IMG/VR virus record: IMGVR_UViG_3300027994_000002
Coordinates: 1-64,000 of that record
Length of the DNA: 64,000 bases
DNA from: a virus
Strand: one strand, 5' to 3'
In this document: positions 1 through 64,000 of the stretch, piece by piece
How the letters are laid out: each line of letters starts with the position of its first letter
Numbering within the stretch: position 1 is the first letter of the stretch
Position numbers and translations under genes: made by a program
Notes under the pieces: model-generated
Databases searched by the model: none
Told to the model about the DNA's origin: nothing
Seen by the model: only the letters and a program-made list of their open reading frames with translations

Positions 1-2
1 CA

Positions 3-1229
3 GAATCCGAAGAAGAGATTTCAGCGGCAGAAGCCGAATGGGATAAGCTGCGTGATGCCGAGCTCGAAAACGAGATGGAGGAAATCACGCCCAAGGACAT
101 TGACTTTGTACCTCCGCAAATTGGCGAAGGGGCCTTTTTGAAGCAACCGGATTCTGACTTGGTTCATGAGATTGAAGATAATCAAGAGGAAGAGGAAGCC
201 GAAGAACAAGAAGTCCTCGCTCGATCTCCAGAGCCAACCGCAAAAGAACTCCAGCTTTTGGAAGAGCTTGCCGAGCTCCGCAAAGCCAATCGCGACCTAC
301 GCGAGAGGTACAACGTTGCCTCCAACAAAGACGGCGTGGAGATGGCCCTCGCGACGGTATCCGTGGAGCGGACGGAAAAAGAATGCGCCCTAATTAAACT
401 GGAAGATGCCTGCCGCCAAATCAAGAAGCTGAAAAGCCAGCCTTCCGCCAAGCTTCCTGACTGGCTGGGCCGAGATGTTCGGGTGGCCTTCCCGTGTTAC
501 AAAACAACAAATCCAGCCACTGCCATGGCTCTTGTGGCCCTCGCCCTCGACTTCGGCAAGGAGCGCATCGGCTTTCTTCCTGGCTTAGGGGATGCCCGCA
601 TTGCCAACAGCCGCAACCGCCTTGCGGCGCAATTCCTGGAAACAGGGGCTAAGTGGTGCCTATGGCTGGATGACGATATGATCCCAACCGTGGGTCGCCC
701 GCAATTCACCCGAGACTTCATTGGCGCGACGCCAGAAGAAGTGCCTGACAAGGTGCTCGGCGTGCACGTTCTCGACCGCCTCATGGCCGCTGGGAAGCAT
801 TTGGTGGGAGCCACGTACTTTGGTCGCCGGAAGTATTCCCCGGCCATGTTCAAGGAAGGCATTGACAACCCCATTGCCTACGAAAAGGCCAAGAAGCTCA
901 CAGGAGAAGTGATCCCTTGCGAATGGGTTGCGACGGGCTGCATGCTCGTCCACCGGGACGTCTTTATTGGCATTCAAAACAGGCACCCTGAGCTCGCGCC
1001 TAATGACAAGCGCAAGAACTGGGATTTCTTCCAAGAAGGCGAAGGAGAAACGGGCGGCGAGGACGTCATGTTCTGTCGTCGCGCCAAGGCCGCAGGCTAT
1101 CAGCCCTACGTGGACACCGGTTGCCTCTGCCTACATGTAGGAGCTCAGGTGTTTGGGAATTGGAACACGACCAACCCGCTTATCCGGCCTATCGGAGCAA
1201 CGCCCATGGAAACCAATTGGTGGAAATGA
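3..1229 (+). CDS. GT-A-type glycosyltransferase with N-terminal acidic coiled-coil; 5' end probably outside window
   Basis: Frame is open from nt 3 (first ATG at 75). Contains the DxD-like motif WCLWLDDDMIP and the C-terminal GGEDVMFCRRAKAAGY...HVG pattern typical of GT2/GT-A enzymes. Confidence 0.6.
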   Translation, partial: ESEEEISAAEAEWDKLRDAELENEMEEITPKDIDFVPPQIGEGAFLKQPDSDLVHEIEDNQEEEEAEEQEVLARSPEPTAKELQLLEELAELRKANRDLRERYNVASNKDGVEMALATVSVERTEKECALIKLEDACRQIKKLKSQPSAKLPDWLGRDVRVAFPCYKTTNPATAMALVALALDFGKERIGFLPGLGDARIANSRNRLAAQFLETGAKWCLWLDDDMIPTVGRPQFTRDFIGATPEEVPDKVLGVHVLDRLMAAGKHLVGATYFGRRKYSPAMFKEGIDNPIAYEKAKKLTGEVIPCEWVATGCMLVHRDVFIGIQNRHPELAPNDKRKNWDFFQEGEGETGGEDVMFCRRAKAAGYQPYVDTGCLCLHVGAQVFGNWNTTNPLIRPIGATPMETNWWK

Positions 1230-1483
1230 ACAAGCTTTCCGAACGGTCCCGTTTCATTGAACTTCTTCTCAAAGAAGAGCTGGAGCCCAGGAGCATGGAT
1301 TGGATCGTCAAGAAAGTCTCCACGCATTTCCTCGGCGAGTACAAGCGCAACGGTCAAATCGATTTTCACCGCCAGATCTGGAATAGCGTTTACTCCATGA
1401 CCGCAACGCCGATGAAGCGGCCTAAGCTCATTAAAACACTCAGCCCAGACGGCCTCGCGCTGTTTTCTTACAACCGAAATTAA
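1226..1483 (+). CDS. hypothetical protein (85 aa)
   Basis: In-frame ATG forms an ATGA overlap with the upstream stop. Chosen as an internal start of the 1121..1483 ORF. Confidence 0.45.
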   Translation: MNKLSERSRFIELLLKEELEPRSMDWIVKKVSTHFLGEYKRNGQIDFHRQIWNSVYSMTATPMKRPKLIKTLSPDGLALFSYNRN

Positions 1484-1803
1484 TGCACACCTTCGAGCCC
1501 AAAGACCCCATTGAAGTCATCACGCCACACGGCCCCGGCGTTGTCGTCTATGTGACGGTGTACGGCCCTCATGCTAACGACCTCTGGTGTGTTGCAACCA
1601 AAGCCGACGGCCAACTCCGTCACTATCAGACCATCCAGCTCCGCCTTGCTGAGAGCGGAGTTCTGGAGATGAATGAAAAGCTAGCCGCTGAGCCTGTCTT
1701 TACAGCCGGACAAACAATGGCAATTGCTGAAAGCCAGCGCGCAGGGCACAACTCCAACGTTCCGCAGTGGTTTAGGGATTATGCCGCAAAAGGAAGAGAT
1801 TAA
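1483..1803 (+). CDS. hypothetical protein (106 aa)
   Basis: ORF with a TAATG stop-start overlap to the previous gene. Confidence 0.5.
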   Translation: MHTFEPKDPIEVITPHGPGVVVYVTVYGPHANDLWCVATKADGQLRHYQTIQLRLAESGVLEMNEKLAAEPVFTAGQTMAIAESQRAGHNSNVPQWFRDYAAKGRD

Positions 1804-1804
1804 A

Positions 1805-2122
1805 ATGAAACGAACCAAAGGCAGCACGCGCCCGGAAGACCCAGCCCTCAGCGCACAAGCGGATACAGTCGCGGATTCCATTGCGAAAGCCTTCGATGCC
1901 TGGATTAAGCCCGAGCTCACGAAGATCATCGGCAAAGAGGCAACGGATAAGATCGGCGGCATGGACTTTGATTCGGTCCTCAAACTGAACTACCACATGC
2001 TCTATGTGGATCGCAGTCACATCCAACGAAAGAACGGCGCAACCTTCATTTTCAAGCTCATGCAGGGCATCCCCGGTAACGCCCGTCAAATCGCTAAGAT
2101 GGAGTACAAAATTTATCTATGA
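1805..2122 (+). CDS. hypothetical protein (105 aa)
   Basis: ATG lies 2 nt after the previous stop and is internal to the 1724..2122 ORF. N-terminus reads MKRTKGSTRPED. Confidence 0.45.
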   Translation: MKRTKGSTRPEDPALSAQADTVADSIAKAFDAWIKPELTKIIGKEATDKIGGMDFDSVLKLNYHMLYVDRSHIQRKNGATFIFKLMQGIPGNARQIAKMEYKIYL

Positions 2123-2562
2123 TTAACACAAACGAAAACACAGTCCTTATTATTGGCAAGGCGGCTTCTGGTAAATCCACTCTTGCCTCGAAACTCTATA
2201 AAGAGCATCCGGAATTCCTTCTCTTTCGCAGCGACGACTACATTCATCACGGCTATGAGCAAAGCCTGTACGCCCTCATGGATGACATCACCAAAAATAA
2301 AGGCAAGAAGATGATTATCGAGGGCGTTCAAGGCTACCGCTTGCTCCGCAAGGGCGTGGAGCTGGGGACTTTCACCCCTGATGTCATTTTCATTACAGAG
2401 GCTAGCTTTCAAGAGCGCTGCGCCCGCTACATGAACCGAGGTGAATCTGATAAAATCAAGAAACTTCCGGGTTTTGACAAAAATCTCGACACCGTTTATC
2501 GGGAATACCTCCAGAACCGAACCACGGAACCGCGTACTGTAGAAATTGAAACCGAATTATGA
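2119..2562 (+). CDS. P-loop NTPase / small-molecule or nucleic-acid kinase-like protein
   Basis: Walker A motif IIGKAASGKST near the N-terminus. The 147-aa size fits the adenylate/gluconate-kinase-like P-loop kinase class. ATGA overlap with the upstream gene. Confidence 0.6.
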   Translation: MINTNENTVLIIGKAASGKSTLASKLYKEHPEFLLFRSDDYIHHGYEQSLYALMDDITKNKGKKMIIEGVQGYRLLRKGVELGTFTPDVIFITEASFQERCARYMNRGESDKIKKLPGFDKNLDTVYREYLQNRTTEPRTVEIETEL

Positions 2563-2738
2563 TCAAACTTACTAACATCACCTCCGGGTCTCCGGAAGAA
2601 ATCTATATCTCAGTGGACAAAATCATCTCCGTTTATCCTCTAGAAGGCGGTTCAGGCGTATTTGTAGTAGGCGAAATTGTGTATGGCGTCAGCGAAACGC
2701 CCGAAGTTGTAGTTTCTTTTATCAACAGGACCCTATGA
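2559..2738 (+). CDS. small hypothetical protein (59 aa)
   Basis: Falls below the ORF-track cutoff. ATGA overlaps at both ends bridge the neighbouring genes exactly. Confidence 0.4.
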   Translation: MIKLTNITSGSPEEIYISVDKIISVYPLEGGSGVFVVGEIVYGVSETPEVVVSFINRTL

Positions 2739-3469
2739 ACAAAAAGCCTACAACTCTATTATTGATCCTGCCCTACTGGCGGGAAGATCAGAAGCAGGTC
2801 GAGAAAGTCGCCCGCCTTTGCTCCGACCTCTTGCCTGAATTTGCAGAGAATGCCGAGATCATGCTCGTAACTCGTTACGATGCACCTCCGCCCAGTACCA
2901 GCATCCAAATTGCCCTCCAGCAAAAGTTCAACAAGGTCCATGTGTGGAAGTGCAACCGTGTTGGCGACGGCTTCCCCGGGGGATGCAATGAAATGGCCTA
3001 CGGTATTTTCAACCATGTCCTCACCCAGCGGCACATGAACGCAGGCTTCAAGAATATCGACGTCCTGTTCCTCCTGGAGGGCGATTGCGTTTTAACCCGG
3101 CCAACCTGGCTGGAAGAACTTATCGCGGCCTGGGAGGATCGAGGGGACGGTAAGCACATCGTTGGTACGAAGCAAGACGCCATCCCCGACTGGTCCAATG
3201 ACCATATCAACGCCGTTGCCTTGTACGACCCGGAAATCACTCGTAAATTTCCCTTCCTTGTCGGCGGCCCGCTCCATGTCGGCTGGGACACCTACCACGG
3301 CCCCGCGCTCATCCCCTTCGCAACCGATTCCAAGCTCTTCAAGCTGGACTACAAGCGGCCTTCGATTACCAAGGAAGAACTTTTTGCAAAGGATTTTCCG
3401 TTGGTTTACCACGGTGTCAAGGACAACTCAGCACTTGAGGCCGTACGCAAGAAGTGGATTCTGAAATGA
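2735..3469 (+). CDS. putative glycosyltransferase-like protein
   Basis: N-terminal beta-strand LLLILPYW, a central LLEGDCVL acidic motif in the DxD position, and genomic context among sugar enzymes. No firm family motif. Confidence 0.4.
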   Translation: MNKKPTTLLLILPYWREDQKQVEKVARLCSDLLPEFAENAEIMLVTRYDAPPPSTSIQIALQQKFNKVHVWKCNRVGDGFPGGCNEMAYGIFNHVLTQRHMNAGFKNIDVLFLLEGDCVLTRPTWLEELIAAWEDRGDGKHIVGTKQDAIPDWSNDHINAVALYDPEITRKFPFLVGGPLHVGWDTYHGPALIPFATDSKLFKLDYKRPSITKEELFAKDFPLVYHGVKDNSALEAVRKKWILK

Positions 3470-4035
3470 ATAATCTGCTTAGGCCTTGTTTCTGCGTTTA
3501 CGCCCTGTGTGAGCCGAACTCAAGCAAGGTCCGCTATGTAGGCAAAACATCCAACCTTAAAGGCAGGTTCAAAAGGCACCTAGAAACAAAAGATGAAAGG
3601 AGCCACCTTTATAGGTGGGTGAAAAAGCTTCAGAAATCGGGAAAAAATCCAGAGATAAAGGTACTTCAGGAATGCTTTTCCGACGCAGCCGCTTACGAGG
3701 CGGAAATTTATTGGATTTCAGAATACCTGTCCAAAGGTGAAAAATTGTGCAATAAGACCAAAGGAGGGCTTGGTGCTGTTGCGCTTGGAAAAAGGCCCGG
3801 ATACTGGAATAGGGCGATTTCAAAATCGCGGAAAGGGGTTCCTTGGTCAAAGGAAAACAAGGAAATATTGAGGGATAGCCATATTCTATTGTCTCCAGAG
3901 CAAAGAGCTGAGATTAAAATCCTTAAGAAAACAAATTCCTTGTCTACTTTAGCCAAGATTTACGGAGTAAGTCCGGGAACAATCAATATCGCCGTTCACG
4001 ATTACTACTACCCCAACCGAAAGCAGGACAAATGA
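3466..4035 (+). CDS. GIY-YIG homing-endonuclease-like protein with C-terminal HTH
   Basis: Motifs CVYAL...VRYVGKTSNLKGRFKRH...YEAEIYWISEY match the GIY / YIG / R / E order. C-terminal LSTLAKIYGVSPGTINIAV looks like an HTH. The gene is visibly more AT-rich than its flanks. The start forms an ATGA overlap. Confidence 0.75.
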   Translation: MNNLLRPCFCVYALCEPNSSKVRYVGKTSNLKGRFKRHLETKDERSHLYRWVKKLQKSGKNPEIKVLQECFSDAAAYEAEIYWISEYLSKGEKLCNKTKGGLGAVALGKRPGYWNRAISKSRKGVPWSKENKEILRDSHILLSPEQRAEIKILKKTNSLSTLAKIYGVSPGTINIAVHDYYYPNRKQDK

Positions 4036-4775
4036 ATCCCGGCCTACTAGTTGCAGTCCATTGCTATCAAGGAGACAGGCATCAAGTTGAAATGCTGCTG
4101 CCGTATTTCTGTCACCACGAGGCACCCGTTGTCATTGTTTCCCCAGTTGATTCTCAGGTTCACTATATCGGTCCTCATCACACTAAATGCGCTGGACTAG
4201 TCCAGTATTTCGGCCAAAAATCTTGGGATAGGCAGTACGCCCAACTTAAATTACTACTGATTGACTACCCGGAAATAGAGTGGTTCCTGCTTAATGATGC
4301 AGATAGCTTTTGCCTCACGCCGAAGCTGCCGGATTACCTATTTGAAGACAAATACACTGTTTATTCAAATGAGGTGGAAGACTTCAGGAAGCCTGGGGGC
4401 AACACGTTTACTCCCCCCGGCATGGATTATTGGCCCCTAGACTACCACGCAGGCTTTGACCTCGTCGCCATGCAGCCCCCTTATTTCCTATCCAGGCAAG
4501 CACTCGAAAAAATTGTGGAAACCTGCGAGGGCATGGCCGCCTGCCCAACAACCCCATTTATTGATTGGTGGTGGATACCTGCTTGCAAGAAGGCGGGACT
4601 AAAACACCTTCCATTTAGAACCGGAGCTTCCTGTGAAACCGTCACGCCTAACGGGAAGGCCTGCATGCGCTCTGCGATCCTTACTTCGGGAGCCACCTTC
4701 ATCCATGCCGTCAAGGATCAAGAAGCCTTGAACGGTGTTTTGACGGCCCATTACGAAAGAACGACAAAACCATGA
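4032..4775 (+). CDS. putative glycosyltransferase-like protein (DxD motif)
   Basis: WFLLNDADSFCL is DxD-like, the N-terminal strand is LLVAVHCYQGD, and the context is sugar metabolism. The assignment is weak. Confidence 0.35.
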   Translation: MNPGLLVAVHCYQGDRHQVEMLLPYFCHHEAPVVIVSPVDSQVHYIGPHHTKCAGLVQYFGQKSWDRQYAQLKLLLIDYPEIEWFLLNDADSFCLTPKLPDYLFEDKYTVYSNEVEDFRKPGGNTFTPPGMDYWPLDYHAGFDLVAMQPPYFLSRQALEKIVETCEGMAACPTTPFIDWWWIPACKKAGLKHLPFRTGASCETVTPNGKACMRSAILTSGATFIHAVKDQEALNGVLTAHYERTTKP

Positions 4776-4897
4776 ACAAAATCGACTGGCTGGGAGTTTT
4801 CTTCGCTTGCCTTGGCGTTTCGGTTGTTACTCCGATCGCACTTTCCAGCCTCTACCTCTGCGTCCTGATTGTTATTGAAATCTGGAAATGCCTATGA
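4772..4897 (+). CDS. small hydrophobic membrane peptide (41 aa)
   Basis: Sequence MNKIDWLGVFFACLGVSVVTPIALSSLYLCVLIVIEIWKCL. ATGA overlaps at both ends. Confidence 0.4.
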   Translation: MNKIDWLGVFFACLGVSVVTPIALSSLYLCVLIVIEIWKCL

Positions 4898-5814
4898 AAA
4901 AAATGCTGATCACAGGCCACAAGGGCCTCCTTGGAAGTGCCTGCGTGCGGCATTTTAAGGGTAAATGCGAAATCATCACCGTTGCGGGAGATTTAAGGGA
5001 CCCCGGTGTTCCTCGACATTGCATGAAATGGAACAAGCCTGACATTGTCATCAATTGCGCGGCCAAAGTAGGCGGCGTGAAGGCCAATCGGGATCATCCC
5101 GTGGAGTTCATGCTTGATAACCTGCGCATCCAGTCCAATATGATGGAAAGCTCGCACGATTACGGCGTGGAGACCTTCATCCACATCGCCAGCTCCTGCA
5201 TGTTCCCAAAAGATGCCGCCCTACCGGTCCAAGAAAGCAGTCTTTTCACGGGCAAATTCGAGGATAGCGTGGAAAGCTACGCCCTGGCCAAAATCGCAGG
5301 CTGGAGGCTTGCCAAGGCCTATTTTGAGCAACACAAAGACCGCTTCTTGACCGTTGCGCCGTCCAACGTCTACGGCCTCAATGATTCTTACGGCGAGCAA
5401 GCTCACGTCATCCCGGCCCTCATGCGAAAGTACGCGGAAGCCTGTAAAGGCGGAGCTCCCTTTGAAGTCTGGGGCGTTGGCGATGCGGTTCGTGAGTTCA
5501 TCTTCGCGGACGACGTTGCTTCGGCGATTGAAGCCGTCATCAACAAGTGGAAAACGCCCGAAATTGTCAGCATCGGAACCGGCATCGGCACCAGCATCCG
5601 CGACCTTGTCCTCACGATGATCGAGGTTGCGCCCTTGGAGCTCAAGCCTGCCCCTCACATTGTTTGGAACGCCTCGCAGCCCACGGGCATCCCTAGGAAG
5701 GTTTTCGATGTGTCTAAAATCAAGAGCCTAGGATGGGAGCCTCAAACAACCCTGGAAGACGGCCTACGCCTGACCTGGCGGGACTTCCTCAAAGGAAAGC
5801 CGAGGGGCACGTGA
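4894..5814 (+). CDS. fcl: GDP-L-fucose synthase (GDP-4-keto-6-deoxy-D-mannose 3,5-epimerase/4-reductase)
   Basis: Motifs ITGHKGLLGSA (Rossmann), NCAAKVGGVKANRDHPVEFMLDNLRIQSN, SSCMFPK, and YALAKIAG (YxxxK), with a length near 306 aa. These are classic Fcl/WcaG SDR features. Confidence 0.85.
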   Translation: MKKMLITGHKGLLGSACVRHFKGKCEIITVAGDLRDPGVPRHCMKWNKPDIVINCAAKVGGVKANRDHPVEFMLDNLRIQSNMMESSHDYGVETFIHIASSCMFPKDAALPVQESSLFTGKFEDSVESYALAKIAGWRLAKAYFEQHKDRFLTVAPSNVYGLNDSYGEQAHVIPALMRKYAEACKGGAPFEVWGVGDAVREFIFADDVASAIEAVINKWKTPEIVSIGTGIGTSIRDLVLTMIEVAPLELKPAPHIVWNASQPTGIPRKVFDVSKIKSLGWEPQTTLEDGLRLTWRDFLKGKPRGT

Positions 5815-6113
5815 ACAGAGATACGCCCTACACCGCCAATCAATGCGCGGATTTCCTTAGTAAAGACAGGAATCGAATTTTAGGCCTAATCCAAAAGGAG
5901 GTCGCAAATCCTGCCTGCGGAAATTTCAAGCCAGTCCGGTACGAATTTGAAGTTGGTTCAACCGTAGGTGAATTTAAGAAAGACTACATTGAAGCCACGG
6001 AATACCTGAAAATCCTATGCGCACACCTTCGATTTAGGCCAAAAGAAGCAACCGTTCTTTGCCTCTACGACTTCAGCGCGCTTAAAACTAAAATCAGGTA
6101 TGAACTGAAATGA
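5811..6113 (+). CDS. hypothetical protein whose N-terminus resembles the N-terminus of the putative capsid protein
   Basis: GTGA overlap start. YTANQCADFLSKDRNRILGLIQKEVA aligns with ITPAQVSDFANKDSNRLIGKIAEVLA in the 6972 gene. Confidence 0.45.
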   Translation: MNRDTPYTANQCADFLSKDRNRILGLIQKEVANPACGNFKPVRYEFEVGSTVGEFKKDYIEATEYLKILCAHLRFRPKEATVLCLYDFSALKTKIRYELK

Positions 6114-6304
6114 ATATCGAGGACTACGACATCGTTCAAGAGGCCGACGAGGAAAAGCTCAAAGAATCCGTTAAACGCATGATGAAAGAAGGATGGGAGC
6201 CTATCGGCGGCGTATCCGTGAATCAATACAAATACATCGGCGAATACGATTATCAAAACCACTACCGAACGGCCTATTGCCAGGCCATGATCAAAACAAA
6301 ATGA
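6110..6304 (+). CDS. small protein, DUF1737-like
   Basis: YDIVQEADEEKLKESVKRMMKEGWEPIGGVSV matches my recollection of the DUF1737 pattern (..L...V......GW.P.GG). ATGA overlap. Confidence 0.45.
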   Translation: MNIEDYDIVQEADEEKLKESVKRMMKEGWEPIGGVSVNQYKYIGEYDYQNHYRTAYCQAMIKTK

Positions 6305-6441
6305 GCGATAAACTCCAGCGATGCCTAGAAGCCGCCGGAGTCTTCATTATCCTCGCCTATTGGGAAGCCCCCAAGCCTTACCTAGCCCTAGTGATCGCCG
6401 TCCATGTAATACGGGAAGCGATTTTTGATTCGAGGAAATGA
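6301..6441 (+). CDS. small membrane protein (46 aa)
   Basis: ATGA overlaps at both ends. Hydrophobic core AAGVFIILAYWEAPKPYLALVIAVHVI. Confidence 0.4.
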   Translation: MSDKLQRCLEAAGVFIILAYWEAPKPYLALVIAVHVIREAIFDSRK

Positions 6442-6743
6442 AATCTAAAAGACAAATTGCCTACAGCGAATATCTTAAAAGCAATCACTGGCAAACTTTC
6501 AGGACGATAGCCCTGATATCCCACGGCTACAAGTGCGCTCATTGCGGCTCCACGAGCAAGCTTCAAGTTCATCACACGCGATACCGATCCTCATGGGAGG
6601 ATGTTCGGGTAGAGGACGTGCAGGTCTTGTGCCGGAAATGCCATAAAATGGAGCATGGAATTTTTAAGGGAAAAGGGCGTAAGAAAAGAAGGAGCACAAT
6701 GAAACGAATCAGGGCCTTAGAAAAGAGTTTTGGAATAAAATAA
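6438..6743 (+). CDS. HNH endonuclease
   Basis: YKCAHCGSTSKLQVHHTRY...VLCRKCHKMEH gives the CxxC...HH...CxxCH HNH/zinc architecture. Confidence 0.75.
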   Translation: MKSKRQIAYSEYLKSNHWQTFRTIALISHGYKCAHCGSTSKLQVHHTRYRSSWEDVRVEDVQVLCRKCHKMEHGIFKGKGRKKRRSTMKRIRALEKSFGIK

Positions 6744-6745
6744 AG

Positions 6746-6774
6746 CTTGCACGCAAATAAAGGATGAGCGATAA
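6746..6774 (+). promoter_or_regulatory. candidate sigma70-like promoter ahead of the capsid/late block
   Basis: TTGCAC-17 nt-GATAAG, preceded by an A/T-rich stretch. It loosely resembles the recurrent TTGCTT/TAGAGT cassette. Weak. Confidence 0.25.
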
Positions 6775-6945
6775 GTACCTCAATCCATAATATCGTTTCA
6801 CTCGCCGCTATATCGACGGCCTCCTTCTTGCAAGCAGAAGTAAAAGCAGGCATCGGGCTTAAGTTAGTAGTTCCGTTGAGCCGGGAACAAACATCAGTCA
6901 ACCGTTTGTTTTAACCCGGCCTCGTTGCGCCTAAGAACCGCACGG

Positions 6946-6962
6946 GCCTTTCCAAGAAAGGC
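6946..6962 (+). promoter_or_regulatory. 7-bp hairpin overlapping the probable SD of the capsid gene
   Basis: GCCTTTC-caa-GAAAGGC. The 3' arm contains AAAGG about 10 nt upstream of ATG 6972. Confidence 0.25.
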
Positions 6963-6971
6963 ACCACCTAT

Positions 6972-8180
6972 ATGGCGGACTGCATTACCCCGGCGCAAGT
7001 CAGTGACTTCGCCAATAAAGATTCCAATCGTCTCATCGGCAAAATCGCCGAAGTCCTGGCCCGTAAGTCCCCCTACATGGACGTCATGGATGGCGGCACC
7101 CTACCCAACGTGAGTGACGTCGTTCGCTCAGTTGTTCAGGAACGCGCTGTTGTCGGCACCTCCCTCGCCAATCCGACCTTCCAGCCGGACATCGAAATGT
7201 GCGCAGGCCCAGTCAGTCAGGATAACGTCGGCAGCACGGAATACAGCTTCCAGCTGGAATCCATGCGCGGTCAAGGCCCCCGTGTTTGCGTCAAGCAATC
7301 CCGCACGGCCTTTAAGGGCTCCTATCTTCAGGCGCAGCAGAGCCTCGAAAAGGCCATCCTGCAGATCATGAACTCGGATAACCGGGCTCAGCTCCTGTAC
7401 CGTTCCGGCGTCAAGTTTAACGTGAACACCAACTACGGGTTCAGCACGGATCTGACGGGCGACATGCAGCAGATCAACACCTTGTTCCTCAACGTCCTCC
7501 CTAACGCGCCGCTGAGCTTCAAGATCGTGAAGCTGTTGAGCCAGTTCCTCGTGAACGAGATGCTCGCCGATCCTTATACCACCAACGGCATGGGCGAGAT
7601 GTTCAAGTTCATCGGTTCCATGGACATCATCGAACGCTTCCGCGACGAGCTCGACATCAAGGCCGACATTCGCGCCCTGACGACGGGTCAGTACAAGCTG
7701 GGCGAAAAGTCCATCGCGGGCTACCAGTTCGAGGGCCCTTACCGGGGTATTGGGTTTGGAGTCGACAGCCAGCCGCTGCGCTTCAACACGATCACCGGAG
7801 GTATTCCTAACTTCATTGAGCCTGAGATCGGCGTTGTAACCACTCGAGGCGTCGCCGCCCGCCGCAACCCCGCCTGGGTTCAGGCCTTGTACGAGGTCGC
7901 GTTCCTGTCCGCCCCTGGGGCCTTCAAGCGGCTTGTGCCGGAACAGTATACCGGCGAAGGCACGTTCAAGTTCAACCCGCAGCTTGCCATGGGCGAACTC
8001 AAGTGGCACTACGTTCTGGATAATGATTGCAATCGCTTCGGTGATTTCGGTCAGCACATTTACCAGATCAGCCGAGCCATTCAGCCCGTGCGTCCGCAGA
8101 ACGTGATTCCCATCATCTACGCCCGCTGCCCGTACGACCTCGCTACGACCTCTTGCGGTTCTAGCTCCATCGGCCTGTAA
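6972..8180 (+). CDS. putative major capsid protein
   Basis: A 402-aa ORF that opens the structural block. It has long intergenic regions on both sides and a strong hairpin right after the stop, and fibre genes follow. The call rests on size and position only. Confidence 0.55.
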   Translation: MADCITPAQVSDFANKDSNRLIGKIAEVLARKSPYMDVMDGGTLPNVSDVVRSVVQERAVVGTSLANPTFQPDIEMCAGPVSQDNVGSTEYSFQLESMRGQGPRVCVKQSRTAFKGSYLQAQQSLEKAILQIMNSDNRAQLLYRSGVKFNVNTNYGFSTDLTGDMQQINTLFLNVLPNAPLSFKIVKLLSQFLVNEMLADPYTTNGMGEMFKFIGSMDIIERFRDELDIKADIRALTTGQYKLGEKSIAGYQFEGPYRGIGFGVDSQPLRFNTITGGIPNFIEPEIGVVTTRGVAARRNPAWVQALYEVAFLSAPGAFKRLVPEQYTGEGTFKFNPQLAMGELKWHYVLDNDCNRFGDFGQHIYQISRAIQPVRPQNVIPIIYARCPYDLATTSCGSSSIGL

Positions 8181-8196
8181 TCCATTAGGCTAATAC

Positions 8197-8228
8197 ATTG
8201 CGCCTTTTCAGAAATGGAAGGGCGCAAT
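8197..8228 (+). terminator. strong stem-loop after the capsid gene (terminator or mRNA-stabilising hairpin)
   Basis: ATTGCGCCTTT-loop-AAGGGCGCAAT forms about 11 bp including one G-U pair. No clear U-tract follows. Confidence 0.45.
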
Positions 8229-8251
8229 AATTAGCTCAAGGATTTAAAACT

Positions 8252-10366
8252 ATGCCCGATTATCCCCTATCTCAGTTGGCAGGCGCGGACAATATCATGC
8301 TCCGGCGGATTCTTTTCGCGCTCATGAACAACGGCGCGGCAGGGCTTGCGCCCGAGCAAAGCAGCAACACGCTCCTGAGGCAGATTCTTTACGCCATTCA
8401 AAACCAACAGGGCGGAGGCGGAGGCGGGGGCGCGATAACTCTTTCAGGAGATGTTTCGGGATCTTCTAGCGCCAATACCGTAGACAAGATCGCAGGCGTA
8501 ACTCCGGCTACTGGAGTCCCTGCCGCCCTAGGAATCGCGCCGAATACAGCGGGCGGATTCCTTACGGTCAACAGCAACGGCTATTCCAGCCCAAGCGTCT
8601 CGCAGCCTAATTCCAATTTTCTGCTACTAGGCTTTAACGGGGCGTTCTTGAGTGGATACGAGCGATTTCAACTGGTTGCTTCTGGCAATGGAACCAGCTG
8701 GAAAGAGATTCGTGGTTGGGAGAAGTACAATCCAACCGTTCCTCCAGATAGCGCGGGCTATACCTGCGGCGTTCGCGACCCCGCCATCATTCATTTCCCC
8801 AATGGAACCTACCTCGTAGGCCACACCATTTCCCGCAACAACACCGTTGGCTCTTCCGGCGCAGGCTCCACGAGTGGCTACATTGGATTCGCCAAGGCAC
8901 AAAGCCTTTCCGCTCCCTTGACGTTTGTTGCCAATATCGACACAAGCAGCGCAATTGCCCCCAAGTTTCTCTACACATTGGACGGCCGCCTCTATGCGGA
9001 TTGCTACGGCTATCTGATCGAGAACACCTCGCGTACAGGCGGCTATCCTGACGGCGTGACGTGGACGGCGCGAGCCATTATCACGTGGGTCGATGGAACC
9101 GTGATGAACACGAGTGACCAGTGTCAGATCCAGACCGCCGCCAATTCTTTTGGCGTGTTTTATTGGAGGAATGGGGCGGGATTTGTGTACCGCATTGGCA
9201 CGAGCAGTTCGGTTGGCTCGGGCTATACCGATCAAGGCATCATTACCAATTGGCCCACAGCAGAAGGCGTGTCCGTTAGCCAAGATACGACGACAGGCAT
9301 CTGGTACGCCTATTTTCAGGCCCGATCAGGCACCTACAACGGCAAGACCGTTGTCTCCACGAGCTCGACGCCGCTTGTCGCGGCTTCCTGGACAGCCCCA
9401 GTTCCACTCGATAACGTCACCGTTTCACCTGCGACCATGGGGTCTAATCCTGTGGCAAGTTTTGACAATGCAGGCTCGCTTATTAGCTCCAACGCCTCTG
9501 TCATGCTGGATGTACTCAACGCCACACAGCAACAGGAATACGCCTATTGGAGTGGGCCTGATTCTCCTCCTCGGCTGACCTATAACACTTCCCAGAATTA
9601 CAGTTCCATCAACGTGGTTTACCCGACGGGTGAAGGCACGGTAGCGATCAATAATGGCGTTGTGACAGGAACGGGGACGCGATTCCAGAAGCGGTTCCAG
9701 GTTGGATCCCTCCTCATCACGGCATCTCGTACAGGCATTGTCCGGGCCGTTGCCTCAGATACCTCTATGACGTTGCTCAGCAGCAGCAATTACACTGTTG
9801 CGGCGGGAGCGGCCTACACTTACGCACCGCCCTTGACTCAGGTCAGCACCTACAACGGCAATACGGTGGTTGGTTTTGATGATGCAATCACGGGTTATGT
9901 GTGGAGGAACGGCGTTGCTCTATTCAATGTAAGCGGCGCGGGGTTCATGCCGCTTATCACGACCGATTCTTCCGGAAATCTTATTTTACAAAACATCTCC
10001 GTTGGAGGCGGTGGCAGCTACGTCTACGGCAGGTTCCTGACGAGCGGCGGCAACTTCGAGATCATTACAGGAAATCTTGCTGTCGCAACAGCAGGCAAGG
10101 GCCTTCAGATCAAAGAAGGAACGAACGCCCGCCAAGGCGTTGGAACCCTTGTTGCTGGAACCCTCACTGTGGCCAACACCAGCGTTACCGCAAGCAGCCG
10201 CGTCATCGTCTGGCGAATGGGGAAAAATGCTTCTTCGGCCATTGGGGCCCTGGATACAACAATCAGCGCGGGGGTTGGATTTACAGTTACCTCCTTGACC
10301 AACCTCGCCGCAACCGCAACAGGAGATGTCAGTAGCTTTGGTTATCTTATCACAGAAGGAATCTAA
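8252..10366 (+). CDS. tail fibre / spike-like virion protein (704 aa)
   Basis: A duplicated N-terminal motif ([12 protein letters not shown] / [12 protein letters not shown]), a G7 linker, and [21 protein letters not shown], which is fibre-like. The central region contains VRDPAII, reminiscent of beta-propeller glycosidases. Confidence 0.55.
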
Positions 10367-10367
10367 C

Positions 10368-11237
<870 letters not shown>

Positions 11238-11245
11238 GGTAAAAG

Positions 11246-11722
11246 ATGTCCTCAGATCCACGAGGGGAGCTCATGAGGAAGTCCCAGCATTTGGGGCTTT
11301 CTCCGGCAACGGCGGAAAACGCCACGCCTATTCAGGCCGAGATCATTCTCATGCTGCATAAGCAGAACATCCGGCTGGACGAGGTGTTTACGGCGGCCCA
11401 AAAGGCCAGCGCAGCAGCGGAGTCCGCTAAAATGGAGACCTTCGGCATCAAGGAACAGTTTGTTCAGCTCAACGGGAAGACCTCCAAGACCATCGAGCGC
11501 GTGGCGAGCCTGGAGTTCAAGGAACAAGAGGCCGTCAAGGCTGAGGCTGACCGTAAAATCTACGAGGAAGGCCTGCGGGAAGGCAAATGGATCATTTCCA
11601 AGGAAAAACGCCTGATTGTGATTGCTATGGGTAAATTCCTGCTCTGGCTCTTTGCTTTTATTGGAACCTTTTTAACGGCCTGGCCCGCCTTTAGTGCGGT
11701 CTATCACTTTCTGCGTCATTGA
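11246..11722 (+). CDS. coiled-coil protein with C-terminal transmembrane anchor (lysis-cassette associated)
   Basis: The C-terminus VIAMGKFLLWLFAFIGTFLTAWPAFSAVY is hydrophobic. The gene sits directly upstream of a holin-like gene. Confidence 0.45.
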   Translation: MSSDPRGELMRKSQHLGLSPATAENATPIQAEIILMLHKQNIRLDEVFTAAQKASAAAESAKMETFGIKEQFVQLNGKTSKTIERVASLEFKEQEAVKAEADRKIYEEGLREGKWIISKEKRLIVIAMGKFLLWLFAFIGTFLTAWPAFSAVYHFLRH

Positions 11723-12006
11723 AAAAATCCGACATTACTCTCATCGAAAAATGGCTCTACGGCCTTGTTGCAGCCTCCATTTCTGCTGGAGCGAGCACAG
11801 CGGCGGGCGTCGCGGCTTCTTTTGTGACAGGCAAGCCTTTTGATTGGGGGCAGGTTGGCACGGGCTCCCTTGTTTCTGCCTTCATCGCGGCCATGTTTTA
11901 CCTGAGGCAATCCCCCCTTCCAGGCTACCCAAAGCAAGGAACAACCTCCATCCAAATACCCGCCAGCGCCCTTAACCCCAAAGGAGATAAGAATGAAGGC
12001 ATTTAA
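11719..12006 (+). CDS. holin-like small membrane protein (two TM segments)
   Basis: TTG start in a TTGA overlap. TM segments LYGLVAASISAGASTAAGVAASFV and GSLVSAFIAAMFYL. Positioned before the lipoprotein and lysin genes. Confidence 0.45.
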   Translation: MKKSDITLIEKWLYGLVAASISAGASTAAGVAASFVTGKPFDWGQVGTGSLVSAFIAAMFYLRQSPLPGYPKQGTTSIQIPASALNPKGDKNEGI

Positions 12007-12415
12007 GCTCCTCCTCGTCCTCCCAGTTGCGTTTTTATTGCCGGGGTGTGCGCTGGCCCCAGTTTTAATCTCAGGCATACCTAGCCTCATTGGCGCGATC
12101 GAGCCTATCATCCAGAGAGCGCAAGACAAAGCCGCCGCCAAAGCCAAAGCGCAAACCGCTCTCAACCTCCTCCAGGATGTCAATAACGGTCAGTTCCCAA
12201 GCGAACTTGAAATCAATCTTGCGCTTGCCAATGCCGGAAAGCGTTGCCTCCATGACGGGGAATACGTTCAGATTCGCGATGCTCTCACGCCTGCCTTTCA
12301 ACAACTTGTTCTCGATGCGCAAGCGCGGCCCGGAGGCTACGAAATGGTGAAGAGGCGCGTGAGTGACGCCATTGTTGCAACCCAAAAGGAAATTGCCTAT
12401 GAAACTGCTCGTTGA
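11993..12415 (+). CDS. lipoprotein (spanin-like or exclusion-type)
   Basis: Signal peptide plus lipobox MKAFKLLLVLPVAFLLPG-C. An AAGGAG SD lies upstream. Confidence 0.65.
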   Translation: MKAFKLLLVLPVAFLLPGCALAPVLISGIPSLIGAIEPIIQRAQDKAAAKAKAQTALNLLQDVNNGQFPSELEINLALANAGKRCLHDGEYVQIRDALTPAFQQLVLDAQARPGGYEMVKRRVSDAIVATQKEIAYETAR

Positions 12416-12881
12416 TTTTAATGGATTCAAAGTCTGGGATTACCAAAACGGCCTCTATTCGTTCGCGGCCCCTTTCATGGTGGATACCGACGGTTCAGGC
12501 CCCAGTCACGGCGACAAGTATCATCAAAATGAAACCTCCCTGCGTTACAATGGGAAGCCCCTGAATGCAGACGAGGATCTTTATTTTGTGTTGCCGCCTA
12601 AAGTCATTCGCTCTGTTGGGCCTATTGTCTTGGGCTGCCAGGGCCTTGTCGTCAGGCTCGATACGGGAGTGATTTCCCGTGCTGTTGTCGGCGACGTCAG
12701 CAATGATGCCCCCACTCGCAAGCTCGGGGAGGGCTCTTACGCGCTCGCCAAATTTCTCGGCGTGAATCCCGACCCGAACACGGGAGGAGACAGCAAGGCG
12801 CAGTATAAATTCGTCTTTGAACCGGGCCAAGCGGCTCGCGTTGGAACCAAGTTGTATCAGCTCCAGAAATTTGGAGCTTAA
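12399..12881 (+). CDS. putative endolysin, GH75 (chitosanase)-like fold
   Basis: MVDTDGSG...YFVLPP...AVVGDVSNDAPTRKLGEGSYALAKFLG follows the DxDG / vvGD..p..iGE.S..lA pattern I recall for Glyco_hydro_75. An AAGGA SD lies before ATG 12399. Confidence 0.5.
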   Translation: MKLLVDFNGFKVWDYQNGLYSFAAPFMVDTDGSGPSHGDKYHQNETSLRYNGKPLNADEDLYFVLPPKVIRSVGPIVLGCQGLVVRLDTGVISRAVVGDVSNDAPTRKLGEGSYALAKFLGVNPDPNTGGDSKAQYKFVFEPGQAARVGTKLYQLQKFGA

Positions 12882-12920
12882 GCCTTGCTCTTTGAGGCCT
12901 AGAAGCGTAAACCTACTTCC

Positions 12921-13340
12921 ATGAGTTGCTATAACGGATGTCAATGCGGCTGCAACACGGGGTGCGTATCCAACACGCCCTACTGCGCTCCGATCTTGCC
13001 GCAGCAAGAATCCGTCGCCTCTCAATTGGAAAACCTTTCCACGAAGCTGTTTGGCCCCTTCACGAGAACCATCCAGAACGGGCGCGGTATTTGGACAGGC
13101 CTTTGCAGCATCACCTCAGCAATTCCTGGATTCGCCCGTTCCGATAACGAGGGGTTTATTTGCTACATCCTCCGCTACCTCACGACCAACCCCAACGCAA
13201 TGACGGGCATCGGGCCTCCGGAAGGTGTCGTGACGGCCAGTCCCGGAGCCCTTTACGTGAACACCAACGGCGGAGCCAACGCGACCCTCTACGTCAAGGA
13301 ATCTGGCGTCGCGACCAATACGGGCTGGGCAGCCAAGTAA
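12921..13340 (+). CDS. hypothetical virion-associated protein with Cys-rich N-terminus
   Basis: N-terminus MSCYNGCQCGCNTGC. C-terminus ALYVNTNGGANATLYVKESGVATNTGWAAK is a fibre/decoration-like ending. Confidence 0.45.
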   Translation: MSCYNGCQCGCNTGCVSNTPYCAPILPQQESVASQLENLSTKLFGPFTRTIQNGRGIWTGLCSITSAIPGFARSDNEGFICYILRYLTTNPNAMTGIGPPEGVVTASPGALYVNTNGGANATLYVKESGVATNTGWAAK

Positions 13341-13351
13341 AGATCAATTTT

Positions 13352-13708
13352 ATGCCTGAAACAATCAAGCTCGGTAAGATGGAGCGGGACTACTCCTGCA
13401 TGCACGAGGGTAAGCCAAAAGACGATGAGCCCCTCGTCGAACGGTTTCCAACCGTCTACATCAACCATGAAGACCTTCCGGATCTCAAGCCGGGCCAAGA
13501 GGTGACTTTTAAGGGCGTTGTTGCCTCTTTTACGGATCGTAAAGTTAGATCTAAAGAAGACGGCAAAACAGAAGTCGAAGTTTCCCGCCAATGTGAAATC
13601 GACATTCTGGAAATGACGCCCGGCGAAAAGAAGGCCGTAAAAGAACCCGAAGCAACCGATGAAGATGAAGTGGAAAAGGGGCTCGATGAGGCCTCGGAAA
13701 AGGAATAA
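13352..13708 (+). CDS. hypothetical protein with acidic C-terminus (118 aa)
   Basis: Internal ATG of the 13160..13708 ORF, lying just after the previous stop. Could be a scaffold or decoration protein; no motif found. Confidence 0.45.
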   Translation: MPETIKLGKMERDYSCMHEGKPKDDEPLVERFPTVYINHEDLPDLKPGQEVTFKGVVASFTDRKVRSKEDGKTEVEVSRQCEIDILEMTPGEKKAVKEPEATDEDEVEKGLDEASEKE

Positions 13709-13710
13709 TT

Positions 13711-13992
13711 ATGGAACCCTCACAACTCGCCCCCGCTGAAGCCAACGCCGCCGAAAAAGCGCCGATGGATCAAATGCAAGTCCCCGGCCAAGTCGAATTC
13801 GACATTCACGTGAAAGCAGCCCCGGATGAACTGGCTCAAGCTGCCGCCCTCCTCCGTGAGGCAGGCCTGGAAGACATCGCGCTCGCTTTTGAAGGAGCCG
13901 TTAATCCGCCCGAAGGCGAAGAGGCCCTCAACGCTTCCACAAACGAGCTGACGAATGAAATTGAAGCCATGGGAGCCAAGCGCGAGTTTTAA
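13711..13992 (+). CDS. acidic hypothetical protein (93 aa)
   Basis: ORF beginning 2 nt after the previous stop. Confidence 0.45.
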   Translation: MEPSQLAPAEANAAEKAPMDQMQVPGQVEFDIHVKAAPDELAQAAALLREAGLEDIALAFEGAVNPPEGEEALNASTNELTNEIEAMGAKREF

Positions 13993-14051
13993 CCAACCCT
14001 ACAAGGAGTCTTATCTACGTCGATTCCATTTATGAGAAGACCCGCGTCATT

Positions 14052-17000
14052 TTGGGTCGCTCCCCTCAGAAGCTCATTTTTGAGCGCCTGACAGAGGCCA
14101 TCCAGCTTCTTGCCAACAAGGGCTCTTGGGATCCGTTGATCGGATTTGCGGATATTTGCGGGGGCGAAACCGACGTTCGCACATTTTCGCTTCCGGATGA
14201 TGTCGAAACCCCGCTTGCAATCAACATTTGCGGGCAGCCTGCCTACATGCGATCGAAGTGGAGCGAGTTTCACCTTAACGGCCTCGGAAGCAACCGTGAG
14301 ACCACATGGACGTGGGACGACCAAGGCCCGCAGCCTGTCATACAGGACATCATCCGCCCCAGCACGCTATTGGCCCTGGCGGACCTAAAGAATGATTTAG
14401 GCACCCGCATAAGGGTTTTTGGCCACGACGTGGCTGGGAGGCGCATGCGGGAGCAAAACGCGGACGGAAGCTGGCAAGACGGCTTCATCATCCAGCCGAG
14501 CCTTATCACGGATTTCCCTTCGCAGGCTGTCACTGAAAACACGACGCGTCTTTTTGTACGCAACTTTTCCGCCATTCCAGTCACGACCCTTGTTTCCACG
14601 GATGAGCACGGCTTCCGCACGGGTGTTGCGGTCGTTTTGACCGTAACCGTCGGTACATTGCCGTCGCCTTTGATCAATGGCGCAACCTACTACGTTCGCG
14701 TCATCAATGAAAACACCGTCAGCCTCCATTACTTTGCCGCTGAAGCTCTTTCTGGAGTCAACCCGATTGAAATGACGGGCGTTAGTGGTTCGACTGTTAT
14801 TCAGCTCCAAGACAGGCGGCAGGTTCAGGTTCAAACCAAATTCACTTCCGATGACCCGCTTGGATTTTTGGAAGGTTCTTCCGTGACTTTTACAGGCACA
14901 ACGCTACCCGAGCCAATCGTAGGCCCCGAGATATTCTACATCCACCTTTTGGATGATAGAAATTTTACAATCCACGCCACGCAGGCCGAGGCCCTCAGTG
15001 CCTCAAACCCTTTGTTTGTGACGACGCCCGGAAGCAACGATGTCATGGCAAATGCCAGCCAGCCCGTGACGCCCTACACCAAACTGGTTTTCAGCGTCCC
15101 GCACCGCTTCATCCAGAATGACGTTGTGACGGTTTCCAATGCCTCCGGTAATCTGCCAAATCCCCTGCTTCCGGCGACGAATTACTACGTGCGTTACCTG
15201 AACGAGCTTGAGATCACTCTTCACGCCAGTCTATCCGATGCTGCCTCCGGCAATAATCCAATCATCCTGACGGATAATGGGACCGGAACAAGCTCGGTCG
15301 TAAAGCTGATTCCAGCAACGGCCAATGTTGGGAGCTCGAATAACATCAACGCCCCAAACAGCAACCTCCAGCCAGGGGATTTTGTCCAATTCGCCAGCTC
15401 CGGAAACCTCCCCAACCCCTTGCTTTCCAGCCAGATTTACGTGGTCGTCGCGCCTGTCAGCGGCAATACTTTTACGATCGCTCAGCCGCCCGCTATTTCC
15501 ATCGCCACTCTTGCAAAGGGCAGGGCCAATAACACGGCCATCATCGTCACCGCCGTGGATCACGGCCTCGTTACTGGAAACGTCGTCAACATTGCGGGCC
15601 TCGGTGGATCGGGGTACAACCTCAATCAGGTCACGATTACAGTCCTGGCCTCGAATGCCTTTAGCTACAACTCCACGGGTGGAAATGACGCCGCAATCGC
15701 CTCCCTTTCCCGCTCCAGATCCAGCGGTATTGCGACAATCGAGACTGCCGCGCCTCACGGCTTCACAACAGGCGACTTTATCAATGTTCAGGGCTTTGGC
15801 GGGGCCAGCTACAACCAGCCTTGGGTGGAAGTTAACGTGGAATCCACTACGGCCTTTTGGTACAACAACCCCGGCGTGAATGACTTCGGATTTGCAACCA
15901 CGTTCCGCGCTAGGGGTCCCGACGCGGGCCTACCGCCCAACATTGCCCAAATTACCACAATCGCGCCTCATGGCCTGTCGACAGGGCAATACGTCAATAT
16001 TCAAAACATGACGGATGTCACATACAACAACCCCTGGGCGCAAGTGACGGTTGTCGACCCAACGAATTTCACTTACGCGGCCCCCGGAGGAACCGTTGCC
16101 TCCACAGCCGACACGCAGGGTTATGTTGCCATTCCCCAGTCGGACAGCGGAGGGCTACTCACCCTTCCGTTGAGTGACGGCGCGGGGATTGTTAGCGGCA
16201 ACCTCATCAACATCACAGATACCGGCAACGGCGTCTTGAATGCCGTCATTTCCCGTGCCTTTACGATCGGTTTTTACGACGACTGGTTCTTGGATGCTTC
16301 GCAACTCGATACGGGGGCTTCTTTTAAGATCAATTCCACAGGAAGCCTGCCCGGAACCGAACCTTCCCTCAGTCCGTCGGGCACCTACTACATCCGAAAA
16401 GAGGACGACTTTACGGCCAAGTTTTTTGTTTCAGAAGCAAAAGCAGAGGATTCGGTGGTTCGACTTTCTGCCTCCCGCTCCCGCTCCTCCAATGTCGCCC
16501 AAATCGTGACCCAAGGCAACCATGGGTTTGCGAACGGCGATCGCGTGGAAATATCCTCCATGTCCGACGATAGCTACAACCCGACGCCTTATTCCAGTGT
16601 TGCGGTGACGGTCGTTAACGCCACGACTTTCACCTACCTGAATACCGGGCCGGACGAAGGCTCAACCGTAGACACGGCAGGGCAAATCATTTTCAGCCCC
16701 ATCAATATCTTGTCCCTCGGAGCCGGAGAAACTGACTTGATTCTTAGTAGGCTCGTCGCTGCAACGGTTTTATCCAATCTTCTTGAGGTTTCATCTTCAG
16801 CCTACATCACTCCGGGAACGATTTATCAATTCACGACCTCAGGAACGCTCCCTTCTCCGTTGGTGCTGGCAACGGACTACAAAATCAGCGTTATCAACGG
16901 CCTCTTGCAAATTTCAGACACTTCGGATGCCGTGATTATCTTGACGGATATTGGCTCGGGCGAGCACTACATCCAGCGCCAATTCGATTTCACGGTGGAC

Positions 17001-17765
17001 ATCCCGCAGGGCGTGCGGTGCTTGGCGAACGAATACAACAACGGGGACGCCGTCATTGTCAACCCGGAAGGCATGGACAATACGGCCGTCGCTCCGGAGC
17101 CGCTCGTTAATGGAACGACTTATTTCTTACGAAGAATCGACGATGAAACCGTTGCGATTTACGACACCAAAGAAGCGGCCTTGGATTTGGAATCCACAAG
17201 CGGCCTGATTGTCGTTACCTCTGCCGGAACAGGCCAAAGCATCTTTCTTCAAATTCTTCCCGCTTTTCAGATTCAGCGCGTGGATCGCGTGTTGCTCATC
17301 AACGGCAAAACGGCCTCACAAGCCGAGCTGCCAGAAGAAACTCCCATTGGCTCGCAACCCCCGCCTCTTCGCAATGGCTATATCGATTTGTACGCTTGGG
17401 ATTACGGCCGGAAGTGCAATCTGACGCTCCTTGGGCACTATTCCCCTCAAGAGACCGAACCCTATTACCGCCGCATCAAAATTGCCCTTCATTCCACGTG
17501 GATTCGCATGCGCTACCGTCGCAAGACTTTCCGAATCACGAGCCTCAATGACTACATCCCCTTGACCTCCGAAATGGCACTCCTCTACATGGTGCGCTCG
17601 CAGGAATTGTTCCGGACGAATTTCATGGATGAAGGAGCCAAATACGAGGCCCTCGCGGTTCAGTACCTGCAAGAAGAGAATGACATCCGCCAAGGCCCCG
17701 CAACCTACCAAATTCAATTTCAAGACGATGGCGTTTTCAACAGCAAATCCTTCTGGATGACTTAA
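14052..17765 (+). CDS. large repeat-containing virion (tail/baseplate-like) protein, at least 1237 aa
   Basis: Long ORF with two families of internal repeats. The TTG at 14052 is the first canonical start. The frame is open from 13965 and an AAGGAG SD at 14003-14008 precedes an in-frame ATC at 14013, so the true start is uncertain. Confidence 0.6.
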   Translation: MGRSPQKLIFERLTEAIQLLANKGSWDPLIGFADICGGETDVRTFSLPDDVETPLAINICGQPAYMRSKWSEFHLNGLGSNRETTWTWDDQGPQPVIQDIIRPSTLLALADLKNDLGTRIRVFGHDVAGRRMREQNADGSWQDGFIIQPSLITDFPSQAVTENTTRLFVRNFSAIPVTTLVSTDEHGFRTGVAVVLTVTVGTLPSPLINGATYYVRVINENTVSLHYFAAEALSGVNPIEMTGVSGSTVIQLQDRRQVQVQTKFTSDDPLGFLEGSSVTFTGTTLPEPIVGPEIFYIHLLDDRNFTIHATQAEALSASNPLFVTTPGSNDVMANASQPVTPYTKLVFSVPHRFIQNDVVTVSNASGNLPNPLLPATNYYVRYLNELEITLHASLSDAASGNNPIILTDNGTGTSSVVKLIPATANVGSSNNINAPNSNLQPGDFVQFASSGNLPNPLLSSQIYVVVAPVSGNTFTIAQPPAISIATLAKGRANNTAIIVTAVDHGLVTGNVVNIAGLGGSGYNLNQVTITVLASNAFSYNSTGGNDAAIASLSRSRSSGIATIETAAPHGFTTGDFINVQGFGGASYNQPWVEVNVESTTAFWYNNPGVNDFGFATTFRARGPDAGLPPNIAQITTIAPHGLSTGQYVNIQNMTDVTYNNPWAQVTVVDPTNFTYAAPGGTVASTADTQGYVAIPQSDSGGLLTLPLSDGAGIVSGNLINITDTGNGVLNAVISRAFTIGFYDDWFLDASQLDTGASFKINSTGSLPGTEPSLSPSGTYYIRKEDDFTAKFFVSEAKAEDSVVRLSASRSRSSNVAQIVTQGNHGFANGDRVEISSMSDDSYNPTPYSSVAVTVVNATTFTYLNTGPDEGSTVDTAGQIIFSPINILSLGAGETDLILSRLVAATVLSNLLEVSSSAYITPGTIYQFTTSGTLPSPLVLATDYKISVINGLLQISDTSDAVIILTDIGSGEHYIQRQFDFTVDIPQGVRCLANEYNNGDAVIVNPEGMDNTAVAPEPLVNGTTYFLRRIDDETVAIYDTKEAALDLESTSGLIVVTSAGTGQSIFLQILPAFQIQRVDRVLLINGKTASQAELPEETPIGSQPPPLRNGYIDLYAWDYGRKCNLTLLGHYSPQETEPYYRRIKIALHSTWIRMRYRRKTFRITSLNDYIPLTSEMALLYMVRSQELFRTNFMDEGAKYEALAVQYLQEENDIRQGPATYQIQFQDDGVFNSKSFWMT
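15527..16650 (+). repeat. four copies of an approximately 55-aa protein repeat (A.I.T...HG..TGD.V.I......YN....V.V....F.Y...G)
   Basis: Copies lie at about 15527-15685, 15708-15875, 15935-16090 and 16471-16650. Two begin with SRSRSS. About seven further copies of a second repeat (LP.PL...YYVR...A.SG.NPI.LTD.GTG) span roughly 14650-17220. Confidence 0.6.
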
Positions 17766-19673
17766 ATGAGAAGCCAAAGCGTCACTAAAGGGCAACTTGA
17801 AAAGGGTAATTCGGGCTGGTTTGGCGGCGTCAACACCAACCGCAACCCCTGGATACTGGATGATTCCCAATATGCCTACGGCGTGAATACCGTTAACCGG
17901 GGCGGCATCGTCCAGTGCAGGCCCGGCTACAAGCTTGCGCTCACGCTTCCGCCGGGAAACCTCCAGGGGTTCGCCATCATGAATGTCAACAAACTGGATC
18001 GCAACGGCAATCCATTCATGAACGGCGATCAGTTCATTGTGTTCGCTGTTTCAGGTCTCGTTTACGCAGCCCCCTTCCCCCTGGTTCAGCCGGCACAAAT
18101 CACGGATTGGACGCAATTCCAGCTTCCAAACATTCGATTCACGGCAAACGCCAAACGGGTTTATTTTTGTGTGGCCCAAAAATCACTTTCCACGGTCGGC
18201 GGAGACCTCCGCCTCAATACAACTTACAACGTTCTCGTGATGCAGGACGGCATTCGCCCCTCGGCCTATTGGGACGGCCAATTCAACCTGCATTTGAATG
18301 AGGCGGGGCCGGATTATCAAACGCCAACCGGAACATGGATGGTCTACAGCGGCAATCGCCTTTGGGTGGCGCGAGATAATGTCCTGCTGCCCGGGGATTT
18401 ACTGGACCCCCTCACATTCAAGGAGCGCACCGTTGGATCCACGAGTGGTGACTTTTACCTGCCGGATACAATAACGGGATTGGCGAATACCGTTGGAGCC
18501 TCTTTTCAGTCTCAGCTTCTCGCTTTTACACAAGATCAGACTTTTGCCTTTTCTTCCTACATTACCGATCGAGAAACGTGGAGCTCGACGCCTAATTTTC
18601 AAACCATCTTGTACCCCTCCCTCGGGTGCGTTGCGGGCCTTTCCATTATCAGTCACGCGGGCCTTTTGTGGTGGTACTCCAAGGGCGGCCTCGTTAATTT
18701 CAACTCCGCGACAACATCCTACCTGACGAGCCGTATCAAGTATCAAGACAATGAAATGGTGGCCTGGACATCCGAGATGTACGAGGACAAGTCCGGCATT
18801 TGCTCCTGTTCGTTTGGAAGCTATCTCTGCATTTCCATTCCCTGCAAGGACATCTACAATTCCAAAACCATGGTGATGGATTACTCCATCGCGGACGAAC
18901 TCAACTCCATTGCCCCTCAGGCTTGGCAAGGTGTTTGGACGGGCATTCGACCCGTTAACTGGATTACCGCCCTCATCGAATCCACGGGGCAGTTTCTTTG
19001 TTTTGCCGCCAGCGTGGATTATCAGGCTCTCGGTGGATCCAATAATCACATCTGGGTTGCTTTTCAGGACGACCGCACGGACTCTTTTGAGTACCTCGAC
19101 GAAAGCAACGCAACGCTTATTTCTAGGAATCCAATCTATTGCTCCATGGAGACCAAGCTCATGGGAGATGGCCTCGACCTCAAACAATTCAAGTATGCTT
19201 ACGTCAACCTCATGGAGCTTTCCGGGGCCGTCAATTTCAAGATTTCCTATCGCGGCACGCGAGGCACCTACAAAACGCTCGTCAATAAACAGATTGTTGC
19301 CATCACTGAATCTTGGCAGACAACAAACACAGAAATCCAGGCCAAACTAGAAGACGGCGTCATTCTTGTGCCGCAAACCCGTCGCCTTGTGACAGCGGTG
19401 GCCGAATCAGATAACAAGGAGCTGGATAAATCGGTGGAGGCCCCCTACGACGAAAGCATCGACCGTTGCTTCAGCCTCTACTTTCAATGGTGTGGGCGGG
19501 CGGCGGTGGAGTCGTGCCTGATTGTCATGGAGCCCTTTACAGAGACTGCCACCGGAGAGGTCAATGAAAGCGAAAAGACAATGAACATTGTGACTCAAGA
19601 CGGCGAATCTCGAGCCTACAATGCCGGACAATTAAGAACAACAGTCAACACGCCGGACGAAAATGCCCTTTAA
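17766..19673 (+). CDS. hypothetical virion protein (635 aa)
   Basis: ATG directly follows the previous stop. The call rests on size and position in the structural block. Confidence 0.5.
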   Translation: MRSQSVTKGQLEKGNSGWFGGVNTNRNPWILDDSQYAYGVNTVNRGGIVQCRPGYKLALTLPPGNLQGFAIMNVNKLDRNGNPFMNGDQFIVFAVSGLVYAAPFPLVQPAQITDWTQFQLPNIRFTANAKRVYFCVAQKSLSTVGGDLRLNTTYNVLVMQDGIRPSAYWDGQFNLHLNEAGPDYQTPTGTWMVYSGNRLWVARDNVLLPGDLLDPLTFKERTVGSTSGDFYLPDTITGLANTVGASFQSQLLAFTQDQTFAFSSYITDRETWSSTPNFQTILYPSLGCVAGLSIISHAGLLWWYSKGGLVNFNSATTSYLTSRIKYQDNEMVAWTSEMYEDKSGICSCSFGSYLCISIPCKDIYNSKTMVMDYSIADELNSIAPQAWQGVWTGIRPVNWITALIESTGQFLCFAASVDYQALGGSNNHIWVAFQDDRTDSFEYLDESNATLISRNPIYCSMETKLMGDGLDLKQFKYAYVNLMELSGAVNFKISYRGTRGTYKTLVNKQIVAITESWQTTNTEIQAKLEDGVILVPQTRRLVTAVAESDNKELDKSVEAPYDESIDRCFSLYFQWCGRAAVESCLIVMEPFTETATGEVNESEKTMNIVTQDGESRAYNAGQLRTTVNTPDENAL

Positions 19674-20637
19674 TTTCAAGAACCTTCTTTTCAATCGGCC
19701 TTTTACGCCGAGGTTCCGGGATGTCTATTACTCCAGCATCCCGCCTATTTACCCGGCCGACAATACACCTAAAAAGTGCATCACTTGCCTGCCTTGCGCA
19801 ACAGACATCTACCCGCCCGTCGGCGTTCTTAATACAGGAGACCCCGGCTACGGCCCCGGCATTTACTTTGGGAATACGCCGCAAACCTTTACGGCCACTT
19901 GCCCTGAAGGTCTTGGAACTCCCGTGACAGTAGATGTTGCTGCGGACATTTTTTTTGCCCTCACAGTGGATGCCGCCAATCAAATCGCCCTGCAATACGC
20001 GACCGATAAAGCCCGCTCGCAACTTGTGTGCGCTGTTCCTGTTTTCAATTATTGTGGATCCCAAGAATGGCCGCAAGAATCCTCCGGGGTACCTTATTCT
20101 AATTCCGGCAACAACACGACTGGATTCATTAAACACGACGGGCCCGACACCTTGACGAGCAATGGCGTTGTTCTCAGTACGGGCGGCATCCCGTTTAGCG
20201 CGGACACTTTCTACACGATCCCAGTAGTTGTTACGGGTGATTTTACGGCAACATTCGAGATTTACCCGAATGGTTCTTTTGTGCCAATGGATTTTTATTG
20301 GGCCATATTGGACGTCGCGCTTCTTCGGGGAGCCAACATCGGCTACCAAGGAAACGTCTTCGGAGGACAAAAAGATTCTGTTTTTGGCACTTCCTGCGAT
20401 TATATTGCGGGCCTCGGTGGCATGATTCAAATCGCTATTGACGGACCCCAGGTCAACGATTTGGCCTGGAATACTTTTACGCTCAAGCGCGTCGGCACTT
20501 CCATGACAACCTACATCAATGGAGTCCAGGGGTTGACTTACGATTTTCAGGTCCTTTTTGGGTGCAGGCTTGGCTTTACCTGGGCCACTTCTTCTATGGT
20601 TTTACGTCTGCGCAACATCAGTGTGACCCAGCCATGA
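19663..20637 (+). CDS. hypothetical virion protein with LamG/concanavalin-like C-terminus
   Basis: The C-terminus WNTFTLKRVGTSMTTYINGVQG is typical of jelly-roll lectin-like domains. Overlaps the upstream gene by 11 nt. Confidence 0.5.
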   Translation: MPFNFKNLLFNRPFTPRFRDVYYSSIPPIYPADNTPKKCITCLPCATDIYPPVGVLNTGDPGYGPGIYFGNTPQTFTATCPEGLGTPVTVDVAADIFFALTVDAANQIALQYATDKARSQLVCAVPVFNYCGSQEWPQESSGVPYSNSGNNTTGFIKHDGPDTLTSNGVVLSTGGIPFSADTFYTIPVVVTGDFTATFEIYPNGSFVPMDFYWAILDVALLRGANIGYQGNVFGGQKDSVFGTSCDYIAGLGGMIQIAIDGPQVNDLAWNTFTLKRVGTSMTTYINGVQGLTYDFQVLFGCRLGFTWATSSMVLRLRNISVTQP

Positions 20638-21011
20638 AAATACCGATCATAACGTTCGAGGATTGCGACACGCCTGAGAAATTTGAGAAACTTAAGGCCT
20701 TCGCCCTCAACTTCGACCCGCCTCACGAGTTGCGTGAAACCAAACATCGCATTGTCATCGCCAAGAGGGACGGCATTTGGATTGGTTACGCGGAAGTGAT
20801 TACAACCCCCATCGTGTGCTCGGCCTGGTCCAAGGATGCCTGTAAGCCTCAGGACATTTGGGGTGCTATGATGGCCCTTGCGGGGTGGTCGCGCATGCAG
20901 CACGGGGAGGGCTACGTGATGGTTCCCTTGAACACCAAAACCTTCCCCGAGCACATCATGTCCAAGCTTGGTTTTTATCGAACAAATAGCGAGCTTTACA
21001 AAACCCTTTAA
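20634..21011 (+). CDS. small protein, possibly GNAT-like acetyltransferase
   Basis: ATGA overlap. Only the loose C-terminal motif ..MSKLGFYRT.. supports a GNAT call. Confidence 0.35.
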   Translation: MKIPIITFEDCDTPEKFEKLKAFALNFDPPHELRETKHRIVIAKRDGIWIGYAEVITTPIVCSAWSKDACKPQDIWGAMMALAGWSRMQHGEGYVMVPLNTKTFPEHIMSKLGFYRTNSELYKTL

Positions 21012-21031
21012 AAGGAACAGGATACCGCCCA

Positions 21032-21769
21032 ATGACACCGACCCCCGCCGCCTCTGCCGCCGTCCAGTATGCGCCAGCGCAAGCGGCGATTCAGAGCAAT
21101 TACAATTCCGCGCAGGCCCTCAACGCGCAAACGCCGCCGAAAACTTATGAGCCCGATCTGAATGAGCTCAACGATACCGCCGCCCTCCTTTCCCGCGCTC
21201 AAGTTCTCCAAAACAATCAGGCTCTAGCCTTGCGTTCTCCCGCCGCGTTTCAGGGCCAAGAACGTGCCATCGCCTCCTTAACAGGCGGGATAGAGGGTGA
21301 TGATCAATTTCTTCGCAATGCGGCCCTTCGCTCTGGACTCATTGGAGCCGCCAACCAAGGAACCGCCGGAATGGCGGGCGGTATTAGCCCGACCTCCGCC
21401 GGGGGCGTGACGGCAGAAAAGATTTACGGCAGTAAGCTCCTCGATTACCGCAACGCAAGAGACCAACAAGCATTGGGGGTCGCTCAGGCCTTACAACCCG
21501 ACGCCGCCCTTTCGCCTGCTTCTGGAATCGGATTGCAAGTTCAATCCCAACAGCAGGGCATCCAAAACCAAAACGATTGGCAGGCCTACCTCGCCAACTC
21601 CCGCCTTGGAAGCGTCAGTAATCTTCAGGGCCTGACGCAACAGGCTATGGGCCTGACGCAGGCCAACAACAACGCCAATGCCGCCGCTTCCAATGCCTCC
21701 AAGGGCCAACTTGCGGGGGCTGGCGCCTCTCTGGCTGCCGCTGGCATCGGAGCTGCCGTTATTCTTTAA
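21032..21769 (+). CDS. Q/A/N-rich low-complexity protein with Gly/Ala hydrophobic C-terminus (internal virion protein-like)
   Basis: Composition, and the C-terminal GAGASLAAAGIGAAVIL. Confidence 0.5.
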   Translation: MTPTPAASAAVQYAPAQAAIQSNYNSAQALNAQTPPKTYEPDLNELNDTAALLSRAQVLQNNQALALRSPAAFQGQERAIASLTGGIEGDDQFLRNAALRSGLIGAANQGTAGMAGGISPTSAGGVTAEKIYGSKLLDYRNARDQQALGVAQALQPDAALSPASGIGLQVQSQQQGIQNQNDWQAYLANSRLGSVSNLQGLTQQAMGLTQANNNANAAASNASKGQLAGAGASLAAAGIGAAVIL

Positions 21770-22587
21770 TGGACGCTCTCGCCAATGACCCCGTTCTGCA
21801 AGGCAAGATCAACTCGGCCGCACGAGTGATTGAAAAGTGCCTAGAGGTCTACAGAAAGCCCGCAATCCTATGCTCTTTTGGCAAGGATTCGCTTTTAATG
21901 CTCTACATGATTCGGAATTATTGTAGCGTGGATTTGCCTGTCGTTTTTTTCAAGCAACCGCACTTTGCCCGCAAGTTTGCCTTCGGGGATAAAATGGCCG
22001 CCGAACTTGAATTGGAGGTTCATTCCAATATCCCTCCCTTCGGCATCAGCTTGACCAGCAAAAACGGCAAGTCAGAATTGGTTCATCATTTTAGCCTGGG
22101 CAAGCAAACGCTAATGATGCCATTAGGCGTTCAGAGCATCGAAAGCAAAGCAAAGTGGCTGTGCGCGACGGAATCGTTGCTCTCAGGTCCATTTGGGACG
22201 TTTGGCTGGCCCTGGGACGTTGCTTTCTGCGGGCATAAAAGCTCCGACGTTGACCCCCTTCAGGGGCAGGTCCCGCTTTCCGTTGACATTCATCAAATTG
22301 AGGGCTCCTGCCACCTCGCCTACCCGCTGAGGCATTTTACAGATCAGGATGTCTGGCGGCTGACCAAAGCCTGGGATATTCCCGTCAATCGCTTGCGGTA
22401 CGGGAACGCGGATCAGCCTCAAGACGATACGGAGAATTATTTCAACGAAGACTATTTTCCTTATTGCATGAAATGTTGCGATCCCAATCAACCCGATTTT
22501 GTGACTTGCCCTAAAACGGGATTGGAGGTAACAAATATCCATCGCTCCATTCCTCAAATTGACCCCAAAAAAGCCTACTGCTCATGA
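21769..22587 (+). CDS. PAPS-reductase / PP-loop ATP-pyrophosphatase family protein
   Basis: PAILCSFGKDSLLMLYMI matches the SGGKDS PP-loop context of the PAPS_reduct family. A Cys-rich C-terminus is present (CMKCCD...CP). Confidence 0.7.
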   Translation: MDALANDPVLQGKINSAARVIEKCLEVYRKPAILCSFGKDSLLMLYMIRNYCSVDLPVVFFKQPHFARKFAFGDKMAAELELEVHSNIPPFGISLTSKNGKSELVHHFSLGKQTLMMPLGVQSIESKAKWLCATESLLSGPFGTFGWPWDVAFCGHKSSDVDPLQGQVPLSVDIHQIEGSCHLAYPLRHFTDQDVWRLTKAWDIPVNRLRYGNADQPQDDTENYFNEDYFPYCMKCCDPNQPDFVTCPKTGLEVTNIHRSIPQIDPKKAYCS

Positions 22588-23006
22588 ACCCAAAAGCACC
22601 CGATAATCGCGTTGACCTTGGCGCCCAGGCCCGGCAGGCCGAGCAGCAAAGAATTCAGCAGCAGCAGATGTGGCAAGCCGAACAAGAAGCCACGCGACAG
22701 GCGCAAATGGCCCAAGAACAGCAAGCCGCCGCCTCTGCTCTTCAATCCCAACAGCAGGCGACCGCGCAACAGGCGCAATTCGACGCCATCAACGCCGGGC
22801 AAGGTTCCGCAGCCAATGCAACAGGCGGGGCCTCCGGCATTAAGGCCGCAAACACCGCCTTGACCAATTCTGCGGGAATGAGCCCGGAGCAAATCAAGCT
22901 TCAGGCCGCCGGAATTGCCTCCGACCCTAATTCCATTCAGAACCTCGCGGCCCGCAAATCCCAAGGCGGACTCTTGAGCTCCAGTAACGTCAAGCTCGGT
23001 GGATAA
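22584..23006 (+). CDS. Q-rich coiled-coil protein ending in VKLGG (paralog A)
   Basis: MNPKAPDN...QQRIQQQQMWQAEQE...SSSNVKLGG-stop. ATGA overlap. Confidence 0.5.
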   Translation: MNPKAPDNRVDLGAQARQAEQQRIQQQQMWQAEQEATRQAQMAQEQQAAASALQSQQQATAQQAQFDAINAGQGSAANATGGASGIKAANTALTNSAGMSPEQIKLQAAGIASDPNSIQNLAARKSQGGLLSSSNVKLGG

Positions 23007-23033
23007 TGCAGCAAACGCCTATTTCCCAAAGCC

Positions 23034-23447
23034 ATGAATCCAGGAACACCTAAAGACAATTCCGGTCAGCTATACGCCCAGCAGGCCGCTCAACAGCAAG
23101 CCCTCCAGCAACAGCAATGGGTTCAAGAGCAACAGGCGGCTCGTGCCAACGAACAGGCCCAACTTGCTCAAAAGGCTCAAGAGCAAGCCGCCTTGGAAGC
23201 TTCCAATAAACTCGCGGAGCAAAAGGAAGCTCAGGAAAAACTTATCCAGCAACAGCAGCAGGCGGCGGCCACCGCAGCGACTCCTTACCTGAATTCAGGA
23301 ACAGCAACCGGCCTGAAGGCCATTAACGCCGCCCCAAACCTCGTTGGGGAGGCTCCAGTTGGAGGCTTGCCCGGTTTCAATGCCGTCGCCAATAAAGCCA
23401 AACAAGGCAACTCACTCGCCGCAACCAGTGTCAAGCTCGGAGGCTAA
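23034..23447 (+). CDS. Q-rich coiled-coil protein ending in VKLGG (paralog B)
   Basis: MNPGTPKDN...QQQALQQQQWVQEQQ...ATSVKLGG-stop. Same ends and composition as the 22584 gene. Confidence 0.5.
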   Translation: MNPGTPKDNSGQLYAQQAAQQQALQQQQWVQEQQAARANEQAQLAQKAQEQAALEASNKLAEQKEAQEKLIQQQQQAAATAATPYLNSGTATGLKAINAAPNLVGEAPVGGLPGFNAVANKAKQGNSLAATSVKLGG

Positions 23448-24950
23448 ATGGAAGTCCAAATCCAAAATCTTTCCAGGCCTTCCAATGGAATTCCCGCGAT
23501 TCTTCCGTTGGCCTATCTTGCGCCCGGGCAAATCGGGGGCCCTGATAGCGGCGTGGAGGCTTTTGGCGCGGGCATCAAAGAAGGCCAAGCTGTCGTTGCT
23601 CCACTTGCGGAAATGGGCAACTATTTGACGCAGTATTCTTCTCCAGAATCCGAAGCAAAAAGGAAAGCGGCGATTGCGCAGGCGGGCCTAGTGGAAACAA
23701 CCGCCGGACAGGAAAACGAGGCCGCAAAAGCCACCCCAGACTTGCCTTTGGCGCAACGCCAATTCCAAGGGGAGCAAATTGCCTCCGGCCGCACCCTGCT
23801 CCCGGCTCAGACCAATTTGGCGCTGGCTCGCATGGATTCTGAGGGCCGCATTCTTCCCGCGCAAACCGACTTAACCCTGGCAAAGATTGGCTCGGAAGCG
23901 CAATTACTGCCCGGGCAAACCGAGGCCAGTGCGGCGGCCAATAGAGCCGCTTTACTCAACGCCAACAACGTTCTCAGCACGACGCCCTCTTACGCGCCAA
24001 ATATGACGCAGGATGAAATCATGCGCAATGAGGCCGCGAAGAAAGGGGCCTTAAGCCAAGCGGGATTCCAGAGGGAAGTTGCCATTGCCTCCAATCCATT
24101 CCTCGCCTCCGATGGCATCACGGCACCGGAGGGCAAGTACGTTTCTAATGGGAAACTTTTGGAAGACACCGTGACTCAGCGGAACGTGCAGGGAGAAGAC
24201 GGGAAAATTTACATCCAGAACGTTTGGTCTCACTCCGGCAAGCCTGTCAGCTACCTGCAAGATCAACTTTCTGGAACCAACGCAACAATCGAAGCCGCAA
24301 ACGAGAGGCAGGGAAGAGGTATTGCCGCTCGCTCGCCGACGTACGGGGCCGAGGGGGCGCAAGTCACGCTCACGCCCGCTGAATCCACACAAACCAACAA
24401 GGCCATTCAAAATTTCAAAGGCCGAGGCGACGTTCAGGCGGTAGTCAAGATTACTCCTTTGGTGGATCGGGCGTTGTCTCAAATCAATGCTTCCAGGGAC
24501 GCCAAAACAGGTCTCGTTTCCGTGGACGCCATGCTTTCTGCCGCCCGCGCTTTCCGAGGCCAGGTCACAGATTCCGAAATGAAACAATTGAGCAATGCTG
24601 GAGGCTTGCAGCAAAACCTCTATCAGCTTTTCCATATTCTGGACGGTAAGAAATTTGACGAAAGAACAATGTCTGACCTGACGGCCTCTTTGTTGGCCGT
24701 GCGCAAAGAAGGCGATGAGTTTCTCAATAACCGCATCTTGCCCGATTTCAAGAAATCCCTGCCATTGAATGCTCGGCCTATTGCCGACGATCTTTTTGGT
24801 CAAGTGGCCTATCGCGACGCTTCTCACGGCGAGCAGGCAGCGCAACCCGGAGAGCCGCCGATCATCGCGGATAAAACCGCTTACGACGCGCTTCCCAAAG
24901 GAACTCCCTATCGGGCTTCCGACGGCCAACTCTACATCAAGGGTCAATAA
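23448..24950 (+). CDS. hypothetical internal/ejection-type protein (500 aa)
   Basis: Three tandem 18-aa repeats (LLPAQTNLALARMDSEGR / ILPAQTDLTLAKIGSEAQ / LLPGQTEASAAANRA) at about 23800-23940. Stop-start overlaps on both sides. Confidence 0.5.
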   Translation: MEVQIQNLSRPSNGIPAILPLAYLAPGQIGGPDSGVEAFGAGIKEGQAVVAPLAEMGNYLTQYSSPESEAKRKAAIAQAGLVETTAGQENEAAKATPDLPLAQRQFQGEQIASGRTLLPAQTNLALARMDSEGRILPAQTDLTLAKIGSEAQLLPGQTEASAAANRAALLNANNVLSTTPSYAPNMTQDEIMRNEAAKKGALSQAGFQREVAIASNPFLASDGITAPEGKYVSNGKLLEDTVTQRNVQGEDGKIYIQNVWSHSGKPVSYLQDQLSGTNATIEAANERQGRGIAARSPTYGAEGAQVTLTPAESTQTNKAIQNFKGRGDVQAVVKITPLVDRALSQINASRDAKTGLVSVDAMLSAARAFRGQVTDSEMKQLSNAGGLQQNLYQLFHILDGKKFDERTMSDLTASLLAVRKEGDEFLNNRILPDFKKSLPLNARPIADDLFGQVAYRDASHGEQAAQPGEPPIIADKTAYDALPKGTPYRASDGQLYIKGQ

Positions 24951-27900
24951 TGCCATCTCCTTTTGGCGACACCCCCATCTCCTCTCCAGGCGCAAGCCCT
25001 TTCGGCGATACGCCGCACGCGCCAGAGCAGCCAAAAGCTTCTCCTTTTGGAGACACGCCAACGGCACCCGATTCCCGCGAAATCAAAATCGCTCAAGCTG
25101 CAAACGACCCCACTTTTGATCCCGTTCAGGTTTATGCCTCGGTGGATCCCATGTCCGTGAGCCAGCAGCTCAACAATCCATCCCAAGACCCCGAAGAGCC
25201 TGTCTTCAAACAAGCAGCGGAAGAGTTCAATCGCATGATGGAAGTGAGGCAATTTGCCGCCGATGTCTTGAAGCATAAACTGGCCATGAAGGAAGCCAAT
25301 GCGCCCAAGACTTTACTGGGGAAGGTTGGAGAAAATGCGGCCTACGCGGGCGATGTTGCCCTCAATCTAGTGCCCCATAAAACTCCTGAAGGGGAATGGA
25401 GCTCAGGAGGTCTGCTCCACGGCGCAGAAGCGGTTGTCGACATGGTCGCGGCGGCTCCTGGGGCCGCAATCAATACGGTCGTTCAAGGCGCGGGCGACCT
25501 TGGCCTTATCGATAAAAATTCCCCCGCCTACCAAACCGCCGCCCTCAAGAATTACGCCTCAGGGGAAGGCGTTGCCAATTCCCTTTACAACCCCATCACA
25601 GGCCGAGCCGCAGGAAACATTCGGGCCGTCGGACAAGAGCTCGGCGATTGGCTTTCCGGAGGGCCTAAAACGGACGCCGAAATTCATCGCTATCTGGAAT
25701 CTCGAGTTGCCAACCTCCAAAGCCGAGCCAAAACAGAAGAGGCGATGACAGGAGCCTTGAAAGAAGTCGTTGGAGCGCCGGAGGATAGCCAACTCACAGA
25801 TGAATCGAGGGCCATTAAGGAATTTGCCCAAACCAATGCCGAGTTCGCCGTCGATCCCATGAACGTTGCCTTCCTTGGAGCCGGGAGAGCGATGACGGGA
25901 ATCGCTCGTGCCGCAACGCCTGCCATTCGGGCTGCCGCCGTTTCCCCTGTTGTTATTCAGGCCAAAAACCTCGCCGCACAAGCCGCTTCCAAGGGCGTTC
26001 AGGGATTCGGCAAAAGCATTAATACGGTCGGGAATATTGGCGCAAGTTCATTGGGCCAAGCCGCAACCAACATCGCTTTTGGCGCGCTCGCCGGTAAAGA
26101 GCTGGGCTCCGAGCTGGCGGGAGCTGCCGCTGGAGCAATCCTAGGAACCAAGGGGCACGGTATTGCGGGCCCCCTCTGGAATTCGGTCTCTCGAGCCGGG
26201 GGCGCGTTGGAAGGGCGCGGGGCCGAGCTTGCCCCTGATTTCATTGGCCCTGTTCGGCCACCGGGAACACCGGGGGCGTTGTCCAAAATCGCGGGCAACC
26301 CTCTGGCTAAAAATGCCCTCGCTGGAGCTATCTTCTCCCTGCCCTTCCTCGCCATTGCGCCTAATGCGGAAGAAGCTGCCAATACGCTTGGTATTGGGGC
26401 GGCCTTTGGAGTCCTCGGCGGCCTTTCTTCCAAGAATTACAATTACGGCCTGCGTCAGATGGGGCAGAAATACTTTGCGGAACTTGCTCCGGAAAGGTAC
26501 GGGATGCCAGCCGAAGTCAACGGAACTCCAGTCGATCTGGATGCCCTTCACGAACGGGCCATTAAGCAACTCACGCCCCAGCAGCAACTAGCCCTGCAGT
26601 CCATGCGCGGCTTTCTTCCTGGGGCTCAAATTTACGCCCTCAGCCCTCACGACCTAGGGCAAGTCGCTACGCAGGCCGGGCTACCGACGGCCTCCGGTAT
26701 TTACGATGCCCCTCAGATCACGACGCAGCTCAACATTGGGGGCAAGCCCCAAACCGTCATCCTGCTTAATGCCGGCCTCGCGGCCTTGAATCATGAAAGC
26801 GGGCATTTCATTTGGGATAACCTCACCCCCGAGCAGCAAGGTAAGCTCACCAATCAGGTTGCCCAAGTGGACCCCAAAATTCTTCAAGACGCCTATCTGA
26901 AGTACACGCTCGCCCACGCCAAGGCCTTTAATTTTCAAACCGCGCTGCCTAAAAACGCCCTGGCGATTGACGCCTCCGGAAATCCCGTGATAGATCCAAG
27001 CCTGAAGCCGGAGGAAAAAGCCGCCGTTCAGCAGGCGTTGGATTACTGGAATAGCCATCCTGATGGTCTTGTCAAAGAGTACATCGCAGAGAATTTCAAC
27101 GATCTTGCCAATCGCAAGGGCGGCGAAAAAGAATCCCTCGCCGGACATACGGGCAACAAAAGCCTCGCGCAAGAATTTGAGGACGCCTTCAACTCGGTGA
27201 AACAAAGACTCGGAGGCAAAGGCCGCGAATCTGCCCTTGGATTCCAGGTGGATACTAAACTGCAAGATCAAATGCGGGCTGTTTTGAAAGACCTTGCCGC
27301 ACAGCGCAAGCGGGAAGGCATTATAACTCCAAGCCAACCTCCCCCAAGTGCCCCAGGAGCTCCGATTCCGCCCGTAAGCTCCATTGCCCCGCCTCCAGCA
27401 GCAGGAGCGCCTATAGCGGCCCCAACGGCCTCCGCCTCCACGGCCGAACAAACCCGTGTTCAGGGCAATTTTGATGATGCCGCCAAAGCCGGAAAGACTC
27501 TCAAGCTTAACAAGGCGCAAATTCAACAGGGCCTTGAGTCTGCCAAGAGGGATGGCCTCACGGAAACGGAAGATATCGTCAAGCGGATGGTGAATCCCGG
27601 CTATTATCCCGACGGATCCAACATTCTCCCGGGCGGGCAAGTAGAGTCGGCCCTACCATTGGCCAATATCGAGGGCGCAATCGAGCAGGGTAAAGCGAAT
27701 GCCGCCGCTCTTTCTTCTCAGGCGCAAGGCAGGGATCCTAATTTTGACCCCAACGTTAACGAGGTGATCAAACCCCTAGCCAACGAAACCCTCGGCGCAA
27801 CGCCTGATCAAATCGAGGCCCTCAAAGCCAAAGGCTACACACAGGCCCAAATTGATGCCATGCAGCCAAGAGAGATCGAGGCCATTTTAGGCGGTCAACT

Positions 27901-30900
27901 GGGTAACATTCGCGTTCAGTCGGGACAGGGCCTCAAGGCTTCCATTGATCCCTTTGCTCGAACGGGAATCCCCTCCAAAGTCCCGCCGCTGAGCGCCTCG
28001 GGAGGGCTGCCTATTGTTGGCCTGCGGCAAGTGCGAGATCGCATTGTGGATGCCGAAGGCAATATCTCTCAAGGGCCTGTCAAAAAAACCCTTTCCGGTC
28101 GCGCTATCAATATCAATGATCCCGCCGAGGTGAAGCTCGCAAACGATGCCGCAAGGGATTCCGGCAATCCAGATCAATTTGAGAATAACCTGAATGCCGT
28201 CCAGGACGCCATTGCCTCCGGAAGAGAAATCAACTTTGCCTATCGATCCAGCAAATCCGAGGTGGAGGGCTCCCCAACGAATAAAGAGCGCGACGAGGCA
28301 CAAGAATTGTCCGATCTTGGGTTATCCCTACGTGAGGCGGTTCAAAAAACCTTCACGCCAACCAATTTTGAAGTTGATCCAGCAAAACTGGAGCCTGTGT
28401 TCAGTGAAGCAAGTGCTCAAAATGCCATGGCGCGGGCCGCTGAAAAATGGCCAAATCGTCGCGCCAACTGGAACCTATCCGCCTTCCGGGACCTCAGCGA
28501 ATTCAATGCCGCCGCAATGGAAGTCGCCAGGGCCAGCGAGGAAGGACGCCCGATTCAGGGCCTGAACGCCAAACAGATTGGGGCCGTTCGTGACCTTCTA
28601 GAAAAAGAAAACAAGGTTCGCTTCCTCATCAAAGGCTATTCTCAGGACAAGGTCATTGCCAACGCAAAAAACCTTTCCGAGGCAATCGAAGCTTCTGGCC
28701 TGAATTCAGATCCACAAGTCGCTCGCGCCCAGGCCTACCTGAAAAGCGGCGAATGGGTTCAAGATTTAAAAGACCGAAACGAAAACATGGCCCACGGCTA
28801 TCGCGGAGACGGCCAGCCCTTTTTGGATTCTCGGGGGATCGATCAATCTGAAGCTCGTCGCGGATCCGAAGGGGCTCCTACACCTAAAATCATCCCCGAC
28901 GAGCGCATTCAAGTTCTGAACGTCCTGGAAGGAGGAACCAGCGGCAAGTACTGGCCTGAGGCTAGAGAGAATGCGGCGACCGCCGGAAGAGATCCTGTTA
29001 CCGGAAAACCAGCCCAATCCACCAACCCGCTTCAGGCCAAACTGGAAAGCCTGGGCAAAAACCTCTTCCTCGACCGCGCAGGTCGTCGCATTGAAGGCCT
29101 CGGGGACATTGTATCCCCTGCCAGTGAAACGCTCCGCCTGGACCGCGTCGAGGACGCCAGCGGGCAGGCTCCAGTTGAGCTACCGCCCTCCAATTACGCT
29201 CAGCGAGCGGCAGGCTTCATGCCAGAGGCCAACGAGCCTAATAGGCTTGTCAATGAATCCGATTTCACCCATACTAACCAACATGCCAAAGCCCTTAGCA
29301 ACCTTGGATTCACCGCAAGAGAAGAAACTAACCGTTCAGGAAATGTTCGGTCAGGCGGCAGAAACAGCGATGGAGGAGGGCAAGAAATTGACCCATACAC
29401 AGGCACTCGCCCAGTTGCGCCGGAACAGTGGCTACAAAGCTACGTCGACCACCTCTCGTCCGAAGCGGGCAATGGTTCCTACTCAGGCGAAGGCAATCAA
29501 TCCCTCCTCACTCACGCCGAAAACAGCGGGTCCCTTGTCCCGCCTGTAAAAGTCGAAAGATTACAGTCTTTCCCTGGAGGATCCGGCGTTGAACATGATG
29601 TCTACTTCCCGCCGACAGCCAAAGGCCAAACCCAGAAAGTTTACAAGATTACAAAACCGGGAGCCCACGGTTTTAGCGGAGATGAAATTAGCTATGTCAA
29701 GTATATCGATAACCTGAACAAACTGACGGGCGGCAAGCTGGGGGGCGAAATCTTGGGCGTCGCTGAGCAAAGCAAAGTGGAAGACCCTTGGGTCGTGGAC
29801 GATTATCTAGAAGAAGGTGTTTGGCCTGGAATCGTAACCAAATGGAATTACATTCCAGGTAAGGTCCCTGGGCCTCTTTTTGAATCCAAGCTCAAGAACA
29901 CCTACGGCTTCGAGAAGACAGGCCTGAATGAATGGACGCACAAAGACACAGGAGTCGTCTTGAAAGACGCCCATAAGTCCAATTTCATCGAGAACAGTAA
30001 GGGCAAGCTAATTCCCATTGATGTCCATGTCGAAGGCGACGTAACTAAGCCAATGTTTATGCCCGCGGCTGAAGGTTTTGAAAATAAAAGTTCATTGAGG
30101 GAAAGATATACACCGGGAGAACCCGTTAGGCATCGCATTTCAGGCTGGCACGCAACGCTTGCGGAACCGGATGAAATTATTTCCATTCTTAAAAATGGAT
30201 TAATTCCAGGCAAGCGAGAAGCCCCGCAAGGCTGGCCCGGGGAATACAGCGGAAAAGGGATTTATATTCACCAAAGATTTCCTGGCCATGAACTTGAAAA
30301 CGGCTTAGCAGATGGAATTCCTTCAACGGCATTAATTGAACTCAAAGACAATAGGCGATGGAATGAATTGGTTCCAGACGAAGAGGTTGGCGATCCAGGG
30401 GAACTCGCCGCAAGCATAAGGGATGGAACACCAATAGCTGTAGGGGGGGGCTTTGACGCTGGATCTATCAAAAATATATGGCTTCCAGATGTTCCTGCAT
30501 CTCACGAAATCGCAAAAGAAATCGAGAAAATCGCAGAAGAACAAAAGATCATCGTGCCTCCTATTATTTTTGAAAAAAAGGCCAGCTTTATGCCTGAAAC
30601 CGAAAATGGGTTCGATGATTCTATCGATATTCGTAAATCGTACGGAGGAATACTACTCGGGAATGGAAAGTACTATTCCGCAGCAATTGGAGAGCAAGGC
30701 CATGGGAAAGCCTACGATGAAATATTTAAAGAATACGGATTTCCAGCTAAAGACTTTAATGTGTTTGATGAAATCAACGCCGTTAGAATCGTGGATTCAA
30801 AGGGGCGTAATACAATTTACGCGGAATCCTTGAGCAAAAAACCAATATCCAGAGACCAAAAAGAATGGTTGCTAAATCAAGCGATGACGCACGGAAGGAA

Positions 30901-32455
30901 ACTCGTTTTTGATAGCGGAAGTAATTCCAGAGAAATCTATGACCCCAAAAAAGCTGAATTCATGCCCGAAAGCGAACCCATTGAAGGAGAACAAAGGCCT
31001 CTCGCCAATGCAGGCTTCGGGCGCGAAAATGAACTCCATGAAGAAAATCAACCAGCAAATCCCCTCAATTCCGCCGAAGCGTCGCCCGGAAACAATCCGG
31101 ACAGGCAGGCCCTTTCTGCCCGAGAACTTTCAACCCGCTCCAAAGCGCACTACCGGCAATTCATCCGTCAATACGAGCCCGAAGCCCGCCCTTTCATCGG
31201 CCAATTTCTAAAGTCTACTCAAGAGGAATTGCATTCTCTTTCGCCTGAAGATAGGCGGGCGGCCTACGAAGATCTCGTTAATAAGAAACTGCAAGGCAAA
31301 GGCCCAGAAGCAATGGAAATCGCCCAAGGTGAGCTGGGCTACGTGTTGCCAAGCGAAGGAGAAAACGCCAGCGGCCCCTTCGGCCTCACAGTAGAAGAGG
31401 AAGCCCCTTTCTTTGAGGCCGTTGGGATCAATCGCATGGAGGAGAGTGACCTGCCGGAAGCCAATCCCTCCCACCCGTTCATTGATCTCACAGGCGAATC
31501 TTTGAAAGATTTTGAGCTTACTCCCGCCCAATCGGAGCTTGTTGTTCACCCGGTCAAGACAATTCTCAATAAGCTAACGGAAGCGAAGGCTTCCAGCGAG
31601 CTCCCCGAGACGCTTTCCGCCGCCGAGCTCGGCGTTACAACGACTAATATCGAATCGGAGCACCTCGACGCCTTTGACGCGCATTTTGGGAAGAACCAAT
31701 GGGTACTCAAGCCGTTTGATGTGGATAAATCCCTTCAAGGCCAAGGCATTTATTTGCCTGAGAATCTAAGGCGTCTTGTTGCAGGTGAAAAAGCCTCCTA
31801 TAACAGAGGCTATTCCGAACAAGGCTCTGGTAGCGTGGAATTGGCAAAAGAGCACATGCAAGCTGATATCGCCTCCCACGGCATCGAGAATTACATGGTT
31901 CAAAAAAGGCTCGACTTGGACGGGGAAACCCCGGAAAGCATTGCCGCCGGAGAAACGATTCTTCCAGGTGAAATGCGCGTGCATGTCTGGTGCGACATGA
32001 AAGGCGAACCACACGTGATCCCCTACGCGACCTTTGACAAACGGCTCGCCGACAAAAACAATCACACGGCCTTCGGTTACTCCACCAAGGCGACCAAAGC
32101 CGCTGAAAAAGCGGCCTACAAGGCCATCAAAGCCCTGCCTTTAGAAGATCGCATCGGTTCTTTCTTTGGCCCTGATATCGTCCGCCTCAAGGACGGTAGT
32201 TACAAGCCTGTCGAGCTCAACCCGACCTACGTTCGAGGCCAACACGAACCCCTTCCTGGAGAAGAAGAAAGCACGGGGTCAGCCTCCGGCTATGCGGGCT
32301 ACCCAACAGCCATGGCGGCAATCATCGCCTTTCAGCGCGGCGAGCTTCCTTTCCACGCCCAGTTTGCCCTCGAGCAATTGGAGGCAACCCTGCCTAAAAA
32401 GCAATGGCCCCAAGCGACCGAAGAGGAAATGGCCCTCTCCGGCGCTCAGTTTTAA
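24950..32455 (+). CDS. giant multi-domain 'polyvalent' protein (2501 aa): HExxH peptidase + kinase-like + PARP/ART-like + ATP-grasp-like modules
   Basis: Uninterrupted 7.5-kb ORF with a TAATG overlap to the upstream gene. Domain motifs are listed as separate entries. Confidence 0.8.
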   Translation: MPSPFGDTPISSPGASPFGDTPHAPEQPKASPFGDTPTAPDSREIKIAQAANDPTFDPVQVYASVDPMSVSQQLNNPSQDPEEPVFKQAAEEFNRMMEVRQFAADVLKHKLAMKEANAPKTLLGKVGENAAYAGDVALNLVPHKTPEGEWSSGGLLHGAEAVVDMVAAAPGAAINTVVQGAGDLGLIDKNSPAYQTAALKNYASGEGVANSLYNPITGRAAGNIRAVGQELGDWLSGGPKTDAEIHRYLESRVANLQSRAKTEEAMTGALKEVVGAPEDSQLTDESRAIKEFAQTNAEFAVDPMNVAFLGAGRAMTGIARAATPAIRAAAVSPVVIQAKNLAAQAASKGVQGFGKSINTVGNIGASSLGQAATNIAFGALAGKELGSELAGAAAGAILGTKGHGIAGPLWNSVSRAGGALEGRGAELAPDFIGPVRPPGTPGALSKIAGNPLAKNALAGAIFSLPFLAIAPNAEEAANTLGIGAAFGVLGGLSSKNYNYGLRQMGQKYFAELAPERYGMPAEVNGTPVDLDALHERAIKQLTPQQQLALQSMRGFLPGAQIYALSPHDLGQVATQAGLPTASGIYDAPQITTQLNIGGKPQTVILLNAGLAALNHESGHFIWDNLTPEQQGKLTNQVAQVDPKILQDAYLKYTLAHAKAFNFQTALPKNALAIDASGNPVIDPSLKPEEKAAVQQALDYWNSHPDGLVKEYIAENFNDLANRKGGEKESLAGHTGNKSLAQEFEDAFNSVKQRLGGKGRESALGFQVDTKLQDQMRAVLKDLAAQRKREGIITPSQPPPSAPGAPIPPVSSIAPPPAAGAPIAAPTASASTAEQTRVQGNFDDAAKAGKTLKLNKAQIQQGLESAKRDGLTETEDIVKRMVNPGYYPDGSNILPGGQVESALPLANIEGAIEQGKANAAALSSQAQGRDPNFDPNVNEVIKPLANETLGATPDQIEALKAKGYTQAQIDAMQPREIEAILGGQLGNIRVQSGQGLKASIDPFARTGIPSKVPPLSASGGLPIVGLRQVRDRIVDAEGNISQGPVKKTLSGRAININDPAEVKLANDAARDSGNPDQFENNLNAVQDAIASGREINFAYRSSKSEVEGSPTNKERDEAQELSDLGLSLREAVQKTFTPTNFEVDPAKLEPVFSEASAQNAMARAAEKWPNRRANWNLSAFRDLSEFNAAAMEVARASEEGRPIQGLNAKQIGAVRDLLEKENKVRFLIKGYSQDKVIANAKNLSEAIEASGLNSDPQVARAQAYLKSGEWVQDLKDRNENMAHGYRGDGQPFLDSRGIDQSEARRGSEGAPTPKIIPDERIQVLNVLEGGTSGKYWPEARENAATAGRDPVTGKPAQSTNPLQAKLESLGKNLFLDRAGRRIEGLGDIVSPASETLRLDRVEDASGQAPVELPPSNYAQRAAGFMPEANEPNRLVNESDFTHTNQHAKALSNLGFTAREETNRSGNVRSGGRNSDGGGQEIDPYTGTRPVAPEQWLQSYVDHLSSEAGNGSYSGEGNQSLLTHAENSGSLVPPVKVERLQSFPGGSGVEHDVYFPPTAKGQTQKVYKITKPGAHGFSGDEISYVKYIDNLNKLTGGKLGGEILGVAEQSKVEDPWVVDDYLEEGVWPGIVTKWNYIPGKVPGPLFESKLKNTYGFEKTGLNEWTHKDTGVVLKDAHKSNFIENSKGKLIPIDVHVEGDVTKPMFMPAAEGFENKSSLRERYTPGEPVRHRISGWHATLAEPDEIISILKNGLIPGKREAPQGWPGEYSGKGIYIHQRFPGHELENGLADGIPSTALIELKDNRRWNELVPDEEVGDPGELAASIRDGTPIAVGGGFDAGSIKNIWLPDVPASHEIAKEIEKIAEEQKIIVPPIIFEKKASFMPETENGFDDSIDIRKSYGGILLGNGKYYSAAIGEQGHGKAYDEIFKEYGFPAKDFNVFDEINAVRIVDSKGRNTIYAESLSKKPISRDQKEWLLNQAMTHGRKLVFDSGSNSREIYDPKKAEFMPESEPIEGEQRPLANAGFGRENELHEENQPANPLNSAEASPGNNPDRQALSARELSTRSKAHYRQFIRQYEPEARPFIGQFLKSTQEELHSLSPEDRRAAYEDLVNKKLQGKGPEAMEIAQGELGYVLPSEGENASGPFGLTVEEEAPFFEAVGINRMEESDLPEANPSHPFIDLTGESLKDFELTPAQSELVVHPVKTILNKLTEAKASSELPETLSAAELGVTTTNIESEHLDAFDAHFGKNQWVLKPFDVDKSLQGQGIYLPENLRRLVAGEKASYNRGYSEQGSGSVELAKEHMQADIASHGIENYMVQKRLDLDGETPESIAAGETILPGEMRVHVWCDMKGEPHVIPYATFDKRLADKNNHTAFGYSTKATKAAEKAAYKAIKALPLEDRIGSFFGPDIVRLKDGSYKPVELNPTYVRGQHEPLPGEEESTGSASGYAGYPTAMAAIIAFQRGELPFHAQFALEQLEATLPKKQWPQATEEEMALSGAQF
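26792..26806 (+). other. HExxH zinc-peptidase motif inside the giant ORF (codons 615-619)
   Basis: Codons cat gaa agc ggg cat encode HESGH, in the context LNAGLAALNHESGHFIWDNL. Confidence 0.5.
29552..30040 (+). other. protein-kinase-like module inside the giant ORF
   Basis: FPGGSGVEHDVY (Gly-loop-like), KVYKITK (Lys), VLKDAHKSNFI (catalytic-loop-like D..N) and LIPIDVHV (DFG position). Confidence 0.5.
30128..30400 (+). other. PARP/ADP-ribosyltransferase-like (H-Y-E) module inside the giant ORF
   Basis: SGWHAT..IISILKNGLIPGKREAPQGWPGEYSGKGIYIHQRF...ALIELK parallels the PARP pattern hGS..IL..GL......G..fGKGIYFA...E. Candidate catalytic residues are H1734, Y1772 and E1797. The Y-E spacing is shorter than in PARP1. 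Confidence 0.45.
31697..32230 (+). other. ATP-grasp-like module at the C-terminus of the giant ORF
   Basis: QWVLKPFDVDKSLQGQGIY, YMVQKRLDL, GEMRVHVWCDMKGEPHVI, and FFGPDIVRLKDGSYKPVELNP follow the order of ATP-grasp motifs. Confidence 0.55.
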
Positions 32456-32652
32456 TGGAACTTCTTGGTCGCCCAAAAGGCATTGAATCCATTTTCAACG
32501 CCGTCTTCAAAAAGCGTGAACTCCATCGAAAACATCTCGTACTCATTCACGACCCGACCGCCGCTTTTGGCGGATTCCCAGCCCTGAAGTTGTCCCTTGC
32601 GGAACACAGCAAGTTCTTCCCTGGCGAGGCGAGTGAGGTCGAGTGTCTTCAT
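32452..32652 (-). CDS. small minus-strand protein (66 aa), possible regulator
   Basis: The ATG lies 6 nt downstream of the -10 of a minus-strand copy of the recurrent promoter cassette. The stop codon overlaps the stop of the giant + strand gene. Confidence 0.5.
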   Translation of the reverse strand: MKTLDLTRLAREELAVFRKGQLQGWESAKSGGRVVNEYEMFSMEFTLFEDGVENGFNAFWATKKFH

Positions 32653-32658
32653 GAGAGG

Positions 32659-32697
32659 AACATACGCTACTGAGAACAAAGTGCAACAAAAAACTTT
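32659..32697 (-). promoter_or_regulatory. recurrent promoter cassette, minus-strand copy
   Basis: Minus strand reads AAAGTTTTTTG-TTGCAC-16 nt-TATGTT-6 nt-ATG. Confidence 0.55.
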
Positions 32698-32704
32698 GAG
32701 CGCA

Positions 32705-32741
32705 CTTTTTTATTGCTCAAATAATCAAGGGCAGGCATAAA
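32705..32741 (+). promoter_or_regulatory. partial promoter cassette facing the replication module
   Basis: CTTTTTTA-TTGCTC-17 nt-CATAAA, back-to-back with the minus-strand copy. The palindrome TTGAGC-N13-GCTCAA (32696-32720) overlaps the -35. Confidence 0.35.
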
Positions 32742-32896
32742 GGTTGGCGTTAGAGCGGTGTGGAAGCCGCAAGCAAAATGAATAACATTCAATTCACGCC
32801 TAATCGTCGTCAAGGGAAAGGGATTTTTACTCGGCCGTTGCCCTGTATTGCGCCCGCTTCCACCCCTATGGGGGCGATTAGGCATGAGGTGAAATC

Positions 32897-33316
32897 ATGT
32901 CATCCTATTCAGAAAAATTAAGGCACCCTTTATGGCAGAGGAAAAGATTAGAAGTTTTAAATAGGGATAACTTCCGATGCATTAATTGCGGAGAGCGCGA
33001 GAAAACCCTAAACGTACATCATTCCTATTACGTAAAAGGTAGGGAAGTTTGGGATTATCCGATGTTTTCCCTTTCAACGCTTTGCGAAAATTGCCATTCA
33101 CAAATAGGCCAAGAAGAAAGAATTGATGGCTCAAAAATGAATGAATGGGAAATTGCCTTCGATCGCATTTGCAAAGGTGATTTGAGTGTAACCGCAGATT
33201 ATGTATGGGACTTGTCTATGGAACTGTGCATGTACTCTGAGCGAAATGGAATACCAATGGAATGCCTTCTAAGCAAGTTGGTGGTGGAAATATCCAGAGA
33301 CAGAACTCGCAAATGA
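32897..33316 (+). CDS. HNH endonuclease-like protein
   Basis: FRCINCGEREKTLNVHHSYY...LCENCHSQI, the same architecture as the 6438 gene. A GAGGTG SD lies upstream. Confidence 0.65.
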   Translation: MSSYSEKLRHPLWQRKRLEVLNRDNFRCINCGEREKTLNVHHSYYVKGREVWDYPMFSLSTLCENCHSQIGQEERIDGSKMNEWEIAFDRICKGDLSVTADYVWDLSMELCMYSERNGIPMECLLSKLVVEISRDRTRK

Positions 33317-34017
33317 AGCGTTTTACTGAAACCACCAAGTGGGACGACCCTTGGTTTCAAGACCTGAATCCCGCACATAAGTTATTTTGGATTTACCTCT
33401 GCGATAATTGTGATAACACGGGTGTTTGGAAAGTCAACTGGAGATTGGCCAATTTCCAAATAGGGGTTGATTTAAAAAAGGAAGAATTATTGCCTATTTT
33501 TGGCAAAAGAATCCATGTTCTTGACGAAGAAAGGTGGCTCATTGTTTCCTTTATTTGCTTCCAATATGGGGAGCTTTCAGAGGAATGCAGGCCGCACAAG
33601 CCGATACTCGCTTTGATAAAGAAGCACAATTTACAAAGGGTATTAATAGGGTATTCAAAGGGTATCAATACCCTTGAGGAAAAGGACAAAGAAAAAGACA
33701 AGATTAAGAAGGGGGAGTTCGAGGGGGTTAACCCATTTGCACCTTTGGAAGAAAAATCCAAAAAGAAAGCCGCGTCTGAGCAGGAGGCCGTGGAATTCTG
33801 TAGGGATATAGGACTCAAGCCGGATGATGGAAGTTGGTTCTGGGATAAATGCGAGGGTTCTGGATGGAAGAACGCAGGTAAGCCGATAGTTGACTGGAAA
33901 GCTGTGGTGAGGTCCTGGCAAAGAATAGCCATCTTCCCCTCACAAAAGAATCAGAATCAAGGTTTCCAAAAACCAAAACAACAAAGCCTGCCCATGGGAA
34001 TACCGGAACCAATATGA
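33313..34017 (+). CDS. putative replication initiator / helicase-loader-type protein
   Basis: ATGA overlap. Lies immediately upstream of DnaB. The Trp-rich N-terminus TKWDDPWFQDL..KLFWIYLCDNCDNTGVW is common in phage replisome organisers. The call is positional. Confidence 0.45.
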   Translation: MKRFTETTKWDDPWFQDLNPAHKLFWIYLCDNCDNTGVWKVNWRLANFQIGVDLKKEELLPIFGKRIHVLDEERWLIVSFICFQYGELSEECRPHKPILALIKKHNLQRVLIGYSKGINTLEEKDKEKDKIKKGEFEGVNPFAPLEEKSKKKAASEQEAVEFCRDIGLKPDDGSWFWDKCEGSGWKNAGKPIVDWKAVVRSWQRIAIFPSQKNQNQGFQKPKQQSLPMGIPEPI

Positions 34018-35309
34018 AAAAAACAGAAGTTCACTACAGTGAAGAAGCAGAGAAGGCCGTTCTAGGCTGCATGCTTGTTCATCCAAAGAAATCCCTGCCA
34101 AAATTCGACGAGGCCCTGAAGTTCTCAGACTTCTTTGTTCCCGCGCATCGAATCTTGGCGGAAATCATTTGCTACATTGATTCCTGCGGTCATGAGGTGG
34201 ACGTGCTGACAGTCCATCAAGAACTATGCGATCGCAAGTTGGATTCCAAGGTCGGTAGTCCAGGAATCCTAGCAGACCTCATGAGCGGCTACGTCAGCCA
34301 TGAAACCATGGAATCCTACATCCGCATTGTGGTGAAGAAGTCCAAATACCGCGCCTTAATGGAAATGGCAGAAGGGATTAGGTCCAAACTAGAGGAAGGA
34401 GAGGACATTGAAACCGTGCTTAGCGGCGTTCAAGCCTTAGTGGACAATGCGTCTACCGTCAAGGAGGGTCGAATTTACTCCGGGAAGGCACCCTGGGACG
34501 CTCTTTATGCCTACATTGATAGTTGCCCCTTAGAACGGCAAAAAACATGGCTTAAAACGGGTTTTATGCAATTGGACGCCTGCGTCAATTCTCTGAGGCC
34601 GGGAAGAAGTTACGTGATCGCAGCAAGGCCCGGCATTGGAAAGACCGCGTTGGCCTTGAACATCATGCGCAATCTCCTGATTGAAAAAAAGCCGTGCGGC
34701 ATGGTTAGCCTGGAAATGTCGGAGTCCGAGGTCAGGCAGCGGATGCTCGCAAATCACGCTTCCATCGATACGAGAAAAATCGAAAACGGCCTGGATGCCG
34801 ATGGTAAACTTAAGGCCAATCTCGTCAGAAGCGAAGTCGAAGCTTGGCCCCTGCATGTCTTGGAGCAATCTAGCATGAACATCGCCGACTTGCGTCTCCG
34901 CGTCCGACAGCTAGCCCACCTCGGATGCAAGGTGATTTTTGTGGACTATCTTCAGCTCCTAAGCTCAGAGGACCCCAGGGCGAGCAAGAAAAAGCACGAG
35001 GAATTAGGCGAGATCACACGCCTAACCAAGGTCATGGCAAGAACTTTCAATATTCCGATTGTGATGTTGGTTCAGCTTGCTCGCATGGATAAAGACTCGG
35101 AGCCTGACCTTGAAAATCTTGCGGGATCAGACTCCATTGGAAGAGACGCCGATTGCGTGATCATCATGTATAAGGAAGGCGAGGCTCCCGACAATCGCCG
35201 CGTTCCTATAACTTGGAAAATTGCCAAAAATAGGCAAGGGCCTAGAGGCAAAATACCAACAAACTTTGACGGACCACTTGTGCGATTTACCGAAAAGGGA
35301 ATCGAATAG
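34014..35309 (+). CDS. dnaB: replicative DNA helicase, DnaB family
   Basis: N-terminal AEKAVLGCML, Walker A ARPGIGKTALALN, Walker B VIFVDYLQLL, and arginine-finger region LARMDKDSEPDLENLAGSDSIGRDAD. Confidence 0.85.
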   Translation: MKKTEVHYSEEAEKAVLGCMLVHPKKSLPKFDEALKFSDFFVPAHRILAEIICYIDSCGHEVDVLTVHQELCDRKLDSKVGSPGILADLMSGYVSHETMESYIRIVVKKSKYRALMEMAEGIRSKLEEGEDIETVLSGVQALVDNASTVKEGRIYSGKAPWDALYAYIDSCPLERQKTWLKTGFMQLDACVNSLRPGRSYVIAARPGIGKTALALNIMRNLLIEKKPCGMVSLEMSESEVRQRMLANHASIDTRKIENGLDADGKLKANLVRSEVEAWPLHVLEQSSMNIADLRLRVRQLAHLGCKVIFVDYLQLLSSEDPRASKKKHEELGEITRLTKVMARTFNIPIVMLVQLARMDKDSEPDLENLAGSDSIGRDADCVIIMYKEGEAPDNRRVPITWKIAKNRQGPRGKIPTNFDGPLVRFTEKGIE

Positions 35310-35392
35310 GCGCGACGGAGCAACCGACCAGATTCTTATCACCTTCGACCCAAAAACAACTAAATTCACTGACCAATAAACAAAATAAACAT

Positions 35393-35737
35393 ATGAAAAA
35401 AGAACGAACTTATAATGGGAAGACGCTGGAGGAGTTGGAAAATCTATTCAACGAGGCGTGTGTTCTGTCGATGGAAGATGATCCAGTCGATGAACAATTA
35501 GCGGGCATCAAAGCCGTCGCCGAGGTCGTCGCGCCGGGGTGGATTAAGGTGAGTGATAGGTTGCCCGATCAAGGTAAAAAAGTGTGGGTATACCACCCAG
35601 AAATTGGTTCATTTGAAGCGGAGCTTTATCTCACTAAAAAAGGCAAGTTTGAGTGCTGGCAAGGGTCTGATGGAACCTACGGCAACACAATTACCCACTG
35701 GCAGCCTCTCCCCTCTGAGCCCGAGGTGGAGGGGTGA
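35393..35737 (+). CDS. DUF551-like protein
   Basis: WIKVSDRLPDQGKKVWVY...ITHWQPLPSEPE is the characteristic DUF551 pattern. Confidence 0.5.
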   Translation: MKKERTYNGKTLEELENLFNEACVLSMEDDPVDEQLAGIKAVAEVVAPGWIKVSDRLPDQGKKVWVYHPEIGSFEAELYLTKKGKFECWQGSDGTYGNTITHWQPLPSEPEVEG

Positions 35738-35862
35738 AGAGATTAATTCGCAGGTGGATCGATGCCCATGAAAAGAAATGGGCTATGACCACAGAATGTG
35801 CCTGCTACGAAATTAGCAGGATGTTGGACGTGCAAGAAATGATGAGGAAATACAGACAATGA
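35734..35862 (+). CDS. small hypothetical protein (42 aa)
   Basis: GTGA overlap upstream and ATGA overlap downstream fill the gap exactly. Confidence 0.35.
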   Translation: MKRLIRRWIDAHEKKWAMTTECACYEISRMLDVQEMMRKYRQ

Positions 35863-36335
35863 ACAAAATAACCGAAAAGCATAGGGAAGTAGCTGAAAAG
35901 CTATTTATGGCAAATTACGTGGATGGGGCAAACGGGCCAACTGAAAATCCAGATAGTGAAGAGGCGATGGCTCAAATCCTAGCCGACGCGTTTCCTGAGC
36001 CAATAACGGTATCTATGGAGGACTACGAACTGAGCAAATTGCCGAAACTAGATCACAAAGGGAATGTTACCTATCTACCTACAAGCCTTGATCCGAAAGA
36101 GCGGATTAGGGAGCTGGAGAAGAATCTGGAAGAATCAAAACTAGGATACTTGAGACTAGAACAATTGTATTTCGACAAGCTGGATCAATCTAGCCGCATT
36201 AGCGAGTTGGAGACCAAGATTAAGGAGAAGGATAGATTGATGAAGCGATTCCAAAAAGTCGCGTTTCAGCACAGATTCGATAAAAAGGTGGGAAGATTGC
36301 TAACGCAATACGAAGCGCAGAAAGGGAAGGCCTAA
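35859..36335 (+). CDS. hypothetical coiled-coil protein (158 aa)
   Basis: The stop overlaps the stop of the convergent terminase gene. Confidence 0.45.
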   Translation: MNKITEKHREVAEKLFMANYVDGANGPTENPDSEEAMAQILADAFPEPITVSMEDYELSKLPKLDHKGNVTYLPTSLDPKERIRELEKNLEESKLGYLRLEQLYFDKLDQSSRISELETKIKEKDRLMKRFQKVAFQHRFDKKVGRLLTQYEAQKGKA

Positions 36336-38182
36336 TCAAAGCTCATGTATTGAATAGGTCCCACAATATCCTCTACAGGCTCCTGTTGGCGTTGGCTCGC
36401 GCCTGCTATCAGGACCGCCTCGAAGCCTTGCCTCATCCGCACGAGATGAACCAAAAGAGTCAAGCTATCAATCTCATCGGGCGATCGGTTTCCCCTTGCC
36501 TTATACTCCTTCTTTCCCTCCACTCGAACCTTGCTGGGGTGAGGTTTAAACCGCCTCGTGCACATCTGTTCCGTGAGTAAGGCGGTATCCATGCTGGGGC
36601 TGATTTTGAGGTAATCAAACTCTAGGAAATTACGGGCTGCAAAGAAAAGTTCTGTGACAATGCCGTCGTATAGATCACAGGCCTTTTGAGAGCTATCCGC
36701 GAACAGCTTGAGCTCTGTTGCGGCGGCTCCAAAGTGGATGCCTGCAACTTCGGATCCCAGGCCTTCTGGAGGTTCTGATCGGAGCATGTCGTGCAGCCCG
36801 GTTCCATTGCCTGTCCGGTCGCAAATCATCCAGACGCCTTTAATGGACAGGTTTCGGCAATGCATCTTCACCTGATGTGCCATCCACGGCGTTTGAGTCA
36901 TCTTTCCTTCGGGGTCATTCTTCAGCAGAGCAAATTGGCTCTCTGCCTGTAAGGCGTACTTTGGCTTATCGAAAAAGATGTTCTGGCCCCGTAAATTGTA
37001 GCCCGTCGCCATCCCAAAACGGCCGATGGTCATCGGGGCTTTATCGTCCCCTTCAAAGGCCGAATCCAGAGAAGCCAAGTAAGTGACGGGGCCTGTAAAA
37101 TTCAGCCGAGCAATGGCTTTTTCCATGAAATCACGAGGCACGACATTGATGGACAGGCCCTTGGCGGGAAACCAACCTCTTGCCATAGTGAAATATTCGG
37201 GCGATGTATCGCCCTGCAAAAGGTAGCGTTTATAGCCATCCCATGAGATCAGGCCTGGGAAAATAAGCTTTTGTTGGATGACGTTTTGGCACCGCGCTCC
37301 ATCGAGCCTAACGACCGACCATCCCCACTTGGATTTCCATTGAACCGAGTGCTCAATATCCACCGAAGCCCAGCCGTTTTCTGGCTCACACCGCTTTGCA
37401 AATTTGGAATCAATATCTCGTGGATTTGCCGCTGCCGCCACCTTCACGTGCTCCACGTCATCAATCGTGATGAGCATGTTATCGACGTCCTCCCAAATAC
37501 CTCCCGGCACCTCCTCGGCTTCATCGATACAGGCTCGCACGCGGGACATGACTCCAAACTTCGGGTGGGGAGTTTTACGGGGTACGGGGTGAAAACCCTG
37601 GAGCCTACCGGAGCCATCTTCGCCTTGAGGAATCGCCACAAGGTGGATGCCCTGTTTTTCGTCATTGGAGGCCTGAATGGATGTGCCTTTGGCAATCCCC
37701 GGAAGAGGAATCGAAGACTGCCGGTGCAAATTCTTGATATGCGCAAACGCATTCCGCATGGCATGCTCCAAAGTCAAGGAAACAACCTTGACACAGGTCC
37801 ATAAAGGGTCCTCAATCCAGTCGAGGAGAAAGAAGGCCGCAAACCCGTACGATTTCCCGAGAGAACCACCCCCTTGAACCAAAAGCGTGGCCGTGAGCCT
37901 AATCTCGCTCCAAATTAATTGGACGCTCTCCGGTTCGGCGTTGAACAGGTTACTGCCCCAAAGAATATGGGCCACATCCTTGTGCATGCCCTTGCCGATC
38001 ATGTAGGGGATCAGGGTTTTGTGATAATCAATCCCGCCGCCGTAGCCGATCAAATAGGCCAACCCCTGACCTTTTTCCACCTTGATCTCATGGACGCTAA
38101 ACTGATCAATCAGAACCTGTGCGCAGGCGTCATAATCTTTCTCATGCGCCAGCTGGCTCGCCAATTCAACGTATTCTTTCAC
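36332..38182 (-). CDS. terL: terminase large subunit
   Basis: Walker A QGGGSLGKSYG, Walker B RACIDEAEEV, a C-terminal RNase-H-like nuclease region (WMICDRTGNGTGLHD), and a length of 616 aa. Confidence 0.75.
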   Translation of the reverse strand: MKEYVELASQLAHEKDYDACAQVLIDQFSVHEIKVEKGQGLAYLIGYGGGIDYHKTLIPYMIGKGMHKDVAHILWGSNLFNAEPESVQLIWSEIRLTATLLVQGGGSLGKSYGFAAFFLLDWIEDPLWTCVKVVSLTLEHAMRNAFAHIKNLHRQSSIPLPGIAKGTSIQASNDEKQGIHLVAIPQGEDGSGRLQGFHPVPRKTPHPKFGVMSRVRACIDEAEEVPGGIWEDVDNMLITIDDVEHVKVAAAANPRDIDSKFAKRCEPENGWASVDIEHSVQWKSKWGWSVVRLDGARCQNVIQQKLIFPGLISWDGYKRYLLQGDTSPEYFTMARGWFPAKGLSINVVPRDFMEKAIARLNFTGPVTYLASLDSAFEGDDKAPMTIGRFGMATGYNLRGQNIFFDKPKYALQAESQFALLKNDPEGKMTQTPWMAHQVKMHCRNLSIKGVWMICDRTGNGTGLHDMLRSEPPEGLGSEVAGIHFGAAATELKLFADSSQKACDLYDGIVTELFFAARNFLEFDYLKISPSMDTALLTEQMCTRRFKPHPSKVRVEGKKEYKARGNRSPDEIDSLTLLVHLVRMRQGFEAVLIAGASQRQQEPVEDIVGPIQYMSFD

Positions 38183-38763
38183 ACTTCAAGAGCCTTGAAT
38201 TGAATCTCACTAATTGGCTTCATGCCGCCTGCAATCACCTTCTGACCCACAATCGTCTTGTAGGCATCCAGGAGAAACTTACCGGCTCCGCCCTTATCTA
38301 ACATCGCCTGAACAACGGCCATGTCCTTTTTAAGCGCGGGGTCATTCAAGTCTTCCACGCTCTGGATGTTCTCAATCCGCTTAATCTTGCCCACAAGGCG
38401 CATGACGCAATGCTCAATATCGCTCTTGGTTTGCAGGACAATCCGCTCCTGCCGATCGCTCTGATGCTCTTGAAGAAAAAGATCATAGGCCGCAACCCGC
38501 TTGGGCCATTGCCAATTCATGGAGGCATGTCGGATAGCTGAATGGGATTCTTTGACCTGACTCTCGGGAATGTTTTGCGCAATCGCCGAAGCCTTAATTG
38601 CCGACCGCTCATCCCAGGCAATGTCTCGATAAATCAAGAAGAGTTGGTAATCCCTATCACTCTCTTCCGGCTGCTGCCTATAAATAGGTTCCACAAGCGG
38701 AATGCGTTCTTTGTTGTCGCGATACTCTTTGGTATGGACAATGGGGTCGGTTTTACGAGGCAT
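38179..38763 (-). CDS. terS: putative terminase small subunit
   Basis: Lies directly upstream of terL with a 4-nt overlap, 194 aa. The call is positional only. Confidence 0.45.
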   Translation of the reverse strand: MPRKTDPIVHTKEYRDNKERIPLVEPIYRQQPEESDRDYQLFLIYRDIAWDERSAIKASAIAQNIPESQVKESHSAIRHASMNWQWPKRVAAYDLFLQEHQSDRQERIVLQTKSDIEHCVMRLVGKIKRIENIQSVEDLNDPALKKDMAVVQAMLDKGGAGKFLLDAYKTIVGQKVIAGGMKPISEIQFKALEV

Positions 38764-38771
38764 TAAAAAGA

Positions 38772-38800
38772 CTTATAAAAGCAAACCAACATAATTGCAA
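38772..38800 (-). promoter_or_regulatory. minus-strand promoter for the terminase operon
   Basis: Minus strand reads TTGCAA-17 nt-TATAAG-8 nt-ATG, about 25 bp from the divergent + strand cassette. Confidence 0.45.
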
Positions 38801-38813
38801 GCAACCACTCTTT

Positions 38814-38853
38814 AAAAGTTTTTTATTGCTTTTTAACTAGAATTCGATAGAGT
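38814..38853 (+). promoter_or_regulatory. recurrent promoter cassette
   Basis: AAAAGTTTTTTA-TTGCTT-16 nt-TAGAGT, with ATG 38860 six nt after the -10. Confidence 0.65.
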
Positions 38854-38859
38854 AGTGAA

Positions 38860-39108
38860 ATGAAAAGGAAAACATCCGAAGAAATCCTTGCCATATTTAA
38901 GGAGTTCAAAAAGAAGTGCTTTGATCACGGGAAATTTTTAGACCCGGGAGATGAGTGGACTTGGGATGCAATGGCCGCTGGTTTTATGCTTGCGAAAGGC
39001 GTTCCTCTTCGACAAGCTAAAGATTTTGCTTGGTTTTACTATCAATTTTGTGAAGCACTAGAAAAGAGTGACGAGCACGCGCTAATCGAAATAAGGACTT
39101 TATTTTGA
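38860..39108 (+). CDS. hypothetical protein (82 aa)
   Basis: First ORF after the promoter cassette, in leaderless geometry. Confidence 0.5.
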   Translation: MKRKTSEEILAIFKEFKKKCFDHGKFLDPGDEWTWDAMAAGFMLAKGVPLRQAKDFAWFYYQFCEALEKSDEHALIEIRTLF

Positions 39109-39115
39109 ACTTGAA

Positions 39116-39295
39116 ATGAAAATAACATGTTCAAGCCAACGAATGGAATACGCGAAGCTTGCGGATGTGCTCTACGAGGCTGTAGATGATTGTCGATTTA
39201 ATATCGACCAAAAGGGATCGCGACCAAGGGAAATAGAGGAAGGCATGCAGAAAGCCTTGAAGGCCTATGAGGAAATGAAAAACAACAAGACCTAA
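39116..39295 (+). CDS. small hypothetical protein (59 aa)
   Basis: Below the ORF-track cutoff. Fills the gap, and its stop is the first base of the next cassette. Confidence 0.4.
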   Translation: MKITCSSQRMEYAKLADVLYEAVDDCRFNIDQKGSRPREIEEGMQKALKAYEEMKNNKT

Positions 39296-39333
39296 AGTTT
39301 TTTATTGCTATTTTTGTAAATAAACGCCATGCT
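39294..39333 (+). promoter_or_regulatory. promoter cassette copy with divergent -10
   Basis: AAAGTTTTTTA-TTGCTA is conserved. No TAGAGT follows at 16-17 nt; the alternatives are CATGCT or an extended TGTAAATAA. Confidence 0.35.
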
Positions 39334-39342
39334 CCAATTCTC

Positions 39343-39807
39343 ATGCAACACCTTCAATCTGACGTCCAACATTTCATGGAACTTGCCCAGCAAGAAACAC
39401 CCAAATATCCCTTCATTCCAACGCCGGAGGTTCGTAAACTCCGGGCAAAGTTGATTCTCGAAGAAGCCCTCGAACAATGCCAAGCGCTCGGCGTCGAGAT
39501 TACAACGACAGCCATCGGCGCTGCCCTTAAGCTGGATGAAGCAGGACTCCAATTTCACCCCGTCAACCAGCCTGATATCACCCTTATTGCAGATGGAATC
39601 TGCGACCAACTTTACGTTTCCATTGGAACCGGCGTGGCCTTCGGCCTCGATCTAGCACCAATCTGGAAACTCGTGCATGAAGCCAACCTGGCCAAGTTCG
39701 GGCCCGGCTCCTATCGCCGCGACGACGGCAAGCAGATGAAGCCTCCAGGATGGGTTGCGCCGGATGAAGCCATTCGCCTCGAAATTCAATCGCAGGTTCA
39801 CGCCTAA
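39343..39807 (+). CDS. mazG: MazG-like nucleoside triphosphate pyrophosphohydrolase
   Basis: RKLRAKLILEEALEQCQALGV and ADGICDQLYVSIGTGVAFGLDL..IWKLVHEANLAKF follow the EExxE / D..y / h.sN..K pattern of all-alpha NTP-PPases. Confidence 0.6.
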   Translation: MQHLQSDVQHFMELAQQETPKYPFIPTPEVRKLRAKLILEEALEQCQALGVEITTTAIGAALKLDEAGLQFHPVNQPDITLIADGICDQLYVSIGTGVAFGLDLAPIWKLVHEANLAKFGPGSYRRDDGKQMKPPGWVAPDEAIRLEIQSQVHA

Positions 39808-39811
39808 AACT

Positions 39812-40588
39812 ATGTCCAAATCACCTGAAAATGGAGCCGCCTTAAAAGGCGCAGCTCACGAACTCAACCCCCGCAAAATCACGCCTCAGCAACTCAAGGC
39901 TATCGAGGACTCCCACAAGGCCTATGGCGACCTATCCGGCGTAATCTTCAACCGCCGCACGCGTAAGCAACTGGGAGGCCACCAGCGCGTTAAAATCATC
40001 GAAGAAGGCGCGGAGGTGCAATGCAAATACTTCCCGCAAAAAGACGCCCAAGGCACCGTCGGAATCGGCTACGTCATTTCCAAGAACATCGGCCGCATTC
40101 CCTATAGAGAAGTCGATTGGCCGGTCGAAAAAGAGCATGCCGCAATGATCGCCGCCAACAGCCACGGCGGGGAATGGGATGATAACCTGCTCCGCAAAAA
40201 CCTAATCCTCATATCGGAAGGAGAAGGCGAAAACGAGGTGGACGCCGGAACCCTGGGCCTGCAAGACGAATTCATGGAAAAGCTGATGCGCGGGGCCGAC
40301 TTGGAGCTCAACGTGCAAGAGCAGGAAGCGAAGGGGCTTATCGAGCCTTTGACAATATCGGAGGTGAAGAACTTGCCTAGCCAAACGAGCATGTTGCAGC
40401 TCTTCTACACAATCCAGACGCGGCCTCCAATCGTACAAGGCCTGAAGGAGTTGCAGGTGCTTTTAGGCACGGCAAACATCAGCGATACGGTTGAAAATCT
40501 GTATCGCTTCTGCCTCAAAAACAAAGAGGCCCTCCAAGACTGGAAAGAGCTTGACAAAAAGCCTAAAGAGGATAAGATCGGCCTATGA
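39812..40588 (+). CDS. ParB/sulfiredoxin-like N-terminal domain protein
   Basis: SGVIFNRRTRKQLGGHQRVKIIEEG resembles the ParB-N 'dG.hR' box. The internal ATG follows the mazG stop. Confidence 0.5.
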   Translation: MSKSPENGAALKGAAHELNPRKITPQQLKAIEDSHKAYGDLSGVIFNRRTRKQLGGHQRVKIIEEGAEVQCKYFPQKDAQGTVGIGYVISKNIGRIPYREVDWPVEKEHAAMIAANSHGGEWDDNLLRKNLILISEGEGENEVDAGTLGLQDEFMEKLMRGADLELNVQEQEAKGLIEPLTISEVKNLPSQTSMLQLFYTIQTRPPIVQGLKELQVLLGTANISDTVENLYRFCLKNKEALQDWKELDKKPKEDKIGL

Positions 40589-41481
40589 AGATCATCCACC
40601 TAACCGAACAAATGCCGGACGAGGATGTCGAACGCCTTGGCGGAACCATGCTGGAATCATCAGCCTACGATATTGTCATCACGGAAGACTGCGATGTCTT
40701 CAAGCCTGAAGGCACGCCGCTCCTCAAGTTCCGCAAAGGTGTGATCCCTGCTGAAATGTGCCTCAAGACCTTTCCGATTTGGGAGGAGGCCGCAACGCCA
40801 ACCGACAACCGAGGCATGGCCGCCGGTGGAGTTCGGGAAGCCAGGCTCAAAAAAGACGGCACGAAGGAAAAACGCACGCGCACCAAGCAAGTGAACAGTG
40901 GCATTATTGGTTTCATGGACGGAAACCCAGCCATTCCCTATTGTAGGCTCACGGCCTTTAATGCAGCGAATATGGATAAATTCCAAGAGTGTATGCCAAT
41001 GATAACGCTCGTGGACAAATTGTTCTCGGAAATCATGCCCGATAGGCATAAGGCGCAAATGGAATATCACTCCAGGACATCTAATGATTTCAAAATCCCT
41101 GGGACGTCCTTTACCACCTTAACCGTCAACAAGAACTTTAGGACGGCGATCCATACCGATAAAGGGGATTTAAAGCAAGGATTCGGAGTCATGGCAGCCC
41201 TATGGAAAGGTAAGCACAAGGGCAGCGTTCTTTGCTTCCCTAAATTCAGGGTCGCCGTGGACATGCAAACAACCGACCTCCTTTGCGCAGATGTCCATGA
41301 ATTCCATGGAAATTCTGCGACCATCGGAATTCCAGGAACCTGGACTCGCATCAGTCTTGTGTTCTACTTCCGCGAAGCTATAGCTTCTTGCGGCACGGCA
41401 GAACAAGAGAGACTCAAAGCCATCACTCGAACTGAAGCGGCCTACGCTCGGCAAGACGCACAAAAAGAACTGCCTCTATGA
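40585..41481 (+). CDS. TET/JBP-family 2OG-Fe(II) nucleic-acid base dioxygenase
   Basis: HxD in TAIHTDKGD (nt 41152-41160), a distal His in DVHEFHGNS, and TRISLVFYFRE (nt 41347-41370), which closely matches the R.SLVFYQH strand of TET enzymes. ATGA overlap. Confidence 0.75.
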   Translation: MKIIHLTEQMPDEDVERLGGTMLESSAYDIVITEDCDVFKPEGTPLLKFRKGVIPAEMCLKTFPIWEEAATPTDNRGMAAGGVREARLKKDGTKEKRTRTKQVNSGIIGFMDGNPAIPYCRLTAFNAANMDKFQECMPMITLVDKLFSEIMPDRHKAQMEYHSRTSNDFKIPGTSFTTLTVNKNFRTAIHTDKGDLKQGFGVMAALWKGKHKGSVLCFPKFRVAVDMQTTDLLCADVHEFHGNSATIGIPGTWTRISLVFYFREAIASCGTAEQERLKAITRTEAAYARQDAQKELPL

Positions 41482-42314
41482 GCTACGAAATCATTATTCC
41501 AAGCCACCGCAGGCCGCAGGCTTTGCTGAAGACGCTTTGCCAATTGCCGAACGAAACCGAAATAACCATTGTCTTCAGCGACCAAGAAGACCTAGATGAA
41601 TTTTACAAATTTTCTCCAGAATTATGGATCAAGCATTCTTGTGTTGTTAGTGGATGCAAGAGCCTGAAAGAGAAATTCGAGTTCATTCACAACATGCCAA
41701 AAATAGGCAATAAAGTGGTCATTGTAGAAGATGACATCGAAGCCTTCCTTGTCAACGTTCAAGGCAAGCTTGTGAGCATGAGCCCAGAGCGCGTAGGTCA
41801 AATGTTCGAGGAAGGATTTGAGGCCGCACGCCTATCCGGCTCCAAAATCTGGGGGATTGCCCCCGTTGCCAATCACTACTTTATGGAATGCTCAGTGGAG
41901 CCAAAACGCCAGAAGACTAGCAAGCTTAAGCTCTGTATTGGCTACTGCTGGGGCTACATCGAAGAGAAGGACGAGCGCATGGTCCCCCGAACCAGCAACC
42001 GGGCCGACGTCGAGCGCTCCCTCCGCTTCTACGTGCGCGATGGCGGCGTGGCCCGGATGGATTGTTACGCCGTCAAAACAAATCCCCGCACAAACCAAGG
42101 AGGGCTCCAATCGGAATTCACCTTGGATCAGCGCATTCAGGCCAACAAAGAGAGCGTGGTCTACCTGCTCAAAAACTTCCCTCGCCTGGTCGAAATCAAC
42201 ACCAAAAGAGACCGTGCAGGCGGCTACGAAGAACTCACCTTGGCAAAGATTTTCGACGACAGGCCTAATCGTCTCAACCTCCTTAAGCTCCTTGGATCAA
42301 AATTATGGGATTAA
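41478..42314 (+). CDS. GT-A-like glycosyltransferase (TET/JBP-associated type)
   Basis: MSYEIIIPSHRRPQ (N-terminal GT-A strand) and VVIVEDDIEAF (DxD). Translationally coupled to the dioxygenase gene. Confidence 0.5.
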   Translation: MSYEIIIPSHRRPQALLKTLCQLPNETEITIVFSDQEDLDEFYKFSPELWIKHSCVVSGCKSLKEKFEFIHNMPKIGNKVVIVEDDIEAFLVNVQGKLVSMSPERVGQMFEEGFEAARLSGSKIWGIAPVANHYFMECSVEPKRQKTSKLKLCIGYCWGYIEEKDERMVPRTSNRADVERSLRFYVRDGGVARMDCYAVKTNPRTNQGGLQSEFTLDQRIQANKESVVYLLKNFPRLVEINTKRDRAGGYEELTLAKIFDDRPNRLNLLKLLGSKLWD

Positions 42315-43024
42315 TTGCTAACGGTCACTCCGGTGACCTCGTCCTCAACATCGGCTCGCACTTCCTCAAGTTCGGCAAGCGCAATGCCGAACAGTACGCC
42401 AAGATGGTGGATAAAGTTCCATTGCCCTACAGGTATCCAAAGGTAGGCCTGTGGAAAGGCGTCCTATCCATCGAGAACCTAACGCGAGCCCCCTACAGTG
42501 CACGGCCCCTCCATGAAAAAGCCGTCTTCGATGTCACGAAGCTGATTGCCTACATGGATCCTTTGATGAAGAAACAATTCGACGCCAATCCGGCCTGGAT
42601 GAAAAAGCTGGAAACCATGCCAAAAGCAATCAGGGCCTATTTTGTTGGAAATATGCTCTGCCGAGAAGACCTTGAATTGCCGATGGGCTACTGCCATGGC
42701 GACTTCACCCTCGAAAACCTCTTCTACGGCAACGGTATTATTTGGGCGATTGACCCCATTAAGGGCTATATCGAATCCCCGGTAATGGACTACATCAAGA
42801 TCCGGCAGGACCTTGTTTACGGCTGGGATGCGCATCGCGGCTACGGCCTACCTCAGGCTTGGCTGGATGTCCACATGGCCCTCTCACAATTCTACAAGCC
42901 TAAGACCCTCCTCAAGCTGGACGCTATGAACATCGCACGCATTTATCCTTACGGAAACAAGCGAACCAAAGATTGGTGCTGGAAAGCTCTCCATCAAGTC
43001 TCTCGAGCCTGGAACAAACTATGA
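42305..43024 (+). CDS. APH/choline-kinase-fold kinase
   Basis: YCHGDFTLENLFYGNGIIWAIDP matches the HGD...N...IDw Brenner motif region of aminoglycoside/choline kinases. Confidence 0.65.
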   Translation: MGLIANGHSGDLVLNIGSHFLKFGKRNAEQYAKMVDKVPLPYRYPKVGLWKGVLSIENLTRAPYSARPLHEKAVFDVTKLIAYMDPLMKKQFDANPAWMKKLETMPKAIRAYFVGNMLCREDLELPMGYCHGDFTLENLFYGNGIIWAIDPIKGYIESPVMDYIKIRQDLVYGWDAHRGYGLPQAWLDVHMALSQFYKPKTLLKLDAMNIARIYPYGNKRTKDWCWKALHQVSRAWNKL

Positions 43025-43656
43025 GCGCCCTTATTCTCCCCTGCGCCGGACAAAGCTCTCGTCACGAAGGTCTACCCAAATGGCTTAAAATGCATCCAGA
43101 CGGAACCATTATGGTGAGGGTTGCGGCAAAAGGATTTACCGGAAGGCCCATAATGGTTGTTCTACAGGAACACCTTGAGCGCATTGGGTTTCATCCAGTG
43201 AATGGTTTTGAAGCCATTGTTATACATAAAAGCGAATCTCAAGTAGACACGGTTCGGCAAGCGATTCAAAAAGCGGACATCAAAGGCCCAATTATCATAA
43301 AAGATTGTGACAATTACTTTGAGCCTCAAGCTCCGATGGTAGGGAACTGCGTCGCCTACGATGTCGATTTGAACCCCGGATGCGCTCGGAGCTATCTCAC
43401 CATTTTTGGGGGCGAAGTTGGTTTCATCGCCGAAAAGAACCCCATCAGCAACCTTTTTTGCGCGGGAGCCTACGGCTTTGAATCGGCGGAAGAATTCATG
43501 GAATTCAGCCAAGGCAAGCAGTATATTTCGCAAGTGATTTCATGCCTGTTGCTCAAAGGTAGGCGGTTCCAGCCGATCCCAATCAAGAACTACGAAGACT
43601 ACGGCACGCAGGAGGCCTGGGATGCCTTTTTAAGAGGTAAAGAGCATCCCGTATAA
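43021..43656 (+). CDS. sugar-/alcohol-phosphate nucleotidyltransferase (LicC/IspD/GlmU-N-like)
   Basis: MSALILPCAGQSSRHEGLPKWL is the canonical N-terminal (I/L)PxAGxxxR...PK signature. ATGA overlap. Confidence 0.65.
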   Translation: MSALILPCAGQSSRHEGLPKWLKMHPDGTIMVRVAAKGFTGRPIMVVLQEHLERIGFHPVNGFEAIVIHKSESQVDTVRQAIQKADIKGPIIIKDCDNYFEPQAPMVGNCVAYDVDLNPGCARSYLTIFGGEVGFIAEKNPISNLFCAGAYGFESAEEFMEFSQGKQYISQVISCLLLKGRRFQPIPIKNYEDYGTQEAWDAFLRGKEHPV

Positions 43657-43692
43657 AGTTTTTATTGCTTTTTAATCAGAAAGCGATATAGT
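43655..43692 (+). promoter_or_regulatory. recurrent promoter cassette
   Basis: AAAGTTTTTA-TTGCTT-16 nt-TATAGT, with ATG 43699 six nt after the -10. Confidence 0.65.
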
Positions 43693-43698
43693 GAGGAA

Positions 43699-44991
43699 AT
43701 GGAACAAGAAATCAAGCAAATCCTCCTCCAGCTCCTTTCTGACGGCAAACTCGAACTAACTCTTAACGATAATTCCATACGGGACGGCATCCGCCGCTGC
43801 CGCTCGGATGTACGGGATCAGATCGATTACGCCATGCAGAATGGCGGCTTCCCCAAAGACCGCGTCCAGAAAATGATGGACGATCAAGTGGGCGGCTACA
43901 AGGAAGAACTCAAAAACAGGCTTGACCGCATCGTCCAAGAAAAGCAGGTGCTCAAGATGGCCTTGCAAGTGAACGAGGGGCCTGTTATCCAGACAGGCCT
44001 CCAGCACAAGCAATTCGCCGAGCTCCTTGCTATCTGCCAAGCAGGCCTGAATGCCTACCTCGTCGGGCCTGCGGGCTCCGGCAAGACAACCGCCGCTGAG
44101 CAAGTCGCCAAGGCCCTCGGCCTGTCCTTTTACTTCACGGGCGCAATCACATCCGAGTTCAAACTCACCGGCTTTATCGATGCCCAAGGCCGCGTGGTTT
44201 GCCCTGCTTTTCGTCGAGCCTACGAGCACGGGGGGGTCTTCCTCTTCGATGAAATCGACGCCTCCATGCCGCAGGCGGTTCTGGCTTTTAACGCCGCAAT
44301 CGCCAACGGAATGATGGATTTTCCAGACAAGACCGTGCCGAAGCACAAGAATTTCTACTGCATCGCCGCAGCCAACACCTTTGGCAATGGTGCGGATCGG
44401 GTTTACGTGGGCCGCAATCAAATGGACGGCGCAACAATCGACCGCTTTGCCTTCCTGGATTGGGGTTATGACGAGGCCCTGGAAAAGGTTCTGACCGATC
44501 ACAACGAATGGGTCACCTACGTCCAGAACGTCCGTCGAGCCGTCGCGGAGCACAAGATCCGGCACGTTGTATCCCCTCGTGCCTCCATGAGCGGCTCGAG
44601 GCTCCTCAAGAACAAAATGGACCGCAAGCAGGTCGAGGACATCACGCTCTGGAAGGGCTTGGATCAAGAAACCATCAAGAAGATCAAGGCCTCGGTCGCG
44701 CAATATCAACCGAAGCCCAAACCTGTTTTGGAACCGGAATTCCGTGGATACGATGAAGGATACGAAAAAGAATATACGATGATCCAAGGGATTAAACATT
44801 TTCGACTCCCTGCCGGAACAAAAGTAAAGAAAGGAGATTGCTTTATTCAGGGTGATCCAATACCGGATTTTTGCGTTCGGGAAGGAACTAAAACAACCAG
44901 TATTGATAATGTCTACCGCTCCGCTGAGACTGAATACGAGAAGCAGAATCGAATCGATTTAGCGATAAAAAAAACCACCTTCGACTTCTAA
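43699..44991 (+). CDS. AAA+ ATPase, MoxR/CobS (AAA_5) type
   Basis: Walker A LVGPAGSGKTTAA, Walker B GGVFLFDEIDA, and sensor region IAAANT...DGATIDRF. Confidence 0.75.
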   Translation: MEQEIKQILLQLLSDGKLELTLNDNSIRDGIRRCRSDVRDQIDYAMQNGGFPKDRVQKMMDDQVGGYKEELKNRLDRIVQEKQVLKMALQVNEGPVIQTGLQHKQFAELLAICQAGLNAYLVGPAGSGKTTAAEQVAKALGLSFYFTGAITSEFKLTGFIDAQGRVVCPAFRRAYEHGGVFLFDEIDASMPQAVLAFNAAIANGMMDFPDKTVPKHKNFYCIAAANTFGNGADRVYVGRNQMDGATIDRFAFLDWGYDEALEKVLTDHNEWVTYVQNVRRAVAEHKIRHVVSPRASMSGSRLLKNKMDRKQVEDITLWKGLDQETIKKIKASVAQYQPKPKPVLEPEFRGYDEGYEKEYTMIQGIKHFRLPAGTKVKKGDCFIQGDPIPDFCVREGTKTTSIDNVYRSAETEYEKQNRIDLAIKKTTFDF

Positions 44992-45028
44992 AGTTTTTTG
45001 TTTCTTTTTAACTGCAATCCTATAGAGT
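44990..45028 (+). promoter_or_regulatory. recurrent promoter cassette
   Basis: AAAGTTTTTTG-TTTCTT-16 nt-TAGAGT, with ATG 45036 seven nt after the -10. Confidence 0.6.
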
Positions 45029-45035
45029 TTCTTTT

Positions 45036-45932
45036 ATGGCTAAACTTAGTTTTATTGAAGAGCGCATTGCCCACATTAAATCCAATCATCCAGACGCCCT
45101 GTTTCCTCCAGTGGAAGCAGAACAATACAAAAACGCAGGCGCAATCACCTATCGCATGAACAAAGATGAGTTCTTGCAATACGCGGAAAAGGATCGCCTA
45201 AAGAAAGGCGTTTCTGTTCGGTATAACCCAAAGGGTACCAATGGGGATTTTGTACTTCCGACATTTGAGGAGGCCATGCAGAAGGCTCGCAATGGCTGGG
45301 CGGAAAAGACGGAAGCCTGCCATAAAATGGCTTCCAGAATAGATGATCGCATCCGTAAGATGACACCCAAAAAAGTCGTTTATTATGATGTGTTTGGAGG
45401 TCAGCCTGATGTTGGGCGTTACCTATCGGGGGATCCAGAAAACATGCTGCACCGCCAAGACTCCGACTCACAAGCGCAAGCTTCTAATCGCATTGTCAAA
45501 GTCGTCCTTGATGTCAACCGCAATGCCTTCGGATATAACGCCGCTTTAGCAGAGGCCCGAGGAGCAATCGCAATGGCCGCCGTGGACGCAATCGAGCAAT
45601 CCGGTAAAAGGGCCGAAATTCACATCTCCTCTGGCTTCCGGGGAGGCGGCAAGGCCGTGGAGTTTGCCGTCCAACTCAAGCGCTCCCAAGACCCACTCGA
45701 CCTGGACATGCTGGCCTTTTTTTGCTGTTGCGCTGATGTCGAAACGCGGTTCATGTTTCAGTGCGCTCATAACATTGGGTTCGATATGAATTATGGCGGC
45801 ATCGAGGCCAGCGATCAAGGCGACCTTTACATTGGCTACATGCCAGAGGAGGCGACAAGCAACCCCGAGGGGTGCATTGAAAAAACCATCCAACTCCTCA
45901 ATCAAGTCGGCCTGCAACTCGAAGATAACTGA
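45036..45932 (+). CDS. hypothetical protein, probable partner of the AAA+ ATPase
   Basis: 298-aa ORF following the MoxR/CobS-like ATPase. In such pairs the partner is often vWA/CobT-like. No motif confirmed. Confidence 0.5.
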   Translation: MAKLSFIEERIAHIKSNHPDALFPPVEAEQYKNAGAITYRMNKDEFLQYAEKDRLKKGVSVRYNPKGTNGDFVLPTFEEAMQKARNGWAEKTEACHKMASRIDDRIRKMTPKKVVYYDVFGGQPDVGRYLSGDPENMLHRQDSDSQAQASNRIVKVVLDVNRNAFGYNAALAEARGAIAMAAVDAIEQSGKRAEIHISSGFRGGGKAVEFAVQLKRSQDPLDLDMLAFFCCCADVETRFMFQCAHNIGFDMNYGGIEASDQGDLYIGYMPEEATSNPEGCIEKTIQLLNQVGLQLEDN

Positions 45933-45971
45933 AAGTTTTTTATTGCATTTTAATTCCAAACCGAATAGAGT
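45932..45971 (+). promoter_or_regulatory. recurrent promoter cassette
   Basis: AAAGTTTTTTA-TTGCAT-17 nt-TAGAGT. Here a 33-nt G-poor leader precedes ATG 46005. Confidence 0.6.
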
Positions 45972-46004
45972 ATCACTTCAATCAGTAACACCCAAACAAA
46001 CACT

Positions 46005-46589
46005 ATGAGCAAAAAGAACAAAGATCCATTCGCCGCAACGCCTGAAACCCCGGAGGCGGATACCCCCGAGGAAACCACCATTACTGCAACCATCGCCTCG
46101 CCTAAAAAGTGGGACGGTGCCTCTGTCTACAAGGAATGCAAGGAGCAGGACGTCTTCCCTTCCTTTGAATCCGGCAACTTCATCGGCTATATCCACGCCC
46201 CGACAGGCAAGGTCGTCTCAACCTCCATGCCGACCATGAGCGCGGTGCTCTACGAGTCCTACAAGAAGGCCGAGTCGGAAGCCGTCGAAAAGGCCAAAAA
46301 GAAGGCGGAGGCGGCAAAGCCCAAGCCTGAAAAGGCCCCCAAAGCTCCCAAGGAGCCCAAGGCAGCGAAAGAACCCAAGGAAGGCCGGGGCCGTAAGCCT
46401 GCCTTCGACAAGGACGCCAAGATCACCGTGGTTTCCGAAAAGAACCCTCGTCGCCCCGGCTGCCCCGGTCACGCCTCATTCGAGGTCTACAAGAACGGCA
46501 TGACAGTCGCGGAATACCTCGACACGCCGCAAGGCGAAACCTGCCACCTCCGCTGGGACGTGGACCACGGCTTCATCACGCTGGCCTAA
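46005..46589 (+). CDS. Lys/Pro/Ala-rich AT-hook protein with conserved C-terminal domain (paralog of 57919)
   Basis: KKKAEAAKPKPEKAPKAPKEPKAAKEPKEGRGRKPA (AT-hook GRGRKP), followed by NPRRPGCPGHASFEVYKNGMTVAEYL...CHLRWDVDHGFITLA. Confidence 0.55.
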   Translation: MSKKNKDPFAATPETPEADTPEETTITATIASPKKWDGASVYKECKEQDVFPSFESGNFIGYIHAPTGKVVSTSMPTMSAVLYESYKKAESEAVEKAKKKAEAAKPKPEKAPKAPKEPKAAKEPKEGRGRKPAFDKDAKITVVSEKNPRRPGCPGHASFEVYKNGMTVAEYLDTPQGETCHLRWDVDHGFITLA

Positions 46590-46595
46590 CAACCC

Positions 46596-46625
46596 GATCG
46601 CCAAGGTTCCACCCCTCAGGCGATC
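46596..46625 (+). terminator. 7-bp GC-rich hairpin after the AT-hook gene
   Basis: GATCGCC-16 nt-GGCGATC, with no U-tract. Confidence 0.3.
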
Positions 46626-46640
46626 CAACTTTCCAATCTA

Positions 46641-46832
46641 ATGCCCCGCCAGCCTACAATAAAAGAACTGATCGAAATCTTAACCATCGAACAACTCGAA
46701 GAAGTTGAGTGCGGGGTTGAGGATCACATTGCCAATAAAACTCGGCCAAATTCTCTTGAAGAAGGGCGTTGGGTCGACATTCTTAATCAAATTCGGTTCA
46801 AAATAGAAATGGGGCGAGACGATAATGAGTAA
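46641..46832 (+). CDS. hypothetical protein (63 aa)
   Basis: ORF with a G-free upstream leader. Confidence 0.45.
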   Translation: MPRQPTIKELIEILTIEQLEEVECGVEDHIANKTRPNSLEEGRWVDILNQIRFKIEMGRDDNE

Positions 46833-47229
46833 CGAACTAAACTTCGATGTCGATCAGCAGACCGACCTGCGTTCCCTGCTAAACACGCTCCGCGCCTACT
46901 ACAAAGAGGTTTATCCATCGTTGTTCATGGATTCGGAGGTGTTGGTTGGCTCCAACTTGGCCTCTATTGTGATCCACTTAGGCGACGAGCCTAAAACGCC
47001 CAAAGAGGTGGACGCACAATCTCAGCGCAAGGAGCAAATCAAGACTGCGCTATCCGACTTCTACCGCCAGCTGGTTCATGTTGGGTCACCTCTCATCCAG
47101 GCAATCGAAGTCGATGAATCTATCATCGCCGCTCAATACCAACTCATTCCAAATGACCCCATTGGAGCCGAGCGCACCCTAGCTAAGGTCATTCAACGCT
47201 GCAAAGCCAAATATGCACAACAACCCTGA
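46825..47229 (+). CDS. hypothetical protein (134 aa)
   Basis: ORF with an 8-nt overlap to the upstream gene. Confidence 0.45.
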   Translation: MSNELNFDVDQQTDLRSLLNTLRAYYKEVYPSLFMDSEVLVGSNLASIVIHLGDEPKTPKEVDAQSQRKEQIKTALSDFYRQLVHVGSPLIQAIEVDESIIAAQYQLIPNDPIGAERTLAKVIQRCKAKYAQQP

Positions 47230-47452
47230 GTTCCTCACTTTCAACGAGGCCTACGCCTACCTCAAGGAAGAAAAAGGCCACTTCGCCCTCACGCCCTGGA
47301 GCATGAGGAAAGAGCTCAAAAACTTCCCCGAGAGATACGGGGCAGTCCGGCGCAACCCGCTCGCCAAGCGAGGCCGGGGAGGTCGCTTCTTTTTCACTAA
47401 AGCCGCCCTCGATAAGTACACGAGCCTGGAAGAAACTTTCGTCCGCAAATAA
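47213..47452 (+). CDS. small DNA-binding protein, excisionase/MerR-like HTH candidate
   Basis: LTFNEAYAYLKEEKG...RRNPLAKRGRGGRFFFTKAALDKY resembles the Xis/AlpA 'helix-turn-helix_17' layout. Confidence 0.4.
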   Translation: MHNNPEFLTFNEAYAYLKEEKGHFALTPWSMRKELKNFPERYGAVRRNPLAKRGRGGRFFFTKAALDKYTSLEETFVRK

Positions 47453-47470
47453 ACTCACTCATCAATACTC

Positions 47471-48424
47471 ATGTCAAATCCTAAAATCAATTCGGACATC
47501 ATCGCAATCATGCGGGACATTAAGGCCATCGGCAAAGACCGCAAGAACACCGGACAGGGCTACAACTTTCGCGGCATCGATGATGTCATGAACGAAGTTC
47601 ACCCTTCATTTGCAGAGCACGGCGTATTCATTACCACGACTGTTCTGGATCAGGTCCGTGAAGAGCGCCTAACGAAAGGCGGCTCCAACATGATCTACTC
47701 CGTGCTCAAGGTCAAGTTCACCTTCCATGCTGAAGACGGCTCCAATGTCTCGTGCGAGATGATTGGCGAGGGCTCCGATACAGGCGATAAGGCAAGCAAC
47801 AAGGCCCTTTCTGTTGCCCTCAAATACGCAATCCTGCAGATGCTCATGATCCCCACCGTGGATGCGAAGGACCCAGAAATTGACAGTCATGAAATTCTCC
47901 CAAAGCGCGAAGCGTTGCCGGGCTCAAAAGCCGCCGCGCCTAAGCTCGAAAAGAAGCCCTGGGGTGCAACCGTCTGGCATATTCCAAACGTCTGCAACGA
48001 AGGCAAGACCTACGACTACAAGGGTCATACGCTCGCGGAAATCCATCTCAATGACCCCTCGGGCTTTGCGTTCTGGACCAAGACTTACAAGCCCCTCAAA
48101 AACACGGCCGATCAAGCCCTGCGCGAGGCCTTGAATGAGGCTCGAGAAGAGCTTGCCCGCAAAGAGGCGGAAGCCCCCGAGGAAGCAAGTCAATCCGCGC
48201 CATCTGATCTGCCGGAGAATGCCGTGCGGTCGGAAATGCTGGCCGAACTACAACATCTCTGCGCTAAGAATCATGTGATGCCCGGTTTCATTGTGAAGAA
48301 AGCCATTGAATTCAAGCGCACGCCTCCGGAAACGAAGACCGTTTCCGAATTCACGGACGAACTTCTCCGCTCCACGATCTCCAACTTCGCCTGGTTCGTC
48401 ACCGCGAGCAAGGCGGGAGAATAG
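47471..48424 (+). CDS. erf: ERF-family single-strand annealing protein
   Basis: GQGYNFRGIDDVMNEVHPSFAEHGVFITT...YSVLKVKFTF...DKASNKALSVALKYAILQM are hallmark ERF motifs. Confidence 0.75.
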   Translation: MSNPKINSDIIAIMRDIKAIGKDRKNTGQGYNFRGIDDVMNEVHPSFAEHGVFITTTVLDQVREERLTKGGSNMIYSVLKVKFTFHAEDGSNVSCEMIGEGSDTGDKASNKALSVALKYAILQMLMIPTVDAKDPEIDSHEILPKREALPGSKAAAPKLEKKPWGATVWHIPNVCNEGKTYDYKGHTLAEIHLNDPSGFAFWTKTYKPLKNTADQALREALNEAREELARKEAEAPEEASQSAPSDLPENAVRSEMLAELQHLCAKNHVMPGFIVKKAIEFKRTPPETKTVSEFTDELLRSTISNFAWFVTASKAGE

Positions 48425-48425
48425 C

Positions 48426-49013
48426 ATGCAACTCCTCGCCCTGCGCAAAGACCCCTTCTCGCCTAAGCAAGAGGGGGCTATCGTCAGCCTAACCGAGCAT
48501 GCGGTTTCCAGAAAAAAAGATGTACTGGCAATGTCGCAGGGCATTACGGAAATCGCAACGGAAGAGCAAATGGAGGCCTGCAACCCTGTCCTCCGATCCA
48601 TTAAAGGTGCGCTCAAAGAATGTGAGGATTCCAGAAAAGAGCTAAAAGAGCCTGTCTTGGAGATCTGTAAAAAAATCGACAAGGCGGCGAAAGATTACAT
48701 CGAGCCCCTGCTTAAAGAAGAGGCTCGCCTTAAGGGACTAACCGCTGGATTCATTCAATCCCAGCAGGTCGCTCAAATTCAGGATGTTCGCGAGAGCGGG
48801 GAAACAGAAATCGTCGCAACGGGCGGCTCGGGAATTTCAGCGGTGGAGGTATGGGATTTCACGGTGGAGGACGAGAAGCAAGCCTACCTTGCAAGCCCCG
48901 GTCTATTTGAGCTCGTGCCTAAGAAATCTGCCATCATTGCCGCCGGAAAAGCAGGCTTCCCAACCCCCTTCATCAAGGTCTTTAAGACAACGGGCGTGAG
49001 GGTCAAGGCGTGA
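48426..49013 (+). CDS. hypothetical protein (195 aa), recombination-module associated
   Basis: ATG lies 2 nt after the erf stop and is internal to the 48306..49013 ORF. Confidence 0.45.
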   Translation: MQLLALRKDPFSPKQEGAIVSLTEHAVSRKKDVLAMSQGITEIATEEQMEACNPVLRSIKGALKECEDSRKELKEPVLEICKKIDKAAKDYIEPLLKEEARLKGLTAGFIQSQQVAQIQDVRESGETEIVATGGSGISAVEVWDFTVEDEKQAYLASPGLFELVPKKSAIIAAGKAGFPTPFIKVFKTTGVRVKA

Positions 49014-49735
49014 TTCAGCCGCCTCTAGTAGATGAGAGACTTGGGTTGCCAAGCGCGTCTGGCATGCCGCGCCTACTGGGAACCAAAGAGGAGCCCGGTT
49101 GCCTCGGCTCCTTCTTATTTGAGAAACGCTTGAAGGACCCCAGCAAGAAAACCGCCGCCAACCGGGGAACAAAGATTCATGCGGTGATGCACGGCATGGT
49201 TCCGTTCGATAGCCTATCGCACTCGGATAAAATCTGTGCTGAACGCCTTGCTTTTGAGGAAGCTCGACTGGTAGAGGAATTTGGGATGGAAGGGGCAACG
49301 CAAATCAAAGAGGAACGCCTCTGGTTGGAAGAAGATGGAACAAAGATATTCTCCGGGCAGCCCGATGTTATTCACCTTAATCCATCCAAGGCCCTTATCG
49401 TTAATTTCAAGACGGGATTTTATGAGCCTGAGCCCATCCAAGAAAACGCTCAAATGCTCGCGGAGGCCGTGCTAACAAGCAATGAATACATGATGCCGCA
49501 GGAATTAACGGTGGCCTTAATTCATCCGAATGTTACTGTTGCGGGGAAAATATCTCAAACCCACACCTATCAAAGCGAATACTTGATTTATGAAGCGTGG
49601 CCCAAACTTTCTAGCGTCGCGCAGGCGGCCATGAAGCCTGATGCGCCCCGTAACCCTTCGCGTTCCGCCTGCAATTTTTGCCTCGGTAAAAAAACAAAGA
49701 CCTGTCCAGAATGGCTGGAATGGTCTAACTCCTAA
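49010..49735 (+). CDS. Cas4/RecB-like PD-(D/E)XK exonuclease with 4-Cys cluster
   Basis: GTGA overlap start. Motifs: GTKIH; GQPDVIHL..ALIVNFKTG (Asn where D/E is expected); QMLAEA; one N-terminal Cys plus C-terminal CNFCLGKKTKTC. Confidence 0.6.
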   Translation: MIQPPLVDERLGLPSASGMPRLLGTKEEPGCLGSFLFEKRLKDPSKKTAANRGTKIHAVMHGMVPFDSLSHSDKICAERLAFEEARLVEEFGMEGATQIKEERLWLEEDGTKIFSGQPDVIHLNPSKALIVNFKTGFYEPEPIQENAQMLAEAVLTSNEYMMPQELTVALIHPNVTVAGKISQTHTYQSEYLIYEAWPKLSSVAQAAMKPDAPRNPSRSACNFCLGKKTKTCPEWLEWSNS

Positions 49736-49755
49736 CTCACTACCTATACTCACTA

Positions 49756-50145
49756 ATGAACTCACAAGAAGTCGATCAAAAACTGGACGAGATTGCTTTG
49801 TTGCAGGCCGTCTGGAAGAACCAAAAGCTCCTCACCTGCTGCCTCTTGATTGCTGAAAAGGCCTGCGAGAAAACCCTGTTCTGGCCAGATGAAATAACCT
49901 TCGATTTTCTACTAACCGATGAAGACCGCAATGTCATCGGTTCTGCGTGGAGGCTATGCGCAAAGACCCTAGGTTTCGTTGAGAAAACAGGCTCTTTCCG
50001 CCGAAGCAAAGCCAAGGATTCCAACGGACGTACCATCTTCTCCTACAGGCTGACCGAGCGCAATATCGCCATGGCCCTCCTGCGTCGCTACGACCTGGAA
50101 AAGTACAAGGCCCTCGCGCACCCGCAGCTTAACCTCCAATTCTGA
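49756..50145 (+). CDS. hypothetical protein (129 aa)
   Basis: ORF preceded by the G-free leader TAACTCACTACCTATACTCACTA. Confidence 0.45.
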   Translation: MNSQEVDQKLDEIALLQAVWKNQKLLTCCLLIAEKACEKTLFWPDEITFDFLLTDEDRNVIGSAWRLCAKTLGFVEKTGSFRRSKAKDSNGRTIFSYRLTERNIAMALLRRYDLEKYKALAHPQLNLQF

Positions 50146-50660
50146 TGCCTAAGCCGAAGAAACCACTCAAGCCGTTTAAGTCAGCGCTATGGAATGAAGA
50201 AAAGCGGCGCTGGGAAGGCAGGCCGTACAAACCAGTCAAGGGAGGCGCCCTAGATGGAATGAAGCCGCGTGAATATATCGGAGAATCAAATTGGGTTCCT
50301 GTGCCTCAAAACGGGAATTGCTCGAGTAAGTTTGGGCAATTAGTAACAAGAATCCATAGGCCTAAGAAAAAGAAGGCCCTCACGGCAGTTCAAAAGCGTA
50401 AGATCATCTACGAAAAACTCAAGCCTGTCTGGAGGTCTCAACCTACCAATCATTATTGCTCCGCTCACTGCAAAGGACATAACCTCTTCACGCCAGCCGA
50501 AAACTACCCCCACCACAAAAAAGGCCGTGTCGGCGACCTGCTAAACGATGTAAGATACTGGATGCCGATTTGCTATAACTGCCATCGATGGATCCATGAT
50601 CATGTCGATGCCTCTTATCAACTCGGATGGCTCATCAAATCCGGCAGCACAACTCACTAA
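50145..50660 (+). CDS. HNH endonuclease-like protein
   Basis: YCSAHCKGHN...HHKKGRVGDLLNDVRYWMPICYNCHRWIHDH. Confidence 0.6.
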   Translation: MPKPKKPLKPFKSALWNEEKRRWEGRPYKPVKGGALDGMKPREYIGESNWVPVPQNGNCSSKFGQLVTRIHRPKKKKALTAVQKRKIIYEKLKPVWRSQPTNHYCSAHCKGHNLFTPAENYPHHKKGRVGDLLNDVRYWMPICYNCHRWIHDHVDASYQLGWLIKSGSTTH

Positions 50661-50682
50661 CAAAACAAACTCAATACTCACT

Positions 50683-51006
50683 ATGGCAAAACCAGTCTAC
50701 AACAATGACAACAGCGGCGTCGTCTTCATCAACGTCGAAAAACAAGAGGAGCTCGCCAAACGCGACGCCGGGCAAGCCTACAATGAAAAGGCCGAAAAAT
50801 GGCCTGATCGCAAAGGCAGCGGCAACTTGAATGGCGAGGAATTCTGGATCTCCGGATGGGTCAAAGAATCCAGTCGCGACGGCTCCAAATTCATGAGCCT
50901 AGCCTTCAAGCCCAAAGAAGCACGGGAAACGCCTCGATCCAAGCCCGAGTATCGCAGCGAGCCGAATAAAACCAAAATCCCAGAAGATGACGAAATTCCT
51001 TTTTGA
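50683..51006 (+). CDS. hypothetical protein (107 aa), DUF736-like pattern
   Basis: GNLNGEEFWISGWVKESSRDGSKFMSLAFKPKE resembles the G..i..W.k....G..yLsl.l layout. The internal ATG follows a G-free leader. Confidence 0.45.
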   Translation: MAKPVYNNDNSGVVFINVEKQEELAKRDAGQAYNEKAEKWPDRKGSGNLNGEEFWISGWVKESSRDGSKFMSLAFKPKEARETPRSKPEYRSEPNKTKIPEDDEIPF

Positions 51007-51012
51007 GGAACC

Positions 51013-51501
51013 ATGAGCGATCTTGCCGCCTTTTTGAGGAAGGGTTTTACAATCGGCCCCAACGGCGATTTAAACCCTCCTGCGCCTAAAAGGGCGGCAA
51101 CCTTACCCAAAGCAAAAGAAAATGCGCCTCAGGAGCCCCTGGGAGCGCAAAAAGGCATTCCAAGCAAGCTGGTGTTGCCGTATCCACCCAGCGCGAACCG
51201 TTATTGGCGCAACTTCCGAGGTCGCACGGTTTTGTCAGAGGAAGCAAGGGCCTACAAATCCCTTATCCAAGATAAGGTTGGGGAACAGCCTATGTTGAAA
51301 GGCCCGCTCGTCATCGCGCTCCTCATGTACAGGCCCCAGAAATCAGGCGACCTGGATAATCGCATCAAGGTCGCGATCGATTCCCTGCAAGGCGTTTTAT
51401 TCGAGGATGACAAGCAAATAGTGGAGATCCACGCCTACCGAAGGGACGACAAAAACAACCCCCGCGTCGAGGTGGAAATCAGGCCAACAGAAGATTGTTA
51501 A
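51013..51501 (+). CDS. rusA: RusA-family Holliday junction resolvase
   Basis: LVLPYPPSANRYWRNFRGR...ARAYK...GDLDNRIKVAIDSLQGVLFEDDKQI matches the catalytic Asp region of RusA. Confidence 0.8.
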   Translation: MSDLAAFLRKGFTIGPNGDLNPPAPKRAATLPKAKENAPQEPLGAQKGIPSKLVLPYPPSANRYWRNFRGRTVLSEEARAYKSLIQDKVGEQPMLKGPLVIALLMYRPQKSGDLDNRIKVAIDSLQGVLFEDDKQIVEIHAYRRDDKNNPRVEVEIRPTEDC

Positions 51502-51538
51502 AGTTTTTTATTGCTTTTTAACTGGAATCCATTAGAGT
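51500..51538 (+). promoter_or_regulatory. recurrent promoter cassette
   Basis: AAAGTTTTTTA-TTGCTT-16 nt-TAGAGT, with ATG 51545 six nt after the -10. Confidence 0.65.
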
Positions 51539-51544
51539 GATGAC

Positions 51545-51850
51545 ATGCAAACGGTACTCACTCCAAAAGCAAAACACACCAACGGGTACTCCTACCCACT
51601 TTACGCTATTCTTTGGGATAGCTGCATTCAAGGCAAGAAGTACGAATCGATTGACGGGCATCCACCCAAGCCCTTCAAATCCAAAACAGAAGCCCAAAAG
51701 TACGTCGATCGCCAGATCAAAGGGCCAATGCCTGCGCATTTTACTCGCCCCACGACGCATGAGATTGTCGAGCACCCCTACAACAACGCCAGTGAAAAAA
51801 TCAAGGCCGAATATCTCGCCTGGCTCAACGCCGACCACTCCAGCAAATGA
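51545..51850 (+). CDS. hypothetical protein (101 aa)
   Basis: Preferred over the overlapping 51537 frame because of its protein-like composition and leaderless geometry. Confidence 0.45.
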   Translation: MQTVLTPKAKHTNGYSYPLYAILWDSCIQGKKYESIDGHPPKPFKSKTEAQKYVDRQIKGPMPAHFTRPTTHEIVEHPYNNASEKIKAEYLAWLNADHSSK

Positions 51851-52176
51851 ACACGCCTAAAAAGCCCTTTACCTTGTTGGATCCATTGTTCATCACGCAT
51901 ACCGCCAGCATCATGGTCGATACCATGGAAGGGGGAGATCCATCGCACGAACATGAATGGCAGGAAGGCGACTACAGCCACGAGCTGGCGGAAGTTTTCA
52001 TGGACATCCACCTCAAGTCCGATATCAAGACTCACGAGGACAGCCCGGAATATGACCTCAGCTCCCCTTACGTCGTCGTCGGCAAGGGCCGCAAGGTGCC
52101 TGCCTATCTTACGCCTCTGGAGCTCGATAAGCTGGAGCAGGCCGCATTCTACCTCGTCACGCCAAATCTCAAATGA
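51847..52176 (+). CDS. hypothetical acidic protein (109 aa)
   Basis: ATGA overlap. Confidence 0.45.
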   Translation: MNTPKKPFTLLDPLFITHTASIMVDTMEGGDPSHEHEWQEGDYSHELAEVFMDIHLKSDIKTHEDSPEYDLSSPYVVVGKGRKVPAYLTPLELDKLEQAAFYLVTPNLK

Positions 52177-52247
52177 ACAACAACGAACGCTGGGCTTTCT
52201 GCCTCTTGCTTGCAATCTTCAACGCCTTCCTTTACCTCAACTCCTAA
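52173..52247 (+). CDS. possible 24-aa hydrophobic peptide
   Basis: ATGA overlap with the upstream stop. Sequence MNNNERWAFCLLLAIFNAFLYLNS. Very short, so speculative. Confidence 0.25.
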   Translation: MNNNERWAFCLLLAIFNAFLYLNS

Positions 52248-52251
52248 ATCC

Positions 52252-52752
52252 ATGAAAACCCTCCACCCCATCCGCTACACGCTCGGCAACCCCGTCCACG
52301 ATTTTATCCAGCGCAGGCCTGAAATCAAAGAGGAATACGAGCGCACGGCCCTCGAAATCCTCAAGCCTGAAAAAGTTGTCGGGCTCGTGATCCCGGAAAA
52401 CGAAACCTTCAACCAGCCTATTCCCGAGCTTGGCAAAGATTACATCCTCACTTCCGTCATCGACTACAATCAGGGCATCATCTATCACGAGCCTAATAGC
52501 TTTGATGAGGGTCTGGAAGAAGCCGTCGCTGAGCGCGTCATGAGTAACATTCAAAAACACGTGGAAACCAAGCCCGAAGCTCTTCAAGTCGTATTCGCCT
52601 GGAAAGGCCGCGTGTACGAGGGGGCTGCTCAAAACGCCCGACTCGTGCAGATGACGGCGATGTTGACCGGGCAAACCGTCGAGCAAATCCACCAAGCCGC
52701 CGACAAGGAAATGCCTAAAATGATGCGAGCCGCGATGGCGCATCACAACTAG
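52252..52752 (+). CDS. hypothetical protein (166 aa)
   Basis: Internal ATG of the 52210..52752 ORF, following a G-free leader. Confidence 0.45.
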   Translation: MKTLHPIRYTLGNPVHDFIQRRPEIKEEYERTALEILKPEKVVGLVIPENETFNQPIPELGKDYILTSVIDYNQGIIYHEPNSFDEGLEEAVAERVMSNIQKHVETKPEALQVVFAWKGRVYEGAAQNARLVQMTAMLTGQTVEQIHQAADKEMPKMMRAAMAHHN

Positions 52753-52753
52753 T

Positions 52754-53035
52754 ATGCCTATCCTAGAAGAAATCGAGGCCCTGCTCAGGGAATACAAGCA
52801 AAGCTCGCCCTTTGACATTCCTGCGCCGAATCGCCTGGAAATCCCCAAGCATCGCCTAGAGGAATTTGCTGATGCCCTGCAAACCGAGATCGAGCCCAAA
52901 GAAATCCAGAGGAAGCCTAAGAAAGAAGCCTCCAGTTACGATACCCTGATCTACAAAGGCATGCATGTCCAGATAAGCGAAGGGAAGCATTGCAAAATCC
53001 AACTCTGGAATATCTTTATTGAACCTACTCAATAA
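52754..53035 (+). CDS. hypothetical protein (93 aa)
   Basis: ORF starting 2 nt after the previous stop. Confidence 0.45.
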   Translation: MPILEEIEALLREYKQSSPFDIPAPNRLEIPKHRLEEFADALQTEIEPKEIQRKPKKEASSYDTLIYKGMHVQISEGKHCKIQLWNIFIEPTQ

Positions 53036-53071
53036 GTTTTTTGTTGCTTTTTAATCAGAATCAAGTAGAGT
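53034..53071 (+). promoter_or_regulatory. recurrent promoter cassette
   Basis: AAGTTTTTTG-TTGCTT-16 nt-TAGAGT, with ATG 53078 six nt after the -10. Confidence 0.65.
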
Positions 53072-53077
53072 AATCAA

Positions 53078-53551
53078 ATGAGCACTGAAAATAAATTCAC
53101 GCCGGGCCCTTGGAGATGGGAGATAAATCTTAAAGCAAATGAGATGCATTTGTCGGGAGGAGTTCCAAAGCATGACCTGTACATTTTAGGATTCAAGCGA
53201 TGGGGAATGTCTGGCGCGAGAGCGACTGTGCGCGAAGAAGATGGGAACATGGTTGATGTTGATTCTTTGGCGTCTCTTATTCCAGATCGCGAACATCATG
53301 CCGCATGGCTTCAAACTGCACATCATCCTGATTTGGATCTAATAGCAGCCGCTCCCGATCTTCTCGCGGCTTTGGAGATTGCCAAGAAAGAACTCGAAGA
53401 TTTGTGGAGTTTTTACGGCAAGGGCCTTGAAGTTCAGAACTGGCATCTAAACGGTGACATGATACCTTTAGATACGTTCTTTGAGGACAATAATTCAAAT
53501 GCCACAGAGGTTATCGACAAAGCCATCGCCAAAGCGAAAGGGGAGTTGTGA
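53078..53551 (+). CDS. hypothetical protein (157 aa)
   Basis: First ORF after the cassette. N-terminus reads FTPGPWRWE. Confidence 0.5.
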   Translation: MSTENKFTPGPWRWEINLKANEMHLSGGVPKHDLYILGFKRWGMSGARATVREEDGNMVDVDSLASLIPDREHHAAWLQTAHHPDLDLIAAAPDLLAALEIAKKELEDLWSFYGKGLEVQNWHLNGDMIPLDTFFEDNNSNATEVIDKAIAKAKGEL

Positions 53552-53745
53552 AGTGCCCAGATTGTCTAGAGGGCGAATTGACATGCTATTCTTCATTTGC
53601 CTACTTGGTTCCATCGATGATTCAAGTTCGCGTTTCGTGCCCTGACTGTAAAAGCGTATGGAGGGGCTATTTTAATTTCCCGGAGAGGTTTGATAAAGAT
53701 GAACCTATTTCAGTGGAATCAGGGGAATCAAGGGAGAGATCATGA
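53548..53745 (+). CDS. small zinc-ribbon protein
   Basis: GTGA overlap start. CPDC...CPDC pairs. Confidence 0.45.
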   Translation: MKCPDCLEGELTCYSSFAYLVPSMIQVRVSCPDCKSVWRGYFNFPERFDKDEPISVESGESRERS

Positions 53746-53951
53746 TAATTTGCGAATCCTGCGACTCACAACTAATAAATAATTGTCCGAAATGCGGTGC
53801 CCCTCAATGCTGTCCTAAGTGCTGTGAAGAACAATGCGGCGACTGCCTAGGCCAAGGAATAACGGGATTTTACTACATGACAATGGATGGCCCACAAGAC
53901 TCGTTCGACACATGCAAGACATGCGACGGAACAGGAAAAAAATCCAAATGA
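53742..53951 (+). CDS. Cys-rich protein with DnaJ-type CxxCxGxG zinc-finger motifs
   Basis: CGDCLGQG and CKTCDGTG, plus further CxxC pairs. ATGA overlap. Confidence 0.5.
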   Translation: MIICESCDSQLINNCPKCGAPQCCPKCCEEQCGDCLGQGITGFYYMTMDGPQDSFDTCKTCDGTGKKSK

Positions 53952-54052
53952 CCTTCTATCAAATCAACCTCTTGTTAGCCTACTCGAAAGCCGTTAATGG
54001 CGGTTTTACGGGATTGGCTGAATCGTTTCTTACTCTGTTTAAACAATCATGA
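53948..54052 (+). CDS. possible 34-aa peptide
   Basis: ATGA overlaps at both ends. Confidence 0.3.
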   Translation: MTFYQINLLLAYSKAVNGGFTGLAESFLTLFKQS

Positions 54053-54429
54053 AAATGTTACCTTTTGATATCAACCTCGCAAAAGCTGGACATCCAATTT
54101 GCACTCGCAATGGAGCCACGGCGAAATTTATCGCGCACATTCCCGAATGCGGGCCACTGCATCGATTGTTGGCGCACGTTGAAGGCCATACCTACGTCAA
54201 CGACTATTGCGAAAACGGTCAATTAGTTGAGTGTTCGATTGATGGCGACGACCTCTTCCTCATCGCGCCTAAGCCTCGTGAGCTTTGGGTTAACTTATAC
54301 GATGATGGTACATACGGGAGTTGGTTTAAATCTAAACACGAAGCTGACGAATATAACAAGGATGCATTTGTCAAACGCATCGCCTGCCTATCCTTCGTTG
54401 AAGGCCAGGGTTTGGAGGAAGGCAAATGA
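54049..54429 (+). CDS. hypothetical protein (126 aa)
   Basis: ORF with an ATGA overlap. Confidence 0.5.
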   Translation: MKMLPFDINLAKAGHPICTRNGATAKFIAHIPECGPLHRLLAHVEGHTYVNDYCENGQLVECSIDGDDLFLIAPKPRELWVNLYDDGTYGSWFKSKHEADEYNKDAFVKRIACLSFVEGQGLEEGK

Positions 54430-54623
54430 ACAACGAAATTCCATGTATGATTGTAAGCTTCCTTCTGGGATTACTGTTCGGTGCGATTTTATTTACTACA
54501 ATATCCATTGGCAGAGTTGTTGAATTGCGCCAAGAAGCCGTCAAACACAACGCAGCCTATTGGGAAGTAGGCAACACAGGCAACACGACATTCAAATGGA
54601 ATGACGAGAAAGGAAGCAAATGA
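54426..54623 (+). CDS. small membrane protein (65 aa)
   Basis: N-terminal TM segment CMIVSFLLGLLFGAILFTTISIG. Confidence 0.45.
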   Translation: MNNEIPCMIVSFLLGLLFGAILFTTISIGRVVELRQEAVKHNAAYWEVGNTGNTTFKWNDEKGSK

Positions 54624-55015
54624 GTGAGGCTTTGATTTGGAACGAAGCAGGCGATTTAATGGCTTTTCAAAATGGATTTTGGTACTCCATCCCATCTGGA
54701 AGTGCGCCCTTTGGAACCTTTATTAGCTGGGGAAACGACCGCATGACCTGCTTAGACGGAGGCATGAGAAAGCTGGAGGAGGCTAAGGCAATTGCGCAAG
54801 AGCACGCCGACGCAATCACCTCCGCCCTCGACAAAGAGCGGGAGAAACTGAAGGTGGCTGTGGATGCGTTGCGTCCTTTTTCGTATTTAGGAGGCGATTT
54901 TGACGCCCTGGCTTATCACGATTTAGAGGATGATGTGATCGTGTTTGAAAGCATAACCGCAGGAGAGATGCGAGCGGCACGAGAAGCCATCAAACAAATC
55001 GAGGAGGGAGTATGA
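54620..55015 (+). CDS. hypothetical protein (131 aa)
   Basis: ORF with an ATGA overlap. Confidence 0.45.
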   Translation: MSEALIWNEAGDLMAFQNGFWYSIPSGSAPFGTFISWGNDRMTCLDGGMRKLEEAKAIAQEHADAITSALDKEREKLKVAVDALRPFSYLGGDFDALAYHDLEDDVIVFESITAGEMRAAREAIKQIEEGV

Positions 55016-55692
55016 GCGAACATCAAATCAAAACATGCAATTGCGGGGAGCCTACATGTCCCATTTGCGAATGGGGTGCGTCCATCTGCTCTGTATGCGG
55101 AAAGGCGGAGGTCGAACTATCGGAGCCATGCGTGGTACCAACCCCACCTGAAAGCACGGAGGTTTGTGAGAGATGCGAGGGGACGGGGCAATTCCATCTA
55201 AATGATGAACCGGGAGATCGTACCTATGCCCGCAAATGCCCCACCTGCAAAGGCACCGGAAAACCAATTTCAAAGGAGGTGAAGCCCAATGGACAACGAG
55301 AAATCGTTTCCAATGAAACGCCGGGAAGTTCCATCCCTCCCGGCAATCCCCCCTTGCCTCCTGTCTATGTTTCTGATTGCTGCGGTGCTCCATGGAAGCC
55401 GGATGATGTTTGTTCTATCTGCGGCTCCCAGGCTATGTTTGAGGAAAAAACTCCCGGCAAGTCTTTGGAGGAGGTTTACCGCGCTGAAGTCGAAGCTTGT
55501 AGGGAACACGGAATGCTGAATGGTCATCTAACAGCCCTTCAAGCCGTAGCCGACTACGCTGTTCAAGATCACTTGTACAAAGCGATTGAAGGGGAGAACG
55601 AAATCGCTCTCCTCAAAGCAACCATTGAACAACGGGATGCAGAGATCAAAGCTCTAAATCGGGCATTGGATAAACTTCTGGAGAACCAATGA
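55012..55692 (+). CDS. Cys-rich protein with DnaJ-type CxxCxGxG motifs and C-terminal coiled-coil
   Basis: CERCEGTG and CPTCKGTG, plus CNCGEPTCPIC and CSVC. Confidence 0.5.
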   Translation: MSEHQIKTCNCGEPTCPICEWGASICSVCGKAEVELSEPCVVPTPPESTEVCERCEGTGQFHLNDEPGDRTYARKCPTCKGTGKPISKEVKPNGQREIVSNETPGSSIPPGNPPLPPVYVSDCCGAPWKPDDVCSICGSQAMFEEKTPGKSLEEVYRAEVEACREHGMLNGHLTALQAVADYAVQDHLYKAIEGENEIALLKATIEQRDAEIKALNRALDKLLENQ

Positions 55693-55714
55693 TCACGCAA
55701 AAATAGCCCAAGAT

Positions 55715-55882
55715 ATGCGGTATGAGATTAAGGCTTTAATCAAAAGAAATAATGATCTTTTCAATAAGGATTCACCTAGCTGCGAGCAGTTAGTCCAATG
55801 GCACGAGGAGTACGATAGAAACGCCGTTCGCATCAACCAGCTTCGGTATGAGTTGAAGAAGTGGGAGAAAGAAAACATATGA
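55715..55882 (+). CDS. small hypothetical protein (55 aa)
   Basis: Below the ORF-track cutoff. ATGA overlap with the next gene. Confidence 0.35.
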   Translation: MRYEIKALIKRNNDLFNKDSPSCEQLVQWHEEYDRNAVRINQLRYELKKWEKENI

Positions 55883-56250
55883 TCAGAACAATCAAGGGAA
55901 TCAGATGCCGGAGCCTGAAAATAGGCGAGAAGGTCGAAAAAGGTGACGTCTTTAATGACGGACAGGCAATCCAGCCTGTCGCCTTTGGGGTGCACGAAGA
56001 GCATGCGCCCTCCAGTTACTTATGCGCGTGGCGTAAAATCGAGCCTAGAGCGAAGCTGGGAGCAAATAAGAAGAAGAGCGAAGAGCATAAGCTGGAGCCG
56101 TTTAATGCCTGGGTGTTCGTGGAAACAGGCCCCCGGGCCGTCCTGATCACTTTATCTCCTTCGCGGCGCGGGGCGCAAAAGAAAGGTGCCGACCTATCCT
56201 TACGGGGCAACGCAATCCAAGTGCGGGTGGCGCCTATTGAGAAAACGTAA
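55879..56250 (+). CDS. hypothetical protein (123 aa)
   Basis: Internal ATG of the 55861..56250 ORF, coupled to the upstream small ORF. Confidence 0.4.
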   Translation: MIRTIKGIRCRSLKIGEKVEKGDVFNDGQAIQPVAFGVHEEHAPSSYLCAWRKIEPRAKLGANKKKSEEHKLEPFNAWVFVETGPRAVLITLSPSRRGAQKKGADLSLRGNAIQVRVAPIEKT

Positions 56251-56251
56251 C

Positions 56252-56386
56252 ATGATTCAACAATACCCCGGATACATCAAGATCTCCAAACCTTCCCAAA
56301 TCTTGCGTAGGCTCGCCTACTTTGCGGCAGGATTCCTTATCGGGGCACTGCCTCAGATCATTGTCTATTTTAACTCCACGGATTAA
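56252..56386 (+). CDS. small membrane protein (44 aa)
   Basis: ATG lies 2 nt after the previous stop. Hydrophobic core LAYFAAGFLIGALPQIIVYF. Confidence 0.35.
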   Translation: MIQQYPGYIKISKPSQILRRLAYFAAGFLIGALPQIIVYFNSTD

Positions 56387-56445
56387 TACCTCAAAACAAG
56401 TAAGAAGTACTCCGGCCTATAATAAGTCACTTGGCGCAATCAGCT

Positions 56446-56468
56446 TGTAAAAAGCAATAAATAACTTT
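56446..56468 (-). promoter_or_regulatory. inverted partial copy of the promoter cassette (UP/-35 part only)
   Basis: Reverse complement reads AAAGTTATTTA-TTGCTT-TTTACA. No TAGAGT-like -10 lies at 16-17 nt on the minus strand. Confidence 0.3.
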
Positions 56469-56482
56469 ACCCTCTCATCATT

Positions 56483-57079
56483 ATGCAAATTGAAACGAGT
56501 ATTATACTTCCTGGAGGGTGGCATTATAAGGACAAAGCAGGTTATCGAATCCCTTTAAGAGGTGAGTTACCAGGAGCTAAAGAAGTGATAGCAGCTATCA
56601 TGCAGCACCGCCTGGAAAACAACATCGAAGTCGGTGATCCTCAGGCTGATCTGGAGAATTACGTGTGTACGAACTTCCCTCAGTGGTGCCGAAGAGGAGC
56701 AACACAACCTCCGATCAACATCAATCCCGTTCAAGGGCGTAACGTCGATGTCGTGATCACTTGGGCGAATGCCTTATATACGACGGTAGGCAGGCTTCAA
56801 CTTGTACCTCAACGAGAAGCCGAAGCCCGGGCCCAAGTGTGCGAAGCCTGTCCTGCGCAAATGATGTGGGAGAATGATTGCCCGCCGTGCGTGACCAGTG
56901 CTCAACGCCTATTGAGTATCCTGAGGCAAGGGAGAGATACGCAACCCGGCCTAAGCTCCACGCTTCACGGTTGCGCCTTATACAAGTGGGATAACCGCAC
57001 GGCCTGTCATGTGGACAAGGTGCATTTGAATACGCAGGAGGTAGGAGCACCGCCACCGTGCTGGGCTAGAAAGCTCTAG
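56483..57079 (+). CDS. hypothetical Cys-rich protein (198 aa)
   Basis: ORF containing CEACP...CPPC...GC...C. No family recognised. Confidence 0.5.
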   Translation: MQIETSIILPGGWHYKDKAGYRIPLRGELPGAKEVIAAIMQHRLENNIEVGDPQADLENYVCTNFPQWCRRGATQPPININPVQGRNVDVVITWANALYTTVGRLQLVPQREAEARAQVCEACPAQMMWENDCPPCVTSAQRLLSILRQGRDTQPGLSSTLHGCALYKWDNRTACHVDKVHLNTQEVGAPPPCWARKL

Positions 57080-57277
57080 TGACGCTTGTCTGACGGAGGA
57101 CAAAGCGGCTTAAACAAAGGAGGTCAACAAGCGTATGGCCTCAGTCATGACCTATCTACTGCATTTGTAACATATTATTTTAAAAACAGGCCGTTTTTTG
57201 GCCGTTTTACCTCGAAAAGAAAAAGCTTTACATTTTCGACAAGAAAAACCGGAAATTTAGTTGCACATAAAACTATC

Positions 57278-57634
57278 ATGCCAAATCCGATTCGCTTAAT
57301 CGTCTGCGGTGGACGCGATTTCCTTGATTGGCATGTCGTATGGATGCGCCTGGATCAGGTTCATTCCAAGCGAGGTATCAGTCAAATCATCGCCGGAGGC
57401 TGCTCGGGAGCAGATGCCTTTGCAACCGATTGGGCAAGAAAGAATGATGTGCCAATCAGGGAGTACTACGCGGCCTGGGAAAAGCACGGGAAAGCCGCCG
57501 GGCCTATCCGCAACCAGCAAATGATAGACGACGGCAAGCCTGATGGCCTCATTGCCTTTCCGGGAGGCCGAGGCACAAACGACATGGTGCTGCGCGCTCA
57601 AGTCGCAGGCCTAACCGTATGGGATTTAAGATGA
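57278..57634 (+). CDS. SLOG-superfamily protein, DUF2493 / YspA-like
   Basis: LIVCGGRDF...IIAGGCSGADAFATDWARKN...AAWEKHGKAAGPIRNQQMI...IAFPGGRGTNDMV is the typical DUF2493 motif order. Confidence 0.7.
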   Translation: MPNPIRLIVCGGRDFLDWHVVWMRLDQVHSKRGISQIIAGGCSGADAFATDWARKNDVPIREYYAAWEKHGKAAGPIRNQQMIDDGKPDGLIAFPGGRGTNDMVLRAQVAGLTVWDLR

Positions 57635-57819
57635 AACGCTACCTCGACCAAACGCCCCACATTAAAGCCGCTCGCATCGCCAAGACACTTAGACAAGTCG
57701 GCGACAGGGATTATGTGCCTGATCATGTGATCCAACACTGCATCAAGCCTTACCCCGGCGTGCGCAATGGCCAGCTCGTAAAATGGGTGGATAACAAGAT
57801 CCCAGAAGACCCTTCCTAA
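57631..57819 (+). CDS. hypothetical protein (62 aa)
   Basis: ATGA overlap start, internal to the 57619 ORF. Confidence 0.4.
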   Translation: MKRYLDQTPHIKAARIAKTLRQVGDRDYVPDHVIQHCIKPYPGVRNGQLVKWVDNKIPEDPS

Positions 57820-57827
57820 AATAGTTG

Positions 57828-57866
57828 AAAGTTTTTTATTGCTTTTTTTGTGGAGGATGATAGAGT
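57828..57866 (+). promoter_or_regulatory. recurrent promoter cassette
   Basis: AAAGTTTTTTA-TTGCTT-16 nt-TAGAGT. A 52-nt G-poor leader precedes ATG 57919. Confidence 0.6.
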
Positions 57867-57918
57867 GATGAACGTAACGCAAGTCCACTTTTCAAAACAA
57901 ACTCACTAACCTACTCTT

Positions 57919-58350
57919 ATGAACGACCTCTCCACTTGGACCGCCAACAACACCGTCAACGAACTCCTCACCAAAGCCTCCACTCGTAAGGCCAAGCTCA
58001 TCACCCCTTCCAAGCACCGCAAGGTGAAGGCCTCCGTCAAGCCTGTCGAAAAGGCCCGCAAGCCGCTGACCCGCGCCGCCTTGAAGGCGGTAGCCAAGGT
58101 TGCTCCCGTCGCGCCTCAGCCCAAGCCTGCGACTGAAATCAAGCGCAAGGGCCGCCCCTGCCTGTTCGACCTCAACAAGGTCATTACGGTGCTCGCCGTC
58201 GGCAATCCCCGCAAGGCGGGCGGCGTGGGTCATGCGGCCTTCGCACTCTACAAGGCCGGGATGACGGTGGCCCAGTACCTTTCCAAAGACGGCGGGGAAG
58301 CCTGTCACCTGCGCTGGGATGTGAAGCACGGGTTTATCTCTATCGCCTAA
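57919..58350 (+). CDS. basic AT-hook-like protein with conserved C-terminal domain (paralog of 46005)
   Basis: KRKGRPC, followed by NPRKAGGVGHAAFALYKAGMTVAQYL...CHLRWDVKHGFISIA. Confidence 0.55.
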   Translation: MNDLSTWTANNTVNELLTKASTRKAKLITPSKHRKVKASVKPVEKARKPLTRAALKAVAKVAPVAPQPKPATEIKRKGRPCLFDLNKVITVLAVGNPRKAGGVGHAAFALYKAGMTVAQYLSKDGGEACHLRWDVKHGFISIA

Positions 58351-58354
58351 TCCA

Positions 58355-58510
58355 ATGGAAACTCTCATTCAAGAAAAAGGTAAGGCGGTCCAGTATTATA
58401 ACTGGGCCGAGGCATACGGGCTCGACCATCAATTTAAAGCTGCAAAAGAAAGGCTCCGCAAGGCAGGCGAAGCAATAGAAGCCTACAAGAAAGCTAATCC
58501 AGTAACTTAG
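58355..58510 (+). CDS. possible small protein (51 aa)
   Basis: ATG lies 4 nt after the previous stop. Below the ORF-track cutoff. Confidence 0.3.
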   Translation: METLIQEKGKAVQYYNWAEAYGLDHQFKAAKERLRKAGEAIEAYKKANPVT

Positions 58511-58542
58511 GTTGATACCCTGCTAGCCTACCCTTAACCGCC

Positions 58543-58797
58543 ATGTTCTTCGATTTCCCTCCACCCGCATTCCTGCCTCCCCCTCCGGCGATTGTTATAG
58601 TCGTAGGCATGATTCAGCCTGCGCCTACTCCCGTGGAGGGAATCCCAATCGTCGTACGAGCCAGCAAAGACCTGGATGATCTCGCTTATGGCGATTGGAT
58701 GAAGCCTTTGGCCTATTGGCCCGCCCCGTTCGAGTGCATTGACCTCATCCCTCGAAGGAACGGTCGTCCCACTCAGGAGGCAAATCAGTACGGTTAG
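58543..58797 (+). CDS. hypothetical Pro-rich protein (84 aa)
   Basis: Preferred over the antisense 58534..58830 ORF, which has only a TTG start. It also has a G-free leader like neighbouring + strand genes. Confidence 0.35.
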   Translation: MFFDFPPPAFLPPPPAIVIVVGMIQPAPTPVEGIPIVVRASKDLDDLAYGDWMKPLAYWPAPFECIDLIPRRNGRPTQEANQYG

Positions 58798-58865
58798 CTC
58801 GACAGGCGGGAGGCCTGACTCACAGTTCAAATGACATCAGATAGATTAGAATCGTTAGTTTGATA

Positions 58866-58938
58866 CACTGCCAGTCCAGTTAGAGGGATTTCCCTTAAAT
58901 CAAATCCTCTGCAGGGGAAATGATCTCGGGCTGGCAGT
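58866..58938. other. approximately 72-nt structured element (closed by an 11-bp helix, with an internal 9-bp hairpin)
   Basis: ACTGCCAGTCC (58867-58877) pairs with GGGCTGGCAGT (58928-58938). Inner stem AGAGG(G)ATTT / AAATCCTCT (58882-58910). Lies in a 166-nt gap, 25 nt before ATG 58964. Confidence 0.3.
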
Positions 58939-58963
58939 AATCAACCTCAACCAAAGGAACAAG

Positions 58964-59218
58964 ATGAATCAATTGAATTCCGTATCCGAAACCAGTGGGC
59001 GCATCCTCAAAATCCTCAAGCCGTGTCTCGATTACTGGCTGGATGAACAGACCCTCTACCTCACGCTCAATCTCTCCCGGCCCCAAGTCACGCGTGCCCG
59101 GCTGGAGGAATCGCTGCGCGAGTTGCGGGACAAGGCCTATCTCGATTTCCGGGTCGATCCCCTGTCTCGGTTGAATGAAATGCGAATCAATAAGGCTTAT
59201 CGCGCCGCTTTTCTCTAA
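58964..59218 (+). CDS. hypothetical protein (84 aa), winged-helix-like
   Basis: ORF with an AAGGA SD 5 nt upstream. Confidence 0.45.
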   Translation: MNQLNSVSETSGRILKILKPCLDYWLDEQTLYLTLNLSRPQVTRARLEESLRELRDKAYLDFRVDPLSRLNEMRINKAYRAAFL

Positions 59219-59222
59219 ACCT

Positions 59223-59489
59223 ATGGCAACCCTCTACACAACCGACGGCAAACAACACGAAGTCAAGCCCAGAAACGGAACCGACTTCCAACTCGACGAG
59301 CTCTACAAACTCATCGGCTGCGAAGTGATTGAAGTGGTGGCCGTGGAAGGCGACAGGCTCCTCATCATTGACGAGGAAGGGAAGTTGAAAGCCCGGCCGA
59401 TGAACACACAGGCAACCATCCTTGCGGACTTGTGCGGCGACTACATCGTCGGCAATGCCTTGTTGGTTAACGGCGAGGAGTTCTTGTGA
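59223..59489 (+). CDS. DUF3846-like protein
   Basis: DGKQHEVKPRNGTDFQLDELYKLIGCEVIEVVAV..LLIIDEEGKLKARPMNTQAT matches my recollection of the DUF3846 pattern. Confidence 0.6.
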   Translation: MATLYTTDGKQHEVKPRNGTDFQLDELYKLIGCEVIEVVAVEGDRLLIIDEEGKLKARPMNTQATILADLCGDYIVGNALLVNGEEFL

Positions 59490-59785
59490 ACCAGCAATCT
59501 ATTGGCAGGAAAGCGGCGATTGCGCTTGCGGAGAGCAAATGGTGGGAAGGAAAATCTAACCGGGATATCGCAGAGTTTCAGTTCCTCACGCGAGAGCTTT
59601 GCATGCCCTTCGGTGTGTTCCATGAGGCCCTAGAGAAGACGCTTGGGAGGCCTGTCTTCACGCACGAATTGGGCGATAACGCAAAAGGCATTGAAGGCGA
59701 GCTATTCGACGGCAAGCCTGCGCCTTCCTTCCAGGAAATCCTCGAACTGATTCCGGGGGATAAGCGTATCGTGATCCAGGTGTAA
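59486..59785 (+). CDS. hypothetical protein (99 aa)
   Basis: GTGA overlap start. Confidence 0.45.
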   Translation: MNQQSIGRKAAIALAESKWWEGKSNRDIAEFQFLTRELCMPFGVFHEALEKTLGRPVFTHELGDNAKGIEGELFDGKPAPSFQEILELIPGDKRIVIQV

Positions 59786-59821
59786 GTTTTTTGTTGCTAT
59801 TTAACTACACCCTGATAGAGT
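59784..59821 (+). promoter_or_regulatory. recurrent promoter cassette
   Basis: AAGTTTTTTG-TTGCTA-16 nt-TAGAGT, with ATG 59828 six nt after the -10. Confidence 0.65.
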
Positions 59822-59827
59822 ACTCTC

Positions 59828-59941
59828 ATGATCCCACTCATTCCAACGCCGATTCCACCGTGCTACTTCAAAGAACGCATCGCCAAGCAACCGCCCCTCA
59901 AAGAGCGGGTGAAGAGCGGAAAGAGGTTGGAGGCCCAATGA
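59828..59941 (+). CDS. small protein (37 aa), first gene after the cassette
   Basis: Leaderless geometry identical to the other cassettes. ATGA overlap with the next gene. Confidence 0.4.
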   Translation: MIPLIPTPIPPCYFKERIAKQPPLKERVKSGKRLEAQ

Positions 59942-60270
59942 CCGAAACAATCCCCTTCGAGATCCTCGGTCACTTCGAGGAGATCATCGACCAAGAGACG
60001 GGAAAGTGCTATGGGACGAGGCCTGTCGCTTATCATCATTCAGGCGGTACGCACGAAGAATGGATGGAACGCATGTGCAAATGCCTCCCAGATCCCCCAG
60101 CCTACGGATACGCAGGTCGAACAGAAGTAGCGTTTAAGCGCGGTCAAATCATCCAGATCGACAAAGCCCGCAAAGGCATGCAACCCTACAAATTCAAAGC
60201 CGACGCCAAATGCTGGATCATCACGCATCCCATTTGCGGGCGGATGAAGAAGGAGATTCATGGAAAATAA
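59938..60270 (+). CDS. hypothetical protein (110 aa)
   Basis: Internal ATG of the 59791..60270 ORF, coupled to the upstream small ORF. Confidence 0.45.
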   Translation: MTETIPFEILGHFEEIIDQETGKCYGTRPVAYHHSGGTHEEWMERMCKCLPDPPAYGYAGRTEVAFKRGQIIQIDKARKGMQPYKFKADAKCWIITHPICGRMKKEIHGK

Positions 60271-60358
60271 GTATTCTTTCGTCGCAAAACACTGGAAAGC
60301 TTTGTGGGTCGCTTGGGTCGTTGTTTGGTCCATTTTCTGCATCTGGATAAGCCTATGA
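60260..60358 (+). CDS. possible 32-aa Trp-rich membrane peptide
   Basis: An AAGGAG SD lies 4 nt upstream. Sequence MENKYSFVAKHWKALWVAWVVVWSIFCIWISL. ATGA overlap with the next gene. Confidence 0.3.
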   Translation: MENKYSFVAKHWKALWVAWVVVWSIFCIWISL

Positions 60359-60858
60359 GCATCCGGTTCCATCACGACGGCTTATGCCCCGTTAAGAAAT
60401 CCTTCGCGGCTCAATCCATTGAGTGGATCGTAGGCGACCTTGGCTTGAAGAGGGACGTCACGTTTTGGTTGGACGGCCGAACCAACGGAATGAAAGCCGA
60501 CGGAACGCGCATGCCGGAGGACCAAAGAATCCACAAAGACCCAGGAGTTAATTGGGAGGATCACGACGGAACGGCCTGGGAAAACGGAATCATCTATATA
60601 CTAATAGAACCAGATCATGGGTTTCCCTATATTTGGTCCGTCAACCCAGCGTGTGGAGAAGGCTACGTCAATCATACAACGCTCATCGAAAACGCCGAAG
60701 AACTCTTTATCTACCTCGCTGCCCATGAACTCCGCCACCTCTGGCAATGGGAAAACAAGCGAGCCACCTCAACCCTCCTGCGCCTGATGAAGATGACAGA
60801 TGAGACCGATGCCGATCTCTATGCCATTCGCATGCTCAGTGCCTATAAATCCCAATGA
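60355..60858 (+). CDS. putative zinc metallopeptidase (HExxH)
   Basis: IYLAAHELRHLWQW is an HExxH motif in SprT/ImmA-like helix context, with a downstream acidic stretch ETDADLYA. Confidence 0.5.
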   Translation: MSIRFHHDGLCPVKKSFAAQSIEWIVGDLGLKRDVTFWLDGRTNGMKADGTRMPEDQRIHKDPGVNWEDHDGTAWENGIIYILIEPDHGFPYIWSVNPACGEGYVNHTTLIENAEELFIYLAAHELRHLWQWENKRATSTLLRLMKMTDETDADLYAIRMLSAYKSQ

Positions 60859-61145
60859 ACCAAGAACACATAGAGTCACTTGAAGAACTCGGAAACCACC
60901 CCTGGCCTGAAAACGAAGAGGACATGCCACCGCAAGATGAAGAAGGCGATGCCTGGAGGTTGCTTTGCGCCAATGGATATAAAGACATCGGCGGCATGAT
61001 ATGCCACGATGATCCAAATCACATCGAAACTCCAGAGGAATGTAAGGCCATCAACTATCTATGTAGTGAATGGGATTACGGTTTTCTTCCTTATGGAGAA
61101 ACTCTTGAAGAAAACAGAAAACGGTTATTCCCAAATGAAACCTAA
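60855..61145 (+). CDS. hypothetical acidic protein (96 aa)
   Basis: ATGA overlap. Confidence 0.45.
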   Translation: MNQEHIESLEELGNHPWPENEEDMPPQDEEGDAWRLLCANGYKDIGGMICHDDPNHIETPEECKAINYLCSEWDYGFLPYGETLEENRKRLFPNET

Positions 61146-61299
61146 GCGCACTTGCAAAGTGTGTTCCGCTGGACTTCCGGCGAGCCATCGAACAAACCCA
61201 AAGACAGTTACGTGTTCCGATGAATGCACGCGAGCTAATAAAAACGGCATCACTCGAGAAGAGCAAATCAAGCGCGACATGGAAAGCGTTGGTTGGTAA
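61135..61299 (+). CDS. small zinc-ribbon protein (54 aa)
   Basis: CKVC...CSDEC. Internal ATG of the 61009..61299 ORF. Confidence 0.4.
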   Translation: MKPKRTCKVCSAGLPASHRTNPKTVTCSDECTRANKNGITREEQIKRDMESVGW

Positions 61300-61303
61300 A
61301 ATT

Positions 61304-61492
61304 ATGAAACCTAAACACCTCATCCTCTTTCACGCCATCTTCTGCTTGGCTTGCCTCACTCTGATCGCGAGCCTACCCAAAAGCAGCCTGCAACCACGAC
61401 TACCGCAACTCGCCTCTATTAGGCTCACGATTCCATTCCCAGGCGACTTTACTTACCCCGGCCTTCGGGCCTATGAAATGGAGAAGAAATGA
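61304..61492 (+). CDS. small protein with N-terminal signal/TM segment (62 aa)
   Basis: N-terminus MKPKHLILFHAIFCLACLTLIASLP. Confidence 0.4.
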   Translation: MKPKHLILFHAIFCLACLTLIASLPKSSLQPRLPQLASIRLTIPFPGDFTYPGLRAYEMEKK

Positions 61493-61878
61493 GCGCGATG
61501 AATGAGGGGCTGGTTTGGGATTTGGATGGCGGCGATTGGTATTCGCGAGCCAATGGCTTTCGATACAATGTATCCAAGATTTACGAGGGCGATCCCGAAA
61601 ATCCTCACGAAAACGAAATCTGGCGGTACGTGATCCAGCCTGAATTCTCTGGGCTTTATCACTACTTCAATGAAGGTGGAAGTGATTTCATCTGCAAGGA
61701 AATTTGCCAGAGCCATCACGACACCGTGGAACTGGCCATCTCAAAGCATCGACAAGACGCGGAGAGGTTGGCTAATGTGCTTGAGCGCATCGACCGATCG
61801 TTTGCAAGAGTTCAAAGCGTGGCAATGGAACTGGAAATTGAAGAAGCCCTAGCCGCGCACAAGGAGGTGGCTAAGTGA
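61489..61878 (+). CDS. hypothetical protein (129 aa)
   Basis: ATGA overlap. Confidence 0.45.
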   Translation: MSAMNEGLVWDLDGGDWYSRANGFRYNVSKIYEGDPENPHENEIWRYVIQPEFSGLYHYFNEGGSDFICKEICQSHHDTVELAISKHRQDAERLANVLERIDRSFARVQSVAMELEIEEALAAHKEVAK

Positions 61879-61988
61879 ACTGGACTCCCGACAATATCAA
61901 CAACCTGATAGGGGTTTGCTGCGTCGTATCTCTTTCCATTATTGGAGGAACAGTCTTCCTGATTTACACATGGATGACGAAGAAATGA
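61875..61988 (+). CDS. small membrane peptide (37 aa)
   Basis: An AAGGAGG SD lies 7 nt upstream of a GTG in a GTGA overlap. TM segment LIGVCCVVSLSIIGGTVFLIY. Confidence 0.35.
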   Translation: MNWTPDNINNLIGVCCVVSLSIIGGTVFLIYTWMTKK

Positions 61989-62104
61989 AAACAAAACGTA
62001 TCATCCCTCAGCCCAAGAATGACTGGAAGCTCGACTTCAAGCCTGTCGAGAAGCGACCCTTTCCAACAACCGGAATGCGGATCAAGAAGGAGGAAGAGAA
62101 GTGA
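61985..62104 (+). CDS. possible basic peptide (39 aa)
   Basis: ATGA overlap upstream and GTGA overlap downstream. Confidence 0.3.
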   Translation: MKTKRIIPQPKNDWKLDFKPVEKRPFPTTGMRIKKEEEK

Positions 62105-62259
62105 CACGCTATTGTCCTCATTGCAACGCCGACCTACGTGGCGAGCCTATTCCTCAAGAATTGATCGACAAAGGTCATTACAACGCGGAAGACCCTTTCT
62201 ATTACCGAACCATCGGCATTTACTCCCAGGGCCGAGATCGAACCGTTGCCTGGCAATGA
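62101..62259 (+). CDS. possible small protein (52 aa) with CPHC motif
   Basis: Coupled at both ends by 4-nt overlaps. Confidence 0.3.
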   Translation: MTRYCPHCNADLRGEPIPQELIDKGHYNAEDPFYYRTIGIYSQGRDRTVAWQ

Positions 62260-62582
62260 CCCGATTGCGGCCATCAATGGGGCCGCGAATACAAGCCTTC
62301 CGCTGGATTTTACCGAACAACGCAATGAAGCTGCGCCACCTCCTCTACGCCTTCCGAGCCCTTTGCCGCAAGGCTTACCGGCTAGCCCTAAGAAAGCCGC
62401 TCCTGGTCAATCCCTGGGAGCAATCTGGGCGACTCAGTAAGTGCTCGCAATGCCCGCACTTTCACCGAGGTCGAGCAATAAATCCAATGGAAGATCGCTG
62501 CGGTATTTGCGGCTGCTTCCTTTCCCTGAAAACCATGTTCGTTGATGAAGTGTGTCCGGATAAAGAAAACCCCCAGTGGTAG
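62256..62582 (+). CDS. Cys-rich small protein (108 aa or shorter)
   Basis: CSQCPHF...CGICGC...CP. The start could instead be the MKL at 62325. Confidence 0.4.
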   Translation: MTRLRPSMGPRIQAFRWILPNNAMKLRHLLYAFRALCRKAYRLALRKPLLVNPWEQSGRLSKCSQCPHFHRGRAINPMEDRCGICGCFLSLKTMFVDEVCPDKENPQW

Positions 62583-62660
62583 CACAAGAGGCTTGCAAGT
62601 TCTGCGAGGGTAGCGCATAAGGGGTCTTTAAAGTCCAACCCTCCAACAGAAAGAACTTCC

Positions 62661-63059
62661 ATGTCCCAAATCGTCGCCCCCGTCCCCGCCGCTCCGCAGC
62701 TTTATGTCGCCCACCAAGTCCGCTTTATTGACGGTGCTCAGAACGGCCAAATCCATATGGTGGATGGCTCCATCCGCGTCTATGGCGTGACCACCGGCTC
62801 GCCCGCTATCACCTTTGTTCCAACCGCCGCCGGCAACGTGGTTCCGGGTGTTTCCGATTGGATTCTGGAACCCCGCTCCGCCCCGTTCGCCGCATCAGGG
62901 ACCAATCCCGGTAATCAGTCGCTCGCCCGACAGTTTGCGCTCGGCTCGGCCTATCCCGCGGGCGTCGGCCCGTTTGTTGTGCTGACGAATGCTCAGTACC
63001 TCGCGGCCTACAACAGCAATTACGCGGCCGGAACGCCTTCGCAGGGACTCGTTCCCTAA
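62661..63059 (+). CDS. hypothetical protein (132 aa), possibly structural
   Basis: ORF following a 78-nt gap. Ala/Gly/Pro-rich. Confidence 0.45.
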   Translation: MSQIVAPVPAAPQLYVAHQVRFIDGAQNGQIHMVDGSIRVYGVTTGSPAITFVPTAAGNVVPGVSDWILEPRSAPFAASGTNPGNQSLARQFALGSAYPAGVGPFVVLTNAQYLAAYNSNYAAGTPSQGLVP

Positions 63060-63060
63060 G

Positions 63061-63270
63061 GTGAACAGGCATCTCGTTAAACAGATTGCACAACCTCCGC
63101 ACGCTCAGTCGGCGGGGGTTGCTGCTCCTGTTGTTCCCTCCGTCAAGATCAATGCGTTGCCCAACACCAAGCATTGGCTCAATCAGAAAACCGCTAGTCA
63201 AGTCAAGCCGCATCGCTCGTTTCCAAAGCGAGGCCTACCCAATCACAAGCTGAAGCCTGGAGCAATTTAA
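63061..63270 (+). CDS. possible small basic protein (69 aa)
   Basis: GTG lies 1 nt after the previous stop. Lys/Pro/His-rich. Confidence 0.3.
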   Translation: MNRHLVKQIAQPPHAQSAGVAAPVVPSVKINALPNTKHWLNQKTASQVKPHRSFPKRGLPNHKLKPGAI

Positions 63271-64000
63271 ATGGCCGAAACCGCCTATCCAAACGACGCA
63301 GGCCCAATCGTCGACCCAAACACGTTAGAGTTCCGGCGGGCCATCACGTCGGTGGAAATGGGCTATTCGGTGATTAGTCGCTTGAAGCAAGACAGTTGGT
63401 ATCGCAATGAAAAACAGGCCGCGATCATGCGGAAGTACAACGACGAGCCGCCGTATCAGCAAAACAAACTGGACGCAGCCAATCAGGGGTGGCGCAGGAA
63501 CGCTTCCACGGGATTTCTATCCTCGATGATCAAGAGGATTCTACCCTCTTACAATCAGGTCGTCGATAAGGCCCAATACCTGACAGCCTCCCGCTTTCCA
63601 ACCAGCGACGTCCAGATTCCCGACGTTCAACAAAAGCAAACCGATTTCCAATTGGAGGTCACGAAAACCATTCGCTCGTGGAGCGGTTGGCAGGCCTTCA
63701 AATCCCAGGTCATTCTCGAAAACCTGCTCTTTGGCTTCTCTGGCGCGGGGTGGACGGATGAGATTACCTGGGAGCCCCGTTTTCTTCGGCAGGATGAAGC
63801 CTATTTTCCAGACGGCTGCGGCCAGGAAGCCAAGAAGGTCCCCTTGTGGTGCTTGGATCAGGCCTTCCAGATCCACGAGATGGCCGAATATCTGATCAAT
63901 CCCGAAGCTAGTGCGGCGGCAGGCTGGGACATCGACAACATTGTCATCGCGATCAATGATTCCAAGCCGGAGAATCGCCTGAGCGGCACCAACCCGGACG
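63271..64000 (+). CDS. large protein, 3' end outside window; possibly the portal protein
   Basis: ATG 63271 immediately follows the previous stop. I translated the frame by hand to nt 64000 and found no stop. The ORF track does not list it because it does not terminate in the window. The portal call is only positional. Confidence 0.55.
   Translation, partial: MAETAYPNDAGPIVDPNTLEFRRAITSVEMGYSVISRLKQDSWYRNEKQAAIMRKYNDEPPYQQNKLDAANQGWRRNASTGFLSSMIKRILPSYNQVVDKAQYLTASRFPTSDVQIPDVQQKQTDFQLEVTKTIRSWSGWQAFKSQVILENLLFGFSGAGWTDEITWEPRFLRQDEAYFPDGCGQEAKKVPLWCLDQAFQIHEMAEYLINPEASAAAGWDIDNIVIAINDSKPENRLSGTNPD

Follow-up and report, generated by a model that had tools for sequence, protein, structure and literature searches.

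The DNA analysed here, a window of 64,000 nucleotides, is a permutation of the circular contig L001 of an uncultured phage, whose full genome of 68.7 kb includes 4.7 kb beyond the window. From its left edge a chain of genes, all on the plus strand, leads from a glycosyltransferase candidate (g1) towards the gene of a 402-aa putative major capsid protein (Table 1). As the preliminary description had proposed, the genes of this chain overlap: 12 of the 14 junctions from g1 to the HNH endonuclease gene share 4 nt in ATGA-type fashion. No terminator signal above chance was seen along this operon, and a single gap of 228 nt comes before the 402-aa gene. The sugar-related block ends at 5814, 1.16 kb upstream of the 402-aa gene, close to the 1 kb first estimated. 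Both homing endonucleases had been missed at that stage; the GIY-YIG gene g8 sits as an insertion between g7 and g9, and is missing at that site in the relatives L004-L006. Fibre-like genes, one of them collagen-like, lie shortly downstream.

Table 1. Features of the glycosyltransferase block and its surroundings (window coordinates)
Feature	Position	Strand	Description
766-aa portal-size gene, 5' part	63271..64000	+	Runs past the right window end (mapping to L001)
g1	1..1229	+	Last 1229 nt of the gene (1479 nt in full)
g2	1226-1483	+	Small protein, no assigned function
g3	1483-1803	+	Small protein, no assigned function
g4	1805-2122	+	Small protein, no assigned function
g5	2119..2562	+	Small P-loop NTPase, kinase-sized, accessory
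g6	2559..2738	+	59 aa, no assigned function, not membrane-like
g7	2735..3469	+	GT-A fold glycosyltransferase, GT8-like (predicted structure)
g8	3454..4035	+	GIY-YIG homing endonuclease, C-terminal HTH (Pfam GIY-YIG 9.5e-12; phrog_314 8.5e-17); start at 3466 in the contig's own gene call
g9	4032..4775	+	GT-A fold glycosyltransferase, GT31-like (predicted structure)
g10	4772..4897	+	41-aa hydrophobic peptide; also among the contig's own gene calls
g11	4888..5814	+	Fcl-like GDP-4-keto-6-deoxy-D-mannose 3,5-epimerase/4-reductase (GDP-L-fucose synthase), from Pfam, NCBIfam, PDB and motifs; start at 4894 in the contig's own gene call
g12, g13 (DUF1737), g14	5811..6441	+	Small proteins, no assigned function
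HNH gene	6438..6743	+	Homing endonuclease, directly 5' of the 402-aa gene; matches phrog_119 (9.6e-12) and numerous further HNH families
402-aa gene	6972..8180	+	Putative major capsid protein (position, size, conservation), proposed acceptor
Ser/Thr-rich tail codons	8145..8177	+	TTSC-GSSSIGL at the C-terminus of the 402-aa protein, proposed O-glycosylation site
TAGT-like glycosyltransferase gene	41478-42314		PF20691, E 0.0024

Among the smaller products, no Pfam or PHROG match was found for g2, g3 or g4, which are kept in the closest relative, L004, at 42%, 83% and 43% identity. The gene g5 had been taken for a P-loop kinase. Only its Walker A loop matches, every match falls under the Pfam and NCBIfam cut-offs apart from a marginal one to RNA_helicase, and it was not found in the related loci examined. 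A plural set of small membrane peptides had also been reported; one stands, g10, which alone in the block looks membrane-like (Kyte-Doolittle 19-residue maximum 2.31).

The earlier identification of an Fcl gene is borne out. The g11 product, an SDR, matches Pfam Epimerase at 4.7e-46, its top 18 PDB matches are all GDP-L-fucose synthases (e.g. 7ll6 at 3e-69 and E. coli 1bws at 3e-56) and it keeps the motifs GHKGLLGSA (residue 10), SSC (102), YALAK (131) and HVIPAL (173). Its best NCBIfam match is GDPFucSynFcl, full length, at 274.9 bits, which is below the equivalog cut-off of 500. The statement that Fcl is unusual in phages was overdrawn, as homologues turn up by tblastn in 112 phage records, most of them from cyanophages. 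The gmd gene is indeed missing from the window, and a search for it elsewhere in the phage genome found none in the remaining 4.7 kb of the circular contig. With no gmd in the phage genome, GDP-4-keto-6-deoxy-D-mannose must come from a host Gmd. The supply of substrate to Fcl would thus hinge on the host.

The first glycosyltransferase candidate, g1, had been given a start at 75 and called a clear GT-A enzyme with a DDD motif and an acidic N-terminus. In fact the gene runs off the left edge of the window and encodes 492 aa, of which the N-terminal extension of about 245 aa is disordered, acidic and partly helical and precedes a GT2-like catalytic domain with the motifs WLDDDMIP, GTGCMLVHR and GEDVMFCRRA...H. 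The DDD residues (D307-D309 of the full protein), E437, D438 and H462 are invariant in the family alignment. The motif and the acidic region therefore stand, but the word 'clear' does not: all Pfam matches, to Anp1/GT62 and GT2, are sub-threshold, and Anp1/GT62 matches among homologues are also weak (11/33 and 10/31). By its motifs g1 is a putative GT2-like glycosyltransferase, though not a clear one by database standards. At E<=1e-3 its representative homologues number 14,985. The disordered region holds a short conserved motif, [S/N/D]PF[G/A], that looks like a docking peptide for some partner. An N-terminal HTH occurs in some homologues outside this phage family, and in none of the family's own g1 proteins.

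The two weaker candidates, g7 and g9, have no family match at the sequence level, yet their predicted structures are confident (pLDDT 95.9 and 96.7, respectively) and Foldseek places them among GT-A glycosyltransferases, with 374 and 151 PDB matches at E<=1e-3. We therefore regard both as predicted GT-A folds. The best PDB matches of g7 are chondroitin synthase (1e-8), glycogenin, XXYLT1, LARGE1, GlyE and WrtF, and its BFVD matches are viral GT8-like proteins. The PDB entry of GlyE names it no more closely than a glycosyltransferase of Streptococcus pneumoniae; its substrate is a serine-rich repeat protein. For g9 the matches include B3GNT2 (5.8e-7, TM 0.61-0.65), COLGALT1 and the PBCV-1 capsid glycosyltransferase A64R (2p73). 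The family alignments show E115-x-D117 (LEGDCV) and a C-terminal YHGVKD motif to be invariant in g7, and D89-x-D91-S92 (NDADSF) in g9, so that DxD-type motifs are invariant in each of the three glycosyltransferase families. Hydropathy reveals no membrane segment in g1, g7 or g9. With a real Fcl and two of three glycosyltransferase candidates having GT-A folds by structure, the original description of a sugar-nucleotide and glycosyltransferase block is upheld.

What might this block modify? Virion proteins, host surface glycans and a TET-generated DNA base had been offered as targets, with no choice among them. The comparison of related loci favours the first, through the block's conserved position, the hypervariability of the island and its co-variation with the tail of the neighbouring protein. 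In 74/74 related loci with both anchors the genes follow one another as portal-size gene, p425, g1, variable island and 402-aa gene. The 766-aa gene at the start of this order has no family match, so the label 'portal' rests on its size and position. In the capsid-family contigs g1 is present wherever enough upstream sequence exists, and most loci have larger islands; g1 is a core gene of this phage family. The islands of relatives encode GT34, Nucleotid_trans, DUF5672, DUF6492/Stealth_CR2, the g7 family (seen in 23 related islands), g9, Fcl and three kinds of SAM methyltransferase. The block in the window thus looks like this phage's own form of a glycan-synthesis island that is hypervariable across relatives and lies within a late structural operon.

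The 402-aa gene is the most conserved of the module, at 50-84% identity in more than 80 loci. Its product has no match in Pfam, PHROG, PDB or GenBank phage and no detectable capsid homology, and from its position, size and conservation we infer that it is the major capsid protein. It has the most Ser/Thr-rich C-terminus among about 80 ORFs of the window, with none comparable found on the others, structural ones included. The window itself is a weak example, with 3 Ser in the tail, and the closest relative, L004, has 2. Across relatives, 42/44 loci whose islands carry extra genes encode a 402-aa-type protein with a Ser/Thr-rich tail beyond its last Cys, against 0/28 with minimal islands; the Fisher p of 6e-18 is descriptive only, because the tail and island classes were set after seeing the data and the contigs are related. 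One locus, L082, is an exception to this pattern. When the tail is trimmed off and the rest of the protein placed on a neighbour-joining tree, 4 changes of island state are counted (3-5 across 60 bootstraps), and a tail change coincides with an island change 3-5 times. Every clade with small islands is nearer to a big-island protein than to another such clade. Wherever the tail is present, so is the g7 family or an unrelated island family, c1. In a more distant relative, L091, the putative capsid protein is 43% identical and ends in a Thr-rich tail (TTLTDATV), and the gene order is g1-like, Gmd (60% identical to a cyanophage Gmd), Fcl, HNH, g9, g7-like and the capsid-like gene.

These patterns suggest that the block serves to O-glycosylate the Ser/Thr-rich C-terminal tail of the putative capsid protein, a reading whose chances we put at about even, and that the sugar added is probably fucose. 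In the mechanism we infer, as regards acceptor, sugar, division of labour and biochemical activities alike, the tail of the capsid subunit (...C-GSSSIGL in this phage) would receive a short O-linked glycan from soluble phage GT-A enzymes during virion assembly. The candidate for work on the Ser/Thr tail is g7, which would act on or near the peptide. The best candidate fucosyltransferase is g9: in capsid-family islands it is always found alongside fcl (the window, L004, L005/L006 and L091), and in jumbo-size contigs its paralogues occur together with Gmd/Fcl-like genes. Fcl would feed g9 by turning host-supplied GDP-4-keto-6-deoxy-D-mannose into GDP-L-fucose. If this is true, a single phage enzyme diverts a host intermediate into a virion sugar.

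Rather unlikely, in our view, is a glycan made for the virion or the assembly stage whose acceptor lies elsewhere, e.g. on fibres, the portal, p425 or another site of the capsid protein, with the co-variation of the tail being indirect. Since relatives lacking the tail still retain g1 and the island family c0, some other acceptor must exist for g1 at least; its docking-like motif and the fibre-like genes just downstream are also consistent with such an arrangement. Against this, no feature was found to track island content other than the tail of the 402-aa protein, and a comparable Ser/Thr-rich end was not seen on other ORFs of the window.

Modification of the host cell, rather than of the virion, is an unlikely role. 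Here LPS, capsule or S-layer glycans would be remodelled, e.g. to block superinfection or aid release, and the virion would stay undecorated. Sets of Gmd/Fcl and glycosyltransferase genes are common in cyanophages, with no known virion glycan there, and an Fcl without Gmd implies that the phage is closely tied to the sugar-nucleotide metabolism of its host. LPS cores are also products of GT-A enzymes of the peripheral, soluble kind. However, specific support is missing: no Gtr-like or other membrane component accompanies the three glycosyltransferases, which lack membrane segments, the genes lie within a late structural operon and not in an early or lysogeny region, and the co-variation of the tail would be left unexplained.

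The genome also encodes a TET/JBP dioxygenase (Pfam 3.3e-26), in the replication module 35 kb from the block. It is adjoined by its own TAGT-like glycosyltransferase and by kinase-like and nucleotidyltransferase-like genes, a set that could make up a complete pathway by itself. According to Pyle et al. 2023, phages use pairs of a glycosyltransferase and an epimerase to modify DNA with di- and trisaccharides, and clusters of this type can also be found near structural genes; intact hypermodification pathways are mostly clustered. The 80 capsid-family contigs, 19 of them 58-71 kb long, include none of the 65 IMG/VR contigs that encode TET relatives, although g1 and mostly larger islands are kept there; this is a weak negative, as the TET search was pattern-limited. 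A second tier of glycosylation on the sugar of a TET-made 5-hydroxymethylpyrimidine, possibly late during packaging, is thus very improbable despite the dioxygenase and the HTH of some distant g1 homologues, given the separate TET neighbourhood and the lack of an HTH in this family's g1.

The proposed O-glycosylation of the capsid tail can be compared with several known systems. The Gmd-Fcl-fucosyltransferase clusters of cyanophages, e.g. Synechococcus phage S-SKS1, share an Fcl (38% identical) with glycosyltransferase genes close by. However, cyanophages pair Gmd with Fcl whereas this phage has no Gmd, and the S-SKS1 cluster lies among auxiliary genes (tRNA genes and a phosphate-transport gene), not beside a putative capsid gene. 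The chlorovirus PBCV-1 encodes GMD and GMER. It resembles this phage in having GDP-fucose pathway genes and GT-A enzymes, which in PBCV-1 act on the major capsid protein, and its A64R matches g9 structurally at 4.8e-6. In contrast, PBCV-1 belongs to the giant viruses of eukaryotes and has a double-jelly-roll capsid, atypical N-linked glycans and its own GMD; here a 68.7-kb phage has Fcl without GMD, and its glycans would go onto a Ser/Thr tail at the C-terminus. The TET/5mYOX-associated DNA glycosyltransferase clusters (TAGT; Pyle et al. 2023) likewise combine GT-A enzymes, sometimes with a sugar epimerase, in TET-encoding phages. Their glycosyltransferases adjoin the dioxygenase, a spot that the separate TAGT-like gene holds in this genome, while the block belongs to the late operon, 35 kb distant.

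A parallel in acceptor comes from mycobacteriophages (Che8 and others), which encode glycosyltransferases and reportedly bear glycans on the C-terminal ends of their capsid and tail-tube subunits (Freeman et al. 2023, Cell Host Microbe, as quoted in PMC12619734; PMC11256854). The phages, likely hosts and glycosyltransferase families are all unrelated to those described here. According to PMC11256854, the mycobacteriophage glycosyltransferase genes are near the 3' end of the genome, whereas here they form a hypervariable island within the head-gene operon, and no counterpart of the modified tail-tube subunit was found in this window. The mycobacteriophage modification was shown by experiment, while here it is proposed from sequence comparison, in which the Ser/Thr-rich tail tracks the extra glycosyltransferase genes. 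Sugars on the tail of a capsid protein have so far been demonstrated only in phages of mycobacteria.

The 402-aa protein encoded just after the gene block, the putative major capsid protein, has 102 relatives in IMG/VR, 80 of which were retrieved (50-61% identical), and more on metagenome contigs. Gene order is the same in all 74 loci that have both anchors: the portal-size gene, the gene for a conserved 425-aa protein (p425), the glycosyltransferase (GT) candidate g1, a variable stretch of 0.83-4.9 kb and the 402-aa gene. This constancy makes g1 a core gene of the module. Judged by gene content, g2-g11 of the window is one version of a hypervariable island. Its commonest families are c0 (57 loci) and c1 (39 loci), both without a Pfam match, the family of the GT candidate g7 (23 loci) and a SAM methyltransferase (Methyltransf_11/23, 21 loci). 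GT34 (Glyco_transf_34), Nucleotid_trans, DUF5672, DUF6492/Stealth_CR2, Methyltransf_21 and Methyltransf_24 genes occur in a few loci, and c11, an unannotated family of 371 aa, in three. From their motifs c1 may be GT9-like and c0 may have a DXD motif; hhalign found no relation of c0, c1 or c6 (a further island family) to g1, g7 or g9.

The third GT candidate, g9, and the GDP-L-fucose synthase-like gene g11 (Fcl) always occur together: in three of the retrieved loci (L004, L005, L006), in the window and in L091, a 73.9-kb contig whose 402-aa homologue is 43% identical. At the same site L091 carries, in order, a g1-like gene, two unknowns, Gmd, Fcl, an HNH gene, g9, a g7-like gene and the capsid-like gene. 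Its Gmd, directly upstream of Fcl, is 60% identical to a cyanophage enzyme, and its Fcl and g9 show 47% and 60% identity. Homing endonuclease genes are found in both phages, of the GIY-YIG type inside the window's island, of the HNH type just upstream of its putative capsid gene and of the HNH_3 type as an insertion in L091. They may help to move island cassettes between phages.

The end of the capsid-like protein varies together with the island. Most homologues end in C-STSSTGL or a near variant, and others stop after the Cys (V, VIP) or in xTGL. Among the window's roughly 80 ORFs, no C-terminus is richer in Ser/Thr than that of its 402-aa protein, TTSC-GSSSIGL, and the L091 homologue ends C-TTLTDATV. 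For classes set after the data had been seen (tail present, three or more Ser/Thr following the last Cys; big island, one with any gene besides c0 or c11), 42 of the 44 big-island loci have a tail and two lack it, and all 28 minimal-island loci lack it. The Fisher p of 6e-18 is descriptive only, because the loci share ancestry. A neighbour-joining tree built from the 402-aa protein minus its tail shows four changes of island state (3-5 over 60 bootstrap replicates), and the tail state follows them; the four small-island clades each lie nearer to some big-island protein than to one another. Every tail-bearing locus has a c1 or g7-family gene.

The identity of the 402-aa protein as a capsid protein is putative and rests on its position. 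A tblastn search of 50,697 GenBank phage records was empty even at E<=10, Pfam, PHROGs (13 homologues searched) and the PDB (profile of the capsid alignment) gave nothing, and the source annotations are empty or 'hypothetical'. The portal-size protein likewise has no match in Pfam, PHROGs or the same phage records. Directly downstream of the 402-aa gene lie a 704-aa protein with a K1-lyase_C/polysaccharide-deacetylase-like C-terminus and tail-fibre similarity, then a collagen-repeat protein, which suggests fibres recognising polysaccharide. The lineage comprises more than 100 IMG/VR contigs, with no cultured relatives detectable by sequence. We had suspected an N4-like affinity from protein sizes and a 2501-aa giant protein, and the search gave this no support; the giant protein, searched against the phage records only, has matches to hypothetical proteins that cover some 5% of it (Ralstonia phage phiRSL1, 5e-8; Listeria phage LIS04, 6e-6). 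MAG bins hint at a host among the Chthoniobacterales (Verrucomicrobiota), although they are inconsistent (Chthoniobacter, Terrimicrobiaceae, also Peribacteraceae, Microbacteriaceae and Rhodoferax). Elsewhere in the window, VKLGG is the shared end of two neighbouring structural-region ORFs, each about 140 aa long, which may stem from a tandem duplication that kept this C-terminal motif, and two separate ORFs have a near-identical C-terminal motif, CHLRWDV[D/K]HGFI[T/S][L/I]A, which suggests a paralogous domain.

Window 1-6743 is a single plus-strand gene chain with 4-nt ATGA-type overlaps at 12 of 14 junctions from g1 to the HNH gene. The sole sizeable gap, of 228 nt, lies directly before the 402-aa gene, and a promoter and terminator consensus scan gave no signal exceeding shuffled sequence. 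Circularly permuted, the window maps to a 68,861-nt MEGAHIT contig (ENA ERZ27228661 k141_1536959, here L001), with window position 1 at L001 10251 and position 64000 at L001 5530. Coordinate arithmetic gives 64,141 as against 64,000 nt, which fits a 141-nt terminal overlap. The 4.7 kb outside the window hold most of the 766-aa portal-size gene, an RNA ligase gene, two small ORFs, p425, a 54-aa ORF and the first 108 codons of g1. The RNA ligase gene, between the portal-size gene and p425, is absent at the corresponding site in relatives.

Coordinates of the features discussed (window positions unless L001 or L091 is named)
Feature	Position	Strand	Remark
g1	1-1229	+	truncated at window edge
g1 N-terminal extension	1-735		within window
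g2-g4	1226-2122	+	small unknowns
g5	2119-2562	+	P-loop protein
g6	2559-2738	+	
g7	2735-3469	+	predicted GT-A fold
g8	3454-4035	+	GIY-YIG homing endonuclease, Pfam 9.5e-12
g9	4032-4775	+	predicted GT-A fold
g10	4772-4897	+	41 aa, hydrophobic
g11	4888-5814	+	Fcl-like
Three small ORFs	between g11 and HNH gene	+	
HNH endonuclease	6438-6743	+	homing endonuclease
402-aa protein	6972-8180		putative major capsid protein
704-aa and collagen-repeat proteins	8252-11237		
First VKLGG ORF	22584-23006		
Second VKLGG ORF	23034-23447		
Giant protein	24950-32455		2501 aa
MazG-like pyrophosphohydrolase	39343-39807		TET neighbour
TET/JBP dioxygenase	40585-41481		
TAGT-like GT	41478-42314		PF20691 E 0.0024, sub-threshold
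Protein with APH-like kinase motif	42305-43024		HGDFTLENL
Protein with nucleotidyltransferase-like N-terminus	42973-43656		'LILPCAGQSSRH'
First CHLRWDV ORF	46005-46589		
Second CHLRWDV ORF	57919-58350		
Portal-size protein	63271-64000; L001 4801-7101		
RNA ligase	L001 7439-8056		Pfam RNA_ligase; phrog_548 3.5e-25
HNH_3 homing endonuclease	L091 6456-7010		

The preliminary description had presented g1 as a clear GT-A enzyme with a DDD motif and an acidic N-terminal extension. The motif and the acidity stand. Since 108 codons lie beyond the window edge, however, g1 has 492 aa, not 384, and its assignment is less clear than was claimed. All 33 homologues keep D307, D308, D309, E437, D438 and H462, which we take to be the GT2-type DxD and (G)ED...R...H motifs. 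Pfam matches are sub-threshold only (Anp1/GT62 the best at 1.9e-4, in 10-11 of about 32 homologues; single GT2 matches) and PDB profile searches gave no match. A profile search of 1.84 billion representatives collected 14,985 family members at E<=1e-3 and no bridge to a curated GT model. The extension, of about 245 aa, is Pro-rich at 1-85, very acidic at 86-170 (net charge -23) and charged and probably helical at 171-245. Across the g1 genes of the window and of L004-L088 it varies from 61 to 272 aa, is disordered and keeps near its start a short [S/N/D]PF[G/A] motif that might serve for docking; in other phages, the homologues of g1 have an N-terminal HTH_3/CII-like domain instead.

For g7 and g9, described earlier as two weaker GT-like proteins, structure prediction alone was informative: by sequence (phmmer and family profiles) neither has a match in Pfam, NCBIfam, PHROGs or PDB. 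Both families are metagenome-only (25 and 98 clusters), and the models were built from their alignments. The g7 model (pLDDT 95.9) has 374 PDB matches at E<=1e-3. Nearly all of the best 50 are GT-A enzymes, and the query TM-score reaches 0.66. The matches include chondroitin synthase (1e-8), glycogenin, XXYLT1, LARGE1, COLGALT1, GlyE and the WrtF fucosyltransferase, and the model also resembles viral GT8-like proteins. The g9 model (pLDDT 96.7) has 151 such matches, led by B3GNT2 (GT31; TM 0.61-0.65) and including COLGALT1, the PBCV-1 capsid glycosyltransferase A64R and GT6 enzymes. In g7, E115 and D117 of LLEGDCV, apparently an ExD variant of the DxD-type motif, are invariant in 25 homologues; in g9, D89, D91 and S92 are invariant in 35. 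On these confident models, g7 and g9 are GT-A fold glycosyltransferases. The two may be distant paralogues: hhalign aligns them over their full length with the motifs lined up, a weak match (E=0.008, probability 5%). It found no relation between g1 and g9. On jumbo-size contigs, g9 paralogues lie among genes for Gmd/Fcl-like epimerases, UDP-galactopyranose mutase and DUF5672. Two smaller parts of the block were overstated: g5 has a P-loop but is rejected as a defined kinase, as it matches other proteins through the Walker A loop only, and of the membrane peptides g10 alone is hydrophobic and membrane-like.

The Fcl claim we accept as probable. The protein matches Pfam Epimerase (4.7e-46), and its best full-length family is the NCBIfam GDP-L-fucose synthase (NF047922, profile positions 3-304 of 308), at 274.9 bits, below the equivalog cut-off of 500. 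Its best 18 PDB matches are GDP-L-fucose synthases without exception (7ll6, 3e-69; the E. coli enzyme, 3e-56). The Rossmann GxxGxxG NADPH-binding motif (GHKGLLGSA, residues 10-18) aligns with its counterpart in 7ll6, and SSC 102-104, YALAK 131-135 (YxxxK) and HVIPAL 173 (HV(I/L)PAL) are conserved in that alignment. They presumably correspond to the E. coli Ser-Tyr-Lys triad S107/Y136/K140 and the C109/H179 acid/base pair for 3,5-epimerisation. On these motifs g11 is probably an extended SDR of the Fcl type. The Gmd-Fcl-g9 order in L091 supports the assignment and ties g9 to fucose synthesis. Contrary to the earlier remark, such genes are no rarity among phages, since 112 phage records hold homologues, chiefly cyanophages. 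One of these, S-SKS1, pairs Fcl with Gmd. Run with its Gmd on the window and on the rest of the circular contig, tblastn gave only a weak cross-match, to fcl itself; the phage is thus without gmd altogether. Either Gmd was lost in the window's lineage or it was gained in that of L091.

The most economical reading of these genes, which we consider about as likely as not, is that the island builds an O-glycan on a C-terminal tag of the putative capsid protein. Host Gmd would provide the 4-keto intermediate for Fcl, and Fcl would feed a fucosyltransferase; because it co-occurs with Fcl, g9 is the leading candidate for this role. As an example of such a tag, the tail in the window is weak. Moreover, g1 and c0 persist in loci without a tail and must therefore have another acceptor there, so that a virion target other than the tail, above all for g1, is a serious alternative.

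Remodelling of host-cell glycans by the block is a less probable reading. It would leave the co-variation of the tail unexplained, and the block is without membrane machinery: Gtr-type serotype-conversion cassettes have a membrane GtrA flippase, a GtrB bactoprenol GT and GtrC, whereas the block has no such Pfam matches and g1, g7 and g9 have no membrane-like segment. A second tier of DNA glycosylation on the TET-generated base is unlikely, given that TET lies in the replication module about 35 kb away, that the position adjoining TET, where the GT of TET/5mYOX-associated clusters sits, is held by a TAGT-like gene different from the block's GTs, that such hypermodification pathways are usually clustered according to Pyle et al. 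(2023), and, as a weak negative, that none of the capsid-family contigs is among the 65 IMG/VR contigs with TET relatives. Those 65 contigs came from an alignment-based scan; single-protein TET scans had found no relatives in IMG/VR and two in JGI metagenomes, and DnaB failed as an anchor for the co-occurrence test. The TET region (39343-43656), which also holds a 277-aa unknown, itself looks like a self-contained DNA-sugar cassette. No C5-methyltransferase was seen near TET, so the substrate may be thymine and not 5mC.

An O-glycan on the capsid tail would have consequences beyond this phage, and we offer the finding as a directly testable lead, not an established fact. With somewhat less confidence than in the reading for the window, we suggest that an uncultured lineage (>100 contigs, ~58-74 kb), possibly infecting Verrucomicrobiota, may use a serotype-like island between a core GT and its capsid gene to swap GT, methyltransferase and sugar-nucleotide cassettes, placing diverse O-glycans on a C-terminal Ser/Thr tag of its capsid. 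If true, this would be the first system of virion glycosylation beyond the actinobacteriophages and a capsid counterpart of O-antigen diversity, in which the window's phage has a host-dependent fucose branch. Its coding form would be recognisable by a core GT, then a variable island and then a capsid gene with a tag, and the island would evolve through cassette exchange, like surface-polysaccharide loci. If the capsid is decorated, the trait would be widespread in environmental phages, beyond actinobacteriophages, and Fcl without Gmd would be a clean example of how a virus can divert a host sugar-nucleotide intermediate with one enzyme. What would a sugar coat on the capsid bring to a phage that has no immune system to face? 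Stability and adhesion are candidates, as is escape from recognition by the host or by grazers. Could a short C-terminal Ser/Thr tag be a portable glycosylation handle?

Chloroviruses glycosylate their virions and encode their own GTs and GDP-fucose enzymes. Among phages, virion glycosylation has to our knowledge been demonstrated only in mycobacteriophages (2023), where it shields the particles from antibodies. A limited literature search found no report of virion glycosylation outside actinobacteriophages, or of a head-operon island of glyco-genes co-varying with a capsid tag. The mycobacteriophage glycans are reported to sit at the C-terminal ends of the capsid and tail-tube subunits (Freeman et al. 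2023, quoted in PMC12619734; PMC11256854). The locus studied here may be of that type: it encodes GTs, and its putative capsid protein has a Ser/Thr-rich tail that co-varies with the island genes.

Follow-up and report, generated by a model that had tools for sequence, protein, structure and literature searches.

A giant phage polyvalent protein with predicted kinase, ADP-ribosyltransferase and ATP-grasp ligase modules, probably carried in the virion

The window analysed here is a stretch of 64,000 nucleotides of viral DNA (positions 1 to 64,000 of IMG/VR record IMGVR_UViG_3300027994_000002). At 24950..32455 of the plus strand it carries a giant gene, the final gene of the late block on that strand. 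The ORF runs from an ATG at 24950 to a stop at 32455 with zero in-frame stops and encodes a polyvalent protein of 2501 aa; the single uninterrupted frame of the original prediction is present as described, and every motif listed there was found in its assigned place. An identical protein is encoded in two independent assemblies, the JGI contig (68,846 bp) and Logan SRR8536159, and a related phage contig encodes a syntenic 1785-aa homologue; hence, the ORF is not an assembly chimera. A gene for a 500-aa protein (23448..24950, +) adjoins the giant gene, whose ATG shares one base with the TAA stop of this upstream partner (TAATG). The two genes are translationally coupled. In three other phage contigs the giant gene also lies directly 3' of a gene for 500-700 aa, and the upstream gene of one of them (L004) is a detectable homologue of the 500-aa partner. 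Tail-fibre-like genes precede the giant gene in the same block. Past 32455 the coding strand switches and the early/replication block begins; the giant gene is likewise the last before a strand switch in two of the three other contigs (L004 and L006). A terminator scan 3' of the giant gene found none.

The neighbouring genes lack database matches, and no head, portal, nozzle or capsid gene of the present phage was identified. Two of them, encoding 635 and 402 aa, gave no tblastn match among GenBank phages, and the 635-aa protein had no PDB match either as a single sequence or as a profile; its assignment as a nozzle was dropped after comparison with a genuine nozzle by hhalign gave no support. 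A ubiquitin- or Pup-like role was considered for two small Q-rich proteins with a C-terminal KLGG and rejected, since the GG end is not kept in the related phage. Apart from the grasp module described below, the window contains no counterpart of the structural genes of a T7-like locus (L007). For the whole giant protein, Pfam returned only a sub-threshold match to Kinase-PolyVal, PHROGs returned no match, and the PDB sequence search gave a single chance-level match (E 2). NCBIfam scans made module by module found no match, nor did the IMG/VR scan; the query DNA has no nucleotide match among GenBank phages, and a general homologous-protein search returned the query alone or nothing. All homologues used below come from an exhaustive search of representative proteins with aa 1501-2501.

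The protein opens with three SPFGDTP heptapeptides at aa 3, 16 and 31 (24956..25060, +; copies at nt 24956, 24995 and 25040). The copies differ in synonymous codons and no DNA tandem repeat was detected, so it is the peptide itself that is under selection. Other giant phage proteins open with analogous D/P/F(Y)/A(G) repeats in three to four copies (DPYAxVSxP, DPFAGVAxP, FDPDAFL, ILDLAEP). A Gly/Ala-rich, moderately hydrophobic stretch, delimited by composition, occupies aa ~300-500 (25847..26449, +), with its most membrane-like segment at aa 451-474; other giants show the same composition at aa 200-500. Farther on, composition also marks a Pro/Ala-rich linker at aa 791-835 (27320..27454, +). 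Both the hydrophobic stretches and the Pro-rich linker had been noticed in the original prediction, and we recover them at these positions. The middle region (aa 836-1422; 27455..29215, +) belongs to no recognisable family. Its conservation within the lineage follows from the 47% identity of aa 984-1425 to the relative P0013. At least five unrelated giant phage proteins have a chassis in common with this protein, in which brief D/P/F repeats at the N-terminus are followed by a Gly/Ala-rich stretch and then by an HExxH motif.

The HExxH region (aa 521-790; 26510..27319, +) is a putative zincin-like processing peptidase, as judged from the recurrence of its motif. The motif itself, HESGH (H615-E616-S-G-H619, nt 26792-26806), comes after a strand-like KPQTVILLN, and KE710YIAE714NF contains a candidate for the third metal ligand. 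HESGH is kept in P0013, and AHExxH occurs at aa 489-639 in P0007, P0015, P0027, P0006, P0036, P0032 and P0151 as well; at least five unrelated giant phage proteins carry AHExxH ~490-640 residues from the N-terminus. Profile comparison of the query and P0013 with P0007 over this region gave an hhalign E of 7.6e-5 over 145 columns. Moreover, the element A-x-E-[FYM] (KE710YIAE714 in the query) is aligned in 8 of 9 sequences from six lineages in a local MAFFT alignment. No zincin match to the region was found in Pfam or in the PDB profile search. The only PDB match, a 62-aa stretch of Fe-superoxide dismutase (E 1.4e-4), was rejected as functional evidence because it covers just those 62 residues and does not include the metal ligands. 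Of the HExxH peptidase originally predicted, the motif is at its site, but Pfam, PDB profiles and structure lend the peptidase assignment no support.

Downstream of the middle region, the tripeptide FMP stands at all four module borders: at aa 1423-1425 (29216..29224, +), at aa 1703-1705 (30056..30064, +), at aa 1880, where a 124-aa module starts (30587, +), and at aa 2004, where a linker or helical region starts (30959, +). From composition FMP is expected 0.07 times, against 4 observed (Poisson P(>=4) = 1e-6), and it is found also in P0003, P0013, P0007 and P0009. FMP is probably a processing site, with cleavage there hypothetical. Use of the FMP methionine as an internal translation start was considered and rejected: the sites are not consistently preceded by a Shine-Dalgarno-like sequence, and the Phe of the motif is conserved too.

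Homologue profiles and conserved residues delimit a truncated protein-kinase module of the Kinase-PolyVal type at aa ~1530-1702 (29537..30055, +), into which the kinase-like span proposed earlier (29552-30040, aa 1535-1697) fits. The isolated segment scores 21.4 bits (E 2.7e-4) against Pfam PF18762 Kinase-PolyVal, below the gathering threshold of 27 bits. The homologues that it retrieves reach 31.4 bits against Kinase-PolyVal, and the best E of the family is 2.4e-14. E1548-H1549, K1566, D1673, N1678 and D1691 vary little or not at all among 26 sequences. With a length of only ~175 aa, the module fits loss of the kinase C-lobe. We assign it, by sequence relationship, to the Kinase-PolyVal lineage: its homologues pass the family threshold and the catalytic K/D/N/D residues are conserved, with the query itself sub-threshold.

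The next module (aa 1703-1879; 30056..30586, +; GC3 0.356) has the ADP-ribosyltransferase (ART) fold in its AlphaFold2 model, and the ART-like span of the original prediction (30128-30400, aa 1727-1817) forms its core. Across aa ~1713-1872 the pLDDT of the model exceeds 90. Foldseek, the check proposed with that prediction, matched it in the PDB to ART enzymes, namely DarT (probability 1.0), Tpt1, TreX, PltA, pertussis toxin and scabin. The best structural matches, 7omu (E 1.9e-4) and 7yw4, are of the DarT and Tpt1/KptA class; profile matches are 8baq (E 0.0077) and 8tfz (E 0.068). Identity to DarT and Tpt1/KptA is 9-16%, and the profile similarity of the family to KptA/Tpt1 is limited to the His strand and a helix. 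No match of the query module was found to Pfam PARP, ART-PolyVal or other Pfam ART models; 8 of 17 family members match Pfam PARP weakly (best E 1.9e-4).

Among 25 ART family sequences H1734, T1736, Y1772, E1781, D1810 and E1811 are invariant. The ART fold of the original prediction is upheld, and so are H1734 and Y1772 of its H-Y-E triad. The proposed glutamate, E1797, is ~90% conserved, with Lys in two of the 25 members, whereas E1781 and D1810/E1811 never vary. ARTs of the H-Y-E type have a conserved His in strand 1, a conserved Tyr in strand 2 and their catalytic Glu where strand 5 begins; in the present family the residue ahead of the PIAV strand varies. Like DarT and Tpt1/KptA, the module shows a helix-GL motif after an N-terminal xHxT strand; its invariant acids E1781 and D1810/E1811 are at positions without an assignment to a known catalytic Glu, and a DarG-like partner is missing. 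KptA/Tpt1 RNA 2'-phosphotransferases use a catalytic R-H-R-R tetrad. The ART family alignment contains no invariant Arg, hence this tetrad is absent from the family. The model and alignment point to an H-Y-acidic ADP-ribosyltransferase of an undescribed family whose closest structural neighbours are DarT and Tpt1, ARTs that act on nucleic acids. By tblastn against GenBank phages only the ART module was matched, in phiRSL1 and Listeria phage LIS04, where the stand-alone homologues are located outside recognisable structural modules. Another relative, P0028, combines an ART-family module with a 2H phosphoesterase and the head of a CCA/poly(A) polymerase in one fusion. The 124-aa module that follows (aa 1880-2003; 30587..30958, +; GC3 0.379) has low AlphaFold2 confidence and no recognised fold, and is homologous to the P0013 C-terminus. 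Together, ART and the 124-aa module form a cassette with GC3 of 0.36-0.38 versus 0.52-0.61 in the other modules of the gene, the short Pro linker excepted.

After the linker or helical region (aa 2004-2194; 30959..31531, +), which opens with the fourth FMP, comes an ATP-grasp ligase module at aa ~2195-2480 (31532..32389, +), delimited by its AlphaFold2 model (mean pLDDT 84.7, pTM 0.85) and motifs. The span previously read as ATP-grasp-like (31697-32230, aa 2250-2427) is its core. Foldseek gave 146 PDB matches at E<=1e-3; each of the 50 matches listed is an ATP-grasp enzyme, and they include PurK, Ddl, biotin carboxylase, TTL and PsnB. Conserved residues are K2208, K2254, Q2318, E2341-x-R2343-x-H2345, D2409 and E2422-x-N2424; of these, K2208, K2254, E2341-x-R2343, D2409 and E2422-x-N2424 show little or no variation within the family. 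A linker Lys, a strand-2 Lys, an Asp and an ExN, with the ExR of the peptide-ligase assemblage, serve as criteria for the ATP-grasp superfamily (PMC4431377). The module thus reads as a canonical ATP-grasp ligase by fold and motifs, and shares these elements with RimK, TTL, Ddl and PsnB. Unlike in peptide-bond-forming ATP-grasp ligases, a pre-ATP-grasp domain is not recognisable (upstream of K2208 the model has short helices at lower confidence, and a Rossmann-like domain is not evident), and the family resides in giant virion-type proteins, where it is repeatedly coupled to, or interrupted by, Kinase-PolyVal.

Pfam R2K_3 matches 5 of 16 grasp family members weakly (best E 1e-4). The R2K clade has a second Lys/Arg in the strand 2-3 loop and has lost the ssxGbGl loop and the linker Lys (PMC4431377), whereas the present family keeps an AAGYGI-type loop (AAGYGIF; SLQGQGI in the query) and the Lys of NKLxEA. 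Since the classical ssxGbGl-like loop and the linker Lys are retained, and ExN stands in place of ExGD, membership in R2K proper was rejected. On the model, we assign the C-terminal module to an undescribed family of carboxylate-amine ATP-grasp ligases. Of 126 representative proteins with a kinase or a grasp module, 20 have both in a single chain, and in 5 of those 20 the kinase is inserted inside the ligase; P0037 is a natural example of such nesting.

The relatives reshuffle these modules and connect them to virion genes. P0013 is without the ART and grasp modules and P0003 without the ART and 124-aa modules; among the 150 relatives listed, ART never co-occurs with the kinase or the grasp module. 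The gene for P0004, which has the grasp module, comes after genes for portal, capsid, nozzle (PDB 8ck1, E 2.5e-88), a 177-aa protein and an 869-aa protein, an order that corresponds to the place of gp16 in T7 and belongs to the structural module of a podovirus. The gene for P0018, a protein whose grasp module encloses the kinase, lies between portal and Phage_Mu_F genes. Among 22 large module-sharing proteins, two match Portal_Mu, two Phage_Mu_F, one Phage_portal_2 and one Phage_portal_3; module-sharing relatives also carry ART-PolyVal, C39 peptidase and 2H domains. Virion delivery is supported by relatives encoded at the gp16-like slot or between genes for portal and MuF, and by relatives in which the modules are joined to a portal or MuF domain. 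From gene position and these relatives we infer that the giant protein is present in the virion. Both the polyvalent-protein reading and the analogy to podovirus ejection proteins, as originally proposed, draw support from these relatives, the former from the Portal_Mu, Phage_Mu_F, ART-PolyVal and C39 domains of the large proteins and the latter from the slot of the P0004 gene.

The general kind of protein is already known. The paper on polyvalent proteins (Iyer et al. 2017, PMC5512222) describes giant multidomain phage proteins that string together unrelated effector enzymes and are predicted to travel with DNA; truncated Kinase-PolyVal, ART and a zincin HExxH domain, there proposed for autoprocessing, are among their domains, and the present protein shares the first two and, putatively, the third. 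The present protein combines three enzymatic folds and a chassis in one 2501-aa phage ORF. Its place in the same domain network follows from the Kinase-PolyVal lineage and from relatives with Portal_Mu, Phage_Mu_F, ART-PolyVal, C39 and 2H domains. We conclude that it is a polyvalent effector. It departs from the polyvalent proteins of that paper in having no detectable MuF, portal or N4-RNAP anchor domain, and its ART matches neither ART-PolyVal nor other Pfam ART models. The paper names ATP-grasp only with RNA ligases (two occurrences of the term), and neither FMP punctuation nor the N-terminal repeat and Gly/Ala chassis is among the features found in the part of it drawn on here. The enzyme set, and the ART and ATP-grasp module families, are missing from domain libraries.

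A comparison with T7 gp15 and gp16 is also instructive. As there, a large protein has a partner of ~500-870 aa encoded directly upstream, and in T7-like modules both genes come after the tail genes; the grasp homologue P0004 occupies exactly the gp16-like slot, the T7-like layout being shown for the P0004 locus alone. The lytic transglycosylase of gp16 is a precedent for an enzymatic domain on an ejected protein. Unlike gp16, the giant protein is about twice as long, has neither detectable sequence similarity to it nor a transglycosylase, and carries cargo that acts on cytoplasmic-type substrates (ATP, NAD+). Phage T4 Alt, an ADP-ribosyltransferase injected from the head (PMC9503650), and the T7 gp0.7 kinase, which phosphorylates host proteins including translation factors (PMC5512222), are likewise phage enzymes that covalently modify host proteins as infection starts. 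Each has a single function, in contrast to a kinase, an ART, a ligase and a delivery chassis on one polypeptide; moreover, the structure of the query ART resembles DarT/Tpt1 more closely than it does toxins of the Alt type.

Overall, we suggest that the protein is probably a virion-borne effector in which a delivery chassis carries FMP-separated cargo enzymes, injected with the DNA to modify host targets. The N-terminal ~1420 residues (acidic-aromatic repeats, a Gly/Ala-rich stretch that may be membrane-active, HExxH and the middle region) would be the lineage-conserved chassis. With the upstream 500-aa partner, it would have the protein packaged and then carried across the cell envelope with the DNA, like podovirus internal core proteins. 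The C-terminal ~1080 residues would be a cargo string between FMP motifs, comprising the truncated kinase, the ART, the small module and the ATP-grasp ligase. On entry, the cargo would probably be freed by cutting at FMP, possibly by the protein's own HExxH domain, and the freed enzymes might phosphorylate, ADP-ribosylate and attach amino acids or peptides to host targets, leading to takeover or to disarmed defence.

It is unlikely, in our judgement, that the protein is not packaged and is instead made in the infected cell, late or early, as a cytoplasmic multi-enzyme protein that serves host takeover or repairs or modifies phage nucleic acids, merely encoded beside virion genes. Presence in the virion rests on position and relatives, and the gene lies at the boundary with the early/replication block, with the strand switch after 32455; P0028 provides a cytoplasmic context of the RNA-repair type, and the ARTs of phiRSL1 and LIS04 stand apart from recognisable structural modules. 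Against this, the gene is coupled to the preceding late gene, a pairing kept in four phage contigs, a non-enzymatic N-terminal chassis of ~1400 aa with a Gly/Ala-rich stretch would be odd for a soluble enzyme, and there are the relatives described above, at the gp16-like slot or associated with portal and MuF. Great length and Gly/Ala-rich, hydrophobic, glycine-zipper-like segments, common in tape-measure proteins, could also suggest that the phage is long-tailed and that the protein has a structural role, as tape measure or otherwise associated with the tail, with enzymes acquired at its C-terminus. We consider this very unlikely: the gene ends its block after fibre-like genes rather than lying between tail chaperone and baseplate genes, PHROGs and Pfam gave no tape-measure match, the C-terminal 1080 residues are ATP- and NAD-dependent enzymes of cytoplasmic type, and a grasp-module relative is carried by a gene at the podovirus internal-protein position.

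We give still less credence to an injected RNA-repair kit against host anticodon nucleases, made up of a 5'-end kinase, a KptA/Tpt1-like 2'-phosphotransferase and an ATP-dependent ligase. Tpt1/KptA are indeed among the nearest structural and profile matches of the ART, P0028 joins ART to 2H and CCA-adding-type domains, and phage KptA-2H RNA repair is known (PMC9503650). However, the ART family lacks the R-H-R-R tetrad, the kinase has the protein-kinase fold of Kinase-PolyVal and is not a P-loop polynucleotide kinase, the grasp module has the ExR and ExN of peptide-bond-forming ligases with no RNA ligases among the Foldseek matches listed, and ART is never found with kinase or grasp among the 150 relatives listed.

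Injected phage proteins are active before any phage gene expression and are therefore prime candidates for disabling host defences. To our knowledge, few have been characterised beyond T4 Alt, N4 virion RNA polymerase and the P1 Dar proteins. T4 Alt is one such characterised protein (PMC9503650); N4 virion RNA polymerase and the P1 Dar proteins are others (PMC5512222). Phage R2K enzymes, in turn, are predicted to modify proteins in the conflict between phage and host (Burroughs et al. 2015, PMC4431377). The giant protein is a concrete example of a single delivery vehicle for three different predicted chemistries that modify proteins post-translationally or modify nucleic acids. Pfam, PHROGs and NCBIfam lack the ATP-grasp ligase family, the DarT/Tpt1-like ART family, the recurrent kinase-ligase coupling, the candidate processing motif FMP and the shared N-terminal chassis. 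A more tentative idea, which we regard as rather doubtful, is that Kinase-PolyVal and the ATP-grasp ligase work together as a conserved machine of two enzymes, borne on a common chassis with a new zincin of FMP-type cutting specificity and injected by many phages for an unknown composite modification of host proteins, e.g. phosphorylation-primed amino-acid or peptide tagging. If true, this machine would add a class not seen before to the injected chemistries of host takeover or anti-defence. Identification of the cargo enzymes and their targets might reveal new host vulnerabilities and new enzymology, such as phage-directed protein glutamylation-like tagging or nucleic-acid ADP-ribosylation.

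The giant gene is a single uninterrupted ORF on the + strand, running from an ATG at 24950 to a stop at 32455 and encoding 2501 aa. On re-checking the translation, all motif coordinates of the original prediction matched. A motif scan located three SPFGDTP repeats (aa 3, 16 and 31), HESGH (aa 615; 26792-26806) and four FMP motifs (aa 1423, 1703, 1880 and 2004), along with the stretch rich in Gly and Ala and the linker rich in Pro. The three SPFGDTP copies differ in their codons and no DNA tandem repeat was detected, which argues that the peptide itself is under selection. The same protein was found again in a 68,846-bp contig from JGI and, independently, in a Logan assembly, and a syntenic 1785-aa homologue, P0013, is encoded by a related 66,968-bp phage contig (L004). 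Hence, the ORF is genuine.

The proposed kinase-like module (aa ~1530-1702, ~175 aa) belongs to the Kinase-PolyVal lineage. The giant protein itself scores 21.4 bits against the Pfam Kinase-PolyVal model, under the 27-bit cut-off, but homologues retrieved with it reach 31.4, 26.7 and 25.8 bits, and the family is matched in 7 of 22 large relatives (best E 2.4e-14). E1548-H1549, K1566, D1673, N1678 and D1691 are invariant or near-invariant in a 26-sequence alignment. Published Kinase-PolyVal proteins lack the C-lobe (PMC5512222), and the residue pattern and length of our module fit that description. Membership is thus established through homologues and conserved catalytic residues.

The adjacent module (aa 1703-1879) was predicted to be PARP/ART-like, and modelling bears this out. 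A 17-sequence profile gave weak PDB matches to DarT1 (E 0.0077) and Tpt1/KptA, and Pfam PARP weakly matched 8 of the 17 family members. The AlphaFold2 model from a 25-sequence alignment has pLDDT >90 throughout; Foldseek matched it to DarT (E 1.9e-4, probability 1.0) as well as to Tpt1, TreX (an Rhs toxin), PltA, pertussis toxin and scabin. Two members of the suggested H1734/Y1772/E1797 triad stand, since H1734 and Y1772 are invariant in the 25 sequences, but E1797 is replaced by Lys in two; E1781 and D1810/E1811 are invariant. No arginine is invariant in the family alignment, which rules out a KptA. In tblastn searches with the giant protein this module matched two proteins with hypothetical annotations, ORF117 of phiRSL1 and LIS04_213 of a Listeria phage, and the phiRSL1 protein was also the best BFVD match of the model. 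In P0028, a 1552-aa relative, a module of the same ART family is flanked by a 2H (LigT-like) phosphoesterase and the head domain of a CCA/poly(A) polymerase, an RNA-end-processing context. Given this fusion, the ART target could be nucleic acid instead of protein.

The ATP-grasp call for the C-terminal module (aa ~2195-2480) is confirmed by both its motifs and its fold. By the criteria of PMC4431377 the family alignment holds a complete ATP-grasp signature: the linker Lys K2208 within NKLxEA, the strand-2 Lys K2254, an ssxGbGl-like loop, Q2318, E2341-x-R2343 (the ExR motif of peptide-bond-forming ligases), D2409 and E2422-x-N2424. For the AlphaFold2 model (mean pLDDT 84.7, pTM 0.85) Foldseek found 146 PDB structures at E<=1e-3, and those listed are ATP-grasp enzymes throughout, including PurK, Ddl, biotin carboxylase, tubulin tyrosine ligase and the RiPP ligase PsnB. 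Pfam R2K_3 matched 5 of 16 family members, weakly; R2K-specific features are absent and we rejected this assignment.

A word-indexed protein search with the giant protein recovered no relatives. Searched exhaustively with HMMER, 1.84 billion representative proteins yielded 179 matches to aa 1501-2501, which were mapped back onto the query and searched with module HMMs. Among the 150 listed, the grasp module occurs in 103, the kinase in 43 and the ART in 24. Grasp and kinase share a protein in 20 cases, while ART was found alongside neither in any of the 150. The mapping and the HMM searches resolve three modules that are independent of one another and have separate relatives. In five of the 20 (P0018, at 8001-11822 of contig L009, P0037, P0043, P0051 and P0092) the kinase is nested within the grasp module, inserted at its variable loop. 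P0013 aligns to aa 163-1706 and has the 124-aa module (aa 1880-2003) without ART or grasp; in the relative P0003 the kinase runs straight into the grasp region with neither ART nor the 124-aa module. The ART and 124-aa cassette (30056-30958) is bounded by FMP and has a GC3 of 0.36-0.38 (0.52-0.61 in the other modules, the short Pro linker excepted). It looks like a recent insertion.

The proposed HExxH peptidase fared less well: HESGH is in place, but neither Pfam models nor a PDB profile search detected zincin similarity in this region. The sole PDB match of a query and P0013 profile was Fe-superoxide dismutase 2a03_A (E 1.4e-4, 62 residues), at aa ~681-747 (26990-27190), around the SOD domain junction and with the metal ligands missing. 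Some support is circumstantial: P0013 retains HESGH and, further towards its C terminus, KEYIAE(N/Q)F. AHExxH also occurs at residues 489-639 of the giant phage proteins P0007, P0015/P0027, P0006/P0036, P0032 and P0151; in a local alignment a strand-like G(K/R)xxhxhN precedes each of them and A-x-E-[FYM] follows in all aligned giants except P0151. By hhalign, the query and P0013 region matches P0007 with E 7.6e-5 over 145 columns and the other giants weakly (E 0.04-0.4). P0013, P0007, P0006, P0036, P0032, P0015 and P0027 carry 2-4 N-terminal copies of a short acidic-aromatic D/P/F(Y)/A(G)-type motif (DPYAxVSxP, ILDLAEP, FDPDAFL, DPFAGVAxP and DLFDA among its variants), with no detectable N-terminal sequence similarity among these giants. 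In most AHExxH giants a segment rich in Gly and Ala lies at residues 200-500, between the repeats and AHExxH; in the seven proteins just named AHExxH comes after it, at about aa 550-640. All three elements recur in most of the same giants, which therefore have a common N-terminal chassis that includes the HExxH element, hypothetically a peptidase.

FMP is expected 0.07 times from the composition of the giant protein (P(>=4) about 1e-6) and stands at all its module borders, as well as at borders in P0003 (three), P0013 (two), P0007 (three) and another relative, P0009. Its Phe is invariant and the preceding residue variable; no Shine-Dalgarno-like sequence lies upstream of the internal FMP ATGs. 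We read FMP as a candidate site of proteolytic processing. Cutting immediately ahead of a bulky hydrophobic residue would suit a thermolysin-like zincin.

Nucleotide and tblastn searches of GenBank phages revealed no close relative of this phage. Upstream of the giant gene lie an NAD-dependent sugar epimerase/dehydratase gene (4888-5814) and, on the + strand, tail-fibre-like genes (8252-11237), one fibre having a K1-lyase-type C-terminal chaperone domain and another collagen-like repeats. A 1237-aa protein with fibre/baseplate-type matches is encoded on the same strand, as are several late proteins without database matches. Also upstream are a 245-aa Q/A/N-rich protein with a hydrophobic C-terminal tail, GAGASLAAAGIGAAVIL (21032-21769; 55% identical in L004), which may be a membrane-inserting internal protein, and a PAPS-reductase-like gene of the ATP pyrophosphatase family (21769-22587; Pfam E 3.2e-7; 62% identical in L004), an odd enzyme to find inside a late block. 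Closer to the giant gene, two Q-rich paralogues of ~140 aa (22584-23006 and 23034-23447) both end in VKLGG. Their L004 counterparts, at 7393-7869 and 7874-8359, finish with ATLG and VKLT instead, so that a GG terminus of the ubiquitin or Pup kind is not conserved. A 500-aa gene directly precedes the giant gene, its stop overlapping the giant start; 3' of the giant gene the strand switches to DnaB, Tet_JBP, Erf and exonuclease genes. In the early region, PRA-PH (MazG-like) and Tet_JBP dioxygenase genes (39343-41481) suggest hypermodification of DNA bases. Among the replication genes, the - strand interval 36332-38763 encodes one protein with a small-terminase-like PHROG match and an adjoining 616-aa ORF without a terminase match.

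Gene position is conserved. From the 1237-aa gene through the giant gene, late genes other than the two small Q-rich ones have homologues in the P0013 phage (28-62% identical). On the contigs of the more distant phages encoding P0007 and P0015, a 568- or 702-aa gene immediately precedes a 2209- or 2615-aa gene, and the P0007 contig also switches strand afterwards. Capsid, portal and nozzle genes were searched for in the window and none was identified. The link to the virion comes from relatives. P0004 has a C-terminal grasp module sharing 33-34% identity with ours and lies in a podovirus module of Head-tail_con portal, capsid, nozzle (PDB 8ck1, E 2.5e-88), a 177-aa gene and an 869-aa gene, where this relative, not the window phage, has its giant gene in the position of T7 gp16. 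P0018 is encoded between Phage_portal_2 and Phage_Mu_F genes, 3' of terminase. Pfam searches of 22 large module-sharing proteins found Portal_Mu (two), Phage_Mu_F (two), two other portal families, ART-PolyVal, C39 peptidases (three) and 2H domains (three). Such associations are hallmarks of head-packaged polyvalent proteins (PMC5512222), and to this extent the original polyvalent-protein idea is upheld.

Of the readings considered, a polyvalent effector delivered by the virion has the best support; the rivals, namely a tape measure protein, an RNA-repair kit and an enzyme acting in the cytoplasm, are each less well supported. The analysis shows the ORF, the ART and grasp folds, the family of the kinase, conservation of catalytic residues, shuffling of modules and a conserved gene position, and from these we infer packaging, ejection, cleavage and host targets. 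The concept itself is already known. In the domain libraries and papers searched we did not find this module combination, the DarT/Tpt1-like ART family, this ATP-grasp family as a polyvalent module or its recurrent Kinase-PolyVal coupling, the FMP punctuation, or the shared N-terminal chassis. Overall, we suggest that the conserved chassis would serve delivery and processing, and that exchangeable cargo enzymes, probably set free by cleavage at FMP, would after ejection phosphorylate host targets, ADP-ribosylate them or ligate amino acids or peptides onto them.

Follow-up and report, generated by a model that had tools for sequence, protein, structure and literature searches.

The locus considered here raises the question of why one tripeptide recurs between the modules of a giant phage protein, and whether it marks the sites at which that protein is cut. 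The window (i.e., the whole 64,000-nucleotide stretch of viral DNA that was analyzed) contains an open reading frame on the + strand (24950..32455) whose translation is a protein of 2501 residues and 268 kDa. This is a phage polyvalent protein, large, multidomain and phage-encoded, in which at least two unrelated effector enzymes (i.e., kinase, ADP-ribosyltransferase (ART) and ATP-grasp) are combined. The giant ORF is the final gene of a + strand block containing tail-fibre-like genes, with these on one side and a DnaB helicase on the other; the genes downstream of it are replication and recombination genes. In the related phage contigs L003 and L004, the equivalent block likewise closes with a giant gene in syntenic position. 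This gene position suggests that the giant protein is packaged in the virion and ejected. Neither a capsid gene nor a prohead protease was recognized among 40 other ORFs that the window contains.

The conserved N-terminal part, which would have a mass of 149 kDa, is proposed to contain a peptidase-like domain with HExxH and a conserved core, in addition to short repeats and hydrophobic segments rich in Gly and Ala. The repeats are three copies of SPFGDTP (24956..25060, + strand; aa 3-9, 16-22 and 31-37), and at the equivalent place in the relatives, other short repeats are found in two or three copies. The core (27905..29215, + strand; aa 986-1422) is common to P0006, P0051, P0133, P0140 and P0003, and its C-terminal sequence (...ELPPSxYAQRAAG) directly abuts the first copy of the tripeptide, which is FMP in the giant protein and F-x-P in the relatives as a whole.

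An earlier note on this DNA had counted four FMP in the giant protein, at F1423, F1703, F1880 and F2004. The count is exact and the sequence contexts given for it are correct; of the sizes assigned to the resulting pieces, 280, 177 and 124 aa were right, whereas the last piece measures 498 aa when counted inclusively instead of the 497 aa claimed. From composition, 0.072 FMP would be expected, compared to the 4 observed, and none of 20,000 composition shuffles contained four. FMP is also the top enriched tripeptide of the giant protein (55-fold; Poisson P ~1e-6, or ~0.009 when corrected for 8000 tripeptides). Just two further FMP are found in long open frames in the rest of the window, in one of which (nt 13349) the Phe is probably upstream of the real start codon. 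It should be noted that tripeptides are short and that many are implicitly tested, as an explanation by chance coincidence or compositional artefact would have it. The corrected P value within the giant protein alone speaks against this explanation, whose probability we regard as negligible, and it is rejected because the motif recurs independently, in P0008, P0051 and P0017, at boundaries that are not homologous.

The Phe and Pro codons vary among the four junctions, and the DNA that the junctions share amounts to ~11 nt (TTYATGCCNGA), with no longer DNA repeat. A repeat or recombination signal at the level of DNA was thus rejected, and the differing codons argue that selection acts on the peptide.

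Modules and junctions of the C-terminal array

Junction 1 (F1423; 29216..29224, + strand) is the border between the conserved core and the variable C-terminal array. Core alignments stop at F1423, and the equivalent positions hold FMP in relatives and FSP in P0051. The Kinase-PolyVal-like module (29321..30055, + strand; aa ~1458-1702) is separated from junction 1 by a hydrophilic linker of ~35 aa. The Pfam model Kinase-PolyVal (PF18762) scores 21 bits on the giant protein itself and 54 bits, a passing score, on its homologue P0007, which in turn matches the kinase module of the giant protein with a phmmer E of 1e-36. The kinase-like label given to this piece previously is therefore supported via P0007.

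At junction 2 (F1703; 30056..30064, + strand), the kinase alignments stop and the ART alignments begin, and the starts and ends of phmmer alignments cluster at F1703. The equivalents in relatives are KPMFMP, KPMFRP or KPLFRP. The ART module that follows (30089..30580, + strand; aa 1714-1877) is of the H-Y-E type, with the three residues present in GWHAT1732, GIYIH1770 and VPDEE1808. In the AlphaFold (AF2) model, the confidence of this domain is mostly pLDDT 70-98, and Foldseek matched it to DarT (E = 2.6e-4), Tpt1 and pertussis toxin S1, DarT and Tpt1 being the closest folds. Both the fold and the H-Y-E residues bear out the earlier description of this piece as ART-like.

Junction 3 (F1880; 30587..30595, + strand) is located 4 residues past the last ART strand. 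The 124-aa piece after it contains module 3 (30596..30958, + strand; aa 1883-2003), which is without known family, and the C-terminal half of which shares 40% identity with the C-terminus of P0006. A likeness of module 3 to residues 1798-1921 of P0051, seen by eye, was unsupported by BLAST. Junction 4 (F2004; 30959..30967, + strand) is at the start of the most hydrophilic stretch in the C-terminal part, and a cassette consisting of FMPE, an acidic/Pro linker and the ATP-grasp is common to the giant protein and P0003. The last module (31427..32359, + strand; aa ~2160-2470) had been called an ATP-grasp, a label that we keep in the qualified form of ATP-grasp-like: it has the hallmark motifs (WVLKP2251, MRVHV2342 and VELNP2421), and weak R2K_3 (PF14243) matches are found in homologues, and a profile of the homologues returned nothing meaningful from PDB sequences. 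Alignments made with MAFFT from the multi-module query and short homologues superimposed the kinase and ART families and were discarded; those used instead were a phmmer alignment anchored on the query and one of a single module (A5). An alignment of 12 kinase sequences proved too diverse to be searched as a pattern.

The claim that the motif lies at module boundaries thus holds, as homology alignments begin and end there and the natural termini of free-standing homologues coincide with it. The free-standing ART homologues of ~170 aa have their Met1 within ~10 aa of F1703, and the last residue of P0012, P0076, P0090 and P0109 is the one before F1880, with the C-terminus of P0039 one residue beyond that of the other four. 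The C-terminus of P0006 is 2 aa short of the position equivalent to F2004. In the AF2 model, F1703 and F1880 are in coil with pLDDT <50 on either side of the ART domain; F1423 and F2004 stand at the start of hydrophilic stretches, F2004 having been modelled without an informative alignment. The giant protein therefore has two features of a polyprotein, a recurrent consensus peptide at its junctions and the location of these sites in exposed flexible linkers.

Variation of the junction peptide among relatives

All the relatives are metagenomic singletons, on phage contigs of 53-67 kb. Searches for homologous proteins with the whole protein, the core alignment or aa 1380-1720 returned the query alone or nothing. 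Searches for related loci returned nothing in viral contigs except the own contig of P0140, nothing in metagenome contigs, and in genome contigs a sole weak match of 80 aa, located in a Chitinophagaceae MAG within an ORF of 435 aa. Among GenBank phages no relative was found, the only matches being to the ART module in phiRSL1 and Listeria phage LIS04, and the giant protein was without a match in PHROGs.

The motif is conserved at equivalent boundaries in the relatives and is found at additional ones; its conservation at boundaries in homologues had been proposed in the earlier note. Two details of its original description were not retained. Met is not a fixed middle residue, as it is replaced by Arg or Ser in other lineages; neither is the fourth residue (E or A) conserved, its place being taken by K, D, S, H or Q in relatives. 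Overall, the residue following Pro is E in 10 of 31 sites, and K, D, S, A, V, H, Q, G or P elsewhere. The flanks of F-x-P show tendencies only, for K/R at -3/-4 and for acidic residues at +4 to +7. For recognition by a protease, a site of three residues would be short.

The middle residue is nearly uniform within each protein and differs between lineages. FMP is found in P0003 (three times), P0006 (twice), P0008 (three times), P0133 (twice) and P0140; FRP in P0007 and P0015 (twice each); and FSP in P0051 and P0017 (five times each) and P0032 (once). This correlation between motif type and lineage is drawn from about a dozen proteins, some of them closely related, and has an exception in P0007, where the position aligned with junction 1 is NLRP and not FRP. 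In P0051, FSP sites exactly bracket the Pfam kinase (1450-1612) and ART-PolyVal (1658-1790). P0018 and P0031, of a more distant lineage, have the same build, with N-terminal repeats and HExxH at about aa 637. In place of F-x-P, they have the recurrent junction peptide P-LVNQ-[SNK], which occurs 7-8 times and flanks the ATP-grasp of P0018 on both sides. As far as sequences can tell, the keeping of the junctions together with the set-wise switching of their middle residue is what cutting sites that would release the modules as separate enzymes should show. Of the mechanisms suggested in the earlier note, proteolytic maturation by the embedded HExxH peptidase is the one that this pattern would fit best.

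The same variation bears on a different explanation of FMP, namely that its ATG is an internal translation start from which the modules are also made separately, beginning with Met-Pro. ATG-CC is indeed present at 4 of 4 sites, and Met-Pro is also how the giant protein and the products of several other genes in the window begin. The conserved Phe, however, would be upstream of such a start, and no consistent ribosome-binding sequence precedes the sites, although this is a weak test in a genome that seldom shows one. As the homologous junctions are FRP in P0007 and P0015 and FSP in P0051, they have no start codon, and we rejected this highly improbable explanation.

Cassette content also differs among the relatives. 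The order is kinase, ART, module 3 and ATP-grasp in P0001; kinase, a short segment and ATP-grasp in P0003; kinase and module 3 in P0006; and a small domain, kinase, ART-PolyVal, a module and a tail in P0051. These differences fall exactly at the motif, and the array varies after the first F-x-P, which divides it from the conserved core. F-x-P could accordingly be mainly an evolutionary seam, an in-frame connector for cassette swaps with little biochemical role today. That the upstream flank moves with the motif at one junction (KPMF.P with the kinase) and the downstream flank at another (FMPE with the acidic linker and the ATP-grasp) agrees with such a history. The ~11 nt shared among the junctions are, however, too little for homologous recombination, Phe and Pro have been retained through synonymous change, and the concerted switch among M, R and S points to present-day selection on the peptide and not to a relic. 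The suggestion of recombination seams made in the earlier note thus finds support at the level of protein and none at the level of DNA, and as the main explanation of the motif it is improbable.

A more serious competitor, though still an unlikely one, is that F-x-P is an uncleaved short linear motif, a hinge or docking peptide at each joint of a protein built as beads on a string. Candidate docking partners would be the N-terminal part of the protein itself, a component of the capsid, portal or ejectosome, or a host chaperone or peptidyl-prolyl isomerase. Position, exposure, conservation and uniformity within each protein favor such a motif as they favor processing, and lineage-specific variants would likewise arise if the motif co-evolved with any single partner that binds it. 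The N4 virion RNA polymerase, a giant ejected protein that contains HExxH, is moreover packaged unprocessed, and so can stay intact (PMC5512222, PMC13434306). Against docking, no partner can be named, and three residues of which the central one varies make a weak binding motif. The modules also occur free-standing with natural termini at the motif, which argues that tethering is unnecessary for their function.

The HExxH region and the proposed processing

The predicted zincin-like peptidase region (26627..27169, + strand) contains HESGH at aa 615-619 (nt 26792-26806), in a helix after a β-hairpin, and downstream of it a conserved E[YF]xAE helix (EYIAE, aa 710-714). In 9 relatives that are 16-48% identical to the giant protein, the H, E and H are invariant and are among just five invariant columns over the 9 sequences. 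All of the 9 complete F-x-P proteins of shared build have this signature at aa 480-615, as HExxH or, in P0133 and P0140, as a non-canonical HExxxH. One FSP of P0017 falls within the peptidase region itself.

The family of this region was sought in several ways. No peptidase family or LPD model of Pfam was matched, and profile matches in the PDB were weak (E = 0.075 or worse, to snapalysin). Foldseek searches with a model of the region gave no significant match to a PDB entry or peptidase, and in BFVD only an uncharacterized phage protein. With respect to the M78/COG2856 family, Pfam gave no Peptidase_M78 at E ≤ 1, and the 9-relative profile failed to retrieve IrrE from the PDB at E ≤ 10.

Our preferred reading, to which we give slightly less than an even chance, is that F-x-P marks the processing sites of a phage polyprotein (i.e., a "polyvalent protein") that is probably cut by its embedded zincin-like peptidase. 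We infer the cleavage, its protease, the bond and the timing from the observed placement, exposure, conservation and concerted variation of the motif and its co-occurrence with HExxH. Four effector cassettes would make up the variable array, namely kinase, DarT-like ADP-ribosyltransferase, an orphan module of 14 kDa and ATP-grasp, joined by exposed F-x-P peptides. Each F-x-P would be recognized and cut, at or beside the Phe, by a single cognate protease, for which the embedded zincin is the likeliest candidate. This would free the cassettes, in the capsid or else in the host after ejection, as enzymes of 30.6, 19.4, 14.0 and 54.9 kDa. Acyl-shift autoproteolysis of the Nup98 type (HF|S) was also considered and rejected, as Met or Arg at +1 is unable to act as the nucleophile.

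Zincin-like peptidases were previously predicted to process polyvalent proteins, and no sites were given (Iyer et al. 2017; PMC5512222); in the literature that we searched, no processing site of polyvalent proteins was found described. HExxH peptidases of mobile elements are known to cleave exposed loops at hydrophobic|M and hydrophobic|R bonds, as in ImmA (F95|M96) and IrrE (L106|R107) (PMC6868357, PMC8960796). Polyvalent proteins have a wide distribution among phages and conjugative elements, and a uniform three-residue joint that changes as a set and lies at natural termini offers a concrete and cheap test of their processing. If the reading of F-x-P as processing sites is correct, it would explain the delivery by phages of several enzymes for host takeover from a single gene, establish what an uncharacterized peptidase family cuts and provide a rule for splitting giant phage ORFs into functional units; FMP, FRP, FSP and LVNQ could also supply orthogonal protease/site pairs as tools.

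A polyprotein strategy is otherwise typical of eukaryotic RNA viruses. It is conceivable, though rather doubtful, that these uncultivated phages, with genomes of 53-69 kb, follow a true form of it, in which a giant protein is ejected together with its own zincin, the sites co-evolve with the protease in a private F-M-P, F-R-P or F-S-P code, and the effectors are freed inside the host immediately after injection. Should the cut precede Phe, the residue at the new N-terminus would be a destabilizing one, and the released effectors might be short-lived by design. Within such a strategy, P-LVNQ of the sister lineage may be a fourth cleavage code.

Comparison with known systems

Polyproteins are cut at a recurrent consensus site by embedded proteases such as picornavirus 3C, potyvirus NIa and coronavirus Mpro. 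Like these, the giant protein has one short consensus at each domain junction, uniform per genome and different between lineages, and a protease, here putative, encoded in the same chain. It differs from them in belonging to a bacterial DNA phage, in having a putative zincin in place of a chymotrypsin-like Cys or Ser protease, and in having host-directed effectors as its putative products in place of replication proteins; its cleavage is also a predicted one.

The cuts made by ImmA/IrrE (M78, COG2856), anti-repressor metallopeptidases that occur in phages and ICEs, at hydrophobic|M and hydrophobic|R bonds, resemble F-M-P with its acidic residues and F-R-P, and the F95|M96 cut of ImmA is located in an acidic loop. 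Unlike the single cut that is made in a separate repressor, however, several putative cuts would be made here in the protease's own chain, and the giant protein is without detectable sequence similarity to M78.

In the maturation of phage particles by prohead proteases, packaged and ejected proteins are likewise trimmed at a short recurrent consensus, such as L/I-x-E for gp21 of T4 and S/A/G-x-E for phiKZ and SPN3US (PMC10052503 and general knowledge), and 3 of the 4 sites in the giant protein are M-P-E. The residues conserved at F-x-P are, however, Phe and Pro. Since Glu after Pro is not conserved and P1-Glu is thus missing from most of the sites, the earlier suggestion of a prohead protease as the cutter is disfavored for a Glu-specific one of the T4/phiKZ type.

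The pre-toxin motifs of polymorphic toxins (i.e., VENN of CdiA and PxxxxDPxGL of Rhs; PMC3482391) are also short conserved peptides, at which a constant region gives way to exchangeable enzymatic cassettes at the C-terminus, the division that is found here at the first F-x-P. In contrast to them, F-x-P is repeated between several cassettes of one chain, no immunity genes are found downstream of the giant ORF, and the shared DNA is too short to guide homologous recombination.

A further comparison is with the polyvalent proteins described previously (PMC5512222), with which the giant protein shares its very large size, its combination of Kinase-PolyVal, ART and R2K-type ATP-grasp domains and a predicted metallopeptidase-like domain with HExxH, and for which processing by the embedded peptidase was predicted. 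The HExxH region of the giant protein differs in matching neither a Pfam peptidase nor an LPD model. No junction or cleavage motif was described in that paper, whereas in the giant protein and its relatives a specific recurrent joint, F-x-P, can be defined, and it varies in concert from lineage to lineage.

The FMP tripeptide and the module boundaries of the giant protein

The giant protein (2501 aa), translated from the ORF at 24950-32455 (+), contained FMP at F1423 (nt 29216), F1703 (nt 30056), F1880 (nt 30587) and F2004 (nt 30959), in agreement with the positions listed in an earlier note. Compared to these 4 copies, 0.072 were expected from the composition of the protein; none of 20,000 shuffled versions contained four, and FMP was by far the most enriched tripeptide (55-fold; Poisson probability ~1e-6, or ~0.009 when corrected for 8000 tripeptides). 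The recurrence is real and far above chance; that the motif also recurs independently at junctions lacking homology rules chance out as well. The codons at the four sites differed (TTC/TTT-ATG-CCA/CCC/CCT), and a repeat search around them revealed partial DNA identity no longer than ~11-17 nt. Thus, the peptide, not the DNA, is conserved. A fifth FMPE of the window (INFMPETIK, nt 13349-13360) is found in the ORF at 13160-13708. The initial ~60 codons of this ORF, rich in Arg, do not look coding. Judged from its sequence, this gene probably starts at the Met of MPETIKLGK... or that ten codons later (MERDY...), which would make the fifth copy a probable artefact.

Four independent types of evidence confirmed the proposed placement of FMP at module boundaries: the ends of alignments, natural termini, a structure model and composition. 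When the giant protein was compared with 150 homologues by phmmer, kinase alignments stopped and ADP-ribosyltransferase (ART) alignments started within ~20 residues of F1703, ART alignments stopped 20-40 residues upstream of F1880, and conserved-core alignments (P0003, P0006, P0051, P0133, and P0140) reached the first motif via ...ELPPSxYAQRAAG-F-x-P. Free-standing ART homologues of ~170 aa started within ~10 residues of F1703; four terminated at the residue aligned directly before F1880 (e.g., ...KFHEVSNA vs. ...IIFEKKAS/FMPE of the giant protein), and a fifth one residue later. The C-terminus of P0006 (...RTIYDPKSK) corresponded to ...REIYDPKKAE/FMPE of the giant protein. In the AlphaFold model, F1703 and F1880 were in coil with pLDDT < 50, F1880 lying four residues beyond the final strand of the ART domain. 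Hydrophilic, acidic stretches began at F1423 and F2004.

The kinase module (aa ~1458-1702) matched Pfam Kinase-PolyVal at 21 bits, below threshold, and was clearly homologous to P0007 (E = 1e-36), whose kinase modules pass at 54 bits. The AlphaFold model of the ART module (aa 1714-1877), for which 14 free-standing homologues were used, had pLDDT between 70 and 98 over most of the domain and matched DarT (E = 2.6e-4), Tpt1/KptA and pertussis toxin S1 by Foldseek. The previous ART-like label holds because of these fold matches and the presence of the H-Y-E residues. No family was found for the 124-aa piece; its C-terminal half shared 40% identity with the C-terminal end of P0006. The domain that closes the last piece bore the hallmark motifs of an ATP-grasp (hhhKP, ExRVH and hELNP), and some homologues had weak R2K_3 matches.

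F-x-P and other junction peptides

Each of the relatives identified by exhaustive HMMER search was a metagenomic singleton, on a contig of 53-67 kb, and searches to enlarge this small set brought no gain. Comparison of about a dozen of them, all metagenomic, revealed that the motif was conserved at homologue boundaries, but that its centre residue differed by lineage. FMP was found in P0003 and P0008 (three copies each), P0006 and P0133 (two each), P0140 and P0011. P0007 and P0015 contained KPMFRPE or KPLFRPD after the kinase and a second FRP elsewhere, P0051 had AAGFSPK where its core ends as well as four further FSP, P0017 had five FSP, and the ART module of P0032 began with FSP. The kinase (1450-1612) and ART-PolyVal (1658-1790) of P0051, both Pfam-defined, were exactly between FSP1365, FSP1635, and FSP1798. 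Thus, Phe and Pro are fixed and the centre residue is variable: near-uniform inside one protein, different among lineages. One exception is P0007, which reads NLRP, not FRP, where F1423 aligns. Of the originally described F-M-P-(E/A), Phe and Pro were conserved, but Met was lineage-dependent and the residue after Pro was not conserved. Internal initiation at the ATG of FMP was ruled out by the FRP and FSP relatives, and T4/phiKZ-like Glu-specific sites were ruled out as Glu was not conserved.

P0051 also possesses a ~65-aa segment (aa 1300-1364, on its contig L003) between the first two FSP junctions and before the kinase, which from its sequence we guess to be beta-rich; the giant protein has no such cassette. 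The cassette content of the relatives changed exactly at F-x-P, which supports, at the protein level, the suggestion that these junctions are recombination seams. At the DNA level, this suggestion was not supported, as the shared DNA is too short for guiding recombination.

P0018 and P0031 resembled these proteins in overall architecture, carrying short repeats at the N-terminus and HExxH at ~aa 637, but their joint was P-LVNQ-[SNK], in seven to eight copies, which bracketed the ATP-grasp of P0018. Like these two, other giant phage proteins sharing single modules with the giant protein each had their own highly enriched short peptide, with 4-8 copies between modules: RGHRYCxxPxxGxVPC in P0010 and P0108, NANPEGCNQ[YH] in P0044 (C39 peptidase; MuF match below threshold), NxFCATGQGGGVDPxC in P0148, and [KE][TA]LRxKYRK in P0115. 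Protein-specific junction peptides may be general among polyvalent proteins.

Genomic context and N-terminal repeats

The window is a fragment of a phage genome to which no GenBank phage was related at the DNA level; the identical giant protein was also present on one 68.8-kb JGI contig and one Logan contig. Tail fibre genes (collagen-like and K1-lyase-type, 8252-11237) were followed by genes for a 1237-aa E1_FCCH-domain protein and a PAPS-reductase-like protein, two small genes, a 500-aa gene, the giant gene and DnaB helicase. Gene order upstream of the giant gene was the same on the P0051 and P0006 contigs, and on the P0051, P0006, and P0008 contigs the giant gene closed a + strand block containing tail-fibre-like genes. 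This position suggests that the giant protein may be packaged or ejected. Two genes that precede the giant gene in the + strand block, the ubiquitin-E1 FCCH-like (window 14052-17765; L003 1-2448; L004, a second related contig, 1-2412) and PAPS-reductase-like (21769-22587; 7014-7865; 6549-7388, respectively) genes, kept their position in both related contigs.

The giant protein begins with three copies of SPFGDTP (nt 24956-25060, aa 3-37), while the N-termini of P0006, P0007, P0008, P0015, P0018, P0051, and P0133 had two or three copies of another short aromatic/acidic/Pro peptide. These peptides, including DPYA, F[DN]PDAF[LI], [IL]LDL[AS]EP, KPWExF, and DLFDA, are conserved in kind, not in sequence, and could be packaging, portal-docking or ejection signals.

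Elsewhere, three neighbouring genes at 39755-42314, ParB-like/methyltransferase-like, queuine tRNA-ribosyltransferase-like (match to phrog_24024) and glucosyltransferase-like, suggest a DNA modification module, and a homing-endonuclease-like ORF (3454-4035; phrog_314, E = 8.5e-17) was found upstream of a nucleotide-sugar epimerase gene. Shine-Dalgarno sequences were not recognisable at most predicted gene starts (e.g., 2735, 8252, 24950, and 34014), and the sole genome match of the conserved core was weak, over 80 aa in a Chitinophagaceae (Bacteroidota) MAG. Together, these observations hint at a host that seldom relies on Shine-Dalgarno sequences.

The HExxH region and possible processing

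HESGH (aa 615-619) was on a helix after a beta-hairpin in the model, with a conserved E[YF]xAE helix ~95 aa downstream. In an alignment of nine relatives 16-48% identical to the giant protein, its H, E, and H were among just five invariant columns. All nine complete F-x-P proteins of the same build had HExxH at aa 480-615, or HExxxH in P0133 (HEFAGH, aa 591-596) and P0140 (HEAGGH, aa 481-486), a change that could reflect an altered zinc site or loss of peptidase activity; both nevertheless kept F-M-P junctions. As no match in Pfam, PDB sequences or Foldseek confirmed a peptidase fold, zincin membership is predicted at the level of the signature.

That all joints carry a short exposed peptide, which is maintained by selection at the protein level and varies in concert among lineages, points to one co-evolving recognition factor, for which a protease would be the most economical candidate and the embedded HExxH domain the candidate protease. 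We therefore tentatively propose, with slightly less than even confidence, that F-x-P are processing sites of a phage polyvalent protein, likely cut by this domain. Cuts before Phe would yield fragments with computed masses of 149.4, 30.6, 19.4, 14.0, and 54.9 kDa. The same data also fit an uncleaved docking or hinge motif, and the N4 virion RNA polymerase shows that a giant ejected protein with HExxH does not have to process itself (PMC5512222, PMC13434306). Of these readings, that of cleavage sites has the strongest support, although unproven.

Among mobile-element HExxH peptidases, ImmA cuts between F95 and M96 in an acidic, exposed loop and IrrE between L106 and R107 in an exposed loop (PMC6868357, PMC8960796). 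Their hydrophobic-Met and hydrophobic-Arg bonds are a functional analogy only to F-x-P, and, unlike ImmA and IrrE, the HESGH domain is not detectably an M78 peptidase. Iyer et al. proposed processing of polyvalent proteins by embedded zincin-like peptidases in general terms, naming no sites (PMC5512222), and the later papers searched did not describe motifs for junctions or cleavage in these proteins. To this known idea of polyvalent protein processing in phages, the F-x-P junctions are a testable addition.
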